Assembly (NCBI GenBank): GCA_047624725.1
Contig: JBLHQB010000001.1
Coordinates: 1 to 53,749, forward strand
Length of the DNA: 53,749 nt
Direction of reading: 5' to 3'
DNA from: Patiriisocius sp.
GTDB lineage: Bacteria; Patescibacteriota; Minisyncoccia; Phycocordibacterales; UBA918
Shown here: piece by piece, positions 1 through 53,749 of the stretch
How the letters are laid out: each line of letters opens with the position of its first letter
How positions within the stretch are numbered: the stretch's first letter is position 1
Position numbers and translations under genes: made by a program
The notes under the pieces: generated by a model
Told to the model about the DNA's origin: nothing
The model's input: only the letters and a program-made list of their open reading frames with translations
Database searches by the model: none

Positions 1-2
1 TT

Positions 3-74
3 AGTCTGGTGAAAGAGGAAAAACTAGTTTATGCCGGACTGTGGGATTATGACCATTACAAAACGACAATATAG
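3..74 (+). CDS. 3' end of a CDS starting upstream of the window (possibly the N-terminal subunit of a split transketolase)
   Basis: Frame 3 is open from the window edge (..SLVKEEKLVYAGLWDYDHYKTTI*) to TAG 72-74. Product is guessed only from adjacency to the transketolase C-terminal subunit gene. Confidence 0.3.
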   Translation, partial: SLVKEEKLVYAGLWDYDHYKTTI

Positions 75-161
75 ATTATCAGCCAAGAGTTTTATTTTTA
101 ATTAAACCCCACTATGTTTGCATCACATTTAGATAAAAAAATATGTACACCAGAAGTAACC

Positions 162-1100
162 ATGACACCAAACCGTAATGGGTATGGAGACGGTCTTCTT
201 GAAGCTGGAATTGCTGACCCTCGAATTGTGGCACTCTCTGCTGACTTAACTGGGTCTACGAAGACCATTGGTTTTGCTGAAGCCTTTCCTGAACGTTTTG
301 TGCAGGTAGGAGTGGCTGAGCAGAATATGGCTTCAGTTGCTTCTGGTATGGCTGCAATGGGGAAGATCCCATTCATCGCATCATACGCAATGTTTAGCCC
401 TGGACGTAGCTGGGAGCAGGTGCGTACGACTATTGCGTACAATGACGCGAACGTTAAAATTATTGGTGCACATGCTGGAGTGTCAGTAGGACCTGACGGC
501 GCGACGCATCAAGCTATTGAAGACATCGCAATTATGCGCGTGATTCCTAATATGGTAGTGATCGCACCGTGCGACGCACTTGAAGCAAAGAAGGCGGTGC
601 ATGCGGCTGCTGCATACACAGGGCCTGTATACATCCGTCTTGCTCGAGAGGCAACACCGGTGGTAACTACTGAAGACTCTCCGTTTGTTATTGGAAAGGC
701 TGATGTTTTCTTAGAGAAAAACCCGACACACGAAAAGACGGTAGGAATTATTGTAACCGGTACACTTATTGAAAATGCACTTACCGCAGGGAAGACACTT
801 AATGAGAATGGGGTAGGAGCATCGGTGTTGCACATGGCGACAATCAAACCCCTTGATACAGATGCACTTGATTCATTCGTAGTTGCACACGATCTCATTG
901 TGACCGTAGAAGAGCATCAGATGGCCGGAGGAATGGGCTCTGCTGTTGCAGAACATGTTAGTGGCACAAATCCTAAGAAGGTACTGCGTATTGGTGTGGA
1001 TGATCAGTTTGGTCAGTCAGGTGAGCCGCAGGAACTTATTGCGCATTATGGTATGGACACAGATTCCATTCTTGCTACTATAAATAGTGAACTAGGGTAA
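162..1100 (+). CDS. Transketolase, C-terminal subunit (pyrimidine-binding + C-terminal domains) of a split transketolase
   Basis: ORF 114-1100 with strings FPERFVQVGVAEQNM, GPDGATHQAIEDIAIMR, VYIRLAREATP. Size of 312 aa fits the split form. Start moved to ATG 162 (MTPNRNGYG). Confidence 0.88.
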   Translation: MTPNRNGYGDGLLEAGIADPRIVALSADLTGSTKTIGFAEAFPERFVQVGVAEQNMASVASGMAAMGKIPFIASYAMFSPGRSWEQVRTTIAYNDANVKIIGAHAGVSVGPDGATHQAIEDIAIMRVIPNMVVIAPCDALEAKKAVHAAAAYTGPVYIRLAREATPVVTTEDSPFVIGKADVFLEKNPTHEKTVGIIVTGTLIENALTAGKTLNENGVGASVLHMATIKPLDTDALDSFVVAHDLIVTVEEHQMAGGMGSAVAEHVSGTNPKKVLRIGVDDQFGQSGEPQELIAHYGMDTDSILATINSELG

Positions 1101-1109
1101 TTATTTTTA

Positions 1110-1691
1110 ATGCCTAGATTTGCTAACAAACAAGGGTTCACACTGCTCGAGCTTTTAATCGTTATTGCGATTGTTGGTTTGCTCGCTACAATTTCTGTGG
1201 TGATGCTTGATGAGGGGCGCCAAAAATCTCGAAATGTTGCACTCTTAACTCAAATGGAGGAATACCAAAAAGCACTTGAGCTATCGTTTACAAACACAGG
1301 TGCATACCCGCATCCAAATACAGGGAGCACCCGAAGTCGTATTTTATGTATTGGTGATGGGCTAAGTACTGGCGACGATTGCATGGGTTCAGTCACCAGA
1401 TCCTACGTACCAGCACAGTCGGGAGTTATTGAAGCAGCTTTTAATAATATTCTAAACATCATGCCACGCATGCGACAGACACAAGGCGCATTTGAATACT
1501 CGTCTCCCGCATACAGTGGCTGTTCGAGTAATGCGGCAGTGCCAATCCCAACCTCGAACACTAGTTGTACCGAACGAGACTACAGTTTCTGGTTCCTCTT
1601 AGAAGGAGTGAATGAAACATGTGGGTCTGGGAAAACTGCAAACGCCAGCCTTTCAGGTGAATTCACGTTGTGTCGATTGCAGTCTAAATAA
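1110..1691 (+). CDS. Type IV pilin-like / pseudopilin protein (prepilin N-terminal methylation motif)
   Basis: N-terminus MPRFANKQG|FTLLELLIVIAIVGLLATISV is a classic prepilin cleavage/methylation site with a hydrophobic helix. The C-terminus is variable and Cys-containing. Confidence 0.8.
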   Translation: MPRFANKQGFTLLELLIVIAIVGLLATISVVMLDEGRQKSRNVALLTQMEEYQKALELSFTNTGAYPHPNTGSTRSRILCIGDGLSTGDDCMGSVTRSYVPAQSGVIEAAFNNILNIMPRMRQTQGAFEYSSPAYSGCSSNAAVPIPTSNTSCTERDYSFWFLLEGVNETCGSGKTANASLSGEFTLCRLQSK

Positions 1692-1703
1692 AGAACATGG
1701 TAT

Positions 1704-1735
1704 AAAACAAAACACCCGCAAGGGTGTTTTGTTTT
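1704..1735 (+). terminator. Rho-independent terminator
   Basis: AAAACAAAACACCC-gcaa-GGGTGTTTTGTTTT directly after the pilin stop. Confidence 0.8.
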
Positions 1736-1755
1736 ATCAGCCACCAGTACAGGAT

Positions 1756-1786
1756 CGTCTTTGCGAGCCATTGTGCGGCAATCCAG
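1756..1786 (+). repeat. Family A 31-nt dispersed unit, solo copy
   Basis: CGTCTTTGCGAGccattgtgcgGCAATCCAG, located between two convergent terminators. Confidence 0.8.
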
Positions 1787-1821
1787 AAAGTATACTTAGA
1801 AACTTGACCATTTACAGAAAG

Positions 1822-1848
1822 AAAAACACTCCAACTAGGAGTGTTTTT
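1822..1848 (-). terminator. Rho-independent terminator of the PfkB kinase gene
   Basis: AAAAACACTCC-aacta-GGAGTGTTTTT. It reads as hairpin + T-run on the minus strand, 28 nt past the stop. Confidence 0.7.
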
Positions 1849-1875
1849 CTTTCTTCTTCAATCAGTGCCTACGTA

Positions 1876-2880
1876 CTAAATCTTCGTCGCTTTGTAGTCC
1901 TCTGGAGCATTTGCTAGAAACTCCAACAATTGTTCTCGACTCAATAATCCCTTCTGCGCACCAATGTGCTGCACAACTGACATAGAGTTAATCGGTCCCC
2001 ATGAGAGCGCCTCAGCAGGTGTCATTCCTAGTGCAATAGCAGTAGTGAATGTCGATGAGAATGAGTCACCAGCTCCTGTCCTGTCTTCTGGAGGTGCTGG
2101 ATCCGGGAACATTGGCATATGCCATGCTTGGTTGTCTTCATCAACCACGTATGCACCACCAGGTCCGTCGGTAATCACTGGCATCTTTGGTCCAAGTTCC
2201 TTGAACGCACGGATAAGTGTAGGAACATCTTGTTCAGTTGATCCAAGGATCTCCTGAGCCTCTTCTTTGTTACAGAAGAATATTTCTGTAACTTCGTATA
2301 GTGCCTTCAATTTTTCTGCACCAAGGTGAATTTGGAATGTACCAGGCTGGAATACTAACTTTGTTTCAGGGTTTGCCTTAATGTAGTCAGCGATCTCAAA
2401 GTGGTAATCAATACCGTGCTCACCAATAGATGAAAAGTAAATAAACCGTGGTGGTACTTCAAAATCTGGAAGCATGTACGGATACTTTTCGTGGTTGATA
2501 AGGATTGTTCGTTCAGGGCCGTATCGCAATACGTAGTGGTAATTTGTTTTCTTACCTTCGTGTACCTTTACGTATTCTGTATGTACGCCTTCTTTACGAA
2601 GTGCCTCAAGGCAATCTGTACCGTACCGGTCGTGCCCTACATTAGTAATAAGTGCAGTGTGCAACCCAAGACGATGTGCTCCGACTGCCGCGTTTGGTGA
2701 ATTACCAACTGCGTCAATCACCGTTACGTCTTCATAGGGAAGTTTATTCCCGAAACTCATCTCGAGTGTCTTACGTCCTGTATCAAGATTCTTCGATACA
2801 GTTGCGTGGTCTTCTGATAATTGTATAAAAGCATCAACTACCATGTCGCCAATGGCAACGAAATCATATTGTTGTGTCAT
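1876..2880 (-). CDS. PfkB-family carbohydrate kinase (ribokinase/sugar kinase-like)
   Basis: 334-aa ORF with the C-terminal PfkB signature DRTGAGDSFSSTFTTAIALG and an N-terminal GDMVVDAF nucleotide-sugar kinase pattern. Confidence 0.8.
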   Translation of the reverse strand: MTQQYDFVAIGDMVVDAFIQLSEDHATVSKNLDTGRKTLEMSFGNKLPYEDVTVIDAVGNSPNAAVGAHRLGLHTALITNVGHDRYGTDCLEALRKEGVHTEYVKVHEGKKTNYHYVLRYGPERTILINHEKYPYMLPDFEVPPRFIYFSSIGEHGIDYHFEIADYIKANPETKLVFQPGTFQIHLGAEKLKALYEVTEIFFCNKEEAQEILGSTEQDVPTLIRAFKELGPKMPVITDGPGGAYVVDEDNQAWHMPMFPDPAPPEDRTGAGDSFSSTFTTAIALGMTPAEALSWGPINSMSVVQHIGAQKGLLSREQLLEFLANAPEDYKATKI

Positions 2881-2953
2881 ATCACCATTGAGTATACCAA
2901 GTAATGTGCATAACCAATGCTGTTATACGTTGATAGTCACTATAATGAGGTGT

Positions 2954-3496
2954 ATGTATATATCGCGTACTACATTAGGATACACGCTTGTTGAGATGTT
3001 GATCATCGTCGCTATTTTTGGCGCGCTCGCTTCAGTAGTGACGGCGTCACTTTCAACCGCACGAGAAAAAGCAGCTGACGCCGTTCGCTTAACCCAGGCC
3101 AATCAGCTAACTAAGGCGTTCGAGCTCTACTACTTAGAGAATGACGAGTATCCGCACGACGGGCGTGACGATAGTAATGCGTCCACATGGAATGATCTTA
3201 TAGGTGGCGCGGCGTTGGTTAACACAACATTCGCTGATCTTATTTCTGAAGGTCACATATCTGAGATTGCTTCTGACTTGGTATACGCAACAGATAATAC
3301 CGGTTGGCAGTACTGTTCTTCTGATGATGACCTCGGACACGGAGGCAGTGACACCTACTTTTTATTTGTGCCTTTACAGACACTCGCGGGTGAGTATTGT
3401 TACTTTACCGCAGGTCCTGTCGACCCTGACGCGGAGTGTACGGCGGCTGTTACACAGGGGACACATATTGCTCCAGTATCATGTTCAGGATCTTAG
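2954..3496 (+). CDS. Type IV pilin-like protein
   Basis: MYISRTTLG|YTLVEMLIIVAIFGALASVV prepilin motif. The ORF-track start at 2843 overlaps the kinase gene, so an internal ATG (2954, or 2945) was chosen. Confidence 0.7.
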   Translation: MYISRTTLGYTLVEMLIIVAIFGALASVVTASLSTAREKAADAVRLTQANQLTKAFELYYLENDEYPHDGRDDSNASTWNDLIGGAALVNTTFADLISEGHISEIASDLVYATDNTGWQYCSSDDDLGHGGSDTYFLFVPLQTLAGEYCYFTAGPVDPDAECTAAVTQGTHIAPVSCSGS

Positions 3497-3544
3497 GTGA
3501 AAAACGATTGAAGATTTTGCATTCTATGCTATAGTCTTGCGCAT

Positions 3545-4180
3545 ATGTCAGTAAAACTTGAAGTTACAAAGCGAGAGGAAAGTGCAGAAGCACTACGGGC
3601 TGCAGGGAAACTCCCTGCAGTAGTATACGGACCGAAGCAGGAACCTGTTTCGATCACTATTGACCGTGTGGAATTTGAAAAAACATTACAAACTGCAGGA
3701 GAATCAACAATTATTAGTCTTGTTGGACTCAAAGAAGATATTGAAGTGCTCGTACATGACGTTGCATTCAACGGTGAAAAGGGAGGAGTAGAACACGTAG
3801 ACTTCTATGCAATCGAGCGTGGTAAGGAGCTTACTACAAACGTATCTCTAGAATTCGTTGGAGAAGCACCAGTTGAAAAATCTGGAGCAATGGTAACAAA
3901 GGTGCTGCACGAAATTGAAGTAACCTGTCGACCAGGTGTACTACCGTCTCACATCGATGTAGATGTCACCGTACTTACTGAAGACTCTTCACACATCCAG
4001 ATCAAGGATCTTGTGATTCCTGAAGGAGTAACACTCAGCGCAGACCCTGAAGACATGGTTGCATCAGTACAAGCTGCTCGAGAAGAGGAGGCTGAAGCAC
4101 CAGTAGAAGCAGTAGACATGGACGCAGTAGTAGTAGAAGAAAAAGGGAAAGGAGAAGTCGAAGAAGAAGCTGCAGCATAG
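3545..4180 (+). CDS. rplY: 50S ribosomal protein L25/Ctc (bL25) with acidic C-terminal tail
   Basis: MSVKLEVTKREESAEALRAAGKLPAVVYGP...VHDVAFNGEKGGVEHVDFYAI matches the L25/Ctc pattern. 211 aa. Confidence 0.88.
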   Translation: MSVKLEVTKREESAEALRAAGKLPAVVYGPKQEPVSITIDRVEFEKTLQTAGESTIISLVGLKEDIEVLVHDVAFNGEKGGVEHVDFYAIERGKELTTNVSLEFVGEAPVEKSGAMVTKVLHEIEVTCRPGVLPSHIDVDVTVLTEDSSHIQIKDLVIPEGVTLSADPEDMVASVQAAREEEAEAPVEAVDMDAVVVEEKGKGEVEEEAAA

Positions 4181-4198
4181 TCGATGCATACAGTACAG

Positions 4199-4228
4199 AA
4201 AAACACCTGGCATCGGCCAGGTGTTTTT
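4199..4228 (+). terminator. Rho-independent terminator
   Basis: AAAAACACCTGGC-atcg-GCCAGGTGTTTTT after rplY. Confidence 0.85.
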
Positions 4229-4269
4229 CTTTGCGTAAGCGAGTTTTCAAATGGTATACTTACACAACT

Positions 4270-5634
4270 ATGCAAAAGATAGCTACTTTTTTCCTCATCC
4301 TCATTATTATACTGCCGTATGTTACATACGCAGAAACTGAAGCGGAACGACGTTCACGTCTTGAGGCACAGCTACAGGTAGTAGAAAAACAAATTATCCA
4401 GCAGCGTGTACTTGTGCAAGGGAAGCAACAAGAACGGCAATCGCTCGAGCGTGATCTTGCGATTATTGATGCGGAGGTGAACCAGGCCCAGTTAGGTATT
4501 CAAGCGCGCTCAGTAGCTATCGAACAACTCTCTACACAGATCGAAGATAAGGAAGAGGTGATCATTATTCTCAATGACCGCCTGGACAAGCAGCGGAAGT
4601 CGTTAGCTGAGCTTATCCGCAAGACACAGTCGGTGGATGATTTCTCATTGGCGGAGGTAATGCTCAGTAACGACAACTTCTCAGAGTTCTTCACCGACGT
4701 AGAAAGTTTCCGTGCAGTAAAGCAGTCGCTGAACGATTCGCTGAGTGCGCTTACACAAATTAAGACTGATGCGTATTCACAAAAGCTTTCACTTGAAGAG
4801 AAACAGTTGACCGAAGCTGAGATGAAGCAAGCACAAGAGATTGAGAAGAAAAATATCGAGGCACAGGAATCACAGAAGGAACAAATCCTTGCTACCACAA
4901 AAGGACAAGAGAAGGCGTACCAGCAGTTGTTAGCATCCCAGCAGAAAAATGCTGCGCAACTTAAGGCTCAACTCTTTGATCTACTTGGAGGTGGGGGAGC
5001 TATTCCATTTCCTCAAGCAGTTGCCTATGCACAAGTAGCTGAGAGTCTCACGGGCACACCAGCTGCGTTGATCCTTGCTATCCTTGAGCAGGAGTCAGCG
5101 TATGGAGGGAACATCGGTGGGTGTACTATGGGTGATGTGTCACTCGGTCGCGACATCATGCACCCAGATCGAGACAAACCACCGTTCTTAGTAATCGCAG
5201 CAGAGCTTGGGTTCGATCCAGAGACACAACAAGTATCGTGTCCACTACGCCGAAGTGACGGAACCCGAATCGGATGGGGAGGTGCGATGGGGCCTTCACA
5301 GTTTATCCCAAGCACGTGGGCAATCTACGGAGGATTCAAAAAAGATTCGTTCGGAACATATTCATACATACAAAGTCAGGATGCAATCCGTTCACTACTA
5401 AAGAAGTCAGTACCCGGTAGCCCGTTTAGTAACCAGGACGCATTCTTAGCAACAGGACTACTTCTGCGAGACAATGGAGCAACAGGAAGTTACAGCAGTG
5501 ACCGAACCGCAGCGCTGCGATACTACGCAGGATGGGGAGGAGCGAATAACCCAGAGAACTCGTTTTATGGGGATGGGGTTATGAAGCGGAAACAACGCCT
5601 CGACGGAGACATAGCAACCTTAACGGGACAATAG
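4270..5634 (+). CDS. Secreted coiled-coil protein with C-terminal lytic murein transglycosylase-like (SLT_2/MltB-type) domain
   Basis: Signal/TM MQKIATFFLILIIILPYVTYA, about 230 aa of Q/E/K-rich coiled coil, then ILAILEQESAYGGNIGGC and WGGAMGPSQFIPSTW motifs. Start set at ATG 4270 (the ORF-track start 4231 is TTG). Confidence 0.6.
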   Translation: MQKIATFFLILIIILPYVTYAETEAERRSRLEAQLQVVEKQIIQQRVLVQGKQQERQSLERDLAIIDAEVNQAQLGIQARSVAIEQLSTQIEDKEEVIIILNDRLDKQRKSLAELIRKTQSVDDFSLAEVMLSNDNFSEFFTDVESFRAVKQSLNDSLSALTQIKTDAYSQKLSLEEKQLTEAEMKQAQEIEKKNIEAQESQKEQILATTKGQEKAYQQLLASQQKNAAQLKAQLFDLLGGGGAIPFPQAVAYAQVAESLTGTPAALILAILEQESAYGGNIGGCTMGDVSLGRDIMHPDRDKPPFLVIAAELGFDPETQQVSCPLRRSDGTRIGWGGAMGPSQFIPSTWAIYGGFKKDSFGTYSYIQSQDAIRSLLKKSVPGSPFSNQDAFLATGLLLRDNGATGSYSSDRTAALRYYAGWGGANNPENSFYGDGVMKRKQRLDGDIATLTGQ

Positions 5635-5663
5635 CAGCTCATCAGCTTTGTTGAATGAAGAAA

Positions 5664-5727
5664 GAAGAGTAACGACTATTCTGAATTTATGTCCCAATTT
5701 TTTCTCCCCTCGAGAAAATTGCTGGAC
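5664..5727 (+). repeat. Family B element copy 1 (5' flank motif + bulged hairpin)
   Basis: ..GAGTAACGACTATTCTGAATTTAT GTCC-CAATTTTTTCTC-ccctc-GAGAAAATTG-ct-GGAC (hairpin 5691-5727). Confidence 0.8.
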
Positions 5728-5735
5728 GCGCTGCG

Positions 5736-5783
5736 AAAAAAGAGCCTCACCGTACGCAAGTACGACTCGGCTCTTTTTTCTTG
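5736..5783 (+). terminator. Family C terminator-hairpin module, copy 1
   Basis: AAAAAAGAGCCtcaCCGTACgcaaGTACGactcGGCTCTTTTTTCTT. Near-identical modules are at 38979 and 48253, and a degenerate one at 8892. Confidence 0.75.
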
Positions 5784-5843
5784 TACGCCGCGCATCTGAA
5801 CCACTCTTGTCTCGTTGAGCGATTGGGAGTTGTGTGACCATAC

Positions 5844-6015
5844 CGTCTTTACGTGAGAAAGTCTGGGAGACTTTCGCAAGAGGTTTAGGAAAATAAAGAG
5901 CGTAGTGATTATATTTTCTTTATGCGGAGCAACGCGATAGTGCCTGGTATTTTCTTCAGAAAATGGTGACAACCTGAACAGCTTCTGTAAGAAGGCTTCA
6001 GCCAAAGCAATCCAG
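5844..6015 (+). repeat. Family A unit split by the long form of structured cargo X (172 nt)
   Basis: CGTCTTTaCG...GCAATCCAG ends. Three internal hairpins at 5857-5875, 5949-5964 and 5982-5994. Close homolog at 48408-48570. Confidence 0.8.
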
Positions 6016-6084
6016 TATTCAACATCCAGCGCTCAACAATTTGAAAATAGATTCAGCTGCAAGGGGTGCCTGTGCCGACATAGT

Positions 6085-6114
6085 AAAAGGCGACCAAGAT
6101 GTTTCTCGGTCGCC
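6085..6114 (-). terminator. Rho-independent terminator of the 92-aa secreted protein gene
   Basis: Minus strand reads GGCGACCgagaaacatcttGGTCGCC + TTTT. Confidence 0.65.
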
Positions 6115-6121
6115 TGTGTGG

Positions 6122-6400
6122 TCATCTGGTGAACCAGATGATGTAACCCTTGAAGGGTCCTTTTGTGGTTACGAAGGAACGTCCTTCGTATGTTGCTCCC
6201 GGTGCGGTGGCGATATGTGCAATGCGCTCCGCCTCCGCCTGAGTTATGTAGCTAGTTTTTGAGATTACCGAACAGTTGGCGACGTGACCACTGTTTAGTT
6301 CCTTCGTGATTTCAATGATGTGCACTGGGCACTCAGCGGATGCTGTAGTAGCCATTGCAAGAACTGATGTTGCCAAAAGGCATTTTTTTAGAAAAGTCAT
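6122..6400 (-). CDS. Small secreted hypothetical protein (92 aa)
   Basis: Signal peptide MTFLKKCLLATSVLAMATTASA, GAGGAA RBS 5 nt upstream, and its own terminator. No family recognised. Confidence 0.5.
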   Translation of the reverse strand: MTFLKKCLLATSVLAMATTASAECPVHIIEITKELNSGHVANCSVISKTSYITQAEAERIAHIATAPGATYEGRSFVTTKGPFKGYIIWFTR

Positions 6401-6562
6401 GTATTCCTCGCTAAAATATGTCAGACCATACTGACGTCTATACAGACAATAGCCTAATAATAAAGTTTGTCAAGAGTGTGTTAGAGGCCTGAATATATTA
6501 AGGAAACAAACATAAGTGGATAATAGCTTAGTTAGAATATAAATAAAGACTATACTTATCCT

Positions 6563-7693
6563 ATGATAAAAGATTTATTGCTGTTTCTGCTGGGTGCACT
6601 AAAGCCCTCACGAAAGACTTTGATGCTGGGGTTATTGTTTGCTGTAGGAGTGTGCGGACTTTTCTACTTGTTTAATATGCTAAATGCCCCTGAAGAGATA
6701 CTTTTTACTGAAGCTCCAGAAGGAGAGCTTAATTATGGTCTTGAAGAGGAGCTTGATCCAGGTACACTTACTGAATACTACAGTGCCCTAACTGGCAACC
6801 TGTACTTCAATATCACCAGCCTTGATACCTATAATAAAATCACTGGTATCAATGTACATAAGCATAATCTGAACACCAGTAAAACAGTGCCAATGATTGC
6901 AGAGGGTGCACAATTTAACCTACGACCTGTTTCGGCTACCAGCGTAACCCTCGTCTCCCCGTTACTTAATGCTGATGGGAGTGTTACACCAACACCTGTT
7001 GTGTTGGATACCGTCACATTGAACTATAAAGATGTAGTGCTTCTTGATGGGTACATAACACGCGATGTTCTGTTTTCCCCTGACGAACGATATCTCGCTG
7101 TATCATTTGTCGATGAACAAGATAGGGAGGTATTTAAGAATTGGCGTATTGTGGTGTTTGATACCACTACGGACACGTCTATCCTGATACCAGGCGCAAA
7201 GTCACCACGGTGGCTCAGCGACAACACTGGTTTTGTGTTCCTGCAAGAAGACGGTGTGTATCAGTACGTCACTGAAGTTAATGGTGCACATGTTGTCTAT
7301 GCTGAATATCAATTCATGCACACCACCGCGGAGATTGCCCTTTCCCCTGACGATACACGTATTGTGTTGACACAACCTCTGTTTGATTCAATCTCAGTTC
7401 TTGAAGCCACAAGCACACAGCAAACCGCGTTTCATGAAACGGGACGTATTCAGACCAAGGGCCAGCACTACACGACCCCTGTTTTTTCTCCTGATGGAAA
7501 TTTCTACGCGACAGTTGCCTCCAATAACTTTGATTATGATTCACAAGAAAATCTGTACGAGGCGAATACTATTGAAATACGACGCGTGTTACACAGGAAT
7601 GTGATTGAAGTTATATCGCTGCTTGATTACAAGAAAGGAGTGTTGCAATTATCAGACTGGTCGACAATCGACGCTACGACAGTAGGAAGATAG
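6563..7693 (+). CDS. Membrane-anchored protein with TolB-like (PD40/WD40-like) beta-propeller repeats
   Basis: N-terminal TM (LMLGLLFAVGVCGLFYLF). Repeated FSPDERYLAV / LSPDDTRIVL / FSPDGNFYATV motifs. Confidence 0.55.
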   Translation: MIKDLLLFLLGALKPSRKTLMLGLLFAVGVCGLFYLFNMLNAPEEILFTEAPEGELNYGLEEELDPGTLTEYYSALTGNLYFNITSLDTYNKITGINVHKHNLNTSKTVPMIAEGAQFNLRPVSATSVTLVSPLLNADGSVTPTPVVLDTVTLNYKDVVLLDGYITRDVLFSPDERYLAVSFVDEQDREVFKNWRIVVFDTTTDTSILIPGAKSPRWLSDNTGFVFLQEDGVYQYVTEVNGAHVVYAEYQFMHTTAEIALSPDDTRIVLTQPLFDSISVLEATSTQQTAFHETGRIQTKGQHYTTPVFSPDGNFYATVASNNFDYDSQENLYEANTIEIRRVLHRNVIEVISLLDYKKGVLQLSDWSTIDATTVGR

Positions 7694-7713
7694 TTATTAT
7701 TTAAAATTACATT

Positions 7714-8505
7714 ATGAAAAATACAAAAAATAATTTTATTTTTACTACATTGTGTATGCTTTTCGTATTTCTCGCTTCGCCGCAACAAGCAGACGCTCTG
7801 TTTGGTGGTTATGACAGTGTGAGTGATGCCTTTGACGGCGGTGGGCCTGGGCGAAGTAGTAACGATGGTTATTCGCAGGGTCCAGACCCCAGTAGTCCCT
7901 TTAACGGAGATGGAAATGCAGGATACAGCACACCAAACCAAGCACGTGATGCTGGAAGGTCATATTGTGGAGGTGGTTGCAGCGTCTCGGTGCATCAAGA
8001 TACAGATGGCGGATACAATACAAGTATTAGCAGAGGCTCATCTGGCCATGGTGGTGGAGGAGGAGGAGGAGGAGGAGGAGGTACACCTAGTGTGCCTGCC
8101 TGCGTCCCACGTCAAGTTAGTTGCACAGGGATTCCGAGTGCACTTTGTGGAGATACGTACCCGGGAACTCGACAAACTTGCGGTGGCTCATGTAGTGCAC
8201 TAGAGTTTCCTGATACGGAATGCAGAGATAAACCGTTACCAGGCAATGCGTTGACGATCATCCCAGACATAGTTCGTGTAGACGGCTCAGTTGTTATCGG
8301 TTGGGATACTGGCACCAATCATCAAACTAACTGTACGCTTGAAGGAGCTGGTTTGCCTGCTGGGTTCACTATCGGTTCACGCACGGGGTCAGTGACGATC
8401 GACCCAGTAACAGGTCCGCACCGATACACACTTACCTGCGGACCCTCTGCAGATGCGACAGAGACTGAGGTAGTACGAATCGTGCCAATACAATTCGAGA
8501 CATAG
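7714..8505 (+). CDS. Secreted Gly-rich protein with C-terminal Ig-like domain
   Basis: Signal peptide ..FVFLASPQQADA. Run of 11 Gly encoded mainly by (GGA)8 at 8056-8079. The C-terminus (VVIGWDTGTNHQTNCTLEG..HRYTLTCG) resembles the repeat domain of the 26136 giant protein. Confidence 0.6.
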   Translation: MKNTKNNFIFTTLCMLFVFLASPQQADALFGGYDSVSDAFDGGGPGRSSNDGYSQGPDPSSPFNGDGNAGYSTPNQARDAGRSYCGGGCSVSVHQDTDGGYNTSISRGSSGHGGGGGGGGGGGTPSVPACVPRQVSCTGIPSALCGDTYPGTRQTCGGSCSALEFPDTECRDKPLPGNALTIIPDIVRVDGSVVIGWDTGTNHQTNCTLEGAGLPAGFTIGSRTGSVTIDPVTGPHRYTLTCGPSADATETEVVRIVPIQFET

Positions 8506-8614
8506 CTTTGCTGTGTTCAGGAATCACCTTAATTCCCTTGCTCATTACTGTGTTTCTGGTATAGTGTTCGGCATTACACAGGTTACTGACTAAACGTGAC
8601 CGTATATTTATTTT

Positions 8615-8884
8615 ATGAAAAAAGACATCCATCCAGAAAGCTACCGACTCGTAATCTTCCATGACAACTCAAGTGGTGATCGGTTTCTTGTAGGTTCAAC
8701 TATTGAAACTGACAAGACAGATAAGTGGGAAGACGGTACTGAGTACCCAATCTCATTTGTAGACGTTTCTAGTGCGACACACCCATTCTACACAGGACAG
8801 GAAAAGGTGATGGACACAGCTGGACGAGTAGAACGATTCAAGAACCGAGCTGCAAAATCAGCAACACGAGGAAAGAAGGCGTAG
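8615..8884 (+). CDS. rpmE: 50S ribosomal protein L31, type B (no Cys / zinc motif)
   Basis: [10 protein letters not shown]...[27 protein letters not shown]. No cysteines in 89 aa. Confidence 0.9.
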
Positions 8885-8891
8885 CTACGAT

Positions 8892-8926
8892 AAAAGAGTC
8901 TCAGTACGTATGTACGAGGCTTTTTT
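8892..8926 (+). terminator. Rho-independent terminator (degenerate family C module)
   Basis: AAAAGAGTCTCAGTACgtatGTACGAGGCTTTTTT after rpmE. Confidence 0.7.
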
Positions 8927-9011
8927 ATTTGCGCAGTAGCTGACCGCTCCCCAGGGCAGTCCTAGGGAGATTTGAAAAAAGACTTACGTAGCGTAGTATG
9001 AATGAAGAAAG

Positions 9012-9089
9012 GTGAGAAGTGACTCAATGTCACCTTGCAAGAGGTTGCCAGCTCATACGAGCGACAACCTGAACAGCTTCTGTAAGAAG
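9012..9089 (+). repeat. Structured cargo X, copy without family A ends
   Basis: GTGAGAA..GTGAC-tcaat-GTCAC..TTGCAAGAGGTT..GCTC-atac-GAGC GACAACCTGAACAG CTTCT-gta-AGAAG. Confidence 0.75.
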
Positions 9090-9090
9090 A

Positions 9091-9203
9091 ACCACAACTA
9101 TTCTGAATTTGTCCTAATTTATAAAGAGACCACAGTCGATTATAAAAATGGAAATACCCTTGGGGTGCTGTCCCGATTTTTCCTCCAAGGAAAATCGCTG
9201 GAC
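9091..9203 (+). repeat. Family B element copy 2 (interrupted by about 50 nt)
   Basis: ACAACTATTCTGAATTT GTCCTAATTT [insert] GTCC-CGATTTTTCC-tcca-GGAAAATCG-ct-GGAC (hairpin 9170-9203). Confidence 0.7.
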
Positions 9204-9241
9204 GAAGGAAGTTGAAACAGCAGATACACTAAAAGCAAAAT

Positions 9242-10216
9242 ATGGAACACGATATTGAAAAATTAGCGGAATTTAAAGAAAATCACAAAACACAGTATTT
9301 GTTGACGGTGTATTACGCTGAGCTACAGAAGCTTGTTGATGCGCGCGAGTTAGCTGACTCTGATCCTGAGATGGCAGAGCTTGCTAAGGAAGAAATTGAA
9401 ACACTTGAAGTTCAACTACAAAACCAGTTTGATGAAATGAATAAGATTGTTGAAGCGTCTCGCGAGGAAGAAGAGCGACCGTTTGGGGTTATGCTTGAAG
9501 TGCGTGCGGGAGCAGGAGGGGACGAAGCCGCACTCTTTGCTGAAGAACTTGCGAGTATGTACCTGACGTACGCACAGAATCAAGGATGGCAGACAAGCTC
9601 TGAACATAAGTCAGTAGCGACTATGGGTGGATATAAAGAAGCTGCATTCGAGATTCTTTCACCAAAGGCATATGATGCATTTAGATATGAAACAGGGGTT
9701 CATCGAGTACAGCGTATTCCGTCTACCGAGAAGCAAGGACGAATCCATACATCAACCGCATCAGTAGCAGTGCTACCAATGCGTAAGAAGCCAAAGATTG
9801 TTATTGATCCTGGAGACATCGATATGGAATTCTCACGAGCAGGTGGGGCGGGGGGACAGAACGTGAACAAGGTTGAGACTGCAGTACGTGTAGTGCACCG
9901 GCCCACAGGGATGGACGTGCGGTGTGAGTCTGACCGTTCGCAGTTGAAGAACCGTGAAAAGGCGATGCAGATGCTTATTGCGAAGCTTGAGGCAGCGTTT
10001 GAAGAAGAGCAGGCACGTAAGCACTCTGAGTTCCGAAGTAATCAGATTGGCACCGGAGATCGTTCTGAAAAGATCCGAACCTACAATTTCCCACAAAACC
10101 GTATTACTGATCATCGAATCAAGGAATCATGGCATACCATCGAGGCGACGCTTGGAGGAGAGTTGCAGCCAATTATTGACGCGATCCATGCAGCACAGGC
10201 GGAACTGGAAAAATAA
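9242..10216 (+). CDS. prfA: Peptide chain release factor 1 (short N-terminus)
   Basis: GGQ motif ([25 protein letters not shown]) and RF1-type P-x-T tripeptide ([14 protein letters not shown]). 324 aa. Confidence 0.88.
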
Positions 10217-10220
10217 CATT

Positions 10221-10247
10221 AAAACGATGCCATGCGGGCATCGTTTT
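10221..10247 (+). terminator. Rho-independent terminator
   Basis: AAAACGATGCC-atgcg-GGCATCGTTTT after prfA. Confidence 0.8.
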
Positions 10248-10450
10248 GTTGTATTGCGCTCCTATATGGGCTGTGGTACTATTCCCGCGTTGCGCAAAAG
10301 CGCTTTTTTATATGGAGGAAACTCTGTATATCTGGTACTCCTTTAGTGCTATAACTCTATGCTCGTGCGTTACTTTATGTGACACCTCGATGCCCTAGGA
10401 AATGGCTTATTAATTAACAAAGGCAAGTGCTGGAATTTACTACACATATT

Positions 10451-11281
10451 ATGTCAACAGAAAACAACGAATCAAACTTAATCGAACGGTTATTCAAGGC
10501 TGGTGCACACTTCGGCTTCTCAAAGAGTCGACGTCATCCGTCTGTAGTACCGTTTATTTTTGGTAGCAAGCAAGGTACAGATATTTTTGACCTTGAGCAA
10601 ACAGCAGCAGCTATTGCTGAAGCTAAGCAGACACTTGCAGAAGCAGGTGAAAACGGAAAGACGGTACTTTTTGTAGGTACAAAAGAAGAAGTTTCTAAAA
10701 TTGTGACAGCAGGAGCTGTGGCAGTTGAAATGCCATATGTAACCAACCGATGGATCGGTGGGATGCTTACTAACTTCTCTGAAATCAAGAAGCGAATCGA
10801 ACGACTTAAGACACTTACTGCAGAACGTGAATCTGGTGAACTAGAACGAAAGTACATCAAGAAAGAACGAGTGGTAATCGGACGAGAAGTAGATAAGCTA
10901 GAATTCAACTTCGGTGGTATTAAGGCTATGGATCGAACTCCAGCGATGCTTGTGGTTGTTGACCCACGGCACGACGACATAGCAGTTACTGAAGCAAACT
11001 ACCTAAACATTCCGGTAATCGGAATCATGAGTTCTGACTGTGACGCAAAGAAGATGAAGACAGCAATCATGGTAAACGACGCACTTACGACAAGTGTTGA
11101 ACTAGCCGTTACTGAATTGGTAGAAGCGTACGCAGAAGGAAAGAAGAAGTACACACCGCCACCTCCACGAACGACTCGACCATCACGACCGTATGATCGT
11201 TCACGAACTACAGGCGGACGTACTACTGGACCTCGAACGACAGGCGGACGAACAACAGGACCAACAAGCGACCGTCGTTAG
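10451..11281 (+). CDS. rpsB: 30S ribosomal protein S2 with low-complexity C-terminal tail
   Basis: LFKAGAHFGFSKSRRHPSV..VTNRWIGGMLTNF..VVDPRHDDIAVTEANYLNIPVIG. Tail has a duplicated RTTGGRTTGP. Start set at ATG 10451. Confidence 0.93.
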   Translation: MSTENNESNLIERLFKAGAHFGFSKSRRHPSVVPFIFGSKQGTDIFDLEQTAAAIAEAKQTLAEAGENGKTVLFVGTKEEVSKIVTAGAVAVEMPYVTNRWIGGMLTNFSEIKKRIERLKTLTAERESGELERKYIKKERVVIGREVDKLEFNFGGIKAMDRTPAMLVVVDPRHDDIAVTEANYLNIPVIGIMSSDCDAKKMKTAIMVNDALTTSVELAVTELVEAYAEGKKKYTPPPPRTTRPSRPYDRSRTTGGRTTGPRTTGGRTTGPTSDRR

Positions 11282-11356
11282 TCTCTCTCACGTGTCGTGT
11301 GCAAGGGTTCCCCTTACACACCCACGCTTATTTTAGTTAGTTATACAATTGTACCT

Positions 11357-11941
11357 ATGGAAATTACATCACAAATGATTAAGGAATTGCGAGAAAAGAC
11401 TGGTATTTCAGTTATGCAATGCAAGAAGTCTCTTGAAGAAGCAGAGGGAGACATGGACAAGGCGCTGATCATCCTTAAGAAGAAGCGAAGTGAAGCTGCT
11501 GACAAGAAAGCTGATCGAGAGATTGGTGCAGGTGCTGTTGGGTCATACCTGCACAACACTAACGAGGTTGCATCATTAGTGCTTCTTTCATGCGAAACTG
11601 ACTTTGTGTCAAAGAACGAAGAATTCCTGGCACTTGCAAACGATATCGCTATGCACGTTTCAGCAATGAACCCGCAGTACATCGCTAAGGAAGAACTTGA
11701 TGATGCTATCATCGAGAAGGCTAAAGAAGTATTTGCTGAAGAGGTAAATGGTAAGCCTGAAGAAATGCGAGAAAAGATCATGGAAGGAAAGCTCAGTAGC
11801 TACTTCAAGGATCAGATTCTTCTAGAACAACCTTTTGTAAAGAACCCCGACACTACTATTGGTGAAATGGTTACAGGAGCAGTTCAGAAGTTTGGAGAGA
11901 AAGTAGTGGTTTCGCAAATCACTCGAGTTTCTGTAAAATAA
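11357..11941 (+). CDS. tsf: Elongation factor Ts (short form, 194 aa)
   Basis: MEITSQMIKELREKTGISVMQCKKSLEEAEGDMDKA (UBA-like N-terminus) and position after rpsB. Start set at ATG 11357. Confidence 0.88.
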   Translation: MEITSQMIKELREKTGISVMQCKKSLEEAEGDMDKALIILKKKRSEAADKKADREIGAGAVGSYLHNTNEVASLVLLSCETDFVSKNEEFLALANDIAMHVSAMNPQYIAKEELDDAIIEKAKEVFAEEVNGKPEEMREKIMEGKLSSYFKDQILLEQPFVKNPDTTIGEMVTGAVQKFGEKVVVSQITRVSVK

Positions 11942-12166
11942 GGAATGAAGGTCATAGTAAATGGCCAAAGCAATATCTCAGAATTCGAGCGAAAAATATG
12001 AAGTGTGAGGAAGCGTAGTTTTACTATGTCAACGAGCAATGAATGTTTTACAGCCGGATTATGTGGGATTGACTGGCCAAGCGTACAATGAGACTTAAAA
12101 AGTCGAATTTTACATACTACACAGATATTATTTACAGCGGTTTACTATGAGTTTAATTCCTTTGCA

Positions 12167-12583
12167 ATGACACCTGCACTTATCTATCTCGCAGGAAGCG
12201 TAGCGATCCTTATGATTCTCATAGGGATCTTTCGCGTTGAGGATGCACGTGAAGGAAAGCTGGTTCTCTTAAGTAAGTCACGACTCTTCTTTAGTAAGGT
12301 GGTGAGTTATGTGGGAAGGAAGCTCTATTCGCTTGATACCTACATCGGTAAAGGGTTTGCACGTATTATGTTGCATTATGCTGTACATGGCCTCCTGGAG
12401 CGCGTTTTGAACGTACTGAAGGGTACACAAGGTCGCGTGGAGAGTTTATTACATCGTAATAAGCAGGTAGTTAAGGAGATCAGTAAAGATAAGAAGCGCA
12501 ATCACTTAGACGAGATTGCAGACCACCAGCAGGAGACTGCATTGAGTGAAGCGCAGAAGAAGAAGATGCGATCGCATGAGTAG
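12167..12583 (+). CDS. Hypothetical membrane protein (138 aa)
   Basis: N-terminal TM (ALIYLAGSVAILMILIGIF) and a basic C-terminus, followed by a strong terminator. Confidence 0.5.
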   Translation: MTPALIYLAGSVAILMILIGIFRVEDAREGKLVLLSKSRLFFSKVVSYVGRKLYSLDTYIGKGFARIMLHYAVHGLLERVLNVLKGTQGRVESLLHRNKQVVKEISKDKKRNHLDEIADHQQETALSEAQKKKMRSHE

Positions 12584-12614
12584 AAAAAAACCAATACTAA
12601 CGTATTGGTTTTTT
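12584..12614 (+). terminator. Rho-independent terminator
   Basis: AAAAAAACCAATAC-taac-GTATTGGTTTTTT. Confidence 0.85.
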
Positions 12615-12620
12615 GTTTAA

Positions 12621-12649
12621 TGGATTGCTTTGTGAACTCGCAAAGACGG
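12621..12649 (-). repeat. Family A unit, inverted orientation
   Basis: TGGATTGCtttgtgaaCTCGCAAAGACGG. Confidence 0.75.
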
Positions 12650-12680
12650 TGGGTAGTTATGTTGACTGGTGTCGAGGAGG

Positions 12681-12706
12681 TCTATGTATCGTGTGCGATA
12701 CATAGA
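12681..12706. repeat. Family E hairpin
   Basis: TCTATGTATC-gtgtgc-GATACATAGA. The same arms recur at 31862-31887. Confidence 0.65.
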
Positions 12707-12753
12707 TTTTTGGTTGGGATGTCTGAGCTAGATGATTTGATAGTTGTGCCTGC

Positions 12754-12867
12754 CGTCTTTGCGAGCCTCAGCGTGAGAAGTGACTTAATGTCAGTTCGCA
12801 AGAGGTTTCCTGATATTTCTTTAGAAATATTGAAAACCTGAACAGTTTCTGTAAGAAAGCAATCTAG
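12754..12867 (+). repeat. Family A unit split by the short form of cargo X (114 nt)
   Basis: CGTCTTTGCGAGCCTCAGCG..hairpins 12777-12797, 12812-12831, 12846-12858..GCAATCtAG. Confidence 0.8.
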
Positions 12868-12877
12868 AGTTTTGCTG

Positions 12878-13004
12878 CCTGGAGCCACACGAGTTACTAA
12901 CTATAATTATACGCTTCGCTTTAATTCTAGTAAGTACTCGCGACCCCGCCTCGCTGTTCGTCGTCCAGGAAGGACTCCTCACAACGCTCCGGCTTGGCTC
13001 CAGG
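12878..13004. other. GC-rich structured element closed by a 10-bp stem made of tRNA-Thr 3'-end-like sequence
   Basis: CCTGGAGCCA (12878-12887) pairs with TGGCTCCAGG (12995-13004). Nested imperfect helices sit inside. The 11-mer CCTGGAGCCAC repeats the 3' end of the tRNA-Thr gene region (13058-13068). Confidence 0.4.
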
Positions 13005-13030
13005 CACGTACCTGACGCAGGTCAGGTACT

Positions 13031-13056
13031 AAAAAAGCCCCTTGCGGGACTTTTTT
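13031..13056 (-). terminator. Rho-independent terminator downstream of tRNA-Thr
   Basis: Minus strand reads AAAAAAGTCCC-gcaa-GGGGCTTTTTT. It is preceded by a second hairpin GTACCTGAC-gcag-GTCAGGTAC (13008-13029). Confidence 0.7.
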
Positions 13057-13059
13057 ACC

Positions 13060-13135
13060 TGGAGCCACCTGTCAGATTCGAACTGACGACCTACTCATTA
13101 CAAGTGAGTTGCTCTACCAACTGAGCTAAGGTGGC
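13060..13135 (-). tRNA. tRNA-Thr (anticodon UGU), CCA encoded, discriminator U73
   Basis: Reverse complement GCCACCT-TA-GCTC-AGTTGGTA-GAGC-A-ACTCA-CTTGTAA-TGAGT-AGGTC-GTCAG-TTCGAAT-CTGAC-AGGTGGC-T-CCA. All four stems are perfect. Confidence 0.88.
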
Positions 13136-13258
13136 AATATTTTGTTGTACTACATTCTACACTCCCTCTGCTACCTGCTCACTTGTGACAAGTGATGAAA
13201 CAGTCTCCCAGACTATTTCATCTCTACCAACTGAGCTAAGGTGGCAATATTTTGTTGT
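13112..13258. repeat. Pair of perfect 37-nt direct repeats (13112-13148 and 13222-13258)
   Basis: CTCTACCAACTGAGCTAAGGTGGCAATATTTTGTTGT occurs twice. It comprises tRNA-Thr positions 1-24 plus 13 nt of upstream sequence. Confidence 0.85.
13150..13245 (-). pseudogene. Degenerate tandem copy of tRNA-Thr (tRNA-like remnant)
   Basis: Intact acceptor-5'/D-arm, then an 11-bp hairpin insert (TGAAATAGTCT-ggg-AGACTGTTTCA), then TCACTTGT (anticodon-loop remnant) and GAGCAGGTAGCAG (cf. GAGTAGGTCGTCAG). No T-arm or 3' acceptor. Confidence 0.5.
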
Positions 13259-13498
13259 GTCTATTAGTGCTTCCTTTCGTCCAGCGATTCGCCCAAGGGT
13301 AGAACGAATCGGGACATAAATTCAGGATAGTCGCGACGCTCTTTCCTTCACTCATCTGGATCGCACCATTATTACAATTTTTCATAAAATTGCAAGCCCT
13401 TTGTCCATGTTTTGGATTCCAGTAGCAAACCACACATAACCCCGTAAAAAGCTTTATTTTACAACAAAAAAAGTATATACTGCGCCACACATAACCTT

Positions 13499-15139
13499 AT
13501 GGATATTAAAGAACACTCAGCCCACCTCGATCTTCCTCTCTCAACTCAGAACGATCGTTCTGAGGCAAACTCAGAAGCGGAAGAAACGAGCCTCAAGGCT
13601 CATTTACTTCCATACGCGCAACGTCCTGACTTTAAAGTCGGACGCGCTACCGAGCTTTCTGGGAAAGATCGGCGTTTTTATCGTCTCCTTGAAATTCTTC
13701 CAGGAGTTGCTTCATGGGGGACACTTATTGGTGTGCTTTGGATGTCTAACTATAAACCGTTTATCGCGGCGTACTTTATTATTGGATTCGCGATCTACTG
13801 GGTTTTAAAAACTGCCTTCCTTTCATACCATCTGCGGTACAACTGGAAGCGACTGCGACACCACCTTTCGCTTGATTGGCAAATGATGGTTGAGCGTTTC
13901 GAGTTTGGGCACATGTACCAGCTTATTGTGTTGCCGTTTTATGAAGAGTCTGAAGAAATTGTAAACGCAACTCTGCAATCAATTGCTGACACGCGCTACG
14001 ACAAGAAAAGTATTTTGATAGTACTTGCAGCAGAAGAGCGAGCAGGAGAAGGTGCACAGAAAGTTGCTAACGCTATGAAAGCAAAGTGGGGTGACACCTT
14101 TGGTTCTTTCTTGGTGACCACGCACCCTAAAGATGTGCCAGGAGAAATGGCAGGGAAGGGATCTAATGCTGCGTACGCAGCTGAGCAGGCGCGCCTTGTG
14201 TTATTAGATCCCCACGGTATTCGATACAACCACGTACTAGTTTCTATTTTTGATATTGATACGGTTCTATATCCTGAATACTTCAACTGCCTTATCTGGC
14301 ACTTCATGACGGCACCAAATCCATTGAAGTCCTCATTCCAGCCAGTGCCTATTTTCAATAACAACATCTGGGAGGCTCCTGCGGTTGCGCGTGTGGTTGC
14401 GATGAGTAGTACGTTCTGGGAAATGGTGCAGCAGGAACGTCCTGAACGAATGGCTACTTTTTCCTCGCACTCAGTAAGTTTCCAAGCACTCTATGAAGTG
14501 GGGTACTGGCAAAGTAATATGGTCAGTGAAGACTCACGTATCTACTGGAATCTGATGTTCGCAAATGATGGTGTCTATGACGTAATTCCATTGTCGTACC
14601 CCGTGTCTATGGATGCTAATGCTGCGCCAACATTGTGGGGTACGGTTAAGAACGTATACAAGCAACACCAACGATGGACATATGGTGTAGAAAACTTCTG
14701 CTACATCATCTTTCACTTTACGAAGAATAAAAAGATCCCTCTACGAAAAAAGATTAGTGTAGGTTTCCAGCAAGCTGAAGGGTACTGGTCATTGGTTACT
14801 AACCCGATCATGCTTTTCATTCTTGGATGGGCACCAATTTTCTTGGGAACACAAGAGTTCCATCAGACGGTACTTTCATACAACCTTCCTATTCTCGTGC
14901 GAGACCTTCTTGCCCTTGCGATGTTTGGTCTGGTGATTTCTTCAATTATTTCTTTGACTATGTTGCCACCGCGACCTAAAGATAAGAGCCGTTTGAAATA
15001 TATTGTACTTGCGGTACAGTGGGTGCTTGTACCAGCGACAATGATTATCTTTAGTGCAATCCCTGGACTCCACTCGCAAACACGTTTGATGCTTGGAAAA
15101 TATATGGGATTCTGGGTAACGCCCAAAACGCGTATATAA
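13499..15139 (+). CDS. Family 2 glycosyltransferase, multi-pass membrane, processive (cellulose/chitin-synthase-like) type
   Basis: D-x-D (IFDIDTV) and Q-x-x-RW (QHQRWTYG) motifs. TM segments lie on both sides of the catalytic domain. 546 aa. Confidence 0.75.
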   Translation: MDIKEHSAHLDLPLSTQNDRSEANSEAEETSLKAHLLPYAQRPDFKVGRATELSGKDRRFYRLLEILPGVASWGTLIGVLWMSNYKPFIAAYFIIGFAIYWVLKTAFLSYHLRYNWKRLRHHLSLDWQMMVERFEFGHMYQLIVLPFYEESEEIVNATLQSIADTRYDKKSILIVLAAEERAGEGAQKVANAMKAKWGDTFGSFLVTTHPKDVPGEMAGKGSNAAYAAEQARLVLLDPHGIRYNHVLVSIFDIDTVLYPEYFNCLIWHFMTAPNPLKSSFQPVPIFNNNIWEAPAVARVVAMSSTFWEMVQQERPERMATFSSHSVSFQALYEVGYWQSNMVSEDSRIYWNLMFANDGVYDVIPLSYPVSMDANAAPTLWGTVKNVYKQHQRWTYGVENFCYIIFHFTKNKKIPLRKKISVGFQQAEGYWSLVTNPIMLFILGWAPIFLGTQEFHQTVLSYNLPILVRDLLALAMFGLVISSIISLTMLPPRPKDKSRLKYIVLAVQWVLVPATMIIFSAIPGLHSQTRLMLGKYMGFWVTPKTRI

Positions 15140-15159
15140 GACTCGAAACTAAATACTTT

Positions 15160-16320
15160 ATGACACCAGTACCAGAAGTAAAACCTTTAGCACACGGACA
15201 CCGGCGATTTATCTTTATCGCTTCAGTGAGTATTTTCTGTATCGCTGTACCCGCATTAGTTTTCTATGCAACGGGATACCGACTTAACTTCTTTGATGCA
15301 AGTAGTGACAACATTACGAGTGTGGGTGGCATGTATGTAAGCTCTGAGCTGCGCGACGTGGAAATGTATCTCGATGAAGAGCAGGTTGATGATATGCGTG
15401 TGTTTCAAAACGCGTCATACATCCAGAACCTTAATTCAGGTATGCACCAAATCCATGTACAGGGAGAGGCGATACAGACATGGGTAAAAGAGCTTCCTGT
15501 GTATTCACATATCGTGACCGAAGCACAGAGTTTCAATATGCCTGCAGTGTCCCAGATTCGAGTGGTGAACCAATGGAACACTGCAGACAATCTGGCAGTT
15601 CTTTTTGATGAGGCAACGAGTACTAAATTTGCACACGCATCAATCACTAATTCTTTTTTCTTAGCGACCACTACCGCAACTTCGACATATACGACAAATC
15701 CAGAACATGAATACATAGGGACACTTTTCGCGTCGTCTACTGAGATTGCATTACTCTTGCAACAACAGCGCGATGCGCTTCAGCTCCCACGATTCAACTT
15801 TAGTACGCCTGTAGCGACAACTACTGTAGCAACTACAACGATGGCAACCACAACAAAGACATGGAGAGATATTGAATTGTCAGAGACCCAAGGGGAGGTT
15901 GTCGCGCGTTGGGTTGGTTCAGATAAAGACATCCCATATTACTTCTGTGTAAATCACACTGATGTAACAACAACGATCGCAACATACGGAGCGCATGTAT
16001 ACGGTGGGTTAGTGTCTGAATACGGAAGTAGTACCGATCCTTCATACATACTAGAAGCATCTGATCGTTTGTGTCGTTCACAGATTCGAATTGATCGACT
16101 ATGGCAGGAGGTGGCATGGTTCGAGTTCTACCCAAACAACCGTGACCACGTACTAATGCTTCTACAAGACGGACTCTATGTCGTAGAAATTGACGACCGA
16201 GCATGGCAGAACACACAGTTGCTCTATGCGGGTACTGATCTGCAGGTTGTGCTCGACGGAGGTCGAATCTTTATTGAAGATGATACGTACTTCGTAGAAG
16301 TCTTTACGGAAATACAGTAG
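15160..16320 (+). CDS. Membrane-anchored hypothetical protein, probably co-transcribed with the GT2 gene
   Basis: N-terminal TM (FIFIASVSIFCIAVPALVFYA), T-rich linker (ATTTVATTTMATTT), 20-nt gap to the upstream gene. Confidence 0.55.
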   Translation: MTPVPEVKPLAHGHRRFIFIASVSIFCIAVPALVFYATGYRLNFFDASSDNITSVGGMYVSSELRDVEMYLDEEQVDDMRVFQNASYIQNLNSGMHQIHVQGEAIQTWVKELPVYSHIVTEAQSFNMPAVSQIRVVNQWNTADNLAVLFDEATSTKFAHASITNSFFLATTTATSTYTTNPEHEYIGTLFASSTEIALLLQQQRDALQLPRFNFSTPVATTTVATTTMATTTKTWRDIELSETQGEVVARWVGSDKDIPYYFCVNHTDVTTTIATYGAHVYGGLVSEYGSSTDPSYILEASDRLCRSQIRIDRLWQEVAWFEFYPNNRDHVLMLLQDGLYVVEIDDRAWQNTQLLYAGTDLQVVLDGGRIFIEDDTYFVEVFTEIQ

Positions 16321-16373
16321 ACGCACATGTAGACCCGTGAATGATTACCAATCTTTTGATACTATAGATACTT

Positions 16374-17090
16374 ATGAAAAAAGGACATCAACACCCATTA
16401 ACACAAATGATCTCAGAGATTAATAGTATTTTCTCAGAGATCGGTTTTGTGTTTGCTGACGGACCTGAGGCTGAGACTGAAGTATTTAATTTCGATAAGC
16501 TTAACGTACCTAAAGACCATCCAGCTCGAGATATGCAAGATACATTTTGGTTTCGTAACGATGACGTATCGGAGCCAATGGTACTTCGTACACAAACTTC
16601 ACCAGTACAGGTTCGGTATATGGAAACACATGAGATGCCTGTTCGGATTATTGTGCCAGGAAAAGTGTTTCGCAATGAAGCAACTGATGCAACACACGAA
16701 GCACAGTTTCATCAACTAGAGGGTCTGTATGTAGACAAGGGGGTACACATGGGACACCTTAAGGGAACTATTGAGCACTTCTTCTCAAAGTTTTTCGGGA
16801 GTGAAACAGAGATTCGTTTCCGCCCGAGCTTCTTCCCGTTTGTAGAGCCTGGTGTAGAAATAGATATGATGCTTAAAGGGAGCGATAGTAAGCTTGCAAA
16901 TAAATGGATTGAAGTGATGGGAGCAGGAATGGTGCACCCAGAGGTACTTAGGAATTCAGGTGTTGATCCTGAGGTGTATTCAGGCTTTGCATTCGGTATG
17001 GGTATCGACCGTTTGGCAGTGATGAAGTACGGTATCAGCGATATTCGTGATCTGTATACAGGCGACTTACGATTCGTTAATCAATTTTAA
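16374..17090 (+). CDS. pheS: Phenylalanine--tRNA ligase alpha subunit (short, lacks N-terminal extension)
   Basis: HPARDMQDTFW, FRPSFFPFVEPGVEIDM, GAGMVHPEVL..GFAFGMGIDRLAM-type class II motifs. 238 aa. Confidence 0.92.
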   Translation: MKKGHQHPLTQMISEINSIFSEIGFVFADGPEAETEVFNFDKLNVPKDHPARDMQDTFWFRNDDVSEPMVLRTQTSPVQVRYMETHEMPVRIIVPGKVFRNEATDATHEAQFHQLEGLYVDKGVHMGHLKGTIEHFFSKFFGSETEIRFRPSFFPFVEPGVEIDMMLKGSDSKLANKWIEVMGAGMVHPEVLRNSGVDPEVYSGFAFGMGIDRLAVMKYGISDIRDLYTGDLRFVNQF

Positions 17091-17091
17091 T

Positions 17092-19026
17092 ATGTTAGTA
17101 GTTCACAATTGGCTTAAAGACTATTTAGGAGATTCAATTCCATCTGCAAAAGAGATTGAAGAACTTTTGACGTTTCACTCATTTGAAATTGAAGGCGTTG
17201 AAACAGTGAGGGAACATGAGGTGATTGATGTTGATGTATTGCCCAATCGTTCTTCAGACTGTCTGTGTCACCGAGGTATCGCACGTGAGATTGCGAGCGT
17301 CACTAATACAGAATTAGTGAACGACCCGCTACAGAAAGAAGTATCACTGAACACGACTGACCTTATTGATGTAGAGATTGAAGACAAAGAAATGTGTCCA
17401 CGATTTACAGCCTCACTGATTACGGGAATTGAAGTTAAAGATTCACCACAGTGGCTACAAGACCGACTGGTAGCACTTGGACAACGACCGATCAACAATA
17501 TAGTTGATGCGACTAATTACGTGATGTTTGCTATCGGGCAACCGTTGCATGCATATGATGCTGATAAATTCCCGCAGGTAGATGGTACGTGGAAGTTCGG
17601 TGTGCGCTACGCACAAGAAGGAGAAGTCGTTTCACTTATCGCTGAAGGAGGCAAAGACGAAGATCGTGATGTTGTATTGAAAGGAACTGAGCTACTGATT
17701 ATCGATAGGTCTTCAAATACACCAATTGGTTTGGCGGGTGTTAAAGGCGGACGCTTCGCAGGAGTAGACGAGAGCACAACAAAGATCATCGTTGAGGCCG
17801 CGCACTTCGATGCGTCGCTGACACGAAAGACTGCGCGAGGCCTTGGAATCGTTATTGATGCATCAAAGCGATTTGAAAACGAATGTTCGCGAGAGTTGCC
17901 TCCATACGCCCAACAAGAAATCATCGCGCTTATTGCAGACATTGCAGGTGGTGCAAGCGAAGGAACGGTAGATCTCTATTTCCACAAGAAAGAAAATCCT
18001 GAAGTAGTTGTCCGTCCTGAGTTTGCTAATGCGCTGCTTGGACTAGACCTTACTACAGAACAAATGGAATCAATCCTGACACGGGTTGGTATTACCGTTT
18101 CAAAAGTAGATACCCATTTTGTATGTGTCGGTCCATGGGAGCGTACGGATATGAATATTGAAGTTGATTTCATTGAGGAGATTGGACGCGTGCATGGGTT
18201 GAACCATATTGCGTCAGTAGTGCCTGATCCTGTTGTGTTAATCGAGTATAACGCACGACATTACTACAGTGAACAAGTGCGTGATGCGTTGCTCGAGCTT
18301 GGGTTCTCAGAAGTAATTACTTCATCATTCCGAAAGAAAGACAAAGTGAAGTTGCGTAATGCACTTGCAAGTGACAAAGGATGTCTTCGGTCGACGCTCG
18401 CCAAGGGTGTTGGAGATACACTTGATAGGAATGCAGGATTTACAGATCTACTTGGAAACACTGACACGCGAGTATTCGAAATCGGTACTGTCTTTCATAA
18501 AACTGAGGATAGTGTGGGAGAGTATGTATCACTAGCATTTGGTGTGCGAACTAAAGTAAGTGGGTACAATCCAAAAGATGACGCTGAGATATCGCTTGCT
18601 GTTGCAGCAATTGAATCGAAATTAGGAGTCACTGTTACACATACTATTGAAAAAGGAGTTGCCGAAGTTAACTTTACAGAACTCTTTGAGTCACTACCTA
18701 CGCCCAAAGCCTACGAACCTGTTGTGGTTGCTGATGAGATCGCATACACACCATTCTCTGTGTATCCCGCGATGACACGGGATATTGCGATGTGGACTGA
18801 TGAAGGAACTACTGTTGAAGATGTTGAGGCGGTACTAAACGAAGCAGCGGGGAATTTGCGAGTACGTACAACGCACGTAGACGCGTTCATCAAAGATAAC
18901 CGAACTTCGCTCGCATTCCGTTTAGTGTTCCAGTCTATGGATACAACGTTGACTGATGAAGAATTGAATCCAATTATGGATGCTGTGTACAAAGCAGCAA
19001 AAGACAGCGGTTACGAAACACGATAA
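17092..19026 (+). CDS. pheT: Phenylalanine--tRNA ligase beta subunit
   Basis: MLVVHNWLKDYL.., B3/4 and B5 region strings (NNIVDATNYVMFAIGQPLHAYD), C-terminal FDX-ACB-like end. Start at ATG 17092, immediately after the pheS stop. Confidence 0.9.
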   Translation: MLVVHNWLKDYLGDSIPSAKEIEELLTFHSFEIEGVETVREHEVIDVDVLPNRSSDCLCHRGIAREIASVTNTELVNDPLQKEVSLNTTDLIDVEIEDKEMCPRFTASLITGIEVKDSPQWLQDRLVALGQRPINNIVDATNYVMFAIGQPLHAYDADKFPQVDGTWKFGVRYAQEGEVVSLIAEGGKDEDRDVVLKGTELLIIDRSSNTPIGLAGVKGGRFAGVDESTTKIIVEAAHFDASLTRKTARGLGIVIDASKRFENECSRELPPYAQQEIIALIADIAGGASEGTVDLYFHKKENPEVVVRPEFANALLGLDLTTEQMESILTRVGITVSKVDTHFVCVGPWERTDMNIEVDFIEEIGRVHGLNHIASVVPDPVVLIEYNARHYYSEQVRDALLELGFSEVITSSFRKKDKVKLRNALASDKGCLRSTLAKGVGDTLDRNAGFTDLLGNTDTRVFEIGTVFHKTEDSVGEYVSLAFGVRTKVSGYNPKDDAEISLAVAAIESKLGVTVTHTIEKGVAEVNFTELFESLPTPKAYEPVVVADEIAYTPFSVYPAMTRDIAMWTDEGTTVEDVEAVLNEAAGNLRVRTTHVDAFIKDNRTSLAFRLVFQSMDTTLTDEELNPIMDAVYKAAKDSGYETR

Positions 19027-19066
19027 GTACCTGACAGTTCTTGTAATGAGCTGTAACCGAGTAAAC

Positions 19067-19087
19067 AGGTAATCAAACTGATTACCT
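19067..19087 (+). terminator. Possible terminator hairpin after pheT
   Basis: AGGTAATCA-aac-TGATTACCT followed by a T-rich stretch. Confidence 0.45.
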
Positions 19088-19094
19088 CTTGTTG

Positions 19095-19313
19095 TTATTG
19101 CTTTTGCAATATTTGAAATTTTATATTTTCTGGCTTCGGTAGAAAATGAAGGTCATCTGCCCACGTATTCATACATGAATTTAACTCATCACCATTTTCA
19201 AATATGTACTCTTCAGATTGAATCTTTCCCTGAGGACCAAGGTTTCCGATAGGTATTAAGCTTTCGGGACTTGTGTTACTTACGGTGAAAACAGGCATGT
19301 AAGTTCCGTGCAT
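19095..19313 (-). CDS. Hypothetical small protein (72 aa), weakly supported
   Basis: ORF only. No convincing RBS and no recognisable motif. Confidence 0.3.
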   Translation of the reverse strand: MHGTYMPVFTVSNTSPESLIPIGNLGPQGKIQSEEYIFENGDELNSCMNTWADDLHFLPKPENIKFQILQKQ

Positions 19314-19428
19314 GGTATTTTTCTTTTAGATTATCTTCTTTTCCAAAAAGAGCACTATTTCCACAGGTAATCAAGCGCAGAAAGTGATATAATAGGCGTT
19401 ATTATTGTTTATTTGATTATTACTGTTT

Positions 19429-21486
19429 ATGCCAGCTAAAAAGTCTGCACCGAAAGAAAAGAGTTATGATGCATCGTCGATCTCAGTCCTAGAAGGACTG
19501 GAGCCAGTGCGTAAGCGTCCTGGTATGTATATTGGGACTACCGGTCCCGATGGTCTGCACCACATGATCTGGGAGATTTTTGATAACTCGCGTGATGAAG
19601 CGATGGGTAACTTTGCTGACAAGGTTGAGGTAGTGCTCCTTCCTAATAACTACATTCGGGTTGTAGATAACGGACGTGGTATCCCCGTTGATATGCATAA
19701 GCAGACAAAAGTTTCGGCTCTTGAAACGATCATGACCACGCTTCACGCTGGAGGTAAGTTTGGTGGAGACGAGACTGGATACAAAGTTTCTGGTGGACTG
19801 CACGGTGTAGGAGTTTCCGTAGTGAATGCACTTTCAACGCACACACGTGTTGATGTGCACAAAGATGGCGGTCACTACATGCAGGAATACAACATCGGTA
19901 TTGCCAAAGCTAAGGTAAAGAAACTTGGTCCAACTAAGTTCAATGGAACAACCGTAATCTTCCAGGCTGACCCGACAATTTTCCCAGAGGTTAAATTTGA
20001 GTGGAAGCGGATTGTGACGCACTTACGACAGCAGGCGTACTTGGTAAAAGGAATGCATCTAACGGTAATTGACGCACGAGACAGCGAAGAGGCGCTTGAC
20101 CCGAAGTCACTACAAGATGTGGTGTATGTTTCCGATATGAAGCTTGAAGTACCAAAGCAAACCTTCTACTTCGAGGGAGGACTTAAGTCATTGGTTGCGT
20201 TCAATAACCAATACCAAAAGCCAGTACATAAAAATATTTTCTATATCGAACGAGAAGATTATGATGAGAATGTATTGTCAGTAGAAGTATCACTACAGTA
20301 CGTAGATGACATCTCTTCACGTATCTCAGCGTTCGCCAACAACATCTATAACCCTGAGCATGGAACACACATCACAGGATTTAAGACTGCGTTGACTCGT
20401 ACGCTTAATACCTATGCAAAGAAGAATAATTTCTTCTCAGTAAAGGATAAGGACACAGGATTTACTGGAGACGATGTACTTGAAGGTATCACTGCAGTAG
20501 TTTCCATCAAGATGCCTGAGATTCAGTTTGAAGGACAGACTAAGGGAAAGCTAGGATCGGTAGAAGCACGTGGCGCAGTTGAGTCAGTGTTTGGAGAAGC
20601 ATTCAACGAATATCTTGAAGAACATCCTGATGATGCTAAGGCAATCATCAACAAAGTAATCATTGCAACAAAGGCACGTAAGGCAGCGAAAGCAGCTAAG
20701 GATTCAGTAATGCGTAAAGGAGCACTTGAAGGAATGTCGCTTCCTGGAAAGCTTGCTGACTGTCAGACTAAGTCTGCTGAAGAGTCAGAGATCTTTATTG
20801 TAGAGGGAGACTCTGCGGGAGGATCTGCGAAGATGGGACGTGACCGACGTACCCAAGCAATTCTTCCACTGCGAGGAAAGATTCTTAATGTAGAGCGAGC
20901 GCGTATCGACAAGATGCTTGCTAGTGAACAGATCAAGAACCTGGTGATCGCTATGGGTACTGCTATTGGAGATGTGTTCGATATCTCAAAGCTGCGATAC
21001 CACAAGATCATTATCGCGACTGACGCGGACGTTGACGGTGCGCACATTCGTACGCTACTTCTGACACTATTCTTCCGGTACTTCAAACCATTGATCGAAG
21101 AAGGATACCTGTACATCGCGCAACCACCACTATATAAAATCAAGAAAGGGAAGGAGAGTTGGTATGCATATACTGAAGCTGAAAAGACAGCTATCGTAGG
21201 CGAAGAAGAAGTTGGTGTTGAAGGTGAGGAAGGAGATGAAGTCGCTGAAGATACAGAGAAGAAAGCAGCTAAGTATCACATCCAGCGATACAAGGGGCTT
21301 GGAGAGATGAACCCAGATGAGCTATGGGAAACTACTATGAACCCAGGGAACCGAATTCTGAAGCAGGTGACTATCGATGATGGGATAGATGCAGATCGAG
21401 TGTTCGACATTTTGATGGGGACAGATGTGGCGAGTCGGAAGTCCTTCATACAAAGCAACGCACAGAACGCCACCATCGACATTTAA
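19429..21486 (+). CDS. gyrB: DNA gyrase subunit B
   Basis: LEGLEPVRKRPGMYIG, GGLHGVG, EGDSAGGSAK, PLRGKILNVE, IIIATDADVDGAHI. 685 aa. Confidence 0.93.
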   Translation: MPAKKSAPKEKSYDASSISVLEGLEPVRKRPGMYIGTTGPDGLHHMIWEIFDNSRDEAMGNFADKVEVVLLPNNYIRVVDNGRGIPVDMHKQTKVSALETIMTTLHAGGKFGGDETGYKVSGGLHGVGVSVVNALSTHTRVDVHKDGGHYMQEYNIGIAKAKVKKLGPTKFNGTTVIFQADPTIFPEVKFEWKRIVTHLRQQAYLVKGMHLTVIDARDSEEALDPKSLQDVVYVSDMKLEVPKQTFYFEGGLKSLVAFNNQYQKPVHKNIFYIEREDYDENVLSVEVSLQYVDDISSRISAFANNIYNPEHGTHITGFKTALTRTLNTYAKKNNFFSVKDKDTGFTGDDVLEGITAVVSIKMPEIQFEGQTKGKLGSVEARGAVESVFGEAFNEYLEEHPDDAKAIINKVIIATKARKAAKAAKDSVMRKGALEGMSLPGKLADCQTKSAEESEIFIVEGDSAGGSAKMGRDRRTQAILPLRGKILNVERARIDKMLASEQIKNLVIAMGTAIGDVFDISKLRYHKIIIATDADVDGAHIRTLLLTLFFRYFKPLIEEGYLYIAQPPLYKIKKGKESWYAYTEAEKTAIVGEEEVGVEGEEGDEVAEDTEKKAAKYHIQRYKGLGEMNPDELWETTMNPGNRILKQVTIDDGIDADRVFDILMGTDVASRKSFIQSNAQNATIDI

Positions 21487-21616
21487 GACAGATCTTGAGC
21501 GAATTACTGCGTTACTACTCAGTAAATTGAATCTCATCGTACTACCCGTACGCCTCGGTTCAATTTCTTCGCGCGCCTTGCACTTCATCTCAAGCTCAAG
21601 TCTTAAATCATACCTC

Positions 21617-21645
21617 CGTCTTTGCGAGGTATCGAAGCAACCCAG
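21617..21645 (+). repeat. Family A unit
   Basis: CGTCTTTGCGAGgtatcgaaGCAAcCCAG. Confidence 0.7.
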
Positions 21646-21653
21646 CGTCACAT

Positions 21654-21685
21654 AAAAACCAGATGAGTATCCTCATCTGGTTTTT
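21654..21685 (+). terminator. Rho-independent terminator (gyrB)
   Basis: AAAAACCAGATGAG-tatc-CTCATCTGGTTTTT. Confidence 0.85.
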
Positions 21686-21709
21686 ATATTTATTTCAGCA
21701 TCCCATCAT

Positions 21710-22079
21710 CGTCTTTGCGAGCGGAGCAAAGCAATCCAGGAATATAATATACAGATGGAAAAACAACCATGTGTCTATATTATGACAAACAAAAGAAACG
21801 GTACTTTGTATGCCGGTGTTACGAGTAATATTCATAAACGAGTCTCTGAACATGTTCAGGGTCAAGTAGAAGGTTTTACCAAGAGGTATCATCTCCACAG
21901 ATTGGTATATGTGGAAGCATGCGAAAATATGTTCCAAGCGATAGAACGCGAGAAGCAGATTAAAGCTGGATCCAGGAAGAAGAAATTAGAGCTTATTGAG
22001 AAAGAGAATCCATCGTGGAATGATTTATCTGAGATGATCTGACCCCTGGATTGCTTCGACTGAGGTCTCGCAAAGACGG
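21710..22079 (+). mobile_element. GIY-YIG nuclease gene bracketed by inverted family A units (370-bp putative mobile or domesticated element)
   Basis: Left unit 21710-21740 ends 14 nt before the ATG. The inverted right unit 22045-22079 starts 2 nt after the stop. Confidence 0.6.
21755..22042 (+). CDS. GIY-YIG (URI-domain) nuclease family protein, 95 aa
   Basis: PCVYIMTNKRNGTLYAGVTSNIHKRVSEH...EREKQIKAGSRKKK shows the GIY...YxG, Arg and Glu core pattern of small stand-alone GIY-YIG proteins. Confidence 0.82.
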   Translation: MEKQPCVYIMTNKRNGTLYAGVTSNIHKRVSEHVQGQVEGFTKRYHLHRLVYVEACENMFQAIEREKQIKAGSRKKKLELIEKENPSWNDLSEMI

Positions 22080-22126
22080 TGGGTAGTAAGCCATTCGTCT
22101 TTGCGAGCCTCAGCGCGGCAATCCAG
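22045..22126. repeat. Inverted pair of family A units (R then F) forming an 82-nt hairpin
   Basis: CCTGGATTGCttcgaCTGAGGtCTCGCAAAGACGG-16 nt-CGTCTTTGCGAGCCTCAGcgcgGCAATCCAG. Confidence 0.8.
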
Positions 22127-22136
22127 CAAGCGTAAG

Positions 22137-22167
22137 AAAACCAGATACGTGTTACGTATCTGGTTTT
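22137..22167 (-). terminator. Rho-independent terminator of the small-ORF pair
   Basis: AAAACCAGATACG-tgtt-ACGTATCTGGTTTT. The stop codon of ORF 22152-22481 lies in the loop. Confidence 0.7.
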
Positions 22168-22481
22168 GGTGTTTCTTCTGCTTTCTTTCCAAGAAGCTCT
22201 TCCATCATTTCGTCTGCGAATGCATTAGCTTCTGCGGAAGGCACCTTAGTTCTTGTGTAGGGCTGAAAAGGTCCTCTCTGCAGTTGTGTAACAATATCTT
22301 TTATGGGTGCAGCCATATCCTGTTCCTTCTTTTCGGGCTTCTCCTGATGGCCCTCAAGTGAGTAGTTGTCAAGAATCTTCCTTGCAAGTGCAAAATTTTT
22401 CTTGCCTCCAGGCTTAGGTTTTGTCTGTCTAAGCCTTACTGACCTCAACATTGATCTGATATTACGTAGTGTCGCTGCCAT
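22152..22481 (-). CDS. Hypothetical basic protein (109 aa)
   Basis: ORF with GGAGA RBS. The start is 2 nt after the stop of the upstream 56-aa ORF. No family recognised. Confidence 0.5.
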   Translation of the reverse strand: MAATLRNIRSMLRSVRLRQTKPKPGGKKNFALARKILDNYSLEGHQEKPEKKEQDMAAPIKDIVTQLQRGPFQPYTRTKVPSAEANAFADEMMEELLGKKAEETPKPDT

Positions 22482-22483
22482 GG

Positions 22484-22654
22484 TTATGTCTCCAGTGGTG
22501 TGATGCGAAGCATGTTTAGCAAGTCAACAGCAAATGTTGAAGCGGCTTCGGTTTCTTCTGGTGTTCTTGTTTCATGTACAGGCTCAAGCCTTTGCTTTGG
22601 TAGGCCTATACCACAATGAAACATCGCAAGAATATCTTTATTTTCTGTAGCCAT
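22484..22654 (-). CDS. Hypothetical small protein (56 aa), not in the ORF track (<60 aa)
   Basis: ATG 22654 is preceded by AGGGGGA 7 nt upstream. MATENKDILAMFHCGIGLPKQRLEPVHETRTPEETEAASTFAVDLLNMLRITPLET*. Translationally coupled to the next ORF. Confidence 0.5.
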   Translation of the reverse strand: MATENKDILAMFHCGIGLPKQRLEPVHETRTPEETEAASTFAVDLLNMLRITPLET

Positions 22655-22728
22655 CTTGTGTCCCCCTAATGTTCAGTGGTTTTCTGTGTTTAGTTTACGC
22701 CTTAGGTTTATATCGGTCAATACACAAT

Positions 22729-22760
22729 AAAACCCCGTACGCTTTCGCGTACGGGGTTTT
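22729..22760 (-). terminator. Rho-independent terminator (bidirectional palindrome)
   Basis: AAAACCCCGTACGC-tttc-GCGTACGGGGTTTT downstream of the 22795-23847 gene. Confidence 0.85.
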
Positions 22761-22794
22761 ATTGTGATCCGTAGGATCAATGGAGTAATTGGTA

Positions 22795-23847
22795 TTACTT
22801 CACTACATTTACAGCCCAGGTAAAGCTGTTGTTTGCGTTGTCTACGTCGCTCTTTGCAGTGATATCTGCGCCGAACCGTTCTACACCAGTTTGTGTAAGT
22901 CCTTCAAAACCGATTGTAATAATCGCTTTTTCGTTTGGCTTCAATACATCCTGTTCTCCAGATGTGTATTCAATACCAGAAGGGAGGTGTGCTTCGTAGC
23001 CCCATTCTTTTGAAGTCTTTGTACCGATGTTTGTAACTTGGAACTTGAATGCTCCTTGTTCATCGATATCAATTGAAGGCCCTGCTGAGAATGTCTTTCC
23101 CGTTAGTGATCCTACGCCAAGGTAGGTAACTTGTAGGTCGATCTTTCCGTTAGGGTCAGATGTTGGGATTGCGTAGATGATTTCCTCTACCGTAGTCGGT
23201 GTTCCAGCAGTGAGTCCTGTACCAGTGTTTGTAACCAGTGTTTCAGGTTCAACTTCTGGTTCAGTTGTTGTTTCACCAGCAACCTGTCCTTCAGCCGCAG
23301 CTTCTTCTTCAGACATCGCAAGTCCGGTAGTTGGGATACTTACATTCACAATAGTAATTTGTGATGTTGCTTCGATTTCTTCTGCATCAATGTCTTCAGG
23401 TGAGTACAGAACTGTGTACGTCACGTCCGTGAATCGTTGCTTCTCTGAAGTAACAATCACATCAAGTGAAGTTGTGTTACCTAGTCCATACGTTTCACCA
23501 CAATCAAGTGATAGAACTTCGCCCTGCGCGTTACGTACATCAATTGATGCACCTTCAGCACATTGGTAACTAAATGAATACGTTCCCTCATGATTCATTT
23601 GTGTCCAGGAAAGAGTAAACGCTTCTCCTGTGTTTGCGACGCTATCAGCAGTAGCAACCGTAAGTGTCTGATCTTCACTGTAGTTGTATACACCATCAGC
23701 AATAGAAGCAAGAGAGCTAAATGCTGAAGGGATAACACTGACAACTTGTACGGCAAGCCATACGGCAAAGAGGATAGCAACAACAAAACCGACGATGGCA
23801 AATGTCTTTGTTACTGAATCCTTCTGATCTTGTGTAACCTGGTTCAT
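22795..23847 (-). CDS. Membrane-anchored extracellular protein (possible CARDB/Ig-like C-terminal domain)
   Basis: N-terminal TM FAIVGFVVAILFAVWLAVQVV, acidic T/E-rich linker, beta-rich C-terminal domain. The family call is tentative. Confidence 0.55.
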   Translation of the reverse strand: MNQVTQDQKDSVTKTFAIVGFVVAILFAVWLAVQVVSVIPSAFSSLASIADGVYNYSEDQTLTVATADSVANTGEAFTLSWTQMNHEGTYSFSYQCAEGASIDVRNAQGEVLSLDCGETYGLGNTTSLDVIVTSEKQRFTDVTYTVLYSPEDIDAEEIEATSQITIVNVSIPTTGLAMSEEEAAAEGQVAGETTTEPEVEPETLVTNTGTGLTAGTPTTVEEIIYAIPTSDPNGKIDLQVTYLGVGSLTGKTFSAGPSIDIDEQGAFKFQVTNIGTKTSKEWGYEAHLPSGIEYTSGEQDVLKPNEKAIITIGFEGLTQTGVERFGADITAKSDVDNANNSFTWAVNVVK

Positions 23848-24032
23848 AAATAATATAAATAAATATGTGTAGTAAAGTGTACCGTCCGCATCGCACTATA
23901 TACGTATCAGCAAAACACTCTTATACATACATAAGAGGGAAGAGCAGTTGTAATAGTGAGAACGGTGCTCCATACGTGGGAGCAGTACATGAATACAATA
24001 GCATGCTTTGGACCGTACGTCAAGTCTAGGTA

Positions 24033-24060
24033 TTGACAACATCATAAAACAATGTATTAT
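24033..24060 (+). promoter_or_regulatory. Sigma-70-like promoter for the sortase gene
   Basis: TTGACA-16 nt-TATTAT, 23 nt upstream of ATG 24083. Confidence 0.5.
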
Positions 24061-24082
24061 ACTTCTAATTAATTTAAGATAT

Positions 24083-24754
24083 ATGCAATACCCACACTCA
24101 TTCAACGAGCTGTTGCGACAACTACTGATACGAAAAGTATCATTTTTCTTCACATTTTTCTTTGTGATTCTTTTGTCATACGCGATATTGTTTATCATCG
24201 ATTTTATCCCTGAACCTATTGAAGAGGATACTGTTACGGCTGTTGAAGAAGTTGAGGAGGAACCTATAAAGGAAGTGCTTCCAGAAGTAGAGGAGGTTAA
24301 GAGCGTTGTTGAGTCACCATTGCCGATCAAAATCATTTTTGAAACACTTGACCGAGAGGTAACCGTGCTCAACCCTGCATCCCGTGCGATAGTTGACCTT
24401 GATGAAGCGCTCCTTGATGGGGCGGTGCGACACCCTGATTCCGCTGATTTCTCTGAGGATGGCAATATCTTCATCCTTGCACACTCAAGCTACCTACCTA
24501 ATGTATTCAACAAGAACTTCCAAGCATTTAACGGTATCCAGGAGCTTACTTGGGGAGACAAAATTCGCGTACAGTCAGATGATATGGAATACGTGTACTC
24601 AGTGAAAAAGACCTATAAAGCCAAGGCTACCGAGGTTTTTGTGCCTGAGACACCAGGAGAGGCAAACCTAACACTCGCTACTTGTAACAGTTTCGGATCA
24701 AAAGACGACCGATTCATGGTTGAGGCGAAATTAATAGGGGAGTATAAGATTTAA
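24083..24754 (+). CDS. Sortase family transpeptidase
   Basis: N-terminal TM, acidic linker, His (IFILAHSSY), Cys motif NLTLATCNS (TLxTC) and Arg (DDRFMVEAKL). Start moved to ATG 24083. Confidence 0.75.
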   Translation: MQYPHSFNELLRQLLIRKVSFFFTFFFVILLSYAILFIIDFIPEPIEEDTVTAVEEVEEEPIKEVLPEVEEVKSVVESPLPIKIIFETLDREVTVLNPASRAIVDLDEALLDGAVRHPDSADFSEDGNIFILAHSSYLPNVFNKNFQAFNGIQELTWGDKIRVQSDDMEYVYSVKKTYKAKATEVFVPETPGEANLTLATCNSFGSKDDRFMVEAKLIGEYKI

Positions 24755-24776
24755 ACGGCTCTAATGAGCCGTTTAA
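24751..24776 (+). terminator. Terminator-like hairpin after the sortase gene
   Basis: TTAAACGGCTC-taat-GAGCCGTTTAA overlapping the stop codon. Confidence 0.55.
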
Positions 24777-24868
24777 TGACGTATACAGAGTATAATATGT
24801 CCGTAACTTGTTATATAATGGCCAGTATCAAAGGATGAGGATTACTGATAAATACTACACATAAAGCC

Positions 24869-24897
24869 TTGACATATGTCAAAGAATATGATACTAT
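24869..24897 (+). promoter_or_regulatory. Near-consensus sigma-70 promoter with extended -10
   Basis: TTGACA-17 nt (ending TGA)-TACTAT, about 250 nt upstream of ATG 25150. Confidence 0.55.
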
Positions 24898-25149
24898 ATA
24901 TATAAGTAAAGAAGCAGTTCTTGAAGCGAGCAAAGTGCTCATCGTTCACTCCATAACGTTTTAAAAAAGATAACAAGCTTAGTGCTCATAAATCCCGATC
25001 AGGTATCGGACAATTTGTTGGTACCAAGCTGCTCACAATGATGTGTAAAGCCTCATTGTGAGATGAGTAGAACTTTGAAACAAATCTGTTTTGACATGAG
25101 TTGAGCAATCTGCTCATTCTTAAACAGATACAATTAGAGGAGACCGAAG

Positions 25150-25608
25150 ATGCAAATCATTCGGAAATTTATGACTGTTGTTGCGATTACCTTCGGGCTT
25201 GCACTTCCAGTTGCTACAGTAATCACATTGACCACTGCAACATCTGCGATGGCATGTGACATATCTGGTGACCGTGGTTGTTATCGGGAAAGCTCAGGTG
25301 TTGTCTTTCGAGGCGATCGTGTGCTCCCAAGGACAATTGAGGTCACTGTATGCAATCCATATCTTGACCAGTACGACATTGGTACCTTACGAGGTGTCAG
25401 GACCCACTGGTGGGGACCTGTTATGCGATATGTATCGCAAAAGCATGGTGCCTGGTATGGCGACCTTGAGATATTGACACAAGAATGCAAAACGTACTGG
25501 GTGCTTCCGGGTACCGAGATCCGCGTCTTTGCAGACTGTATCGATGCACTGATCACAACTGGCCGAATGACTCGGGCAGGAACATTCAATATGCGCCCCA
25601 AGGCGTAA
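25150..25608 (+). CDS. Secreted Cys-rich hypothetical protein (152 aa)
   Basis: AGAGGAG RBS and a signal peptide ending TSAMA|C. No family recognised. Confidence 0.6.
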   Translation: MQIIRKFMTVVAITFGLALPVATVITLTTATSAMACDISGDRGCYRESSGVVFRGDRVLPRTIEVTVCNPYLDQYDIGTLRGVRTHWWGPVMRYVSQKHGAWYGDLEILTQECKTYWVLPGTEIRVFADCIDALITTGRMTRAGTFNMRPKA

Positions 25609-25634
25609 TTGTAAACAATTTTTGGAGAACTAGA

Positions 25635-26036
25635 ATGAAAATGATTATCGCAATGATTTGTGCTCTTGGTGTAACAGCTTGCTCTGCAACTGGCGGGAAT
25701 GGCCCATCAGCTTCAGTGTCAAACGAAATGCGCAGTGTTGCTGTTCTGACAGAAGTCCCTGGTGGCATCTGTTTGAAATCGCGTACTGAGTGTTTGCTTG
25801 ATATCCCGCAGAGCGAACTCACCTGGGTTCAAACAGGCCGTGGTTACGAAACCACAGTTAAGTTACCGGCAGGTCTCTTCTATGAGAACAATTGGCTCGC
25901 ACTTGTTCACGGAGACGGTCATGGGGCTTCTGAATGGGGTTCCAATGAGATCAATTATCTCCGTCGGAACGATGTGACAGCAAGTGATCCAGCATGTCTG
26001 GGTGGTAAAGCTTGGTGTGCAACACGCGACCTCTAA
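25635..26036 (+). CDS. Putative lipoprotein (133 aa)
   Basis: MKMIIAMICALGVTA|C lipobox and GGAGAA RBS. Start chosen inside ORF 25485-26036. Confidence 0.6.
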   Translation: MKMIIAMICALGVTACSATGGNGPSASVSNEMRSVAVLTEVPGGICLKSRTECLLDIPQSELTWVQTGRGYETTVKLPAGLFYENNWLALVHGDGHGASEWGSNEINYLRRNDVTASDPACLGGKAWCATRDL

Positions 26037-26135
26037 AAACAATGGTAAGGGCATAATTTGTCCTTACCACTTCTAATATTCTTGCGTACTGGTGTAGGTG
26101 AGAATATTAAGAGGTTATTAAAATCAACGTATTAT

Positions 26136-29100
26136 ATGTTTACAAAAAAAATTACAATCAATGTATTAGGTATCGCTATTTTAGTTATGCTTGCAGTAGG
26201 AGTTCCTGTGTCTATGACAGGAAATCACTCACTTGAAGTAAATGAAGTAGCTGCATTCGGTAGTTCATCAGGAGGCGGAAGTGGAAGTGGAAGTGGAGGA
26301 GGAAGTGGCTGTGGAAGCTGTGGTTCAGACCCAACACCAACACCAACACCAACACCAACACCAACACCAAGCCCTAAGCCACCAACGTGTAACTACCTAA
26401 AGGCTAATGGTAAGACTGGAACACTGACAGTCCCATACGGTGGAGCTAACGTATCACTAAACTGGTCGTCTTCAAAGGCAACAGGTGCTACGCTGACACC
26501 AACTGGTTCTGCAGTTTCTGTAAGTGGATCAAAGTCAGTAAACGTATCGTCAAATACAACGTTTACACTACGAGTTTCAAACTCAGACGGTGCACGTACC
26601 TGTAAGGTAGTAGTGAAAGTTGCTTCTGCAACACCACCATCATGTGACTCATTCACCGGAACACCTACATCACTTCCATACGGAGGCGGAACGGTAAACC
26701 TAAACTGGAAGACTACAAACGCTGACTCAGTATCAATCAACCAAGGAGTTGGTTCAGTGGTTGCTGACGGCTCAAAGCCTGTAAACGTATCAAATACAAT
26801 CACCTACACCCTGACAGCTAAAAAGGCTGGATACGCAAACGTGACCTGCCCAGTGAAGATCACGGTAAGGCCTGACGTTGCTGCACCATCATGTGACTCA
26901 TTCACCGGAACACCTACATCACTTCCATACGGAGGTGGAACAGTAAACTTAAACTGGTCTACATCAAACGCTGATTCAGTAGCAATCAACCAAGGAGTTG
27001 GTTCAGTAGTTGTTGACGGATCAAAGCCTGTAAACGTATCGAATACTATTACGTACACACTTACGGTAAAAAAAGCTGGGTTTGCAAACGCAACTTGCCC
27101 AGTGAAGATCACGGTAAGGCCTGACGTTGCTGCACCATCATGTGACTCATTCACCGGAACACCTACATCACTTCCATACGGAGGTGGAACAGTAAACTTA
27201 AACTGGTCTACATCAAACGCTGATTCAGTAGCAATCAACCAAGGAGTTGGTTCAGTAGTTGTTGACGGATCAAAGCCTGTAAACGTATCGAACACGATCA
27301 CCTACATACTTACTGCAAAGAAAGCTGGTTTCCCAACTGCTACCTGTCCTGTAACAATCACGGTAAAGCCAGACACAGACGCACCATCGTGTGATTCATT
27401 CTCTGGTACACCTACAACACTTCCATACGGAGGCGGAAACGTTGCACTGACATGGGCTACATCAAACGCTGACTCAGTATCAATCGATCAAGGTATTGGT
27501 GCAGTTAATGCTGATGATTCACGAGCTGAAACGGTAACTGACACAATTACATACACACTGACAGCTAAGAAAGCAGGATTCACTGACGCATTGTGTCCAG
27601 TGAAGATCACGGTGCTTCCGATGACAAACGTCCTTACGTGTAGTGATGTTTCATTCACTGCTTCAGATACACTTGTGAAGAAGGGAGATACGGTAAACCT
27701 TGCATGGGTATTCACTGGAAACGTAGCAAGTGGATCAATTGACCAGGGGATTGGACCGGTATCAAGTAACCAAAACCGTGATGTTGTAATCAATAATCAG
27801 ATTACATACACAATGACTATCAAGGATGCTACTACAGAAGTACAGTGTCCACTGACTATTAAGCTTGAATCTGACCCGGTATTCAGTTGTGCTGCTAACG
27901 TAAACTTTGACGCTGACGATACATCACTTCCAAGGGGTGGAGGAGATGTGGTCCTTACATGGAGTACTACTGATGTAGATTCAATTTCAATTCCTGGAGT
28001 TGTGTCAAACAATCTTAATGATTCAGAAACAGTAAATATTACTGCAGACCGAACGTACACCCTTACTGCAACAAAAGCTGGATTCGCAGGCATCCAATGT
28101 CCCGTTAAAATTGACGTTGCTAACGGTGGCGGAGGTGGTGGCGGAGGTTCATCAACTCCACGATGTGATCTTGATATCTCTGACGACAAGATCAAACTTG
28201 GAGAGGAAATCACTCTAGAGTGGGACACATCGCGAGCTACTGAAGTAGTTATCGAAGACAACCACGGTAACATCATCGTTACTACTGAAGATCTATCAAG
28301 TTCTGAAGCTAAGGACTTATACGACGGAGAAATTACACTAAAGCCTAAGAAGGATACAGAATACACAATTACTGCATCAAAGGGATCTAAGGATCGAGAA
28401 TGTGATGTAGAGGTTGAAGTAGAAAATAGTATTACGGTACTAGAATCACGAAATCAAGAACCACGAGTTGCTGGTATCTCACTGACACAAGTGCCATACA
28501 CAGGATTCGAGGCGGGACCAATGCTTACATTCTTCTTCTATGTACTACTCACACTATGGGGTCTGTTTGTAGCATATGTATTTGTTATCAAACGAGACAC
28601 ATTCGGCGGGGTATCTCTTGCAGGTGCACACACACACGTGCAGTACACTGACGTAAGTGTTGAAGCTGAAACTATTACAGAATCATCAGTTGCTGATGGA
28701 TATGTACAGGCAAGCACGCACGTTGCTGCTCCTGCAAATCTACCGGTTGCAACACCTGCAACAGTAGGATACGCATCAATGGTTTCAGAAGTTTCTGATG
28801 AAGAGACTGCAGAATCAATTGAAATGACTGAAATTGAAAACGCTGCTCACGCACAAAACATCCTTCTCTCAAGTGACGCAATGCGATTCTGCATGAACTG
28901 TACTGAGGAAGGAGCTGAACGTGTAGCAAAGATCAACGCAGTATTCGCTAAAGCTAAGGCAGCATACCCAAGTGAAGAAGGATGGGTAGCGCTTAACCTT
29001 GCTCGAGTAGAGTCTCTTATGGACAATGAAGAAGCTGCTGCAGAAGTAGCGACTCAGACAGAAGCAATTTCTGGAGGGTCACTCGCTGAAGCAATCGTAA

Positions 29101-29372
29101 CTGGTAACATCGTAGCGGCGTATCAAATGATCGACAACCGACCAATGATCGCACTAGCAGATGCTGCATCTGACCTTGATCTAGTATTCCGATCACGAAA
29201 GGGAGAAGAGGTGACTGTATCAACAGTACTTGCAGAAAACACAACTGATCTATCGCTAGAACAGTTAGTTGAAGCAATCACTGCACTTACAGGAGCACTT
29301 GACGGAACATACACAAGTGAAGGGGAAGCGGTTAAGATGGCGATTCTAAAAGCTGTAAAAGCTACAGCGTAA
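26136..29372 (+). CDS. Giant surface protein: N-terminal TM, G/S and PT linkers, about 9 Ig-like repeats, VPYTG motif + TM, about 250-aa C-terminal cytoplasmic domain
   Basis: MFTKKITINVLGIAILVMLAVGV. (CCAACA)n PT linker at 26331-26369. 83-aa repeats with paired Cys. VPYTG at 28491-28505 followed by MLTFFFYVLLTLWGLFVAYVFVIKR. Confidence 0.75.
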   Translation: MFTKKITINVLGIAILVMLAVGVPVSMTGNHSLEVNEVAAFGSSSGGGSGSGSGGGSGCGSCGSDPTPTPTPTPTPTPSPKPPTCNYLKANGKTGTLTVPYGGANVSLNWSSSKATGATLTPTGSAVSVSGSKSVNVSSNTTFTLRVSNSDGARTCKVVVKVASATPPSCDSFTGTPTSLPYGGGTVNLNWKTTNADSVSINQGVGSVVADGSKPVNVSNTITYTLTAKKAGYANVTCPVKITVRPDVAAPSCDSFTGTPTSLPYGGGTVNLNWSTSNADSVAINQGVGSVVVDGSKPVNVSNTITYTLTVKKAGFANATCPVKITVRPDVAAPSCDSFTGTPTSLPYGGGTVNLNWSTSNADSVAINQGVGSVVVDGSKPVNVSNTITYILTAKKAGFPTATCPVTITVKPDTDAPSCDSFSGTPTTLPYGGGNVALTWATSNADSVSIDQGIGAVNADDSRAETVTDTITYTLTAKKAGFTDALCPVKITVLPMTNVLTCSDVSFTASDTLVKKGDTVNLAWVFTGNVASGSIDQGIGPVSSNQNRDVVINNQITYTMTIKDATTEVQCPLTIKLESDPVFSCAANVNFDADDTSLPRGGGDVVLTWSTTDVDSISIPGVVSNNLNDSETVNITADRTYTLTATKAGFAGIQCPVKIDVANGGGGGGGGSSTPRCDLDISDDKIKLGEEITLEWDTSRATEVVIEDNHGNIIVTTEDLSSSEAKDLYDGEITLKPKKDTEYTITASKGSKDRECDVEVEVENSITVLESRNQEPRVAGISLTQVPYTGFEAGPMLTFFFYVLLTLWGLFVAYVFVIKRDTFGGVSLAGAHTHVQYTDVSVEAETITESSVADGYVQASTHVAAPANLPVATPATVGYASMVSEVSDEETAESIEMTEIENAAHAQNILLSSDAMRFCMNCTEEGAERVAKINAVFAKAKAAYPSEEGWVALNLARVESLMDNEEAAAEVATQTEAISGGSLAEAIVTGNIVAAYQMIDNRPMIALADAASDLDLVFRSRKGEEVTVSTVLAENTTDLSLEQLVEAITALTGALDGTYTSEGEAVKMAILKAVKATA
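26637..27632 (+). repeat. Four tandem 249-bp (83-aa) coding repeats
   Basis: Units start at 26637, 26886, 27135 and 27384 (CCATCATGTGACTCATTCACCGG..). Units 2 and 3 are identical over their first 165 nt or so. More diverged units flank them. Confidence 0.85.
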
Positions 29373-29385
29373 TCCCATTAAAGTT

Positions 29386-29418
29386 AAAAAAGACACACCT
29401 TCGGGTGTGTCTTTTTTT
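29386..29418 (+). terminator. Rho-independent terminator
   Basis: AAAAAAGACACACC-ttcg-GGTGTGTCTTTTTTT. Confidence 0.88.
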
Positions 29419-29434
29419 GCACCACAAGCAAATG

Positions 29435-29462
29435 AAAAAGGCCGAACACATTGTGTCGGCCC
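29435..29462 (-). terminator. Rho-independent terminator of ORF 29475-29708
   Basis: Minus strand reads GGGCCGACACA-atg-TGTTCGGCC + TTTTT. Confidence 0.65.
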
Positions 29463-29474
29463 TTGTTCTGGTTG

Positions 29475-29708
29475 TCATCGTTTAATTAATTGTGATTTAC
29501 GCAACCACCTGCGTTTCAAAATACAGAGAATTTCTTCGCCTGAACCATAGTGTTGAATTGCCCGCAGTTCAGTTCCAGCAGGGTAGCCTACAACGGTATC
29601 TCGATTGATCAATACTTTCCCTAAATTTCTAAGTTCCAAAAATTCTTTCTTTGGGATACTCAAGGTGTCTGTCTCGGTAGTTTCGTCGGTTACATTTGCG
29701 ACTTGCAT
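29475..29708 (-). CDS. Hypothetical protein (77 aa)
   Basis: AAGGGGG RBS 5 nt upstream of the ATG, and its own terminator. No family recognised. Confidence 0.5.
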   Translation of the reverse strand: MQVANVTDETTETDTLSIPKKEFLELRNLGKVLINRDTVVGYPAGTELRAIQHYGSGEEILCILKRRWLRKSQLIKR

Positions 29709-29784
29709 TGAACCCCCTTTGTTAGTGTTTCTGTGCGCCTATTTAGTATTATAACACAGATGTTGGTAAAAGACAAAAGTGGAT

Positions 29785-29820
29785 AAAAACAGTCGCACCA
29801 GAGGAGGTGCGACTGTTTTT
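29785..29820 (-). terminator. Rho-independent terminator of thrS
   Basis: AAAAACAGTCGCACC-agagga-GGTGCGACTGTTTTT. Confidence 0.85.
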
Positions 29821-29833
29821 ATGTATGCGTTCT

Positions 29834-31600
29834 CTATTTGTTTTCTTCCGTCAGTTTTGCAAGTAATACTTCTACTGAAAGTGTTTCATTACTTTCTGTA
29901 TCTCGCGACTCGAGTGTCACAGTATTGCCAGAAACTTCCTGATCTCCAATAACAATGAAGTAGGGAAGCTTGTTCTTTTTCGCGCTGCGAATCTTCTTCC
30001 CCATAGAATCATTTTCGTCATCAATTTCAACACGGAAGCCTGCTTCTTTCAGTGTGTTGTATACGGTGTGTGCGTATTCGTTATGCACTTCAGCAACGGG
30101 GATGATTGCCAGTTGCACGGGAGCAAATCGAAGCGGGAAGTTTCCTGAAAGGTGTTCGATCAGTACCGCAGAGAATCGCTCGAGCGATCCTGCAATCGCC
30201 GCGTGGATCATCACCACTCGTTCCTTCTCACCACTTTCGTTAACACATGTCAAGTCGAAACGTTCGGGGAGGTTACGGTCAGCTTGAATGGTTGCTACTT
30301 GGTGGGTGCGCCCTATAGAGTCGTGTGCAATGAAGTCGAGTTTTGGAGCGTAGAATGCAGCTTCACCTTCTTCAGTAAAGTATTCAGCCCCGCGCTCTTC
30401 TGCAATTTTCTGTAGTAGATTTTGTGCGTCATCCCATTGTGCGTCAGTTCCAATGTAGTTATCTGTGTTTTGTGAATCACGGAATGAAAGCCGCACCTTT
30501 AGATCAAAGCCAAATTTCTCATAAAACGAATCAACAATATCCCAGACAGCATTGATTTCATCTTTTAGTTGCGATTCACGGCAGAACACATGTGCGTCAT
30601 CTTGTGTGATAGAGAGTACGCGCGTAAGTCCTGCGAGTTCTCCTGATTGTTCTGCTCGGTATACCATTGTTGTCTCAGCAAATCGCTGCGGCATTTCTTT
30701 GTATGAACGGGGGACTGAGTCAAAGATTTGTGTATGACACGGACAGTTCATCGGCTTTAGCACATATTCCTCACCGTCATCTCCTTCTTTAGCACGTACC
30801 TTAAAGAGGTCCTCGCTGTATTTATTCCAGTGACCTGAAGTTTCGTACAGTGCTTTCTTTGCGATATGCGGGATGGTTACCAGCTGGTATCCCTTTTCCT
30901 TACGTAATTCTTGAACAAACCGATCAATCTCAAGGCGGAGTGTTGTTCCTTTTGGTGACCACAGCGGTAGACCAGGTCCTACTAACTCAGAGAACGAGAA
31001 AAGCCCCAGTTCCTTTCCGATCTTTCGGTGATCTCGTTTCTTCGCTTCCTCAAGCTGTGTTTGGTATGCAGCAAGCTCTTCTTTTGTATCAAACGCAATA
31101 CCGTAGATACGGGTCAGCATTGGATTCTTCTCGTCACCTCGCCAGTATGCACCTGCGATCTTATCAAGCTTGAATGCATCTGTTGCGATCTCTTCAGATG
31201 GATTTTCAGAGTGACCACCACGACATAGGTCAGTGAATTCTTTTTTTCCTTCACCCACAGTATAGAGCGTGATCTTTTCACCCTTAGCTTCAATCTCGTT
31301 AATCAGTTCAGTTTTGTATACGTTGTCTTTGTACAGCTCTCGAGCTTCATCTGCTGATACTTCTTTATGCGTGAATTCCTTCCATCCATTAAGAATCTTC
31401 TTCATTCCTTTCTGAATCTTCTTCAAGTCATCGTCTCCAGGAGTTTCTCCTGCAGAGAAGTCGATGTCGTAATAGAAGCCGTTATTAATAGCGGGCCCAA
31501 GCGTAAGGATCGCGTGTGGGTATTCCTGGACTACTGCCGCCGCAAGGAGGTGGGCCAGTGTATGTCGCTTATTTTGTAAGCTTTGATTGTCTGAACTCAT
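29834..31600 (-). CDS. thrS: Threonine--tRNA ligase (no N-terminal TGS domain)
   Basis: KRDHRKIGKELGLF, LKPMNCPCHTQIF, FRDSQ..class II motifs, editing-domain N-terminus HTLAHLLAAAV. 588 aa. Confidence 0.92.
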   Translation of the reverse strand: MSSDNQSLQNKRHTLAHLLAAAVVQEYPHAILTLGPAINNGFYYDIDFSAGETPGDDDLKKIQKGMKKILNGWKEFTHKEVSADEARELYKDNVYKTELINEIEAKGEKITLYTVGEGKKEFTDLCRGGHSENPSEEIATDAFKLDKIAGAYWRGDEKNPMLTRIYGIAFDTKEELAAYQTQLEEAKKRDHRKIGKELGLFSFSELVGPGLPLWSPKGTTLRLEIDRFVQELRKEKGYQLVTIPHIAKKALYETSGHWNKYSEDLFKVRAKEGDDGEEYVLKPMNCPCHTQIFDSVPRSYKEMPQRFAETTMVYRAEQSGELAGLTRVLSITQDDAHVFCRESQLKDEINAVWDIVDSFYEKFGFDLKVRLSFRDSQNTDNYIGTDAQWDDAQNLLQKIAEERGAEYFTEEGEAAFYAPKLDFIAHDSIGRTHQVATIQADRNLPERFDLTCVNESGEKERVVMIHAAIAGSLERFSAVLIEHLSGNFPLRFAPVQLAIIPVAEVHNEYAHTVYNTLKEAGFRVEIDDENDSMGKKIRSAKKNKLPYFIVIGDQEVSGNTVTLESRDTESNETLSVEVLLAKLTEENK

Positions 31601-31619
31601 AATAGTAATTGGTTTGTAT

Positions 31620-31698
31620 CGTCTTTGCGAACGTCAGTGAAGCAATCCAGAGTTGGGTAACAAGGCTCTGGATCGCCGCATTAACACTCGCGAAGACA
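31620..31698. repeat. Gene-less inverted pair of family A units (F then R), 79-nt hairpin in the thrS 5' UTR
   Basis: CGTCTTTGCGAacgtcagtgaaGCAATCCAGAG-13 nt-CTCTGGATcGCcgcattaacaCTCGCGAAGAC. Confidence 0.8.
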
Positions 31699-31709
31699 AC
31701 TTAATGAAT

Positions 31710-31759
31710 AAAAAAACGTCCGAGTAAAAATACGACAAAATCGAATTCTTACTCGGACG
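31710..31759 (-). terminator. T-box terminator hairpin
   Basis: Minus strand reads CGTCCGAGTAA..28 nt..TTACTCGGACG + TTTTTTT. Confidence 0.75.
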
Positions 31760-31854
31760 ATTGAGACCAGGTCTCATCCGCGGTTCCACCGGGTATTCTG
31801 TACAGTATGCCGCACAGCTCTTTTGACTCAGATTAGATCTCACATACCGTAAGA

Positions 31855-31894
31855 TATACAATCTATGTATCATGTGTGATACATAGATTGTATA
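31855..31894. repeat. Perfect 18-bp hairpin inside the T-box leader (family E)
   Basis: TATACAATCTATGTATCA-tgtg-TGATACATAGATTGTATA. The core TCTATGTATC/GATACATAGA is shared with 12681-12706. Confidence 0.7.
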
Positions 31895-31932
31895 GAGTGT
31901 TTGGTAGACACTACAATCTCTGATTGGTTCCT

Positions 31933-31962
31933 ATAGTAGCGTTTAAGGTAGGGGATTGTCAA
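31933..31962 (-). promoter_or_regulatory. Promoter of the thrS T-box leader
   Basis: Minus strand reads TTGACA-18 nt-TACTAT. Confidence 0.5.
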
Positions 31963-31967
31963 TAAAG

Positions 31968-31999
31968 AAAAAACTGTATCGCTGATGCGATACAGTTTT
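31968..31999 (-). terminator. Rho-independent terminator (bidirectional)
   Basis: AAAAAACTGTATCGC-tgat-GCGATACAGTTTT after ORF 32003-32488. Confidence 0.8.
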
Positions 32000-32002
32000 G
32001 GC

Positions 32003-32488
32003 TCAAGCTGCCTCTTTGGCGTACTGAGCTTCAATTTCACGAAGTTTATTTGAATTTGGTGAAAAGAAACATTCCCACAAAAAATTCATGTCCTGCACCA
32101 TTTTAACTTTGATCTTGCTAGAGGTGATGCTTTCCACTGAGATTTTGAAATAGCCTTTAGATCCAGAATCAGAAAGTCGTATTGACCAGTCGTGCTCGAA
32201 AACTCTTTGATCAACAAGTTCTCGAGCACGAGCACTTGCCCATGCAAGAAAGGGACTTATCTCTGAATCGTAGTCTGTCTGATTTACTAGAAACTCATCA
32301 GCTTTTACAGATACCAAAAACGGTCTATTTTCATCCCAATCTAGAAAACCGTTCCCTTCCCAGTTGAGATGTAGAGCGTACAGTATGTGAATCGAGTTGT
32401 CGATTACAGTGTATCCCCCTAGTATATCAGTAGCCTTAAGCGTGACGGATTGAAACCCTTCTTTCATTACGAGATTTCGTGCAAGCAT
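32003..32488 (-). CDS. Hypothetical protein (161 aa)
   Basis: ORF 32003-32569. The first ATG lies in the loop of the dnaE terminator, so the start was moved to ATG 32488 (GGAG 7 nt upstream). No family recognised. Confidence 0.5.
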   Translation of the reverse strand: MLARNLVMKEGFQSVTLKATDILGGYTVIDNSIHILYALHLNWEGNGFLDWDENRPFLVSVKADEFLVNQTDYDSEISPFLAWASARARELVDQRVFEHDWSIRLSDSGSKGYFKISVESITSSKIKVKMVQDMNFLWECFFSPNSNKLREIEAQYAKEAA

Positions 32489-32552
32489 TTGATTACTCCA
32501 TTGGTTGATGCTGTCTAAGTCCAAACTACATGTGGGCGTATCGATTGTCAAC

Positions 32553-32584
32553 AAAAAACACATCGTCATGACGATGTGTTTTTT
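32553..32584 (-). terminator. Rho-independent terminator of dnaE
   Basis: AAAAAACACATCGTC-atg-ACGATGTGTTTTTT. Confidence 0.85.
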
Positions 32585-32588
32585 CTTT

Positions 32589-35500
32589 TTATTCCTGCAC
32601 TTCTTCTGAATCTGCCTCTACCTGCGCAACCTCTTCTTTTGGCGCCAACGACTTCAACTTATCAATCAAGATCCCTGGTTCATCATTACGGATGCTGAGT
32701 TTTCCTTTTACAGCTACGCACGCCCCGGGGATCAGGATGTCTTGGTTGTTTTGGAAGACTTCGGGGAAGGCAACCATCTCGATGCTGTCGGTGAGACTTA
32801 CTAATTTTACAAAAGCCATTCGGTCTCCTTTCTTTGTCAGGAGTTCTTTTACACTCTCGATCATTCCCGCAGTCTTTACCTCCTGACCTTTGCGGCCATT
32901 GCGAGCGTCAGTCACGGTCCCGCGCTTCAGCAGGTCTTTTTCATACTTATCTAATGGGTGACCCGACACATATACTCCAAGCAGTTCCTTTTCCCAGATA
33001 AGTTTCTGGTCCTTGCTTGCGGGATCAACGTCGAAGAGGGTGAGTTCGTTGATTGCAGTATCCATGCCTCCAAAGAGTGAGTCTTGGTTGGCAGCTAGTC
33101 CAGCTACCTGCTCTTTGTTAAACGCAAGAAGCACATCAACGTTCGCGTGCATCTTTCCGCGTTCTTCAAAGCGGTCGAGTGCTCCGGTCATGATGAGCGC
33201 TTCAATAGATTTCTTGTTCAGGTTCTTGTCGTGCACGCGGGTCAGGAGGTCAGTGAGCGATGTGTAATCACCACCATTTTTTCGTTCCAAGATAATCGCA
33301 TCAGCAATTCCTTCACCGAAGTTTTTGATGGTTGTGAGTCCAAATCGAATTTTTGCATCCACACCGTTCTTTGCAGGTACTACGGTAAACGGTGAAAAAC
33401 TTTCGTTAATATCTGGCGGAAGTACTTCCAAATCCATACGTTCACACTCGTGAATGATCTCTGAAATCTTCTCCGTGTCTCCTGCGTCAGCGGTAAGTAC
33501 TGAAGACATGTACTCGGAAGGGTAGTTAGCCTTCATGTACGCTGTTTGGTACGCTACACGGCCATAGGATGCCGCGTGAGCCTTGTTAAACCCGTATGCA
33601 GCAAAAGGTACGATCTGTTCCCAAAGCTTGTCAGAAACGCCTTGTGAGAGCTTTCCGTGGTCACGGAATCCGTCCATAAGTTTAGCTTTCTCAGCCTCCA
33701 TCACCTCAGGAATTTTCTTACCCATGGCCTTACGTAGCTTATCGGCATCAAGCCACGAATAGCCCGCAAGCTCAATTGAGATCATCATAACGTCATCCTG
33801 GTAGGTGATAACTCCGTAGGAACGATCAAGAATCTGCTCCAGGCGCGGATCAAGGAAAGTGATCATATTTGGACTATGCTTTCGTTCAATATAGGTCGGG
33901 ATCATTTCCATCGGTCCAGGACGATACAACGCCACCATCGCGTTGATGTCGTGAATGGTGGTCGGCTTCAGCTGCTTAAGGAATGACGTCATTCCTGTAC
34001 CGTTGAGCTGGAAGAGTCCCATAGTCTCACCGTTAGCAAGCATGTCGAACGTCTTCTGGTCATCAACCGGAATGTCTTCAATATCAACATCAATATCATG
34101 AATCTTCTTTACACGCTTCACCGCGTCAGCCAAAATTGCGAGGTTTTTAATACCAAGGAAGTCGAACTTCAAAAGCCCAACACCATCTTCTCCTACAGAA
34201 TGCATTTCGTACTGCGTCACATGCTTACCTGTCTTCGAGTCAACTTGAATAGGTACGTAGTTGGTCAGTGCCTCAGGCGCAATCACCACACCAGCCGCAT
34301 GCACACCCATGTGTCGCACACGTCCTTCAATACGTTTTGCAAGGTCAATCACTTGTCGTGATTCACTGTCTTGTTTGTATAGCTTTGCGAGGTCCTTCTC
34401 AATCTCCATCGCACGATCAATAGTCATTGCAAATCCCTGACTTCCCATAGGAATAAGCTTAGAGATTCTGTCTCCAGTGGAGTAGGGGTGGCCTAGCGCA
34501 CGCGCCACATCCTTAACCGCAGCTCGCGCCATCATCGTTCCGAATGTCCCGATCTGCGCCACCTTATCCGCACCGTATTTTTCTTTGGCATACTCAATAA
34601 TCTCATCACGCCGATTATCAGCGAAGTCCATATCAACGTCGGGAGCCGATGGTCGCTCGGGGTTGAGGAATCGCTCGAAGGGAAGTTTGTACTCAAGTGG
34701 GTCTACGTTAGTAATCCCTAGAACGTACGTTGCGTACGAACCAGCTACTGATCCACGAATAGTGGTGTAGATCCCACGTTCACGGGCTTCACGCAGAAGG
34801 TCACCTACCGCGAGGAAGTATTTTGAGTATCCTTTGGTTTTGATAACCTCAAGCTCGTAGTTGATACGCTTCTTAACGACTTCGTCGTTCATGTCGTGCT
34901 TTCGCCAGAGTACTCCTGCGTACGCCATTTCTTTCAGTTCATCGTCAGGCGTTTTGCCGCTAGCAATCTTATAGTCAGGGAACTTCCATGCTTCTTGTCC
35001 GAGCACGATCTCAACGTGACATTGATCCGCAATCTTTACCGTATTCGCAATAGCCTCAGGAAGATCCTTAAACTTTTCTTTCATCTCTTCTTGAGTGGCA
35101 AACGAAAAGTCTTCAGCAAATGCTTCATCAGGATCAACAACACCACCACTTTGAATCTTCATCATCAACGCACGTATTACCGAGTCGTCTTTGTCCATGT
35201 AGTAGATGTCTTGGGCTGCTACTAAAGGAACGTCACCTTCCTTAGCGAGTGTTTGAATTTTCTCTTGCAGCTCTTGATGGTCAAGAATCTCAGGATGATG
35301 CGTAATCTCGTGATAGAGGTTCTCTTTGAAAACATCTTTGTACCACGCGAGTGATGCTGCAGCCTTCTCCAGGTCATTGTTCTTTAAATGTTGCGCAGTT
35401 TCTCCTGCGAAAGAGGGGATGATACAGATGAGGCCTTCGCAATGGTCTTTAATAAGTTCGTGATCGATTCGCGCACGATAGTAGAATCCTTCGGTGTTAG

Positions 35501-35828
35501 CGATAGTCACCATCTTGATCAGGTTTTTGTAGCCAACATCATTTTTAGCCAAGAGTACCAGGCGTCCCCGTGGACGGTCCATCATTTCTTTGTCGTGCCG
35601 CGTTCGAGGTGCCATAAACGCATCAAGACCGATAATTGGTTTAATGCCACCCTTGTGACACTGAGAATAGAAGTCGATTGCCCCATAGAGCGCACCAGCA
35701 TCAGTAATCGCCATTGCATGCTGCCCGTCAGCCACAGCAGCCTTCACAAGCTCCTTGGGCGTCGGTACGGCGTTAAGAAGCGAATACATTGAGTGTGTAT
35801 GCAAGTGCACAAACTCAGCTTTCTCCAT
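32589..35828 (-). CDS. dnaE: DNA polymerase III alpha subunit
   Basis: PHP N-terminus FVHLHTHSMYSLL, GLLKFDFLG, FNKAHAASY, C-terminal OB fold. Start set at ATG 35828 (GGAGG 8 nt upstream), with 35852 as an alternative. The ORF-track start 35945 runs into a repeat. Confidence 0.92.
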   Translation of the reverse strand: MEKAEFVHLHTHSMYSLLNAVPTPKELVKAAVADGQHAMAITDAGALYGAIDFYSQCHKGGIKPIIGLDAFMAPRTRHDKEMMDRPRGRLVLLAKNDVGYKNLIKMVTIANTEGFYYRARIDHELIKDHCEGLICIIPSFAGETAQHLKNNDLEKAAASLAWYKDVFKENLYHEITHHPEILDHQELQEKIQTLAKEGDVPLVAAQDIYYMDKDDSVIRALMMKIQSGGVVDPDEAFAEDFSFATQEEMKEKFKDLPEAIANTVKIADQCHVEIVLGQEAWKFPDYKIASGKTPDDELKEMAYAGVLWRKHDMNDEVVKKRINYELEVIKTKGYSKYFLAVGDLLREARERGIYTTIRGSVAGSYATYVLGITNVDPLEYKLPFERFLNPERPSAPDVDMDFADNRRDEIIEYAKEKYGADKVAQIGTFGTMMARAAVKDVARALGHPYSTGDRISKLIPMGSQGFAMTIDRAMEIEKDLAKLYKQDSESRQVIDLAKRIEGRVRHMGVHAAGVVIAPEALTNYVPIQVDSKTGKHVTQYEMHSVGEDGVGLLKFDFLGIKNLAILADAVKRVKKIHDIDVDIEDIPVDDQKTFDMLANGETMGLFQLNGTGMTSFLKQLKPTTIHDINAMVALYRPGPMEMIPTYIERKHSPNMITFLDPRLEQILDRSYGVITYQDDVMMISIELAGYSWLDADKLRKAMGKKIPEVMEAEKAKLMDGFRDHGKLSQGVSDKLWEQIVPFAAYGFNKAHAASYGRVAYQTAYMKANYPSEYMSSVLTADAGDTEKISEIIHECERMDLEVLPPDINESFSPFTVVPAKNGVDAKIRFGLTTIKNFGEGIADAIILERKNGGDYTSLTDLLTRVHDKNLNKKSIEALIMTGALDRFEERGKMHANVDVLLAFNKEQVAGLAANQDSLFGGMDTAINELTLFDVDPASKDQKLIWEKELLGVYVSGHPLDKYEKDLLKRGTVTDARNGRKGQEVKTAGMIESVKELLTKKGDRMAFVKLVSLTDSIEMVAFPEVFQNNQDILIPGACVAVKGKLSIRNDEPGILIDKLKSLAPKEEVAQVEADSEEVQE

Positions 35829-35932
35829 AGGTTTTTCCTCCGATTCAGACATAGTGAGAGTAGTATAGCAAAAAGTCTTTGGAGAGTTATCTACAGGCAA
35901 CAACTTACTATCACTGTCGATAAATACGGTTC

Positions 35933-36003
35933 CCTGGATTGCCACGCTCGCGCTCGCAAAGACGGAGTGTTGTCTTTGCGAGACCCTGGTCGAAGCAATC
36001 CAG
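35933..36003. repeat. Inverted pair of family A units (R then F) between divergent dnaE and rnhB
   Basis: CCTGGATTGCcacgctcgcgCTCGCAAAGACGG-agtgt-tGTCTTTGCGAGaccctggtcgaaGCAATCCAG. Confidence 0.8.
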
Positions 36004-36029
36004 CGCCGTTACTGGTATATTTCTTACTA

Positions 36030-36683
36030 ATGAACAAATACACCATAGGTATAGACGAAGCTGGACGAGGTCCATTAGCAGGCCCTGTCTCTGTTGGCGT
36101 CGCATGCGTACCTGCTGACTTTAATTGGGATCAGATTCCTGGTGTAAACGATTCGAAGAAGCTTACCGAAAAGAAACGAGAAGAAATTTTTGATATTGCG
36201 AATAGTTTAGAAAAGGAAGGGAAGCTGCAAACTGAAGTGGTGATGGTTGCAGCGAACGTGATTGATGAGATCGGAATCGTACCATCGGTCACCAAAGCAA
36301 TGCATCGTGCACTACACAAGATTGAAGAAAATATGGCTAAAAGTTCGAGATCCGTACTCGAACTTGAGGATGTTCGAGATCCGTACTCGAACGTGTCGGT
36401 TAAGCTTGATGGGGGACTGAAGGCTCCTGATCATTATTCTAATCAGGAGACGATTGTTAAGGGTGATGCGAAGGAGAAGGTGATTGGTTTGGCATCTATT
36501 ATGGCGAAGGTGACACGGGATCGGTATATGGTGCAAAGGCATGCAGAGCCAGATTTTGCGGTATATATGTTTGATGCACATAAGGGGTATGGTACGAAAA
36601 AGCATCGTGAAGCTATCGCACAAAATGGTTTATCTGTAGAGCATCGTAGAAGCTATTGTAAACAAATAAGCAAAGGAACGTAG
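36030..36683 (+). CDS. rnhB: Ribonuclease HII
   Basis: MNKYTIGIDEAGRGPLAGPVSVG..DSKKL..ASIMAKVTRD..GYGT. Start moved to ATG 36030. The last 4 codons + stop lie inside the family B flank motif. Confidence 0.88.
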   Translation: MNKYTIGIDEAGRGPLAGPVSVGVACVPADFNWDQIPGVNDSKKLTEKKREEIFDIANSLEKEGKLQTEVVMVAANVIDEIGIVPSVTKAMHRALHKIEENMAKSSRSVLELEDVRDPYSNVSVKLDGGLKAPDHYSNQETIVKGDAKEKVIGLASIMAKVTRDRYMVQRHAEPDFAVYMFDAHKGYGTKKHREAIAQNGLSVEHRRSYCKQISKGT

Positions 36684-36740
36684 TGACTATTGCGAATTTA
36701 GTTCCCAATTCCCTCCTTTCTTAGAAGGAATTGCTGGAAC
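36674..36740 (+). repeat. Family B element copy 3
   Basis: AGGAACGTAGTGACTATTGCGAATTTA GTTCC-CAATTCC..GGAATTG-ct-GGAAC (hairpin 36701-36740). Confidence 0.8.
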
Positions 36741-36843
36741 ATCCTGATCTGCGTGGTAACTATTGCAATATTAAGGATATGCTATACCATTGCCCGTCCC
36801 GCTGGAATGTCCAGGTAGGAATCGTTATTTTGGGAGAGATACA

Positions 36844-36975
36844 ATGACAGAAGAAACTGGTGAAGAAATCATGAATCGCACATCGCAAACCGCTGTAGTT
36901 CCGATGCTTGCAGGGGTTCAGATGATGCAGCAAGGGGTTCGCATTTGGTTCAGCCTGTGGGGCTTTAAGATATAA
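36844..36975 (+). CDS. Possible small hydrophobic protein (43 aa)
   Basis: GGGAGAG RBS 5 nt upstream of ATG 36844. MTEETGEEIMNRTSQTAVVPMLAGVQMMQQGVRIWFSLWGFKI*. A strong terminator follows. Confidence 0.4.
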   Translation: MTEETGEEIMNRTSQTAVVPMLAGVQMMQQGVRIWFSLWGFKI

Positions 36976-36989
36976 GTACTTCATTTAAG

Positions 36990-37023
36990 AAAAAAAGCCG
37001 CCTGATACTATCAGGCGGCTTTT
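36990..37023 (+). terminator. Rho-independent terminator
   Basis: AAAAAAAGCCGCCTGATA-c-TATCAGGCGGCTTTT. Confidence 0.85.
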
Positions 37024-37106
37024 ACATCTTTGTAAAATAATAAAAGTATTGTAGGATGTTCTGTAGAGTCACATTAGTGATGAGATAAGAAAGTTAGGGA
37101 GAATAC

Positions 37107-37469
37107 ATGTCGGAAGCTACCAAGAAGAAACATTTTCAGTTTCTGGATCACAATGATCCACGAGACATCGACCTTGATTGTGTACAACGTTACACAGTTC
37201 TGCTGGAGGCGAAGCTGAGGGAGGATGATGAGCTTGCTGGGGTTGATGTGTTTAATACACCTGTACCAATCCGATTGATTGATGATGACGAATTTCTGTT
37301 CGGCGCTCAGTTCATTGGACGTTTACTGAATGTTATGACCACTGCGGGCATAGTTTGCGTGACGGTAGTAGACGACTTCACGTCGTCTCTTACGTTTCAA
37401 AATCTACTTGATTTTGCCAAGCAATTGATCGCCTCATGGGGCGGTGGTTCACCTGAAGTTGCTTCATAA
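37107..37469 (+). CDS. Hypothetical acidic protein (120 aa)
   Basis: AGGGAGA RBS and its own terminator. No family recognised. Confidence 0.55.
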   Translation: MSEATKKKHFQFLDHNDPRDIDLDCVQRYTVLLEAKLREDDELAGVDVFNTPVPIRLIDDDEFLFGAQFIGRLLNVMTTAGIVCVTVVDDFTSSLTFQNLLDFAKQLIASWGGGSPEVAS

Positions 37470-37483
37470 AATATATGGAGTCC

Positions 37484-37514
37484 AAAGACCGTCCTGAATC
37501 AGGGCGGTCTTTTC
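37484..37514 (+). terminator. Rho-independent terminator
   Basis: AAAGACCGTCCT-gaatc-AGGGCGGTCTTTTCTTTT. Confidence 0.75.
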
Positions 37515-37596
37515 TTTTACTTAGGTTATTACGTCCACAAGGCATTGCATATTTTTCTATATCTGCTATAGTTCTGGCCACTAAGTAACAAATCTT

Positions 37597-37917
37597 ATGG
37601 TAATTCGAATGCGACATACGCGGGCTCATACAAAGAACCGGCGATCACACCACTCACTAAAAGCACCTGCATTGGCTGTGTGTTCTAACTGTGGATCACA
37701 ACACCGACCTCATCACATGTGTCTAGAATGTGGTTTCTACAAAGGACGTCAAGTACTTGACCTCGAAGGACAGAAATCAAAGCGAAACGCACGTATGCAA
37801 GCTAAGAAGGACGCAATCACTGCAAACGCAGAATCAATTGCACCAACTGAAGCAGAGGGAGTTTCAGACGCAGAACTCGTAGAGTCTGTAGAAACAAAAG
37901 ACGAAGACAAGAAATAA
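37597..37917 (+). CDS. rpmF: 50S ribosomal protein L32 with C-terminal extension
   Basis: [44 protein letters not shown] (zinc-ribbon CxxC..CxxC). Confidence 0.85.
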
Positions 37918-37924
37918 ATCTCCG

Positions 37925-37952
37925 AAAAGTGCTCCGTAGGGAGCGCTTTTTT
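37925..37952 (+). terminator. Rho-independent terminator
   Basis: AAAAGTGCTCC-gtag-GGAGCGCTTTTTT. Confidence 0.75.
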
Positions 37953-38060
37953 GTCCACCATGTTTTTTTGACACATACGCAAAAGTGTTAGTAAGTCATC
38001 TAGGCACAAGGACAGTAGAGGTATATACTTGTTGGCAGTAGAAGTTAGTACATTATTTTC

Positions 38061-38954
38061 ATGGCAAATCGACATTTATCGCGATCAATCGTTCTTCAAA
38101 CCCTCTTCGAGTGGGATTTAAATGATATAGACAAGAAGGGACTTATTGACGTTTTAAACCGTAACGTAGAAGAATTCGCGCCAAACAAGGCAGACAATCC
38201 TTTTATTGAGAAGCTCCTTGATGGGGTTATTGGCAAGCAGCCTGAATTAGATCAGGTTATTGAAAAAGCCGCACCTGAGTGGCCTATTGATCGTATCTCG
38301 CCAGTAGACCGAAACATTCTGCGTTTAGGACTCTACGAACTTTTGTTTGCTGATCGAAAAGAAGTGCCAGCTAAGGTTGCGATCAATGAAGCGATTGAGC
38401 TTGCGAAGCAATTTGGAGGAGATAATAGTAGTCGTTTTGTAAACGGGGTACTTGGCGCTGTCTATAAGGAAATTGGTGAACCAGGGAAGGAGGAGCAAGG
38501 AAAGAAAAAGAAAGCCGTACCATTTGATGAGATGCCTATCTTCCGACTCTCAGGAGCTGTTGTGTACGCTATGGAGGACGATGTGATGTACCTTGCACTC
38601 GTGCACGACATCTTCGGACACTGGACACTCTCTAAAGGAAAGATTGAAGAAGGAGAGACAGTAGAAGAAGGAGCGAAGCGTGAGCTTAAGGAAGAGATTG
38701 GATTAGATATTGAAATTGAAGCAGAACTTGGAAAGAACGAATACGTTGCGTCGCATCCAGAACTTGGAAAGATCCGTAAGCAGGTAACGTATTACTTGGC
38801 AGAAGCGCCGTACACAGAGCTGACGCTTGAGAACAAGGGAGGACTTGATGACGCGCAATGGTTTAAGGTTGCAGATATTTTGGATTTGAATTTCTACGAG
38901 GACATCTTACCTATCGTAACCAAAGCCATCACAATGTTAGTGGCCAAGAAATAA
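38061..38954 (+). CDS. nusB: NusB antitermination factor fused to a C-terminal NUDIX hydrolase domain
   Basis: Residues 1-135 are NusB-like (RSIVLQTLFEWDL..NEAIELAKQFGGDNSSRFVNGVLG). Residues 193-215 are a perfect Nudix box GKIEEGETVEEGAKRELKEEIGL (nt 38637-38705). Confidence 0.8.
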   Translation: MANRHLSRSIVLQTLFEWDLNDIDKKGLIDVLNRNVEEFAPNKADNPFIEKLLDGVIGKQPELDQVIEKAAPEWPIDRISPVDRNILRLGLYELLFADRKEVPAKVAINEAIELAKQFGGDNSSRFVNGVLGAVYKEIGEPGKEEQGKKKKAVPFDEMPIFRLSGAVVYAMEDDVMYLALVHDIFGHWTLSKGKIEEGETVEEGAKRELKEEIGLDIEIEAELGKNEYVASHPELGKIRKQVTYYLAEAPYTELTLENKGGLDDAQWFKVADILDLNFYEDILPIVTKAITMLVAKK

Positions 38955-39063
38955 CGTCATCTACTTTGTCAGACTACGAAAAAAGAGCCTTACCGTACGT
39001 TAAGTACGACTCGGCTCTTTTTTCTTGTCTTCCGCGTATCTAACGCTATTTCTTGGCCACTAA
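38937..39063. repeat. 20-bp inverted repeat enclosing family C terminator module copy 2
   Basis: TTAGTGGCCAAGAAATAACG (last 6 codons + stop of nusB) pairs with CGCTATTTCTTGGCCACTAA (39044-39063), 19/20. Confidence 0.8.
38979..39027 (+). terminator. Family C terminator-hairpin module, copy 2
   Basis: AAAAAAGAGCCttaCCGTACgttaaGTACGactcGGCTCTTTTTTCTT. Confidence 0.75.
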
Positions 39064-39230
39064 GTAAGTAAGATAAAACGGGGGTAGGTGTGCTTTTTGC
39101 TTTGTTGATTGATGGGGAAAGTGGTGTATAGTGAAATTGACTCGTAGATAGATTGAAGAAGGTGTATGAGACACTATTTGCAATGTACCTCGCGAGTTAT
39201 GGGTTATTAGATATATAACGATTCATAATT

Positions 39231-39941
39231 ATGACTGTAGAACGAAATATAGATGGAGACATGGTGAAGATTGAGGCACTGGTTGGCGTTACTTTTACTG
39301 ACAAGATGCATTTACTTACGGCGATTACACACCGTTCGTATCTGAACGAAAACCGGGACGCGAAGCAAGAGCACAACGAACGCCTGGAGTTTTTGGGTGA
39401 CGCAGTGCTTGAGTTGGTGGTTACTGATTTTCTCTTCAAGAAGTACCCCGAGAAGCCAGAAGGAGAGCTTACGGCAGTGCGTGCTGCACTTGTGAATACT
39501 ATTTCGCTTGCTGAGGCATCTACTAATCTTGAGATAAACGACTTCCTGCTCATGTCTAAAGGGGAAGCAAAAGACACAGGGCGAGCGCGTCAATACATTC
39601 TCGCAAATGTATTTGAAGCACTTATTGGTGCGTTGTACATGGACCAGGGGTACGATGCATCACAGAAATTTATCGCAGATCACTTGTTTGCAAAGACAGA
39701 CAAGATTGTTGAAAAGCGACTATGGCAAGATGCTAAAAGCCGTTTCCAGGAATTGGCACAAGAACATCACAGTGTAACGCCAACGTACGAGACGCTTGGA
39801 CAAGAAGGTCCAGACCACGATCGTGTGTTTACTGTTGGAGTATTCTTAGGAAAAGATAAGATTGGAGAAGGAAAGGGGTTGGCAAAACAAGAAGCTGAAC
39901 AGAAAGCTGCTGAAGATGCTATTACGAACAAAGCTTGGTAG
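39231..39941 (+). CDS. rnc: Ribonuclease III
   Basis: RNase III signature NERLEFLGDAVLELVV, plus a C-terminal dsRBD (GPDHDRVFTV..GKGLAKQEAEQKAA). Confidence 0.9.
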   Translation: MTVERNIDGDMVKIEALVGVTFTDKMHLLTAITHRSYLNENRDAKQEHNERLEFLGDAVLELVVTDFLFKKYPEKPEGELTAVRAALVNTISLAEASTNLEINDFLLMSKGEAKDTGRARQYILANVFEALIGALYMDQGYDASQKFIADHLFAKTDKIVEKRLWQDAKSRFQELAQEHHSVTPTYETLGQEGPDHDRVFTVGVFLGKDKIGEGKGLAKQEAEQKAAEDAITNKAW

Positions 39942-39956
39942 TAGCGTAAAATTATG

Positions 39957-39995
39957 CACAAAGCCTGGAAATACATAGTATTTCCAGGCTTTGTG
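39957..39995 (+). terminator. Perfect 17-bp hairpin after rnc (terminator-like, no clean U-tract)
   Basis: CACAAAGCCTGGAAATA-catag-TATTTCCAGGCTTTGTG. Confidence 0.5.
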
Positions 39996-40012
39996 CGTGG
40001 TATTATACAAGT

Positions 40013-40528
40013 ATGAAAAATCTTACTGCCTCAATACGAGGATTTACACTCATAGAGCTGATGGTTGTTATTGGTATTATCGGGATACTCTCAAGTATCG
40101 CGTTCGTTGGATTTGATGGTGCTCGCGAGAAGTCTCGTGATGAGAAGCGTGTGGTTGACATAGCTCAGATTGAGCTAGCGCTTCGTTTGTACGTTGAGCA
40201 AAATGGACATTACCCACTTGAGGCCGATGGATTTAGTGGGGGTACACTCGGACGCATCTGTGAAAGTTGCACTGGTCCTATTAATGCTGCGTTGCAGACG
40301 TACTTAGGATCAGTACCATCAGACCCGCTGGACACCGGTAATTATTATTACTATTACGACGGTAACCAAAGCTGTGGAGGTAACCCAACCCAGGCAGTTG
40401 TTTCAGCTCGGACTATGGAGACTGATCGGTATAAAAATACTGCAGATACTATTTGCTCCTCATGGGGAGGAGAAGGAGGGATTGGTGGTACTGACTCGTA
40501 TAACACTGTGCTGGGCGACGGCGGGTAA
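40013..40528 (+). CDS. Type IV pilin-like protein
   Basis: MKNLTASIRG|FTLIELMVVIGIIGILSSIAFV prepilin motif. Confidence 0.8.
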   Translation: MKNLTASIRGFTLIELMVVIGIIGILSSIAFVGFDGAREKSRDEKRVVDIAQIELALRLYVEQNGHYPLEADGFSGGTLGRICESCTGPINAALQTYLGSVPSDPLDTGNYYYYYDGNQSCGGNPTQAVVSARTMETDRYKNTADTICSSWGGEGGIGGTDSYNTVLGDGG

Positions 40529-40539
40529 TATAGAAACGG

Positions 40540-42813
40540 ATGTATCTCAAGCACTTAACAATTTCAGGATTCAAATCATTCGCCAAAAAAGGCGAGCTTG
40601 AATTTAGTGCACCTATTACTTCTATCGTTGGTCCTAACGGATCGGGCAAGAGTAACGTGGCTGAATCATTTCGCTTTGTGCTTGGAGAGCAATCGGTAAA
40701 AGGCATGCGTGCTAAGAAAGGAGCTGATCTTATCTTTAACGGTTCAGACAGCACCTCACGTGGTAACCGAGCCTCGGTATCTATTACGTTGGATAATACT
40801 AAGCGTGTATTCCCGATGGACTTTGATGAGATCATACTTGAACGGACCGTACATCGGGATGGACAAAATGAGTACCACATCAATAGCTCAAAGGTTCGCC
40901 TTAAGGACGTACAGGAACTTCTTTCTGCTGCTAACATTGGTCCAACTGGTCATCACATCATTTCGCAAGGAGAGGCTGATCGTATTCTTTCAGCAAGCCC
41001 AAAAGAACGTCGAGAGATGATCGAGGATGCTCTAGGACTAAAAGTATTTCAATATAAAAAAGTAGACGCTGAGAAGAAACTGAAGAAGACCCGAGAAAAT
41101 ATCGAACGCGTACAATCGTTGCGTCGCGAGGTTGCACCGCATCTTAAGTTCCTTGAGCGACAAGTAAAAAAGATTGAACGTGCGGTTTTACTGCGTGAAG
41201 AGCTCACTCGTGTATATAGCGAATACCTCAAGCGTGAGGACACGTATATCGCACATCACAGCGATCGTCTTCGTGGCGAGCGAGAAGAGCCAGCAAAGAA
41301 GCTTGAAGAGCTTAAGGAGCAGTTGGTGGAAGCAAAGAAAGTGCTTGCTGATAGTGAAGATGATGAGAAGGGTAATGGCGTGGTTGAGCTTGAAGAGAAG
41401 ATCTCAGCAGTGCGTACACAGCGCCAGGCGCTACTGCGTCAAAGTGGACAGCTTGAAGGGCAAGTAAGTTTCCTCAAGCGTCGTATTGAGCAGGCACACG
41501 ACAAGAGCACACAGAAGTCAGAAGCACCAATCCCAATGTCAGAGATGAAGAAGATTCTGCAGGTTGTGGAATCGTCAGTTGAGAAAGCGGTGAAGAGTGA
41601 TGATGTGAGTGCGTTACAACGGGCACTGTCTGACGTGATGCATACGCTTAAGAAGTTTGTACAAGGAGCATCGGGTGTTGTGGTTGTGAATACTGATACG
41701 GAAGAAAAAGAGTTGGTGGCTATTGAAAAGGAATTACATTCTTCCGAGAAAGAAATTACAGCGGTAGAAAAAGAAGAAGCAAAACTGACCGAGCAGTACG
41801 ATGAACTTAAGCGTTCAATTGAATCAGAATCGCAAGAGAGTCGAGAGGCTGAGCGTGAAGTGTTCCGTGTAGTAGGAGAGCAGCGTGATTGCGAGAATAC
41901 TATTGCGCGTATTGATGGCGAGCTGGGCGTACTTGAGCGCGATCGCAATGAATTCAAGCGAGAGTTGCAAGAAGCTGTGTCACTGATCGGAAGTGGTGCT
42001 TCACGGTACTTTAGTTTTGAAATTGTACTCGATGGGAAGGTAGTGAGTAATAAAGTTATCGCAGAAGAATCACGTGAGCTCCAGCGGGAACGACGACGAT
42101 CATTGGAGAAGATGAAGATCCGTCTTGAAGAACTTGGTGGTGCAAATTCAGATATTGAAAAAGAATATAAAGAAGTAAAAGAACGTGATGATTTTTTGGT
42201 GCACGAAGTTGCTGACCTTGAGGCGTCAGTAGAAAAGCTTGAGAAACTTATTACCGAGCTCGCGCTACAGCTTAACGAACAGTTCGTTGCAGGTATCGAT
42301 AAGATTGGCGCAGAGTTCAATCGATTTTTTGCACTTATGTTTGGCGGCGGGGAAGCGAAGCTGCTGCGAGTGAAGCCAAAGGTTCGTAAGAAGAAGTCTG
42401 ATGATGATCTAGAGGAAGATGCAGTAGCTGAGGAAGAGGATGAGGACGAGGTGGTTGAAGAAGGTGTAGATCTAGACGTAAAGCTCCCAAACAAGCGTGT
42501 GCGAGGTCTGGATATGCTCTCAGGAGGGGAGCGGGCGCTCACAAGTATCGCACTTATCTTCGCAATGAGTCAGATCAACCCACCACTGTTTATTATTCTT
42601 GACGAGACAGACGCAGCGCTCGACGAAGCAAACTCACGACGTTATGGTGACATGATCCAGGCGTTAGCGGAGAAGTCTCAGCTGATCCTTATCACACACA
42701 ACCGAGAGACCATGAGTCGCGCCGGTATCCTCTACGGAGTGACTATGGGGGGAGATGGGGTTTCGAAACTTCTATCTGTAAAGTTTGATGAGGCGGTTGC
42801 TGTTGCGAAATGA
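40540..42813 (+). CDS. smc: SMC-like chromosome segregation ATPase, short form (757 aa, no obvious hinge)
   Basis: MYLKHLTISGFKSF..GPNGSGKSN (Walker A), long E/K/R coiled coil, LSGGERALTSIAL (signature), FIILDETDAALD (Walker B). Confidence 0.78.
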   Translation: MYLKHLTISGFKSFAKKGELEFSAPITSIVGPNGSGKSNVAESFRFVLGEQSVKGMRAKKGADLIFNGSDSTSRGNRASVSITLDNTKRVFPMDFDEIILERTVHRDGQNEYHINSSKVRLKDVQELLSAANIGPTGHHIISQGEADRILSASPKERREMIEDALGLKVFQYKKVDAEKKLKKTRENIERVQSLRREVAPHLKFLERQVKKIERAVLLREELTRVYSEYLKREDTYIAHHSDRLRGEREEPAKKLEELKEQLVEAKKVLADSEDDEKGNGVVELEEKISAVRTQRQALLRQSGQLEGQVSFLKRRIEQAHDKSTQKSEAPIPMSEMKKILQVVESSVEKAVKSDDVSALQRALSDVMHTLKKFVQGASGVVVVNTDTEEKELVAIEKELHSSEKEITAVEKEEAKLTEQYDELKRSIESESQESREAEREVFRVVGEQRDCENTIARIDGELGVLERDRNEFKRELQEAVSLIGSGASRYFSFEIVLDGKVVSNKVIAEESRELQRERRRSLEKMKIRLEELGGANSDIEKEYKEVKERDDFLVHEVADLEASVEKLEKLITELALQLNEQFVAGIDKIGAEFNRFFALMFGGGEAKLLRVKPKVRKKKSDDDLEEDAVAEEEDEDEVVEEGVDLDVKLPNKRVRGLDMLSGGERALTSIALIFAMSQINPPLFIILDETDAALDEANSRRYGDMIQALAEKSQLILITHNRETMSRAGILYGVTMGGDGVSKLLSVKFDEAVAVAK

Positions 42814-42835
42814 CAAATGAGTAAATGTCCGAAGG

Positions 42836-42889
42836 GCATATTACGAATTTAGTTCCCGATTTTTTCTCCCTTGAGAAAATCGCTGGAAC
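42836..42889 (+). repeat. Family B element copy 4
   Basis: GCATATTACGAATTTA GTTCC-CGATTTTTTCTC-cctt-GAGAAAATCG-ct-GGAAC. Confidence 0.8.
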
Positions 42890-43056
42890 TCGAAGTATCA
42901 AATTACCATAGAGCATGTATAGCAGTACTTTGTTCCCGCCCCTTCCTTACAGGAACTGTACACTTTGTCAGTCTTTCCTTTGGAAAACACTAGGCAAAGT
43001 CTTGAGAAGTGACATTGAGTCACTTCTCACCTAGGGCAAATCGCTGGAACTCGAAG
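42877..43056 (+). repeat. 19-nt direct repeat pair flanking two more module-like hairpins
   Basis: AAATCGCTGGAACTCGAAG occurs at 42877-42895 and 43038-43056. Between them are GTTCC..GGAAC (42931-42955) and GAGAAGTGAC-attga-GTCACTTCTC (43004-43028, cf. hairpin 1 of cargo X). Confidence 0.7.
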
Positions 43057-43099
43057 CTCTGAGTATCACAAAACATAGCTATCAGTTTTGTTTGTCATT

Positions 43100-43145
43100 T
43101 AGAAAAAGAAAGAACCTGCGATTATATAAATATATTCGCAGGTTC
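43100..43145 (-). terminator. Rho-independent terminator of ORF 43160-43435
   Basis: Minus strand reads GAACCTGCGA-14 nt-TCGCAGGTTC + TTTCTTTTT. Confidence 0.65.
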
Positions 43146-43159
43146 GCTTTGTTATGTCC

Positions 43160-43435
43160 TTAGACATGTGAAGTACCTCCTCGTACCGTAAGATGTGGCC
43201 AAGTTTCAGTTTCTACTGTCAACAGAATTAATCTGTCGACAGGTGCACCTACCGAAGTAAGTTGAAAATGATGAACGCCTTTTTTCTTGCGTTTGCGTTG
43301 TATTTGATCAGGCGTCAGGTATGACGTGATAATCAAATGGGCTTTCCGAAGAAAACAAGGATCAGCGTTCTGGTTTACTTCCAGAACAAGATCCCATGTA
43401 GGGGGAGGATGTGGCTTGTGAAGAACAATCTCCAT
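43160..43435 (-). CDS. Hypothetical protein (91 aa)
   Basis: Strong AAAGGAG RBS 7 nt upstream, and its own terminator. No family recognised. Confidence 0.55.
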   Translation of the reverse strand: MEIVLHKPHPPPTWDLVLEVNQNADPCFLRKAHLIITSYLTPDQIQRKRKKKGVHHFQLTSVGAPVDRLILLTVETETWPHLTVRGGTSHV

Positions 43436-43487
43436 AGGTCAGCTCCTTTCATTGCAGTACATTAATAATGACATAATTTACTAAAAA

Positions 43488-43524
43488 GTAAAGCACCGCA
43501 GGATTAATCCTGCGGTGCTGTTTT
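43488..43524 (-). terminator. Terminator hairpin after the GNAT gene
   Basis: AGCACCGCAGGATT/AATCCTGCGGTGCT palindrome flanked by A- and T-runs. Confidence 0.75.
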
Positions 43525-44068
43525 ATGTAGATAATGGGTTGTGCACAATCATAAGAATCTCATCATGCCATGCCCCTGCTTTAAAGAGGTGATTCGGATA
43601 TGACCCCACTTCAGTGAAGCCACACTTTTCATAGCATCGTTTCCCTCGCGGGTTGTTCCCTAGGACACTCAGTCGAACATTGCGTAGATTGCGTTTAGTA
43701 AATGCGTACGTCAGCATGAGCTCGAGTACTTTTGTGCCAATACCTTTACTCCAATACGCTTTCTCACCGATAATAATACCGAAAGATGCGGTTTGATTAA
43801 GCTGATCAATGCGATGGAACCCTGTGTTTCCAATAAGTTTTTTATCCTTCTTGTGATAGATCCCCAGCACAAGATGGTCAGTACTTTTGTACGCGTTCTC
43901 AATAAATACATTTTCATTTTCTAGTGTCATTGGGTATTTACCCATACTTAAGAACTGTGTTACTTCTTCATTGTTTATCCACGAAGCCATTGTGCTTGCG
44001 TCATCTGCAGTAAGCAGTACAAGATCTATGTCGGTTCCTTTGAGGAACACTTGGCGTTTGTTTGTCAT
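43523..44068 (-). CDS. GNAT-family N-acetyltransferase (RimJ/RimL-like)
   Basis: 181 aa with ..IGNTGFHRID..GIIIGEKAYWSKGIGTKVLELMLTYAF..NPRGKRCYEKCGF (acetyl-CoA-binding pattern). AAGGA RBS. Confidence 0.78.
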   Translation of the reverse strand: MTNKRQVFLKGTDIDLVLLTADDASTMASWINNEEVTQFLSMGKYPMTLENENVFIENAYKSTDHLVLGIYHKKDKKLIGNTGFHRIDQLNQTASFGIIIGEKAYWSKGIGTKVLELMLTYAFTKRNLRNVRLSVLGNNPRGKRCYEKCGFTEVGSYPNHLFKAGAWHDEILMIVHNPLST

Positions 44069-44382
44069 ATCATTTCCTTTATTATATGTAACGCTGCATG
44101 CAAGAAAACATCCTAAACTGCGGTGCAGCCCAGGATGTAGTTCAGTATCTTATATCTTAACTATTGTGTAGGTAGTAATAGTATGCAGATTTATGAGAAC
44201 CATAGCCACGGCTAGATCGAAGTTTGAAAGAGCGGGGAAGCGAGAGCATCCACATTGTAAAGCCGCCCGCCTTTTTAATAGTGGCAGTTTCAATATTTCG
44301 ATTCGCAAAGCTGTGGCTGTATGTGTTCATAATAATTCTATTTGTACTAGTGATGACGTAGCAAGTCCGAAAATCTTTCACG

Positions 44383-44436
44383 ATGTGTAAGGAGTCACCT
44401 AGCACAACATGTTGTGCTAGGTGACTCCTTACACAT
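44383..44436. repeat. 54-bp perfect palindrome
   Basis: ATGTGTAAGGAGTCACCTAGCACAACAT|GTTGTGCTAGGTGACTCCTTACACAT, centre at 44409/44410. Confidence 0.9.
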
Positions 44437-44470
44437 AAAAAGAACGATACCTTACGGTATCGTTCTTTTT
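44437..44470 (-). terminator. Rho-independent terminator (bidirectional), probably for rnr
   Basis: AAAAAGAACGATACC-ttac-GGTATCGTTCTTTTT. Confidence 0.8.
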
Positions 44471-44577
44471 AATATGCCACTAGAAATTATTTTGAAAACA
44501 CTGTGCTTTCAAACAAGATGGAGTTCGAGGAAGACAAGGGAAGTAACTCGAGACGTACTGTGGCTGTACGGTGAGGG

Positions 44578-46587
44578 TTATTTTTCGCGGTCTGACGAAG
44601 AAATACGCTTGTTTGAGAGTACAAGACTAAAGTCGAGTTGCCGTTCTTCTAGGTCAGCACGCATCAGCTTAACTCGTACTGCTTGACCAAGAGTATATGT
44701 CGAACCTGTCTTGTCTCCCTTGATTCGATACTTATCAGCTTCGTGCTTGAAGTAGTCTCCCTTGATACTTCCAAGGCGCACCATTCCATCTGCCATTGAT
44801 TTCTTTTCCTGTACGTAAATACCCCAGTCAGTTACACCGGTGATGATTCCATCAAATTCCTCACCAACCTTGTCGAGCATAAACTCAACCTGCTTGTACT
44901 TAATAGAGTTACGTTCAGCTCGCACTGCGAATCCTTCTCGGTCAGATGAGTGTGTTGCGGTCTTTTCGATCTTCATCATTTCCTTAGGTCCGATGAATGT
45001 TCCATCAAGATGCTTTCGAAGCATTCGGTGGGCGAGTAAGTCTGGATATCGACGGATCGGAGACGTGAAGTGTGAGTAGTGCTTGAACGCAAGACCGAAG
45101 TGTCCAATGTTTTTAGTACTGTAGATAGCTTTTGCCATTGAGCGGATTGTTGCAACCTTAAGCAGATCCTCTTCAGGGGAACCTTCGACATCCTTAAGTA
45201 GCTTGTTAATTGTTTTTGCATCAACCGTTCCGTCAGTAACTTTAAATTCGTAGCCAAGTGCGTGCACAAAGATGGCCAGCGCTTCAATACGATCAGGATC
45301 AGGTGCGTCGTGAATACGATAGATGAACGCAGTGTCATTACCCGCTTTCTTGCAGATTTTTTCCACCTGTTCAGATACTTTCATGTTTGCAAGAAGCATA
45401 AAGTCTTCAATCATCATCATTGTTTCAATACGAATCTTCGCAACCACATCAATAGGCACACCTGCATCATCGAGCACGAACTTTACCTCTGGTTGTTCAA
45501 ATGCAATAGCACCATTCTTGTATCGGTCCTTTCGTAGCATTCGTCCAAGCGTCATCATGACGTTTAGAGCATCAAGATTGTCGCCACTTTGTGTATCAAT
45601 AACCTCTTGTGCTTCTTGGTAACTAAACCGACGATTAGAGTGAATGATGGTCTGTCCGTACCATTCGCCCACTACTTCCGCGTTAGGGTTCATCTCAAAC
45701 ACTGCAGAGAACGCCAGACGGTCTTCTTCGGGTCGCAACGAACACAGGTCGTTTGAAAGTACTTCAGGAAGCATTGGAATCACACGGTCAACGAGGTAGA
45801 TAGATGTCGCACGCTTCTGTGCTTCAATATCAATAATGCCACTTTCTTCTACGTAGTGTGATACGTCAGCGATGTGGATACCAATTTCGTAGTTACCGTT
45901 TTCAAGTTTCTTGTATGAAAGAGCATCATCAAAGTCCTTTGCGTCAGCAGGATCAATAGTCATTGTCGTTGTGTCCCGCATATCGCGGCGCGTTGGATTT
46001 TCACCCTTAGTGTTTTCAATTGCAGTGGCAAAGATTTCATCCTGTCGTTCATAGAGTGCTTGTCCTGCCTTTGAGATTTCTTCAGGGAAGTTCTCAGAAA
46101 AACCTCCAGAACGAATGATCGCCTGCATTTCAGTTTCATGATCACCAGCTTTACCAAGTGTTTCAATAATTTTCCCAACAGGGTCAGTGTGCGGAGATGT
46201 CCATGACGCAATTTCAGCTACTACTTTCATTCCCTCATCAAGCTCAGTTGATTCCGGAAGAATAGGTCGCACGTGAATTCGATGATTATCAGGTTGGATA
46301 TACCGTACTGCTTTACCAGCTCCTGCTGGTTTTACCGTTCCGACAAATTCTTTGTGTACAGACTCAAGCACTTCAAGTACTTTAGCTTCTTGGCGTTTTC
46401 CTCCTACCTTTGGAAACTCTTCAACTTTCACCGTGTCACCATCAAGTGCAAAGCCAAGGTTCGCTGTTTCAATCAGGAGATCCTCTTGATCTTCAGCCTG
46501 ATCAGGTCGAATAAAAAAGCCGATCCCTTTACCTCGAATCGCAATAGTTCCTTCAAATATGTTGTTGTTTTCGTTAATTTCAGTCAT
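44578..46587 (-). CDS. rnr: Ribonuclease R (RNase II/R family exoribonuclease)
   Basis: RNB-domain signature HFGLAFKHYSHFTSPIRRYPDLLAHR, DPADAKDFDDAL, C-terminal S1 domain (GIITGVTDWGIYVQ). Start set at ATG 46587. Confidence 0.9.
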   Translation of the reverse strand: MTEINENNNIFEGTIAIRGKGIGFFIRPDQAEDQEDLLIETANLGFALDGDTVKVEEFPKVGGKRQEAKVLEVLESVHKEFVGTVKPAGAGKAVRYIQPDNHRIHVRPILPESTELDEGMKVVAEIASWTSPHTDPVGKIIETLGKAGDHETEMQAIIRSGGFSENFPEEISKAGQALYERQDEIFATAIENTKGENPTRRDMRDTTTMTIDPADAKDFDDALSYKKLENGNYEIGIHIADVSHYVEESGIIDIEAQKRATSIYLVDRVIPMLPEVLSNDLCSLRPEEDRLAFSAVFEMNPNAEVVGEWYGQTIIHSNRRFSYQEAQEVIDTQSGDNLDALNVMMTLGRMLRKDRYKNGAIAFEQPEVKFVLDDAGVPIDVVAKIRIETMMMIEDFMLLANMKVSEQVEKICKKAGNDTAFIYRIHDAPDPDRIEALAIFVHALGYEFKVTDGTVDAKTINKLLKDVEGSPEEDLLKVATIRSMAKAIYSTKNIGHFGLAFKHYSHFTSPIRRYPDLLAHRMLRKHLDGTFIGPKEMMKIEKTATHSSDREGFAVRAERNSIKYKQVEFMLDKVGEEFDGIITGVTDWGIYVQEKKSMADGMVRLGSIKGDYFKHEADKYRIKGDKTGSTYTLGQAVRVKLMRADLEERQLDFSLVLSNKRISSSDREK

Positions 46588-46672
46588 ATATATGTACGGC
46601 GCATAGTAGCATTGACGCAGGGTAAAAGCCATAGTATGTTTGATTTAGATTCAGTGCAACAAAGGAAAGAAA

Positions 46673-47077
46673 ATGAAACCTTTTGAAATTAGAATTTCTG
46701 AAGACATTGCAAATGCAGTCCCTGAAGAAAGTGGTCACTTTGGTCGGATTATAAAGGAACCTAAGAAGTCAGGTTCTATAAATCTTGAAGAAATGGATAT
46801 TGATGATATCTTCGACTTGTGGACATACCAGAGATGTTCAATTGTTGGGGGTGTGCAGATGCCATGCACCCCAGAAGACACAGCAGAGAAGCTTCCTACG
46901 GAGTCTCTTCTGATGAAACTTCGCAACTGTAACGTGGATATTGTGTTTGTTACTCTTGATGCCTACAAGCAGCTGATGCACTTAATGATGGCCCCCACGG
47001 TCTCGTACGTCGATAAAAGACCGCCAAAAAGAATATCGGCTCGTGATGCAAACCTATCAGGTCTTCTGGGCTCGTAG
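46673..47077 (+). CDS. Hypothetical protein (134 aa)
   Basis: AAAGGAAAG RBS region and a terminator downstream. No family recognised. Confidence 0.5.
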   Translation: MKPFEIRISEDIANAVPEESGHFGRIIKEPKKSGSINLEEMDIDDIFDLWTYQRCSIVGGVQMPCTPEDTAEKLPTESLLMKLRNCNVDIVFVTLDAYKQLMHLMMAPTVSYVDKRPPKRISARDANLSGLLGS

Positions 47078-47086
47078 TGTTTAAAT

Positions 47087-47113
47087 AAAAGCGGCACAAT
47101 TGTGCCGCTTTTT
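47087..47113 (+). terminator. Rho-independent terminator
   Basis: AAAAGCGGCACA-at-TGTGCCGCTTTTT. Confidence 0.85.
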
Positions 47114-47154
47114 CTCTTGCCTTAATACTATATATATAGTATTGTTCCCCCGTT

Positions 47155-47610
47155 ATGTTAATGATGAGATTACAACGAGTCGGCCGCAAAAACGATCCTA
47201 GTTATCGTATTGTGGTGACTGATAAGCGTACTGGCCCAAAGAGCAACAAGCATGTAGCAATCATCGGATCTTACAATCCGAAGATGAGTCACATTCAGCT
47301 TGATGTGGATGCGGCTAAGGACTGGCTTTCAAAGGGTGTGCAGCCTTCAGATACCGTGCACAACATTCTCGTCGGACAAAAAGTGATTGATGCGAAAAAG
47401 GTAAACCCTCTTCCAAAGAAATCACCTATTGTTGACGAAGAAGCAGTTGCAAAGGCAGCTGAAGAAAAGGCGGCAGCTGAAGAAGCAGCTAAAGCTGAAG
47501 AAGCTGCTAAGGCGGAAGCTGAAGCGTCGACTGAAGAAGAAGTTTCTACAGAAGAAGTTGTAGAAACTGAGGAAGCTCCTGTAGAGGAGGCACCTGCAGA
47601 GGATAAATAA
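47155..47610 (+). CDS. rpsP: 30S ribosomal protein S16 with A/E/K-rich C-terminal tail
   Basis: MLMMRLQRVGRKNDPSYRIVVTDKR..IGSYNP...AKDWLSKGVQPSDTV. Confidence 0.9.
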   Translation: MLMMRLQRVGRKNDPSYRIVVTDKRTGPKSNKHVAIIGSYNPKMSHIQLDVDAAKDWLSKGVQPSDTVHNILVGQKVIDAKKVNPLPKKSPIVDEEAVAKAAEEKAAAEEAAKAEEAAKAEAEASTEEEVSTEEVVETEEAPVEEAPAEDK

Positions 47611-47678
47611 GCAAAGGAGTGTAACGACTATTGCGCATTTATGTCCCGATTTTTTCTCCCTTGAGAAAATCGCTGGAC
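47611..47678 (+). repeat. Family B element copy 5
   Basis: GCAAAGGAGTGTAACGACTATTGCGCATTTAT GTCC-CGATTTTTTCTC-cctt-GAGAAAATCG-ct-GGAC, directly after the rpsP stop. Confidence 0.8.
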
Positions 47679-47700
47679 CAAGTGTACAGGTCTCGCTCTG

Positions 47701-47735
47701 CAACAGCCCTACGTGCTCTGCACGTAGGGCTGTTG
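47701..47735. other. Perfect 15-bp hairpin between rpsP and khpA
   Basis: CAACAGCCCTACGTG-ctctg-CACGTAGGGCTGTTG. Confidence 0.7.
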
Positions 47736-47799
47736 ACGTATACGACAACCTTACGTACTATTGGTACTAGCAACACAATGTGTGTCCGCTTATCAGCCG

Positions 47800-47821
47800 A
47801 ACGTATGACACCATACGTTTT
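47800..47821 (+). terminator. Small terminator-like hairpin upstream of khpA
   Basis: AACGTATG-acac-CATACGTT + TT. Confidence 0.35.
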
Positions 47822-47835
47822 AGTTCCAAACGCAT

Positions 47836-48219
47836 ATGCAAGAAGATCAGCAATTTCTAGAATCCGTCGTAAAGGCACTGGTAGATAATCCAGACAGCGT
47901 AAATGTAAACCGAACTGTAGACGAAATGGGTGTACTTCTGACACTCGACGTACACGCAGATGACATGGGTAAAATCATCGGACGAAGTGGAAACACTGCA
48001 AAAGCAATCCGAACACTCTTACGAGTTGTGGGAATGAAAAATGACGCACGAGTAAACCTCAAGATCAATGAGCCAGAAGGGGGGCGTGTAGTAACCGAAG
48101 ATCCAACTGAAGCAGGAGGAACAGATGATGACATGGGAGAAGCGATGAGTAGTGGAGGAGATGAGATAAGTGCAGAGCCTAAATCGCTCGACGACGCTAT
48201 CGACGATCTCAAAATCTAA
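47836..48219 (+). CDS. khpA: KH-domain RNA-binding protein (KhpA/YlqC family) with acidic C-terminal extension
   Basis: LVDNPDSVNV..DDMGKIIGRSGNTAKAIRTLLRVVG, and position downstream of rpsP. Confidence 0.8.
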   Translation: MQEDQQFLESVVKALVDNPDSVNVNRTVDEMGVLLTLDVHADDMGKIIGRSGNTAKAIRTLLRVVGMKNDARVNLKINEPEGGRVVTEDPTEAGGTDDDMGEAMSSGGDEISAEPKSLDDAIDDLKI

Positions 48220-48336
48220 ATTAACTGGCAAATTTCTTTGTCAGGCTACGAGAAAAAGAGCCTCACCGTACAGTAAGTACGGCTCGGCTCTTTTTTCTTG
48301 CCTTCCGCGAACTTCACTCAGTTAATTTAGATTTTG
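48210..48336. repeat. Perfect 18-bp inverted repeat enclosing family C terminator module copy 3
   Basis: CAAAATCTAAATTAACTG (48210-48227, includes the khpA stop codon) pairs with CAGTTAATTTAGATTTTG (48319-48336). Confidence 0.85.
48253..48300 (+). terminator. Family C terminator-hairpin module, copy 3
   Basis: AAAAAGAGCCtcaCCGTACagtaaGTACGGctcGGCTCTTTTTTCTT. Confidence 0.75.
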
Positions 48337-48407
48337 GTGCATGGTATTACAGATTAATACTGAGAGTGGAAAACATAAACCTTTCGATATATCGAAAGGT
48401 TTGTATT

Positions 48408-48570
48408 CGTCTTTGCGTGAGAAAGTGTTTGCACACTTTCGCAAGTGGTTTAGGAAAATAAAGAACGTAGTGATTATATTTTCTTTATGCGGAGCAACGC
48501 GATAGTGCCTGCTATGTAAATAGCGACAACCTGAACAGCTTCTGTAAGAAGCGGAAGCGTGGCAATCCAG
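48408..48570 (+). repeat. Family A unit split by the long form of cargo X (163 nt)
   Basis: CGTCTTTGCG..hairpins 48421-48440, 48511-48524, 48539-48551..GCAATCCAG. The 57-nt internal segment 48451-48507 is 56/57 identical to 5886-5942. Confidence 0.8.
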
Positions 48571-48634
48571 TGTCAGCGCAGTGTGATGTCTTAATACTAC
48601 GGTTAACCGTAGTATTGAGTAGCCTTTTTATTTT

Positions 48635-49129
48635 ATGCTAGTATTCATTGATATGGCTCGTATGGATGATTCACTTCTTGTAACTGATTTTGATAATAAA
48701 CTCAATGGACCTATTAACTTTATTGAAAATAGATTTCATTATTTGTCACCCTTTTCTGCGCATGAGGTTGTTTTAGCTGGTGTAGTGTATAAAACTGCCG
48801 AACATGCCTACCAGGCATTGCGAATGAAGGCTGAGCATCGTGACCGGATTACGGTGACTACCAGTCCACTGGCTGCATGGCGAGAGGCACAGCATTGCAA
48901 GAAGGAAGGTTTGGTTGATCCAAGGCACGACAAGGATGATTTGATGGAAGAAATTTTTCGAGCCAAACTTGATCAACACCAAGATATCGAAGATGTCCTG
49001 CGAGAATCAGGAGACCGGGAATTACGTAAGGTGTATGACACTGATTATTATTGGGGTACAGGGGCAGATGGATCAGGTGAAAACATGATGGGGAAGCTCT
49101 GGATGAAGTTAAGAGGGGAATTAGAATAA
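48635..49129 (+). CDS. NADAR-family (DUF1768/YbiA-like) protein
   Basis: FHYLSPFSAHEVVLAGVVYKTAEHAYQALRM and DYYWGTGADGSGENMMGKLWMKLR match the NADAR pattern. Confidence 0.72.
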   Translation: MLVFIDMARMDDSLLVTDFDNKLNGPINFIENRFHYLSPFSAHEVVLAGVVYKTAEHAYQALRMKAEHRDRITVTTSPLAAWREAQHCKKEGLVDPRHDKDDLMEEIFRAKLDQHQDIEDVLRESGDRELRKVYDTDYYWGTGADGSGENMMGKLWMKLRGELE

Positions 49130-49210
49130 GTATAATAAAGGGAATTGAGTATACTGATGTAAACATAGCTTTCTATATATGCTGAAGAGTACAAAGATAA
49201 ATTTTGATTC

Positions 49211-49822
49211 ATGTTAACAAAAATCTATAACTTAATATTACCGCTACTGCCTGAGGTGTTTGTGATTTTAACTGCGTTAGGTTTATTTAGTGACTCTGTA
49301 GTTGAAGTGGTGTTTGCGTATACTAGTACGGTGGTAGTCTTGACTATGATGAATATGAGTAATGTGTCCTTTTTGTCAGATTTGAAAGGGACGTTCAAAA
49401 CCAAGGCTTTTTTTGGAATTTGGTCTGTTGTGGTCATGTCGTCTTTGGCGTTCATTTTACCTTTCACTGATGATACTTATAGTACAGTTGTTAATGTAAC
49501 TATTGTGGTAAGTCTGACGTTATTCGCAATGTGGAGACCTAAACATGATGTAACTGCTGAAGATGGTATTGCTAAACAGGGTTTGCACTTCTATTTTTTG
49601 GTCGTGGCGCTGATACTCATAATACCAATAGTGACAATGTCATGGTTTGATTATGAAATTAGGATTATTTTCTTTTTCTCTGGAGTAGTATGTTATCGCT
49701 TGAGTATTGCACTACTTGAGTCGTTTGGTGTGAGGTTGTCCAAAATCGTATCTTGGCACCGGTGGGGCATATGGATGCTACTCATGTTTTCGTTAGCTAC
49801 ACTTGTGGCTATGCACGCGTAG
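49211..49822 (+). CDS. Hypothetical multi-pass membrane protein (203 aa)
   Basis: About 6 hydrophobic segments. No family recognised. Confidence 0.55.
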   Translation: MLTKIYNLILPLLPEVFVILTALGLFSDSVVEVVFAYTSTVVVLTMMNMSNVSFLSDLKGTFKTKAFFGIWSVVVMSSLAFILPFTDDTYSTVVNVTIVVSLTLFAMWRPKHDVTAEDGIAKQGLHFYFLVVALILIIPIVTMSWFDYEIRIIFFFSGVVCYRLSIALLESFGVRLSKIVSWHRWGIWMLLMFSLATLVAMHA

Positions 49823-49876
49823 TTTAATTGCGTTTACAACCAAAAATTATTAATTTTATGATACGATTCTATTACC

Positions 49877-50566
49877 ATGAATTTCCACGTAATTACATTA
49901 TTCCCAGAAGTTTGCCGCGCGTATACAGATGCATCGATTCTGGGTCGCGCTCAAAAAACAGATAAAGGCAAAGGCTCTAAATTTCGAGGCAAGAAGATCT
50001 CGGTGAATTACTATGATCCGCGGGACTATGCGAATAATAAGAATAATAAAGTAGACGATAAGCCGTATGGTGGTGGGCCTGGGATGGTGATGCGAGCGGA
50101 GCCTGTGTTGAAGGCGTGGGACAAGGCTGTAGGACGGAAGAAAGATCAGAAGAAAGTGAAGACGTTGATCATGTCGCCACGAGGGAAGATGTTTGATCAG
50201 AAGATGGCGAAGGATTTGGCCAAGAAATATGATCACGTGGTGCTTATCTCAGGACGCTACGAGGGGATTGATTATCGAGTGAACAAAGCACTTAAGGTGC
50301 AGGAGGTGAGTGTGGGGGAGTATGTTCTCACTGGAGGCGAGCTTCCGGCCCTCACGATCATTGATGCAGTTGCCCGACAAGTGCCTGGAGTACTTGGTAC
50401 GTTTGAATCACTTGAAGACGACCGATCTGATGGAGGTCCTGCCTCAGCTGAGTTTTATACGCGGCCCGCAGAAATTACGTATAAGAAAAAGAAGCTAGCT
50501 GTACCTCCTGTATTCCTCGGGGGTAATCATGCTGAGATTGTTAAATACAGAGCTGAAAAGAAATAA
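49877..50566 (+). CDS. trmD: tRNA (guanine37-N1)-methyltransferase
   Basis: MNFHVITLFPE.., DDKPYGGGPGMVM, SGRYEGIDYRV, GEYVLTGGELPALTIIDAVARQVPGVLG. Confidence 0.9.
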   Translation: MNFHVITLFPEVCRAYTDASILGRAQKTDKGKGSKFRGKKISVNYYDPRDYANNKNNKVDDKPYGGGPGMVMRAEPVLKAWDKAVGRKKDQKKVKTLIMSPRGKMFDQKMAKDLAKKYDHVVLISGRYEGIDYRVNKALKVQEVSVGEYVLTGGELPALTIIDAVARQVPGVLGTFESLEDDRSDGGPASAEFYTRPAEITYKKKKLAVPPVFLGGNHAEIVKYRAEKK

Positions 50567-50573
50567 GAATAAA

Positions 50574-50604
50574 AGAACGCCCCGGATAATGTCCAGGGCG
50601 TTTT
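50574..50604. terminator. Bidirectional terminator between trmD and the convergent 68-aa gene
   Basis: AGAACGCCCcGGA-taatg-TCCaGGGCGTTTT. Confidence 0.7.
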
Positions 50605-50605
50605 C

Positions 50606-50812
50606 TTAGTGTTTCTGGATAATGATCCCAGCGCCAAATTTCTTTGGATCCCTGAGATCTGTGCCAACAGTGGCACTTGGCTCGTTGTTTGCTCCATGGA
50701 ACGTTCGAAGAACTTTTCCGGTCCATTGGGTACCAACAAAATTTTCGACTGTGACTGTGTCACCTATACCAACATCTGCAAATTCAGGGTCCTTGTCGAT
50801 GCCGTATTTCAT
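50606..50812 (-). CDS. Hypothetical small protein (68 aa)
   Basis: Consensus AGGAGG RBS 7 nt upstream of the ATG. Shares the bidirectional terminator. No family recognised with confidence. Confidence 0.6.
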   Translation of the reverse strand: MKYGIDKDPEFADVGIGDTVTVENFVGTQWTGKVLRTFHGANNEPSATVGTDLRDPKKFGAGIIIQKH

Positions 50813-51029
50813 CCTAACCTCCTATAGGATTGTTTATACTGTGGTCTGATTGCTACGGTATCACGCAGTAGGCCGCATTGCAATATACTCCAAAGCCTGT
50901 ATAATAGCGCCCACTAACGCATTTTCTATTCGAGTGAGTCACGGTTGCGACAAGAATAGCGGAGGTTCGGACAATTACACGGGTGGGAGTCTGTGGTCCA
51001 AAAAAAACAACACTTTTCATTAGAAAACC

Positions 51030-51099
51030 AAGGAACGAAGTGACTATGGTTCTCTTATGCGGAGTATATAAAAACAAGGTATGTAATGACTATGTTTTT
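51030..51099 (+). repeat. Two adjacent hairpins displaying the GTAGTGAYTAT-type loop motif
   Basis: AAGGAAC-gaagtgactatg-GTTCTCTT ATGCGGAG.. and AAAAAC-aaggtatgtaatgactat-GTTTTT. ATGCGGAG is also shared with the cargo X long-form insert. Confidence 0.6.
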
Positions 51100-51221
51100 A
51101 ATACGATAGAGTGATGCAATTAGTAATCGTGCAAAAATAAATACGGCTAACAATAAGCGCTTTTGAGCGTCCATTTATTGTTGTTATTTATTGGAGTACA
51201 TAAATTTTCGTACACATATAT

Positions 51222-53749
51222 ATGTATACTAATCCAAAAGCTGACGAGTACACTTCAGTTGGTGCAATGCCACAGAAGCGATTCAAACTTGCCAAAGATC
51301 CTTTGGTGGAGTTGCCGGACTTGATCCAGCCACAGCGTGATTCTTTCACGTGGTTTATTGAGGAAGGTTTGAAGGGAATTTTCAAAGAATTTTCTCCTAT
51401 TACTGACTACTCAGAAAAGAAGTTTGAGTTACAGTTCAAGAAGTACGAACTTGGAAACCCTAAGTGCACACCAGCGCACGCTAAGGCAAACAAGCTTACC
51501 TACGACGCGCCATTACGAGCAACTGTTGTGCTTAAGAACAAGACTTTTGATTCTGCAAAGGATCAGGAGATCTTCTTGGCTGACATCCCAGTAATGACTG
51601 ATCACGGTACATTCATCATCAACGGTGTTGAACGTGTAGTTGTACCTCAGCTTGCACGAAGTTACGGTATCTTCTTTACCTCGCAAGAGCTTAAGGGGAA
51701 GACATACTTCGGAGCGAAGCTTATCCCAGCACGAGGTGCATGGATTGAGATTGAGTCTGAAGCTGATGGAATCATCTACATTAAGATCGACCGAAAGAAG
51801 AAGGTTCCTGTAACCTCGCTTCTTCGTGTACTTGGACTTGAAAAGGAAGAAGACATGATCAAGCTCTTCAGCGACGTTGAACGTGGTGAAGAGTACATCA
51901 AGGCAACACTTGAAAAGGACCCAGCAAAAACTACTGACGACGCCTACATCGAAATCTACAAGCGTCTTCGTGACGGTGACCTAGCGACTGTAGACAACGC
52001 AAAGGAATTTGTGAACTCTATTTTTGCACCTGAACGATACGACCTTTCAGAAATCGGACGTCATCACTTTAACCAGCGATTTGACCGACCTATTGATAAG
52101 AAAGCTACTGACCAGCGAACAATCAATCTTGAAGACTTCCGATTGATCCTTGGTAACATTATGCGACTGAACCATACACCGGGCGCTGTACCTGATGATA
52201 TCGACCACCTCGGATTCCGACGTGTGCGATACTTTGGTGAAATGGCTATCCAGCGAGTACGAGTTGGTATGACTCGTATGAAGCGAAACATTCAGGATCG
52301 AATGTCGACTATTGAAGCAGAAACCTCACTCCCAATGCAGATTCTAAACCCGCGTCCGTTGCAAGCCGCGATTAAGGAATTCTTTACAACAAACCAGCTT
52401 TCACAGTTCATGCCACAGCAAAACGTGCTTGGAGAACTTGAAGGACTACGTACACTTTCAGCGCTTGGTCCTGGTGGACTAACGCGGGAACGTGCAGGGT
52501 TTGAAGTACGTGACGTTCACACATCACACTACGGGCGACTTTGTCCAATCCATACTCCAGAGGGACCAAATATTGGTTTGATTCTTCGTCTGGCAATGTA
52601 CGCTCGGGTAAACCGATTCGGTATTATCGAAACACCATACGTTAAGGTAGAAAAAGGTGTACTTACTGGAGAGATCGTATACTTCAACGCGCACGAAGAA
52701 GAGCAGTACAACATTGCGCATGCTGCGGTTGTAGTAAGCGACAAGGGGAAGATCGAACCTGACTTCTGTGAGGTTCGACGAATGGGTGAGCCGCGACTTG
52801 TTTCAAAGAAAGACGTTGACTACATGGACATCGCGACAAACCAGGCGTTCTCAGTAGCGACATCAATGATTCCGTTTTTGAACCATGATGATGCGAACCG
52901 TACACTTATGGGATCGAACATGCAGAAGCAGGCGACACCTTGTGTGATCCCTGAGGCACCGATTGTAGGAACTGGAATTGAAGGACTCGCAGCACGTGAT
53001 ACAGGACGAGTACTTGTATCCAGGGATGCTGGTGAGGTTATTGAATGTGATGCACGACATATCGTGATCAAGAAAAAGGACGGTAAGAAAGACGACTACG
53101 CACTTACAACTATCCAACGAACAAACGACTTCTCAGCGTTCTACCACCGACCAACAGTGACTGTTGGAGACAAAGTACAACGAGGTGATTTGCTTGCGGA
53201 TACAACATCAACTGACCATGGTCAGATGGCTGTAGGGCAAAATGCACTTGTGGCATTCATGTCATGGAACGGAGCAAACTACGAGGATGCGATTATTATT
53301 TCAGAACGTCTGGTTAAGAAGAGCAAGTTCGCTTCTATCCACCTGGATGAGCTTGATGTGTCTGTACGAGATACTAAGCTAGGGCCTGAAGTTACTACTC
53401 CAGATATCCCTAACGTTTCAGAGATGAAGCTCCGAAACCTTGATGAGAACGGAATTATCCGTGTTGGTGCTGAAGTGCGCCCTGGAGACATTCTTGTAGG
53501 AAAGGTAACACCTAAGGGTGAAGCACAACTTACTCCTGAAGAGCGACTACTACGATCTATCTTTGGTGAAAAAGCTAAGGATGTTAAAGATACCTCACTA
53601 CGACTTGAGGCTGGAAAGCGAGGGCGCGTAATCGGTGTGAAGATCTTCTCACGAGAAAATGGTGATAACCTCGAAAGTGGGGTTATTAAGAAGATTCTTA
53701 TTACTGTGGCTCAGGTACGAAACGTATCTGTGGGAGATAAGCTTGCAGG
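51222..53749 (+). CDS. rpoB: DNA-directed RNA polymerase beta subunit (5' part, runs off the window)
   Basis: Open frame to the window end. ..LPDLIQPQRDSFTWFIEEGL..PVMTDHGTFIINGVERVVVPQL..RDVHTSHYGRLCPIHTPEGPNIGLI. Start at ATG 51222 (or 51267). Confidence 0.92.
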   Translation, partial: MYTNPKADEYTSVGAMPQKRFKLAKDPLVELPDLIQPQRDSFTWFIEEGLKGIFKEFSPITDYSEKKFELQFKKYELGNPKCTPAHAKANKLTYDAPLRATVVLKNKTFDSAKDQEIFLADIPVMTDHGTFIINGVERVVVPQLARSYGIFFTSQELKGKTYFGAKLIPARGAWIEIESEADGIIYIKIDRKKKVPVTSLLRVLGLEKEEDMIKLFSDVERGEEYIKATLEKDPAKTTDDAYIEIYKRLRDGDLATVDNAKEFVNSIFAPERYDLSEIGRHHFNQRFDRPIDKKATDQRTINLEDFRLILGNIMRLNHTPGAVPDDIDHLGFRRVRYFGEMAIQRVRVGMTRMKRNIQDRMSTIEAETSLPMQILNPRPLQAAIKEFFTTNQLSQFMPQQNVLGELEGLRTLSALGPGGLTRERAGFEVRDVHTSHYGRLCPIHTPEGPNIGLILRLAMYARVNRFGIIETPYVKVEKGVLTGEIVYFNAHEEEQYNIAHAAVVVSDKGKIEPDFCEVRRMGEPRLVSKKDVDYMDIATNQAFSVATSMIPFLNHDDANRTLMGSNMQKQATPCVIPEAPIVGTGIEGLAARDTGRVLVSRDAGEVIECDARHIVIKKKDGKKDDYALTTIQRTNDFSAFYHRPTVTVGDKVQRGDLLADTTSTDHGQMAVGQNALVAFMSWNGANYEDAIIISERLVKKSKFASIHLDELDVSVRDTKLGPEVTTPDIPNVSEMKLRNLDENGIIRVGAEVRPGDILVGKVTPKGEAQLTPEERLLRSIFGEKAKDVKDTSLRLEAGKRGRVIGVKIFSRENGDNLESGVIKKILITVAQVRNVSVGDKLA

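Follow-up and report, generated by a model that had tools for sequence, protein, structure and literature searches.

X, a family of small structured elements that is specific to the ultra-small Patescibacteria and was previously uncatalogued, was found in five copies, together with one element consisting of hairpin P1 only ("mini-X"), in a 54-kb window (the whole stretch of DNA analysed, 53,749 nt). The elements are ~76–100 nt long (roughly 80), longer when other elements nest inside, and comprise three hairpins (P1, P2 and P3), of which the fold rather than the helix sequences is conserved. We lean towards the reading that X is a non-autonomous, structure-dependent mobile insertion element using a trans-acting factor; its combination of properties matches no catalogued RNA family or bacterial repeat class among those tested.

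The window is part of a cellular chromosome, since its large ORFs are housekeeping genes (Pfam; products: PheRS-beta, GyrB, ThrRS, DnaE, SMC, RNase R, RF1, a KH protein of KhpA type, L31, S16 and EF-Ts), it carries a tRNA-Thr gene, and phage records gave trivial similarity only. Related loci lie almost entirely in Patescibacteria/CPR MAGs, in agreement with the lineage guessed in the first-pass annotation. Identification of the repeats as T7-like phage promoters or RNase III sites was dropped once Pfam had assigned the genes to a cell.

Limits of X were counted from G-1 through the end of P3. Copy 1, a long form, occupies positions 5853–5994 of the plus strand (67 bits as a single covariance-model match); G-1 is 5853, P1 is 5854–5878, a 57-nt nested insert (5886–5942) lies in the 5' side of P2, after which come the inner P2 hairpin, AACCUGAACAG and P3, the last ending at 5994. 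It stands between the left half (5843–5853, plus strand) and the right half (5995–6016) of a repeat unit designated family A. Copy 2, of canonical short form (9012–9089, plus strand, 65 bits), is situated in the rpmE-prfA spacer, and its host is a unit of a different family, B: AATGAAGAAAGG|X'|AACCACAACTATTCTGAATTT. Just upstream of this copy a sigma70-like TTGAAA-16-TAGTAT was read by eye. Copy 3, also canonical and short (12773–12858, plus strand, 73.3 bits), replaces the CG of a family-A unit, of which the left part is at 12753–12773 (plus strand) and the right part at 12859–12868. Copy 4 is a long form (48417–48551, plus strand) in a family-A unit, with khpA on one side and a gene with a NADAR domain on the other (left half 48407–48417, plus strand; right half 48552–48571) and carries in P2, at 48451–48507, the same 57-nt nested insert as copy 1. 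Copy 5 (42943–43030, minus strand) was obtained at 57.9 bits with the filters of the covariance model off; it sits after AGG in a family-B hairpin copy, compensatory changes have altered the base helix of its P2 (GACUUUG/CAAAGUG), and an empty counterpart of its site (…CAAGG-GA-GAAAAAA…) is present 36 nt further on. The mini-X, AUGAAAUAGUC-UGGGA-GACUGUUUCAU (13195–13221, minus strand, 18.3 bits, likewise with filters off), follows GGUAGAG inside a partial 5' copy of tRNA-Thr (13222–13258, minus strand; 13 upstream nt and tRNA positions 1–24); the intact tRNA-Thr is at 13060–13135 of the minus strand.

The family-A unit has the consensus TCGTCTTTGCGAGCCTCAGCGCGGCAATCCAG; its halves flanking X are CCGTCTTTRC (left) and GCAATCCAGT (right). 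An uninterrupted unit on the plus strand at 22095–22130 (…CCTCAGCG-CG-GCAATCC…) served as the empty-site reference; the left flank of copy 3 is identical to its positions 22096–22115 (20/20 nt), and CG stands there in the place of X. The first-pass annotation had described four copies, three of them lying between the two halves of family A. All four are at the places claimed: the 24-nt 3' block AACCTGAACAGYTTCTGTAAGAAR occurs exactly four times (0 expected), the middle block TTCGCAAGAGGTT is found in each of them with at most 2 mismatches, and the copies between family-A halves are 1, 3 and 4. The spans given for these three were too wide, however, and took in the flanking halves, and the count of four overlooked copy 5 and the mini-X. 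The 57-nt segment said to be shared by the two long copies is indeed 56/57 identical.

The invariant core of X reads GUGA-P1-GCAAGA-P2-NRACAG-P3 (NRACAG widened to N(G/A/U)ACAG), with the P3 loop C-UGUAA-G; GUGA was present in 109 of 111 copies. When the 111 raw copies were aligned with MAFFT and submitted to RNAalifold, P1 and P2 were misaligned and only the invariant base of P2 was found; a seed alignment of 36 length-matched copies with a hand-written structure was used instead. In the seed, 91.6% of cells were paired and both-sided changes occurred at 20 of 28 pairs; a pairing as high was reached by 0 of 500 shuffles, and slid controls gave at most 50%. A second set of 92 matches (91 distinct, mostly outside the seed) gave 95.0% of cells paired against 72.3% on shuffling, both-sided changes at 27 of 28 pairs and 458 compensatory cells (0/500 shuffles as high; slid controls ≤47%); the alignment of this set leans toward the structure because it was fitted to the covariance model, and the size of the effect is far above that bias. 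An alignment-free check was also made: at least 8 consecutive P1 pairs were formed with the copy's own partner strand in 89 of the 111 copies, the cross-copy mean being 3.7, and a full P3 was present in 86 of 111. Copies beyond the reach of the search pattern supplied variants of the P2 base helix, namely GGUU/AACC, CUCAU/AUGAG, CCUU/AAGG and CUUU/AAAG, the last from window copy 5. X is thus under selection for its fold, with statistically supported covariation in all helices.

Minimum-free-energy folding of single sequences returned the same three hairpins, so that these hairpins and the helix closed by AGGTT and AACCT, which had been proposed from four copies, were recovered both by folding and by covariation. 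The blocks GTGAGAA and TTCGCAA, by contrast, had been taken for single strands and in fact pair with each other to form the lower part of P1 (U2-A26, G3-C25 and an A.G mismatch). Selection on a fold, of RNA or of single-stranded DNA, had likewise been suggested, and the much larger alignment bears this out with overwhelming covariation. As to which strand folds, P1 had G:U in 27 cases and A:C in 3, which favours the given strand, and GU was frequent at pairs 5-61 and 77-193 of the second set. The plus sense as given is therefore probably, not certainly, the folded strand; the call is not airtight because a conserved C.A opposition in P2 reads as a G.U pair on the opposite strand.

The pattern GCAAGWGGTT-N12-42-AACCTGAACAG was searched in a database holding one genome per species and gave at least 115 loci in more than 50 genomes, nearly all of them MAGs of Patescibacteria/CPR; about 3 of these matches were devoid of the other features of X. 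Among the first 80 of the matches listed, ~52 different assemblies were represented, and the labels of X-bearing MAGs among the matches listed included Paceibacteria, Kaiserbacteria, Nomurabacteria, Minisyncoccia and 'Saccharibacteria'. No match was obtained in 2.9 million viral contigs. A scan for long-P2 or autonomous forms, with the gap set at 60–90 nt and a metagenome set much larger than the genome set, gave 21 matches, all of them chance and without P1 or P3. With the covariance model, 407 kb of fetched loci yielded 76 copies and 455 kb yielded 92, and the density in the sequences examined was ~1 per 5–10 kb; the search beyond the original four copies, which had been recommended, thus revealed many further ones in Patescibacteria.

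Comparison of the window with Rfam 15 at the gathering threshold passed only the tRNA. At E ≤ 10 the regions 5600–6600 and 8980–9120 gave no match on the strand of X that overlapped X, the sole match there being a 12-bit TarB on the opposite strand; hammerhead, twister, pistol, hatchet and HDV did not match X at E ≤ 10 (cmscan). No Rfam family therefore corresponds to X, and no description of it was found by full-text and preprint search. Of the three outcomes that the first-pass annotation had named as refuting its reading, none occurred: covariation was found, X had no Rfam counterpart, and the copies in family-A units are true insertions.

Empty sites were sought by searching all loci for the joined left and right flanks of each copy. 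For at least 9 independent target types the empty site always contained exactly 2 extra nt: X', which begins with UGAGAA and ends at the final paired base of P3, stands after a G in the place of two bases, and both of its ends were nucleotide-precise in every case compared. The left flank has the logo G 55%, R 73%, G ≥77% (consensus GRG), and there is no consensus in the right flank. The empty targets were GGUAGAG-CA-G in tRNAs (tRNA-Val, tRNA-Asn and a His-like tRNA); GGAG-CU-UCGCAAG within sister-element P1 loops; GGGG-CA-GAGUAGG in 5S rRNA (locus L086); GCAGGAG-GU-UGC where an msrA gene starts (L089); GUAGAG-GA-UGUUCG in a further family of repeats (L026, L049, L061, L097, L106); CUUGGG-CG-AAUCGC; and, in the window, CAGCG-CG-GCAAUC (family A) and CAAGG-GA-GAAAAAA (family B). 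Targets are hairpin-rich and comprise sister-element loops, family-A and family-B units, the D/anticodon and T arms of tRNAs, 5S rRNA and an mRNA start. Since X invariably has GRG at its 5' side, blunt capture at breaks made by a nuclease was rejected. The term structured MITE, which had been offered for these copies, holds as far as a structured insertion is concerned, but terminal inverted repeats are absent (the 5' end is UGAGAA, the 3' end a variable P3 strand), and the filled/empty comparison showed no target-site duplication and instead the loss of two target bases. Filled/empty polymorphism at one locus was checked and none was seen. To our knowledge, no well-characterised bacterial transposition chemistry matches a 2-nt target loss with two precise ends, and only target-primed reverse transcription of the R2 type comes near to a constant loss of this kind.

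A recurring layout was observed at the insertion sites, [left flank A - X' - short right flank B] - spacer - [A - NN - B - rest of gene]. Exact repeats of 12 nt or more of the left flank were present downstream, no further than 400 nt away, at 17 of 122 sites and upstream at 3, and the right flank was repeated upstream at 2; the essential RNA genes beside X-bearing partial copies are intact owing to this polar local duplication. Partial copies (5' upstream and/or 3' downstream) accompanied 22 of the 51 tRNAs in the loci and usually abut X, in either orientation, and X was found within 300 nt of an intact tRNA in 29 cases (~7 expected). In L086 an older 5S copy encloses an intact 5S gene with 20-nt processing-stem repeats and a terminator, and X and three other insertions are found in the two halves of that older copy; in L002 an older copy has, within its anticodon loop, an intact tRNA-Ala between long inverted repeats (~20–35 nt); in L057 there are three nested generations of tRNA-Asn 5' parts. 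The window has the layout twice, at tRNA-Thr (13060–13258) and at copy 5 on the family-B hairpin.

Several origins of these partial copies were tried and rejected. Tandem duplication including the upstream spacer was discarded, as the upstream region and the spacer were similar in only 4 of 15 cases. Derivation from mature tRNA is unsupported because the partial copies have no non-encoded CCA; an apparent CCA in L057 is a shared downstream motif, CAGAGAGAA. A left flank starting at the transcription start fits the window tRNA-Thr, L010 and L089 and fails at L034 and L086, and a fold-back (B-loop-antiB-antiNN) is not general as a closing helix, since by strict criteria only 3 of 118 sites have it, to which tRNA-Cys and tRNA-Thr may be added.

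X also nests in its own kind, being inserted in the UGG|GA loop of sister elements, after which the outer copy sometimes decays, and abutting tandem arrays were present in L040, L047 and L004. It serves in turn as a host for other small elements, such as the 57-nt insert in P2 of window copies 1 and 4 and an element designated 'Z' in the P3 loop (L086, L067).

All-against-all clustering of 996 ORFs from the 115 loci gave no linked enzyme: no family was enriched or occurred in more than 9 loci, those found were all housekeeping, and no transposase, reverse transcriptase or nuclease was tied to X in the 115 8-kb loci. The neighbours of X in the window are likewise housekeeping genes, and the copies lie in operon spacers. 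A 95-aa GIY-YIG gene of the window is flanked by units of family A, the commonest host of X there, and small GIY-YIG proteins are abundant in X-bearing genomes. The orientation bias relative to flanking genes is mild over all loci, where X had the sense of the upstream gene in 54 cases and the opposite sense in 31 (~64:36); in the window all five copies share the sense of the gene directly upstream. An ncRNA gene is less likely than a mobile element because copies nest, tRNA fragments contain them in both orientations, and the bias is no more than mild.

If X is such a mobile element, the fold of one of its strands, with the purine-rich joiners, would be the substrate of the trans-acting factor, which might be a conserved enzyme or the catalytic core of the RNA itself. 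Integration takes place directly 3' of a G, with removal of the next two target nucleotides and with no requirement in the right flank. Movement would proceed through a single-stranded intermediate, for which RNA (ribozyme-assisted or reverse-transcribed) and ssDNA appear about equally probable: RNA is favoured by the G.U wobble, the purine-rich invariant joiners, the ribozyme-like architecture and the deep invariance of the core, DNA by the precise ends, the fixed target motif, the hairpin-DNA targets, the P1-only derivatives and the absence of a reverse transcriptase. The duplication may be a product of insertion and repair itself or may be the only survivable outcome in essential genes. Repeats recognised by a transposase do not typically keep ~35 core nt nearly invariant over lineages as divergent as these, which counts against mobility, as do the lack of an enzyme tied to X and of polymorphism at the one locus checked. 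Helices have also stayed intact beside pseudo-tRNA flanks that diverged by 12–26%; this and the invariance of the core fit a host-beneficial RNA kept in place as well.

A host-functional structured RNA module (processing/stability or protein-binding), spread by recombination, kept by purifying selection at each locus and comparable to domesticated REP/BIME of enterobacteria, is considered as an alternative, albeit an unlikely one. It would account for the invariance of the core in many lineages with helices almost always intact, and for the presence of X at orthologous positions with differing helix sequences, as at the tRNA-Asn locus (L010, L018, L029, L057, L062, L092 and L107) and, with the same persistence, at the GACGUCGUAGAG site (L026, L049, L061, L097 and L106); the co-orientation of all five window copies with their upstream genes in housekeeping operon spacers and the sigma70-like motif seen by eye before copy 2 agree with it. 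It is opposed by the weakness of the orientation bias over all loci, the lack of a consistent gene association, the nesting and mutual disruption of copies, the antisense copies in tRNA fragments, the tandem arrays, and an insertion-site sequence rule that is typical of an integration reaction. A further candidate is a DNA-level repeat of REP/PATE type, moved as folded ssDNA by an HUH enzyme (IS200/IS605 TnpA or RAYT-like) or by another nuclease, possibly one of the small GIY-YIG proteins. This, too, seems rather improbable. GUGA followed by P1 recalls REP with its GTAG, insertion at a short motif proceeds without target duplication and with precise ends, the targets are themselves hairpin-forming DNA, P1-only mini-elements exist, the GIY-YIG gene of the window (95 aa) lies between family-A units, and the C.A position of P2 is G.T on the other strand. 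IS200/IS605-type insertion, however, deletes no target bases, a TnpA/RAYT gene is absent from the 115 × 8-kb loci, the fixed orientation relative to GRG argues against simple capture at blunt nuclease breaks, and a phylum-wide ~35-nt invariance combined with a three-way junction is foreign to known REPs and PATEs.

A candidate small catalytic RNA, self-cleaving and/or self-ligating, intron-like or retro-mobile ('bacterial SINE with a ribozyme'), is the reading of X to which we attach the least weight; such an RNA would set its own boundaries, one at G|U and the other behind P3. An architecture like that of small ribozymes, in which helices covary freely around a three-helix junction whose joiner nucleotides are invariant, two precise ends with a 5' junction that is always G|U, G.U wobble favouring an RNA-type fold, and twintron-like nesting all speak for it. 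So does the R2 retrotransposon, which also has a constant 2-bp target deletion; its RNA is cut by an HDV-like ribozyme. Against it stand the lack of likeness to any Rfam ribozyme at E ≤ 10, the two missing nucleotides that splicing could not restore to the host RNA, the lack of a linked reverse transcriptase, and the fact that neither 5'-truncated copies nor tails were seen and that non-encoded CCA is wanting in the partial tRNA copies. A related proposal, that X is a candidate minimal catalytic mobile RNA, i.e., a three-way-junction ribozyme of ~80 nt or a ribozyme-like substrate of a conserved host enzyme, is likewise thought doubtful; such an RNA would cut at G|U, swap itself for the target dinucleotide in structured RNAs or DNAs and become fixed in the genome with a regenerated copy of the target, giving the 'Russian-doll' tRNA and 5S loci.

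Among known systems, X works most like small repeats of the REP/BIME or PATE type, yet departs from them in defining traits. REP/BIME/REPIN elements of proteobacteria are mobilised by RAYT transposases; they resemble X in being short, abundant, extragenic, hairpin-forming, non-coding, modular and mixed with other small repeats, in occupying operon spacers and in being possibly partly domesticated, and their conserved tetranucleotide 5' of the hairpin may have a parallel in X, where GUGA with the P1 hairpin occurs in 109 of 111 copies. X differs from them in its three-hairpin junction and ~35 phylum-wide invariant joiner and loop nucleotides, in a tetranucleotide that is GUGA and not GTAG, in removing 2 target nt, in inserting into tRNA and 5S copies and in having no linked RAYT. 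PATEs and bacterial MITEs (Correia, RUP, ERIC, RPE) are, like X, non-autonomous, structured and inserted by a short target motif; PATEs share the absence of a target duplication, and RPEs nest and insert into RNA genes. Unlike MITEs, X has no TIR, no TSD and a 2-nt loss, and no autonomous partner was found; within a single genome, its copies are set apart by helix changes that are compensated and are not the near-identical products of a burst. Compared with PATEs of IS200/IS605, X is inserted 3' of G(RG) but with loss of two target bases, not seamlessly.

R2 elements share with X a target deletion of small, constant size (2 bp in Bombyx) and an rRNA gene target, and the structured RNA recognised by the reverse transcriptase, with its ribozyme-defined 5' end, was counted as a further likeness. 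They are, however, eukaryotic, kilobases long, encode their own protein and have variable 5' junctions, whereas X is ~80 nt long, is precise at both junctions and has no linked reverse transcriptase; the 5' junctions of X would seem too precise to sit comfortably with R2-type target-primed reverse transcription. Set against retroelements of that mechanism in general (R2/SINE-like), X has the constant 2-nt target loss as its single common trait, and no reverse transcriptase was enriched near its copies. Group I and group II introns, twintrons and archaeal BHB tRNA introns recall X by their occurrence in tRNA and rRNA genes at structured positions, by nesting and by a conserved core among covarying helices. 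X has no Rfam intron match, and the copies it interrupts are truncated with an intact gene alongside. An intron of group I, group II or BHB type was rejected: the tRNA passes from GAG-CA-G to GAG-X'-G and the 5S RNA from GGGG-CA-GAG to GGGG-X'-GAG, and splicing cannot regenerate the host RNA because the dinucleotide, i.e., two exon nucleotides, is missing. Small self-cleaving ribozymes (hammerhead, twister, pistol, hatchet, HDV-like) are similar in size, multi-helix junction, invariant joiners, multi-copy occurrence and association with repeats. Integron attC sites are similar in conserving structure over sequence, in the folded single strand and in recombination beside a G; attC was nevertheless rejected for X, which is without R''/R' (RYYYAAC/GTTRRRY), is dispersed in housekeeping spacers rather than arrayed in cassettes, lacks a nearby integrase and deletes 2 target nt. 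A serine or tyrosine recombinase was rejected on the 2-nt loss and the missing core motifs.

Patescibacteria (CPR) constitute a large share of bacterial diversity and have tiny genomes, in which X reshapes essential tRNA and 5S loci. The covariance model and the insertion rule are usable for annotating these genomes and for correcting tRNA and 5S pseudogene calls. If X is host-functional, it would be a major unannotated RNA of CPR bacteria; if it moves via RNA or ribozyme chemistry, it would represent a new kind of minimal mobile genetic element.

The two long copies of X (the three-hairpin element of about 80 nt) carry a nested element of 57 nt in P2, the second hairpin (window 5886-5942 and 48451-48507), which occupies the identical P2 position in both despite differing neighbouring helices. 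A free-standing relative, 76% similar, lies at 51020-51064, and a likeness of this 57-nt element to the promoter-like block of the family-B module was noted. Among the loci of other genomes no X with a long P2 was seen, and scanning metagenomes for such forms gave chance matches only. A conserved terminator-like hairpin, 57 nt in length, occurs three times in the window (AAAAAGAGCC…GGCTCTTTTTT; 5736-5792, 38980-39036 and 48253-48309); two of the three precede the long X copies by ca. 50-100 nt.

The family-B module (5654-5726, 36665-36719, 42816-42887, 47606-47677 and 43024-43056) starts at, or adjoining, stop codons of plus-strand genes and includes, besides the promoter-like block (…CGTAGTGACTATTGCGAATTT…), a long hairpin, GUUCC…UUUUCUC-CCUUGAG…GGAAC. 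X is inserted into it at one common position across several genomes (window copy 2; loci L045, L048, L066 and L084). A further multi-copy repeat unit, GGGCGACGUCGUAGAG-GA-UGUUCGAACUGUGU, is the host of X in five species (L026, L049, L061, L097, L106), several empty copies being present at each locus.

Z is a second small element that forms a hairpin (…CUCGGAAAUGGAAGC-AA-GCUUCCAUUUC…); it was observed nested inside the P3 loop of X as well as beside pseudo-tRNA pieces (L086, 668-745 and 990-1055; L067; L010, L029, L057, L062, L092 and L107, in these six upstream of tRNA-Asn copies).

tRNA-Thr locus of the window (12877-13258, minus strand): a partial copy of the 5' part, together with 13 nt from upstream, is followed by the mini-X hairpin (P1 only), a fold-back of the anticodon-stem strand (6 bp, perfect), and the intact tRNA and its terminator; some 180 nt beyond these, a 9-nt remnant of the 3' end (GGCTCCAGG) adjoins X copy 3, which is antisense to the locus. 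In 'Russian-doll' loci of other genomes (L086, 560-1320; L002, 6320-6900; L057, about 4230-4900; L104, about 1980-2400) the intact gene, for 5S rRNA or a tRNA and in some cases flanked by inverted repeats of 20-35 nt, is nested within its own older copies, which are full of X and other small insertions. The intact-looking tRNA copies of L063 and L010 (in L010 the second tRNA copy) run on, beyond CTGTAA in the anticodon loop, into a long insert (…AAATAGCAGCCTTA…), which may be a group I-type intron; ARAGORN made no tRNA call for these insert-bearing copies.

The ORF at 26058-29372 (1104 aa) contains four to five tandem repeats of 249 nt (83 codons; 26526-28088; identity 64-90%), probably multiple units of a surface or Ig-like domain.

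Family-A units, 31-36 nt, are present in the intergenic DNA on both strands (21709-22130, 1755-1790, 12619-12649, 31619-31654 and 35933-36004), and X lies inside family A in other genomes also (L012, L017, L080, L096, L101, L105, L115). Three of the units, as inverted and direct repeats, bracket an ORF for a GIY-YIG nuclease of 95 aa (21755-22042), which suggests a small mobile GIY-YIG cassette.

Follow-up and report, generated by a model that had tools for sequence, protein, structure and literature searches.

A GIY-YIG nuclease gene between inverted copies of a dispersed intergenic repeat: a probable further example of the Ssn/SRM system, and an element found inside three of its repeats

Why does a gene for a small nuclease lie between inverted copies of a short repeat that is also scattered through intergenic DNA? 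We examined this question in a 53.7-kb stretch of DNA (hereafter the window). The gene, here called ssn-like (21755-22042, + strand), was identified as an ORF with a Pfam match and homologues, and encodes a 95-aa single-domain GIY-YIG nuclease. A sequence-only reading of the window had likened the arrangement to REP elements and their RAYT genes, and had proposed that the protein, for which it knew of no characterisation, mobilises or maintains the repeats. The left-bracket unit (21710-21740, +) ends 14 nt ahead of the ssn ATG and the inverted right-bracket unit (22045-22079, -) begins 2 nt past the stop. Behind the end of the gyrB ORF (21486) the locus runs as follows: a unit whose right end is degenerate (CGTCTTTGCGAG..GCAACCCAG; 21617-21645, +), a terminator-like hairpin (21652-21687, +), the left-bracket unit, ssn, the inverted unit, a further unit (22096-22126, +) standing head-to-head with the inverted one, a second terminator-like hairpin (22137-22167, +) and a convergent ORF (22152-22481, -), which this hairpin separates from the cassette. 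All four units are of the SRM type described below. The unit and hairpin downstream of gyrB form a unit-plus-terminator module resembling that at 22096-22167. A perfect TATAAT (21743-21748) is located between the left unit and the ssn ATG; since it sits 6 nt before the ATG, the ssn mRNA may be nearly leaderless.

The Pfam GIY-YIG model PF01541 matches residues 5-77 of the 95-aa protein (E=3.5e-16), with no second domain. A PDB search with the protein returned 1ZG2, a small UPF0213/GIY-YIG protein, as its sole relative, and an NCBIfam scan gave merely sub-threshold matches to unrelated GIY-YIG-containing models. By tblastn the gene is single-copy in the window. More than 5,480 homologues of ~95 aa were found, 55-82% identical to the window protein; their lengths span 86-135 aa, mostly 95-100, and their labels include Patescibacteria, Alpha-, Beta- and Gammaproteobacteria, Nitrospinae and others. 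An alignment of 32 homologues displays invariant residues that include Y8, Y19, R29, H33, E66 and N85.

With 1-2 mismatches allowed, the window holds 13 units where chance predicts 0; the exact pattern CGTCTTTGCGAG-N4-20-GCAATCCAG occurs 5 times versus 0.00 expected (100 shuffles). All 13 lie outside ORFs on a map of ATG-started ORFs of at least 80 aa, at least 75% of which is coding; this intergenic placement has P ~1e-8 if the 13 sites are taken as independent, and ~6e-5 when each of the 7 intergenic regions is counted once. Besides the four units at the ssn locus, solo dispersed units are found at 1756-1786 (+) and at 12620-12648 (-), the latter followed by a terminator-like hairpin. Two units make up a convergent pair, the left one at 31620-31650 (+) and the right one, an arm variant (TTCGC/GCGAT) in which pairing is kept, at 31668-31698 (-). 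Another two form a head-to-head pair upstream of rnhB (35933-35964, -; 35971-36003, +). The remaining three, at 5844-6015, 12754-12867 and 48408-48570 (all +), are interrupted. The sequence-only reading had listed 13 copies with their places and orientations, had placed them strictly between genes and had given the two bracket distances, all of which we recovered. It had also called three copies split; these were located correctly, but they are not loosely split, as their centre is interrupted by an element of 86-142 nt, termed X, to which we return below.

The head of the unit reads CGTC in 11/13 copies and TGTC in 2/13, and its tail is CCAG, CCAT or CTAG; GTC before the arm and C after the arm are present in every window unit. 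The arms, TTTGC/GCAAT, pair over 4-5 bp with T.T at the outermost pair, and are 8-15 nt apart. We considered whether the unit is a stable hairpin or a terminator and dropped this idea, as RNA and DNA folds of the window units were no better than those of shuffled sequence (z -1.8 to +1.5). A whole-window Rfam scan, both at the gathering threshold and at E<=10, returned a tRNA and noise alone, and no family covers the unit. A generic detector (GTC, a 5-nt arm, its complement, CY) proved too permissive for use window-wide, giving 32 matches versus 27 in resampled sequence, and was applied to the short flanks of nuclease genes alone. In viral contigs, the T-variant unit had 1 match.

An enzyme and repeat of this kind have been characterised, of which the sequence-only reading was unaware. 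Ssn proteins are ~94-aa single-domain GIY-YIG proteins of CDD family cd10448 (Chenal et al. 2025, Nat Commun 16:2388, PMC11893778). Their repeat in Neisseria, the NTS, is CGTCATTCCCGCGMAVGCGGGAATCYRG, an oriented extension of dRS3, and SRM denotes the broader set of Ssn-related motifs (PMC11893778). Ssn binds the flanking and the dispersed repeats as ssDNA only and cuts a few nt 5' of them, being inactive on dsDNA, RNA and the reverse strand; ssDNA-specific cutting beside the repeat was demonstrated for four homologues (PMC11893778). In SsnA of N. meningitidis, Y6A, Y17A and E64A each abolish cleavage, and within the repeat the 3 nt before the palindrome weigh most in cutting and the C just after it in binding (PMC11893778). 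Ssn lowers transformation of N. meningitidis by NTS-bearing DNA and, in Neisseria, limits recombination of incoming transforming DNA (PMC11893778). Among ssnA homologues, 71% have an SRM nearby and 42% have SRMs on both sides, and 81% of the genomes in which SRMs exceed 200 encode Ssn (PMC11893778). The repeats had been catalogued already in 2013 as CGTC-tagged REPs, including the dRS3/NIME repeats of Neisseria and Rickettsia RPE-4/-6 (Di Nocera et al., PMC3733652). A literature search for follow-up papers on Ssn found none.

These descriptions fit the window closely enough for us to be confident, short of certainty, that the locus is a further example of the Ssn/SRM system and that the 95-aa protein is an Ssn-family single-domain GIY-YIG nuclease. 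When the 32-homologue alignment is set against the published positions, the spacing of Y8, Y19 and E66 (11 and 47 residues) equals that of Y6, Y17 and E64 in N. meningitidis SsnA. The published SRM string, HGTCWYN(0-2)YYVSBRHN(0-5)WNVSBRGN(0-2)RNCYNB, has 0 matches in the window. This string is a search heuristic derived from 29 genomes and not a definition; the window unit is therefore an SRM variant with a weak hairpin and a long loop, rather than a non-member. In all 13 window units the positions that weigh most in cutting and in binding are retained, as GTC ahead of the arm pair and C behind it. Recognition that depends on a hairpin is less obvious for this variant than for the canonical NTS, because its arms are short, its outer pair is T.T, its centre is long and its folds resemble those of shuffles.

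Is the bracket peculiar to this genome? We surveyed 80 genome loci of relatives from many phyla, each with as much as 10 kb of flanking DNA per side, using a simple structural rule as flank detector; in resampled sequence the rule has a background of ~1 match per 4 kb per strand, or ~3% per flank. A + unit was detected within 140 nt upstream of the nuclease gene in 57/79 loci (72%), an inverted unit within 170 nt downstream in 61/76 (80%), and a bracket on both sides in 46/75 (61%). The typical flank in the 80 loci carries (C/T)GTC-arm-centre-arm'-CCAG on the + strand before the gene and its reverse complement behind. Arm types differ by lineage (ATTGC..GCAAT; ATTCCCGCGAAGGCGGGAAT; ATTCCGGC..GCCGGAAT; ATGCCGGA..TCCGGCAT; ACCCCCGC..GCGGGGGT) and co-vary with the lineage of the nuclease (ATTGC, ATTCC, ATGCC, ACCCC and others). 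In many loci the identical arm type recurs elsewhere, with up to 31 more copies in 20 kb. The commonest upstream arm type across the 80 loci is the long-centre ATTGC/TTTGC, which accounts for 24 of the 57 detected units. At five loci (L014, L042, L065, L067 and L070), whose proteins are 55-59% identical to the window protein, the flanks match the published NTS consensus exactly. Thus, bracketing by inverted copies of a dispersed intergenic repeat is general and typical of this nuclease family. The sequence-only reading had suggested looking for flanking inverted units around GIY-YIG relatives, and had named their absence among the observations that would speak against its view; no such observation was made, since the 80-locus survey reveals both the bracket and recurring arm types.

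The two homologues nearest to the window protein share 82% and 79% identity with it, and we aligned the contigs that encode them with the window. In all three contigs nucleotide similarity opens with the upstream unit and breaks off precisely where the downstream inverted unit has its outer end (..CTCGCAAAGACG), and the sequence outside unit-ssn-unit is unrelated. The cassette neighbours gyrB and a small ORF in the window, genes for an MFS transporter and RNase J in L085, and PrgI/TraC-like genes and a hypothetical gene in L081. Because similarity ends at the units amid unrelated neighbours, unit-ssn-unit (~370 nt) behaves as a discrete transferable cassette. Its discreteness supports a selfish-element origin, which Chenal et al. 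had likewise proposed, short of showing that Ssn moves DNA; in evolutionary terms the locus may have begun as a selfish cassette capable of horizontal transfer.

By homology with the characterised enzymes, the window protein would bind its cognate unit only when this is single-stranded. It would read the strand that carries CGTC..arm..loop..arm..CCAG and cut a few nt 5' of the CGTC tag, sparing dsDNA, RNA and the complementary strand. Its predicted recognition sites are the units flanking the gene together with the solo and paired intergenic units. The likeliest role would be to cut unit-bearing ssDNA arising from replication, transformation or conjugation, and such cutting would modulate recombination at repeat-bearing loci, as in Neisseria.

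Could Ssn also move the cassette, as an element of the REP/RAYT or IS type would? Unit-ssn-unit would then be autonomous, with Ssn excising and spreading it, and the solo units would be non-autonomous derivatives. Judged by geometry, the units at 21617, 21710 and 22096 are putatively cut-competent on the + strand, and cutting this strand 5' of both 21710 and 22096 would free an ssDNA of ~385 nt that contains the entire cassette and has complementary ends. The architecture is indeed that of an IS or of a REP-flanked RAYT gene, a discrete cassette of this size sits amid unrelated genes in three related contigs, and homologues from very distant phyla share 55-67% identity, which suggests horizontal transfer. 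GIY-YIG enzymes, however, act by DNA hydrolysis without a covalent intermediate, so that host ligation or recombination would be required for excision and integration; moreover, the window holds one copy of the gene, and neither a target-site duplication nor a pair of empty and filled sites was found. We know of no strand-transfer chemistry in a GIY-YIG hydrolase, unlike the Y1 HUH transposases (RAYTs), and the published activity is cleavage; for these reasons the analogy with RAYT genes and insertion sequences is a hypothesis.

The hypothesis is shared by Chenal et al., whose discussion likens NTS-ssnA-NTS to an insertion sequence, to IS200/IS605 and to REP/BIME-associated transposases (PMC11893778), and it fits the remark that CGTC-tagged REPs seem to have no transposase of their own (PMC3733652). 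On the other side, the one role tested to date is restriction of transforming ssDNA and not transposition, and 19% of SRM-rich genomes have no Ssn, so the repeats can persist without the enzyme (PMC11893778). On balance we consider movement by Ssn unlikely. The sequence-only reading was right about the REP/RAYT-like architecture and its analogy, and its likeness to RAYT genes had already been raised in print; its proposal that the protein mobilises or maintains the repeats gained no support, the published activity being site-specific ssDNA cutting beside the repeat. On a quite different view the units would serve the host in regulation or structure, for instance as hairpins associated with terminators or with mRNA stability or as sites where proteins bind, and the bracket would be incidental or would regulate the gene. 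The units at 21617, 22096, 12648 and 1756 are indeed followed closely by terminator-like hairpins at gene ends, every window unit is intergenic, and RNA-level roles have been proposed for REPs (Di Nocera et al., PMC3733652). Yet the units fold weakly, the bracket recurs in 46/75 loci across phyla with a unit type that co-varies with the nuclease lineage, and the published sequence-specific binding and cutting act on the repeat as ssDNA and not at all on RNA (PMC11893778). We therefore find this view highly improbable, and retain the Ssn/SRM assignment.

The three interrupted units share a conserved internal sequence, X, and a fourth copy (X2; 9012-9089, +) stands alone, outside any unit, and is not part of the Ssn system. 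X1 (5853-5994, 142 nt) interrupts the unit at 5844-6015 past its 5' arm, X4 (48417-48551, 135 nt) does likewise in the unit at 48408-48570, and X3 (12773-12858, 86 nt) lies just ahead of the 3' arm of the unit at 12754-12867. X thus sits directly past the 5' arm in two units and directly before the 3' arm in one, and because the insertion points differ, the insertions into the unit centre are independent. The copies are 77-142 nt long and laid out as GTGA - P1 (8 bp) - GCAAG - P2 - GAACAG - P3 (5 bp, GUA loop), where P2 is AGGTTG..CAACCT around a variable hairpin; in the two long copies P2 is enlarged by a further ~57 nt of inserted sequence.

X is widespread in metagenomes: a scan with GCAAGNGGTT-N10-40-AACCTGAACAG matched at least 120 contigs. 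Two matches to X were seen in viral contigs. Pairing was counted in the 96 distinct copies among the matches listed, gapless and anchored on conserved sequence, without structural alignment. In P1, 94% of cells are paired, with 3-6 pair types at pairs 4-8. The base of P2 is paired in 90% of cells, with 72 G-C and 16 A-T copies at its pair 6, and P3 likewise in 90%, with 4-5 pair types at pairs 1-3. When the partners were slid by 1-2 nt as a control, 20-64% of cells were paired. These counts replaced an analysis by MAFFT and RNAalifold of 89 X copies, which recovered the P2 base alone because the alignment mixes two P1 registers. The many G.T pairs on the given strand indicate that X is strand-specific and RNA-like.

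The surroundings of X show a further regularity. In at least 16 of the 117 X copies listed, the 13-31 nt directly 5' of X recur 40-140 nt downstream, where they run into an intact gene. The genes partly copied in this way are tRNA-Asn, tRNA-Thr and other tRNAs, 5S rRNA, the 5' end of 23S rRNA and rnhB (codons 3-9). Furthermore, the sequence right behind P3 copies what follows the repeat in the intact gene; as both flanks of X are copied in the downstream gene, the layout is A-X-B'-spacer-A-B. Tandem copies of X also occur, as does an X lodged within the P1 loop of another X-like element. No recurrent protein gene or ORF family was found beside X among the X-bearing contigs listed, no Ssn homologue was found in 653 kb of these contigs, and SRM units occur in just a few of them. 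The lack of Ssn and the scarcity of SRM units in X-bearing contigs argue that X is independent of Ssn. Rfam has no family for X, either in the whole-window scan (gathering threshold and E<=10) or in a focused scan of one X locus, and our literature search returned nothing matching X by sequence or by concept. Together the data make X look like a non-autonomous, structured, insertion-prone element that prefers hairpin centres and partial copies of highly expressed RNA genes.

What, then, is new? The Ssn/SRM system itself is already described, and its association was here rediscovered from sequence alone; the 80-locus survey independently reproduces the published frequencies. New are the variant unit that the SRM string misses and the boundaries of the ~370-nt cassette. 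With the string run on the window only, the long-loop ATTGCGAG/TTTGCGAG..GCAATCC units, which make up a large class among the cognate repeats, escape it. Since such units go undetected, Ssn-repeat pairs are probably under-counted, and the published counts may under-estimate the association of Ssn with its repeats. The variant also widens the range of specificities available for ssDNA tools, and cassette boundaries in three unrelated neighbourhoods offer a concrete start for the question of mobility. X is more novel than anything at the Ssn locus, and would matter more if confirmed as new. As a tentative proposal, possible though doubtful, the cassette would be an autonomous mobile element moving via an ssDNA intermediate that a GIY-YIG hydrolase cuts out and X, independently, an undescribed family of small structured mobile RNA/DNA elements, which would enter hairpin loops as well as partial copies of tRNAs, of rRNAs and of the 5' ends of protein genes. 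If true, an autonomous cassette would imply a transposition or homing chemistry so far undescribed, with the solo units as its non-autonomous progeny.

How does the locus compare with known systems? GIY-YIG homing endonucleases of the I-TevI type share the catalytic domain with Ssn; they are selfish genes that spread horizontally, as those for Ssn may be. Homing endonucleases, however, have a separate DNA-binding domain, cut dsDNA and reside in an intron or stand free beside one target, whereas Ssn has no extra domain and many dispersed ssDNA targets. IS200/IS605 elements are like Ssn in that subterminal end hairpins are recognised as ssDNA and the action is strand-specific; they encode TnpA (HUH), alone or together with TnpB, and integrate 3' of a fixed tetra- or pentanucleotide, and nothing alike is seen at the window locus.

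REP/REPIN elements with RAYT genes were reportedly described by Nunvar in 2010 and by Bertels and Rainey in 2011. Like the window, they have a nuclease-type gene, present once, with an abundant short intergenic palindromic repeat in inverted copies on its two sides, and a folded single strand is the expected recognised form in both. The RAYT is a Y1 HUH transposase with a covalent intermediate, can rejoin DNA and goes with GTAG-headed repeats, whereas the window gene is GIY-YIG and not HUH. The CGTC-tagged REPs and the window units share the CGTC/TGTC head, the CCA tail, an intergenic location, positions downstream of genes and frequent head-to-head dimers; the former have an 8-9 bp stem opening with A-T and a 4-5 nt loop, whereas the arms of the latter are short, open with T.T and lie 8-15 nt apart.

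The closest match is Ssn with its NTS. The window unit, CGTCTTTGCGAG..GCAATCCAG, differs from the NTS at position 5, which is T and not A, and in its 4-5 bp arms and long centre; it is without significant hairpin stability and is missed by the SRM string. The hosts differ as well, as the window comes from an uncultured marine MAG, where activity is predicted from sequence. Both proteins, nonetheless, are ~94-95 aa long with a single GIY-YIG domain and the same Tyr/Tyr/Glu spacing, and both genes are flanked 5' and 3' by a directional repeat of ~30 nt in opposite orientations. In both repeats, likewise, a palindromic arm pair stands between a CGTC head and a C(C)AG tail, and copies are dispersed through intergenic DNA.

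Element X, a structured element, is present in four copies on the forward strand of the window. Three of these interrupt an SRM unit, the ~31-nt intergenic repeat (5853-5994, 12773-12858 and 48417-48551), and one stands alone (9012-9089). X is ~77-142 nt long and has the layout GTGA-P1-GCAAG-P2-GAACAG-P3, in which stems P1 and P3 display strong covariation and G.U pairs are numerous on one strand. In metagenomes X is widespread, occurring on at least 120 contigs (L088-L207). No protein gene associated with X was found on these contigs, an Rfam scan of the window and a focused scan of one X locus gave no match to it, and literature searches with sequence strings and concept terms found no description of it.

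A frequent setting of X is a partial duplicate of the 5' part of a gene, located upstream of that gene, in the order A-X-B'-spacer-A-B, where A-B is the intact gene. This arrangement is seen in the metagenome contigs L105 (1560-1810), L164 (555-805) and L142 (12830-13090, reverse strand), as well as in L152, L179, L120, L137, L097 and L202; behind the interrupted duplicates lie intact genes for tRNA-Asn, tRNA-Thr and 5S rRNA, or the beginning of the 23S rRNA gene or of rnhB. L097 contains a further copy of the same tRNA 5' fragment, after which comes a second insertion, different from the first; thus, the X-bearing duplicates resemble arrays of interrupted decoys that precede an intact gene.

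X copies also occur in tandem, or nested inside a second X-like element, within its P1 loop, as in L139 (~4505-4640, reverse strand), L153/L157 and L091 (7056-7236). Short modules recurring beside X include CTTATGAGCGTAGTGAAYTAGT, CGCGAGTACTTAG and GCGACTATTCTGAATTT, a piece of which, ACTATTCTGAAT, is present also at window positions 5675 and 9097. Together, the nesting, tandems and recurring modules suggest mosaic repeat regions. A further module, a unit plus an AAAACCA..TGGTTTT terminator-like hairpin, occurs three times in the window, at 12575-12660 (reverse strand), 21605-21700 and 22084-22180. The latter two copies form a diverged direct repeat flanking the ssn cassette (unit-ssn-unit), and their hairpin interiors exhibit compensatory differences.

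Directly upstream of rnhB, encoding RNase HII, the window carries a head-to-head unit pair (35933-36003), and two unrelated metagenome contigs, L092 and L152, carry X insertions directly upstream of rnhB. This region may be a recurrent landing site.

The window spans the whole of its contig (53,749 nt), which is labeled at NCBI as a 'Patiriisocius sp.' MAG. Among the matches listed, the closest Ssn relative in a named genome with the same T-variant unit, the type found in the window, is encoded by a Candidatus Campbellbacteria genome (L001). Marine metagenomes are the source of the close relatives, which have PrgI/TraC-like genes in their vicinity. The taxonomic label of the contig may reflect a binning error.

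The downstream tRNA-Asn copies of L172 and L202 look intact, yet their anticodon loop carries a longer insertion (..AAAATAGCAGCCTTATTGAGAAATCG..), because of which ARAGORN called no tRNA at either copy; this insertion may be a group I intron.

Follow-up and report, generated by a model that had tools for sequence, protein, structure and literature searches.

A two-hairpin structured repeat scattered through the intergenic DNA of many Patescibacteria (CPR) genomes

The closest described systems to the repeat reported here are the REP/BIME elements (with the REPINs) of Enterobacteria and Pseudomonas, which are imperfect palindromes, short, high-copy, strictly extragenic, non-autonomous and present in either orientation, in which mismatches and bulges give the strands an asymmetry, and which are transcribed in UTRs, where they can affect mRNA stability. 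The BOX element of Streptococcus pneumoniae and the ERIC/IRU element of Enterobacteria, each about 100 nt long, are interspersed between genes in both orientations, are predicted to form a stable RNA fold and bring no transposase of their own. Correia elements of Neisseria, other MITEs and the Rickettsia palindromic elements are small and non-autonomous, come and go from one relative to another, and can alter the ends of genes. Two further systems involve a folded single strand: the PATEs of the IS200/IS605 group, which lack terminal inverted repeats and target duplication, carry strand-specific hairpins near both ends and need the folded single strand for their activity, and the attC sites of integrons, which fold in a strand-specific way, have extrahelical bases and a variable middle between conserved ends, and lie directly after ORFs. 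The repeat family described below, Family B, resembles the respective systems in such traits, and differs from each of them in ways that are taken up after its anatomy.

Family B was noticed in a 53,749-nt stretch of DNA assigned to Patiriisocius sp. (GCA_047624725.1 JBLHQB010000001.1:1-53749), hereafter the window, in which a sequence-only reading had pointed to five copies of a bulged hairpin, at 5691-5727, 9170-9203, 36701-36740, 42852-42889 and 47643-47678. All five hairpins are confirmed as members of a genuine repeat family whose changes are compensatory. As repeat finding and pattern scans show, similarity among the window copies runs about 40 nt 5' of each hairpin. The unit is a discrete, sharply bounded element of about 82 nt made of two neighbouring hairpins, H1 followed directly by H2, where H2 is the hairpin already reported and H1 is the region that had been called a conserved 5' flank; conserved it is, but as a covarying hairpin and not as a flank. 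A covariance model of the unit (CM R1) was built from relatives, together with a second model (R2) of H1 only. In the window CM R1 finds five full copies and one partial copy, with full-unit matches of 85-87 bits at 5648-5729, 36659-36741, 42810-42890 and 47600-47680, and a degenerate core pattern is expected to give no chance matches in the shuffled window. One full copy lies on the minus strand (13358-13277), so the earlier statement that all copies are in the + orientation, which missed this sixth copy, does not hold; the fragment at 43024-43050 had been missed too. The copies and their parts are as follows.

5652-5727, + strand: copy 1, with H1 at 5652-5689 and H2 at 5691-5727 (CM R1 86.8 bits; R2 57.8 bits)
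9001-9203, + strand: copy 2, rearranged (CM R1 30.3 bits over 9141-9205, the H2 half only)
9001-9012 and 9097-9110, + strand: H1 outer 5' strand and H1 3' strand of copy 2, from the sequence
9013-9096, + strand: motif X module of about 85 nt nested in copy 2, where it splits H1, from the sequence
9111-9120, 9121-9169 and 9170-9203, + strand: aborted H2 5' arm, insertion and intact H2 of copy 2, from the sequence
13279-13354 (unit 13358-13277), - strand: copy 6, with H1 at 13354-13317 and H2 at 13315-13279 (CM R1 85.7 bits)
36663-36740, + strand: copy 3, with H1 at 36663-36700 and H2 at 36701-36740 (CM R1 86.5 bits)
42814-42889, + strand: copy 4, with H1 at 42814-42851 and H2 at 42852-42889 (CM R1 87.1 bits)
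43024-43050, + strand: fragment, the 3' half of an H2, CCTAGGGCAAATCGCTGGAAC (repeat families D9 and D18)
47604-47678, + strand: copy 5, with H1 at 47604-47641 and H2 at 47643-47678 (CM R1 85.4 bits; fold z = -4.3)

All six copies are intergenic, which in 54 kb comes to roughly one ~82-nt unit per 9 kb, among genes that are housekeeping genes only. Each copy taken alone folds into H1 and H2, with z between -2.7 and -5.3; the MFE fold of copy 1 is the same two hairpins (z = -3.6). The TAG of the ORF at 4231-5634 lies 17 nt before copy 1, and a terminator-shaped hairpin (5736-5792) comes after the copy. Copy 2 is flanked by rpmE (L31) and a release-factor gene (Pfam L31, PCRF/RF-1), and the insertion of about 50 nt with a duplicated 5' arm that had been read in it is borne out (9111-9120 vs 9170-9179). 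The final codons and the stop of the rnhB ORF (35793-36683, Pfam RNase_HII), at 36669-36683, lie within H1 of copy 3. Copy 4, whose H1 has the all-Watson-Crick tip variant, begins 1 nt past the stop codon of an smc-like gene and shares an identical 3' flank, TCGAAG, with the fragment at 43024-43050, which is a remnant or recombinant piece of an H2 copy. In copy 5 the stop codon of rpsP (S16, Pfam S16), the TAA at 47608-47610, occupies the UGA/UAA position of H1, and the KhpA gene (Pfam KhpA) lies 3' of it, from 47836. Copy 6 sits in a divergent region, downstream of a promoter-like TTGCAA-N16-TAATAAT and upstream of a tRNA-like sequence and tRNA-Thr (13060-13135), and its H2 stem has been rewritten to CGAUUCGUUC/GGGCGAAUCG, with two U.G pairs.

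Some further observations concern the window itself. The tRNA-like sequence between copy 6 and tRNA-Thr(UGU), at 13238-13150 on the minus strand, is called by neither ARAGORN nor Rfam; it opens with an acceptor-like 5' end plus a D-arm (GCCACCTTAGCTCAGTTGGTAGAGA), continues through a long hairpin (TGAAATAGTCTGGGAGACTGTTTCA) and one more hairpin, and then reads AGGTAGC. An ORF of 1104 aa at 26058-29372 contains at least four tandem repeats of 249 nt (83 aa) with 64-90% identity, and one ORF at 38061-38954 fuses NusB and NUDIX hydrolase domains, with RNase III following at 39231-39941. Few window genes have a recognisable Shine-Dalgarno sequence (gene starts at 9242, 6563 and 48635, for example). 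A promoter-like TTGCAA-N16/17-TATAGT upstream of the L32 gene is kept in the window and in the related loci L116 and L118, and a TATAGT standing 6 nt before an ATG in L036 suggests leaderless mRNAs.

The fold of the unit can be described from its base upwards, using alignment A1, which holds 79 distinct copies. H1 opens with a basal helix of 5 A/U base pairs, UURAAU with AUUUA, whose first pair covaries (U-A 58, G-C 14, A-U 4 in the 79 sequences) and whose second is A-U in 47 and G.U in 31 of them. Above the base stands a tandem G.A/A.G formed from the invariant UGA...GA, then a middle helix of 5-6 bp with a bulged A and three strongly covarying pairs, then a Y.Y or G-C pair and a second, distal tandem G.A, which in an alternative form, that of window copy 4 for example, gives way to Watson-Crick pairs; at the top, under a GNA triloop or a GNRA tetraloop, the stem ends in two covarying pairs. 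H2 has the base GU(U)CC/GGA(A)C, a 2-nt CU bulge in its 3' strand, then one conserved C-G pair and one R-Y pair, and a variable upper stem of about 8 bp with a loop rich in pyrimidine. The bulge, which the sequence-only reading took to be invariant, is CU in the aligned set, where the search pattern partly forces it, but UU in L030, and L008 deviates; the "invariant" C-G pair above it is reversed to G-C in L116, L118 and L030. About 50 of the 82 positions are nearly invariant across the true copies among the matches listed, which come from about 50 assemblies, and beyond the unit, at both ends, no more than 3 nt separate its conserved sequence from background information content. Canonical H1 is nearly always coupled to H2 (about 90 of 94 H1 matches stand in full units), and the idea that H1 is a module of its own was rejected on this ground. 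Three H1-like hairpins of the window (5881-5932, 48446-48497, 51016-51057) are diverged relatives.

Covariation supports the two-hairpin fold. The seed pattern fixed 21 positions, and those columns cannot vary in the 79-sequence set; standard pairs fill 88% of the pair cells, against 29-48% when the partners are slid, double-sided changes occur at 18 pairs, and the covariation score is 0.38, against 0.14 for shuffled alignments, with none of 500 shuffles reaching the observed value. Both stem positions at which compensatory change had been noticed covary in the 79 sequences: the second stem position of H2 is G-C in 47, A-U in 30 and G.U in 2, and at the outer-stem position 53 sequences carry G-C and 19 carry U-A. 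The sequence-only reading had held that it would be undone if copies proved randomly oriented to genes and the covariation vanished in a larger alignment; the orientation is indeed nearly random, as shown below, but the covariation is stronger in the larger alignment. The fold is specific to one strand because G.U pairs are frequent (pair 6-43 is G.U in 31 of the 79 sequences and pair 59-78 is U.G in 32), and the sense strand is more stable than the antisense strand in 78 of 96 copies (p = 4e-11). Identical H2 variants are common to paralogous copies, such as window copies 4 and 5 or those of L034, L068 and L109 in one MAG, and also reappear in different genomes, each with several variants.

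Several assignments that parts of the unit might invite were ruled out. The AAUGA is not the stop of an upstream gene in a SECIS-like or recoding signal, as in-frame reading upstream of it mostly runs for a few codons and its bases pair in H1; there is no tiny ORF starting from the AUG in AAUUUAUGUCC, where many copies have ACG, AGU or CUG; and a kink-turn or box C/D motif does not fit, as the basal tandem G.A lies between helices with no bulge and the distal one is replaceable by Watson-Crick pairs.

Family B is scattered in the intergenic DNA of many Patescibacteria (CPR) genomes, and a genome of this kind is very probably the source of the window. Species-representative genomes scanned with AATTT-N1-4-TCCCRATT-N8-30-AATYGCTGGA gave at least 111 loci, and among the matches listed true copies stand at no fewer than about 78 loci in about 50 assemblies (about 80 copies). 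Nearly all of the assemblies with true copies among these matches are MAGs, labelled as Patescibacteria group, Paceibacterota/Parcubacteria, Kaiserbacteria, Nomurabacteria, Saccharibacteria or Elulimicrobium, although some of the "Saccharibacteria" labels are perhaps generic mappings and breadth across Patescibacteria is claimed loosely here. The few true-copy loci among the matches listed that are labelled Acidimicrobiales, Azotimanducaceae or "bacterium" may be mis-binned contigs. About 25 matches in Pelagibacteraceae are one conserved coding sequence and not Family B, about 8 further scan matches are due to chance, and a scan of viral contigs gave no Family B copies and two matches at chance level. 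In 545 kb of related loci CM R1 finds 103 matches, only one match was flagged as lying within an ORF, and the median intergenic length in the sampled Patescibacteria loci is about 60 nt. Rfam searched over the whole window at its gathering threshold returned tRNA only, the stretch around copy 5 (47560-48640), searched at E-values up to 10, yielded nothing on the element, and no such element is described in Rfam 15 or in the searchable literature on Patescibacteria/CPR repeats and RNA motifs. TIGR-Tas arrays, which are tandem arrays with box C/D features, were ruled out as its identity.

Copies are gained, lost and sometimes retained at orthologous sites. A metagenome scan with the smc-like protein gave syntenic relatives of 70-94% identity. 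At the smc 3' site L114 (80% amino-acid identity) and L118 have no element, the stop codon leading straight to a terminator, and L116 carries a different version, while the window has a composite insert of about 290 nt (42816-43104), absent in the closest relative, whose 5' end is copy 4. The element that follows rnhB in the window is missing at the 3' site of this gene in L116 and L117, where an ordinary terminator is found instead, and the window protein ends in ...YCKQISKGT* against ...YCKNLQML* in the element-free ortholog of L116; the element therefore supplies the last residues of the window rnhB product. The earlier claim that the repeat had remodelled this C-terminus, its last codons AGC AAA GGA ACG and the stop TAG lying inside the element, is thus upheld. 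In L118 a reversed copy lies upstream of rpmF (L32), between a terminator and a promoter, a place that is unoccupied in the window and in L116. The genes efp and rpsF, on the other hand, keep copies at their 5' ends in two genomes with 58-65% protein identity, and these copies show an in-situ compensatory change from G-C to A-U in H1, which suggests constraint or homogenisation rather than simple decay after insertion. In the close relatives L064 and L082, most of the difference between orthologous regions lies in the H2 tip and the modules after it. Nested or recombinant copies are present in the window itself (copy 2 and the fragment at 43024-43050), and in the three filled-versus-empty comparisons, whose flanks are 20-30% diverged, no target-site duplication is visible.

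By analogy with the systems set out at the start, we tentatively take Family B to be a non-autonomous structured repeat whose copy number is dynamic, comparable to REP/BIME or BOX. We place this reading a little short of an even chance, because the depth of conservation and the retained copies exceed what REP/BOX-type families have. Mobility would be the cause of the gains and losses. A conserved trans-acting factor would recognise the folded strand, either as RNA when the copy is transcribed or as ssDNA of the same strand, and this recognition would underlie the spread or retention of the unit; we infer such a factor because a strand-specific fold and about 50 nearly invariant bases are conserved. 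Effects on neighbouring genes are secondary: a copy behind a co-oriented gene becomes 3' UTR, and its 5' edge (UAA/UGA, and UAG in the H1 loop) often provides that gene's stop codon along with a few C-terminal residues, rnhB and rpsP being the window examples. No mechanism of mobilisation can be named because no terminal inverted repeats, target duplication or transposase-like ORF was found.

The points at which Family B departs from the known systems are specific. Unlike a REP, which is one palindrome of 20-40 nt, it consists of two different hairpins over 82 nt, it lacks the 5' GTAG head, and it is conserved across a class or phylum rather than a species or genus; its copies are nearly all singletons or tandem direct pairs, unlike the inverted doublets of REPINs, with one clear convergent pair in L027 (5634-5717 on the + strand with 5729-5798 on the - strand). 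In REP systems a RAYT (Y1 HUH) gene is flanked by repeats, and none was found among 553 ORFs from 78 element-centred loci. When these ORFs were clustered no recurrent non-housekeeping partner family emerged beside the copies, the top clusters being RNR, ABC ATPase, SecDF, EF-P, S6, sigma factor and signal peptidase. BOX is modular, and the window copies are likewise nested with or abut other repeat modules, but BOX and ERIC do not extend beyond a genus or family and their compensatory covariation is slight, whereas the association of H1 with H2 in Family B is tight and constant. In contrast to Correia elements, MITEs and the Rickettsia elements, no terminal inverted repeats or target duplication are visible (UURAAUGA... 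and ...GCUGGAC are not complementary, and each pairs within its own hairpin), and it is with the 5' edge alone that the unit overlaps the ends of genes. The two hairpins of Family B differ from each other in sequence and shape, unlike those of PATEs, the sampled loci have no Y1 transposase, and there is no conserved 5' target tetranucleotide, with at most 0.26 bits upstream of the first H1 pair. Finally, the RYYYAAC/GTTRRRY (R''/R') cores of attC are absent, the ends being GU(U)CC/GGA(A)C, and the neighbours rpsP, rnhB, smc, rpmE and prf stand in conserved synteny rather than in cassette arrays beside an integrase.

With about 50 of 82 positions near-invariant, Family B is conserved far more deeply than REP, BOX or MITE families are known to be, which argues for a host function. 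Family B could accordingly be a phylum-wide class of structured RNA whose host function is exerted through a conserved binding protein or RNase, a possibility that we regard as somewhat unlikely.

Less probable again is that the unit acts in cis as a host 3' UTR RNA, blocking 3' exonucleases, marking a processing site (for RNase III, for example) or providing a site of factor-dependent termination. Five of the six window copies do lie behind a co-oriented gene, about 16 of 57 co-oriented cases, rpsP included, have their stop codon in the H1 5' strand, inside UUAAAUGA, and several copies have a canonical terminator 20-60 nt downstream, which would place them inside the 3' UTR; the window also encodes RNase III (39231-39941) and an RNase II/R-type exonuclease (44578-46632), and the G.U pairs, GNRA loops and tandem G.A pairs are RNA-like. 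Against this, orientation is near random relative to genes. Context was scored with crude gene calls (ORFs of at least 90 aa), and of 80 copies with both neighbours called on this basis, tandem regions hold 39 co-oriented and 20 antisense ones, divergent regions 12 and convergent regions 9; for the copies of at least 75 bits in tandem regions the ratio is 26 co-oriented to 19 antisense. One third to two fifths of the tandem-region copies are thus antisense to both neighbours, and by score these are at least as intact. Of the regions that carry it, 72% are tandem, 17% divergent and 12% convergent (106 copies), close to the background of 71, 13 and 15%, so that divergent regions, which have no 3' end at all, carry it at the background rate, and the tie to the sense of the upstream gene that the sequence-only reading proposed is not supported. 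In close relatives an ordinary terminator stands where the window has its rnhB and smc copies, and the element is lacking. A cis role on the adjacent mRNA, whether as 3' stabiliser, processing site or terminator, is contradicted because orientation is nearly random, divergent regions are used equally and the element is absent at orthologous sites. The observation that these are not U-tract terminators was correct: no T-run follows H2, the 3' flank is not enriched in T, and the nearest terminator-like T-run is at least 14 nt away. An intrinsic terminator is ruled out by this lack of a U-tract, by the 20 of 59 tandem copies that are antisense and by the 12 copies in divergent regions.

It is also conceivable, though we consider it very unlikely, that the copies are independently expressed members of an sRNA family, with H1 and the H2 base as a constant scaffold and the upper stem and loop of H2 as the variable part, the pyrimidine-rich loop of which could pair with purine-rich targets or bind a protein. 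Sharp bounds, a tRNA-like size, strong RNA-type covariation and the recurrence of the same H2 variants across genomes, several to a genome, would suit such a family, and some copies stand just downstream of a terminator or promoter-like site, as copy 6 does. However, no conserved -35/-10 or other hexamers were found upstream of the element and no promoter-like match inside it, a terminator-like site follows within 150 nt in only 23 of 97 copies and is no commoner than upstream, and in about 27 of 96 copies the 5' edge abuts or overlaps a coding region, leaving no room for a promoter. The 3' edge overlaps a coding end in none of these 96 copies, and in about 9 cases the ATG of a divergent gene touches the 5' edge. 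A few copies lie upstream of tRNA or 16S genes, not above expectation. Co-oriented copies stand about 210 nt upstream of the 16S rRNA 5' end (AGAGTTTGATCCTAGCTCAG) in two assemblies (L018 566-647, L094 69-150), and others about 105-120 nt upstream of tRNA-Ser (L042, L051) and tRNA-Trp (L011).

The explanation we rate lowest is a host ssDNA signal for priming or single-strand initiation, recombination, or protection of DNA acquired by competence: the fold is strand-specific although its orientation is independent of neighbouring genes, the H1 tip GCGNAGC matches in sequence the d(GCGNAGC) class of unusually stable DNA mini-hairpins, and copies are slightly in excess on the G-rich strand (65 vs 41), but the very frequent G.U(T) pairs and the alternation of GNRA with a triloop look more like RNA, orientation with replication shows up only as a weak association with GC skew that does not exceed the one with gene orientation, and the window's one minus-strand copy goes with a minus-strand tRNA unit, against the skew.

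Family B may be one member of a larger repertoire of intergenic hairpins that includes motif X, the D5 family and the CUCGCAAAGACG family. An intergenic region that carries the element exceeds one that lacks it by about 240 nt, and copies therefore often travel with other repeat modules. Motif X is a second conserved structured repeat, at 5853-5994, 9013-9096, 12774-12858 and 48418-48551 and in L022 and L028, common to other Patescibacteria; it has the order GTGAGAA, hairpin AGTCTGGGAGACT, TTCGCAAGAGGTTGCCAGC, a hairpin and GCGACAACCTGAACAGCTTCTGTAAGAAG, is nested in the H1 tip of copy 2, and elsewhere itself contains a nested H1-like hairpin. A family of terminator-shaped hairpins (A-tract, stem, T-tract) is found at 5736-5792, 38980-39036, 48253-48309 and (8890-8925), with relatives in L014, L028, L035, L064, L069, L087, L104 and L109; its upper core is CACCGTAC...GTACGRCTCG, and it often lies 10-25 nt past a Family B copy. 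Another repeat family pairs CTCGCAAAGACG with its complement CGTCTTTGCGAG(CC...GCGGCAATCCAG), which suggests a long-range helix around variable inserts, at 1755-1790, 12637-12657 with 12754-12773, 22067-22130, 31619-31654, 35953-35973 and 48400-48410, the motif also being present in L099. A hairpin module (G)TTCC...CCTTCCTTACAGGAACTGT, at 42934-42958 and in L022, L034, L061, L082, L091, L109 and L110, is a compensatory variant of CTTCTTACAGAAGCTGT, which is the reverse complement of the end hairpin of motif X.

Read as a non-autonomous structured repeat, still our tentative preference, Family B means that tiny, gene-dense Patescibacteria genomes nevertheless tolerate or maintain structured units of about 82 nt, and its depth of conservation with compensatory variation, unusual for selfish repeats, points to a conserved recognition partner. 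It matters for annotation, since the element donates stop codons and C-terminal residues, abuts divergent starts and inflates intergenic regions, and it is perhaps usable as a lineage marker and a possible substrate for recombination. Were it instead an RNA class with a host function, it would be among the most abundant conserved RNA modules in Patescibacteria, with functions such as marking transcripts for processing, stability or export, or serving as an RNA- or ssDNA-templated mobile element of a new type that works through a core host enzyme.
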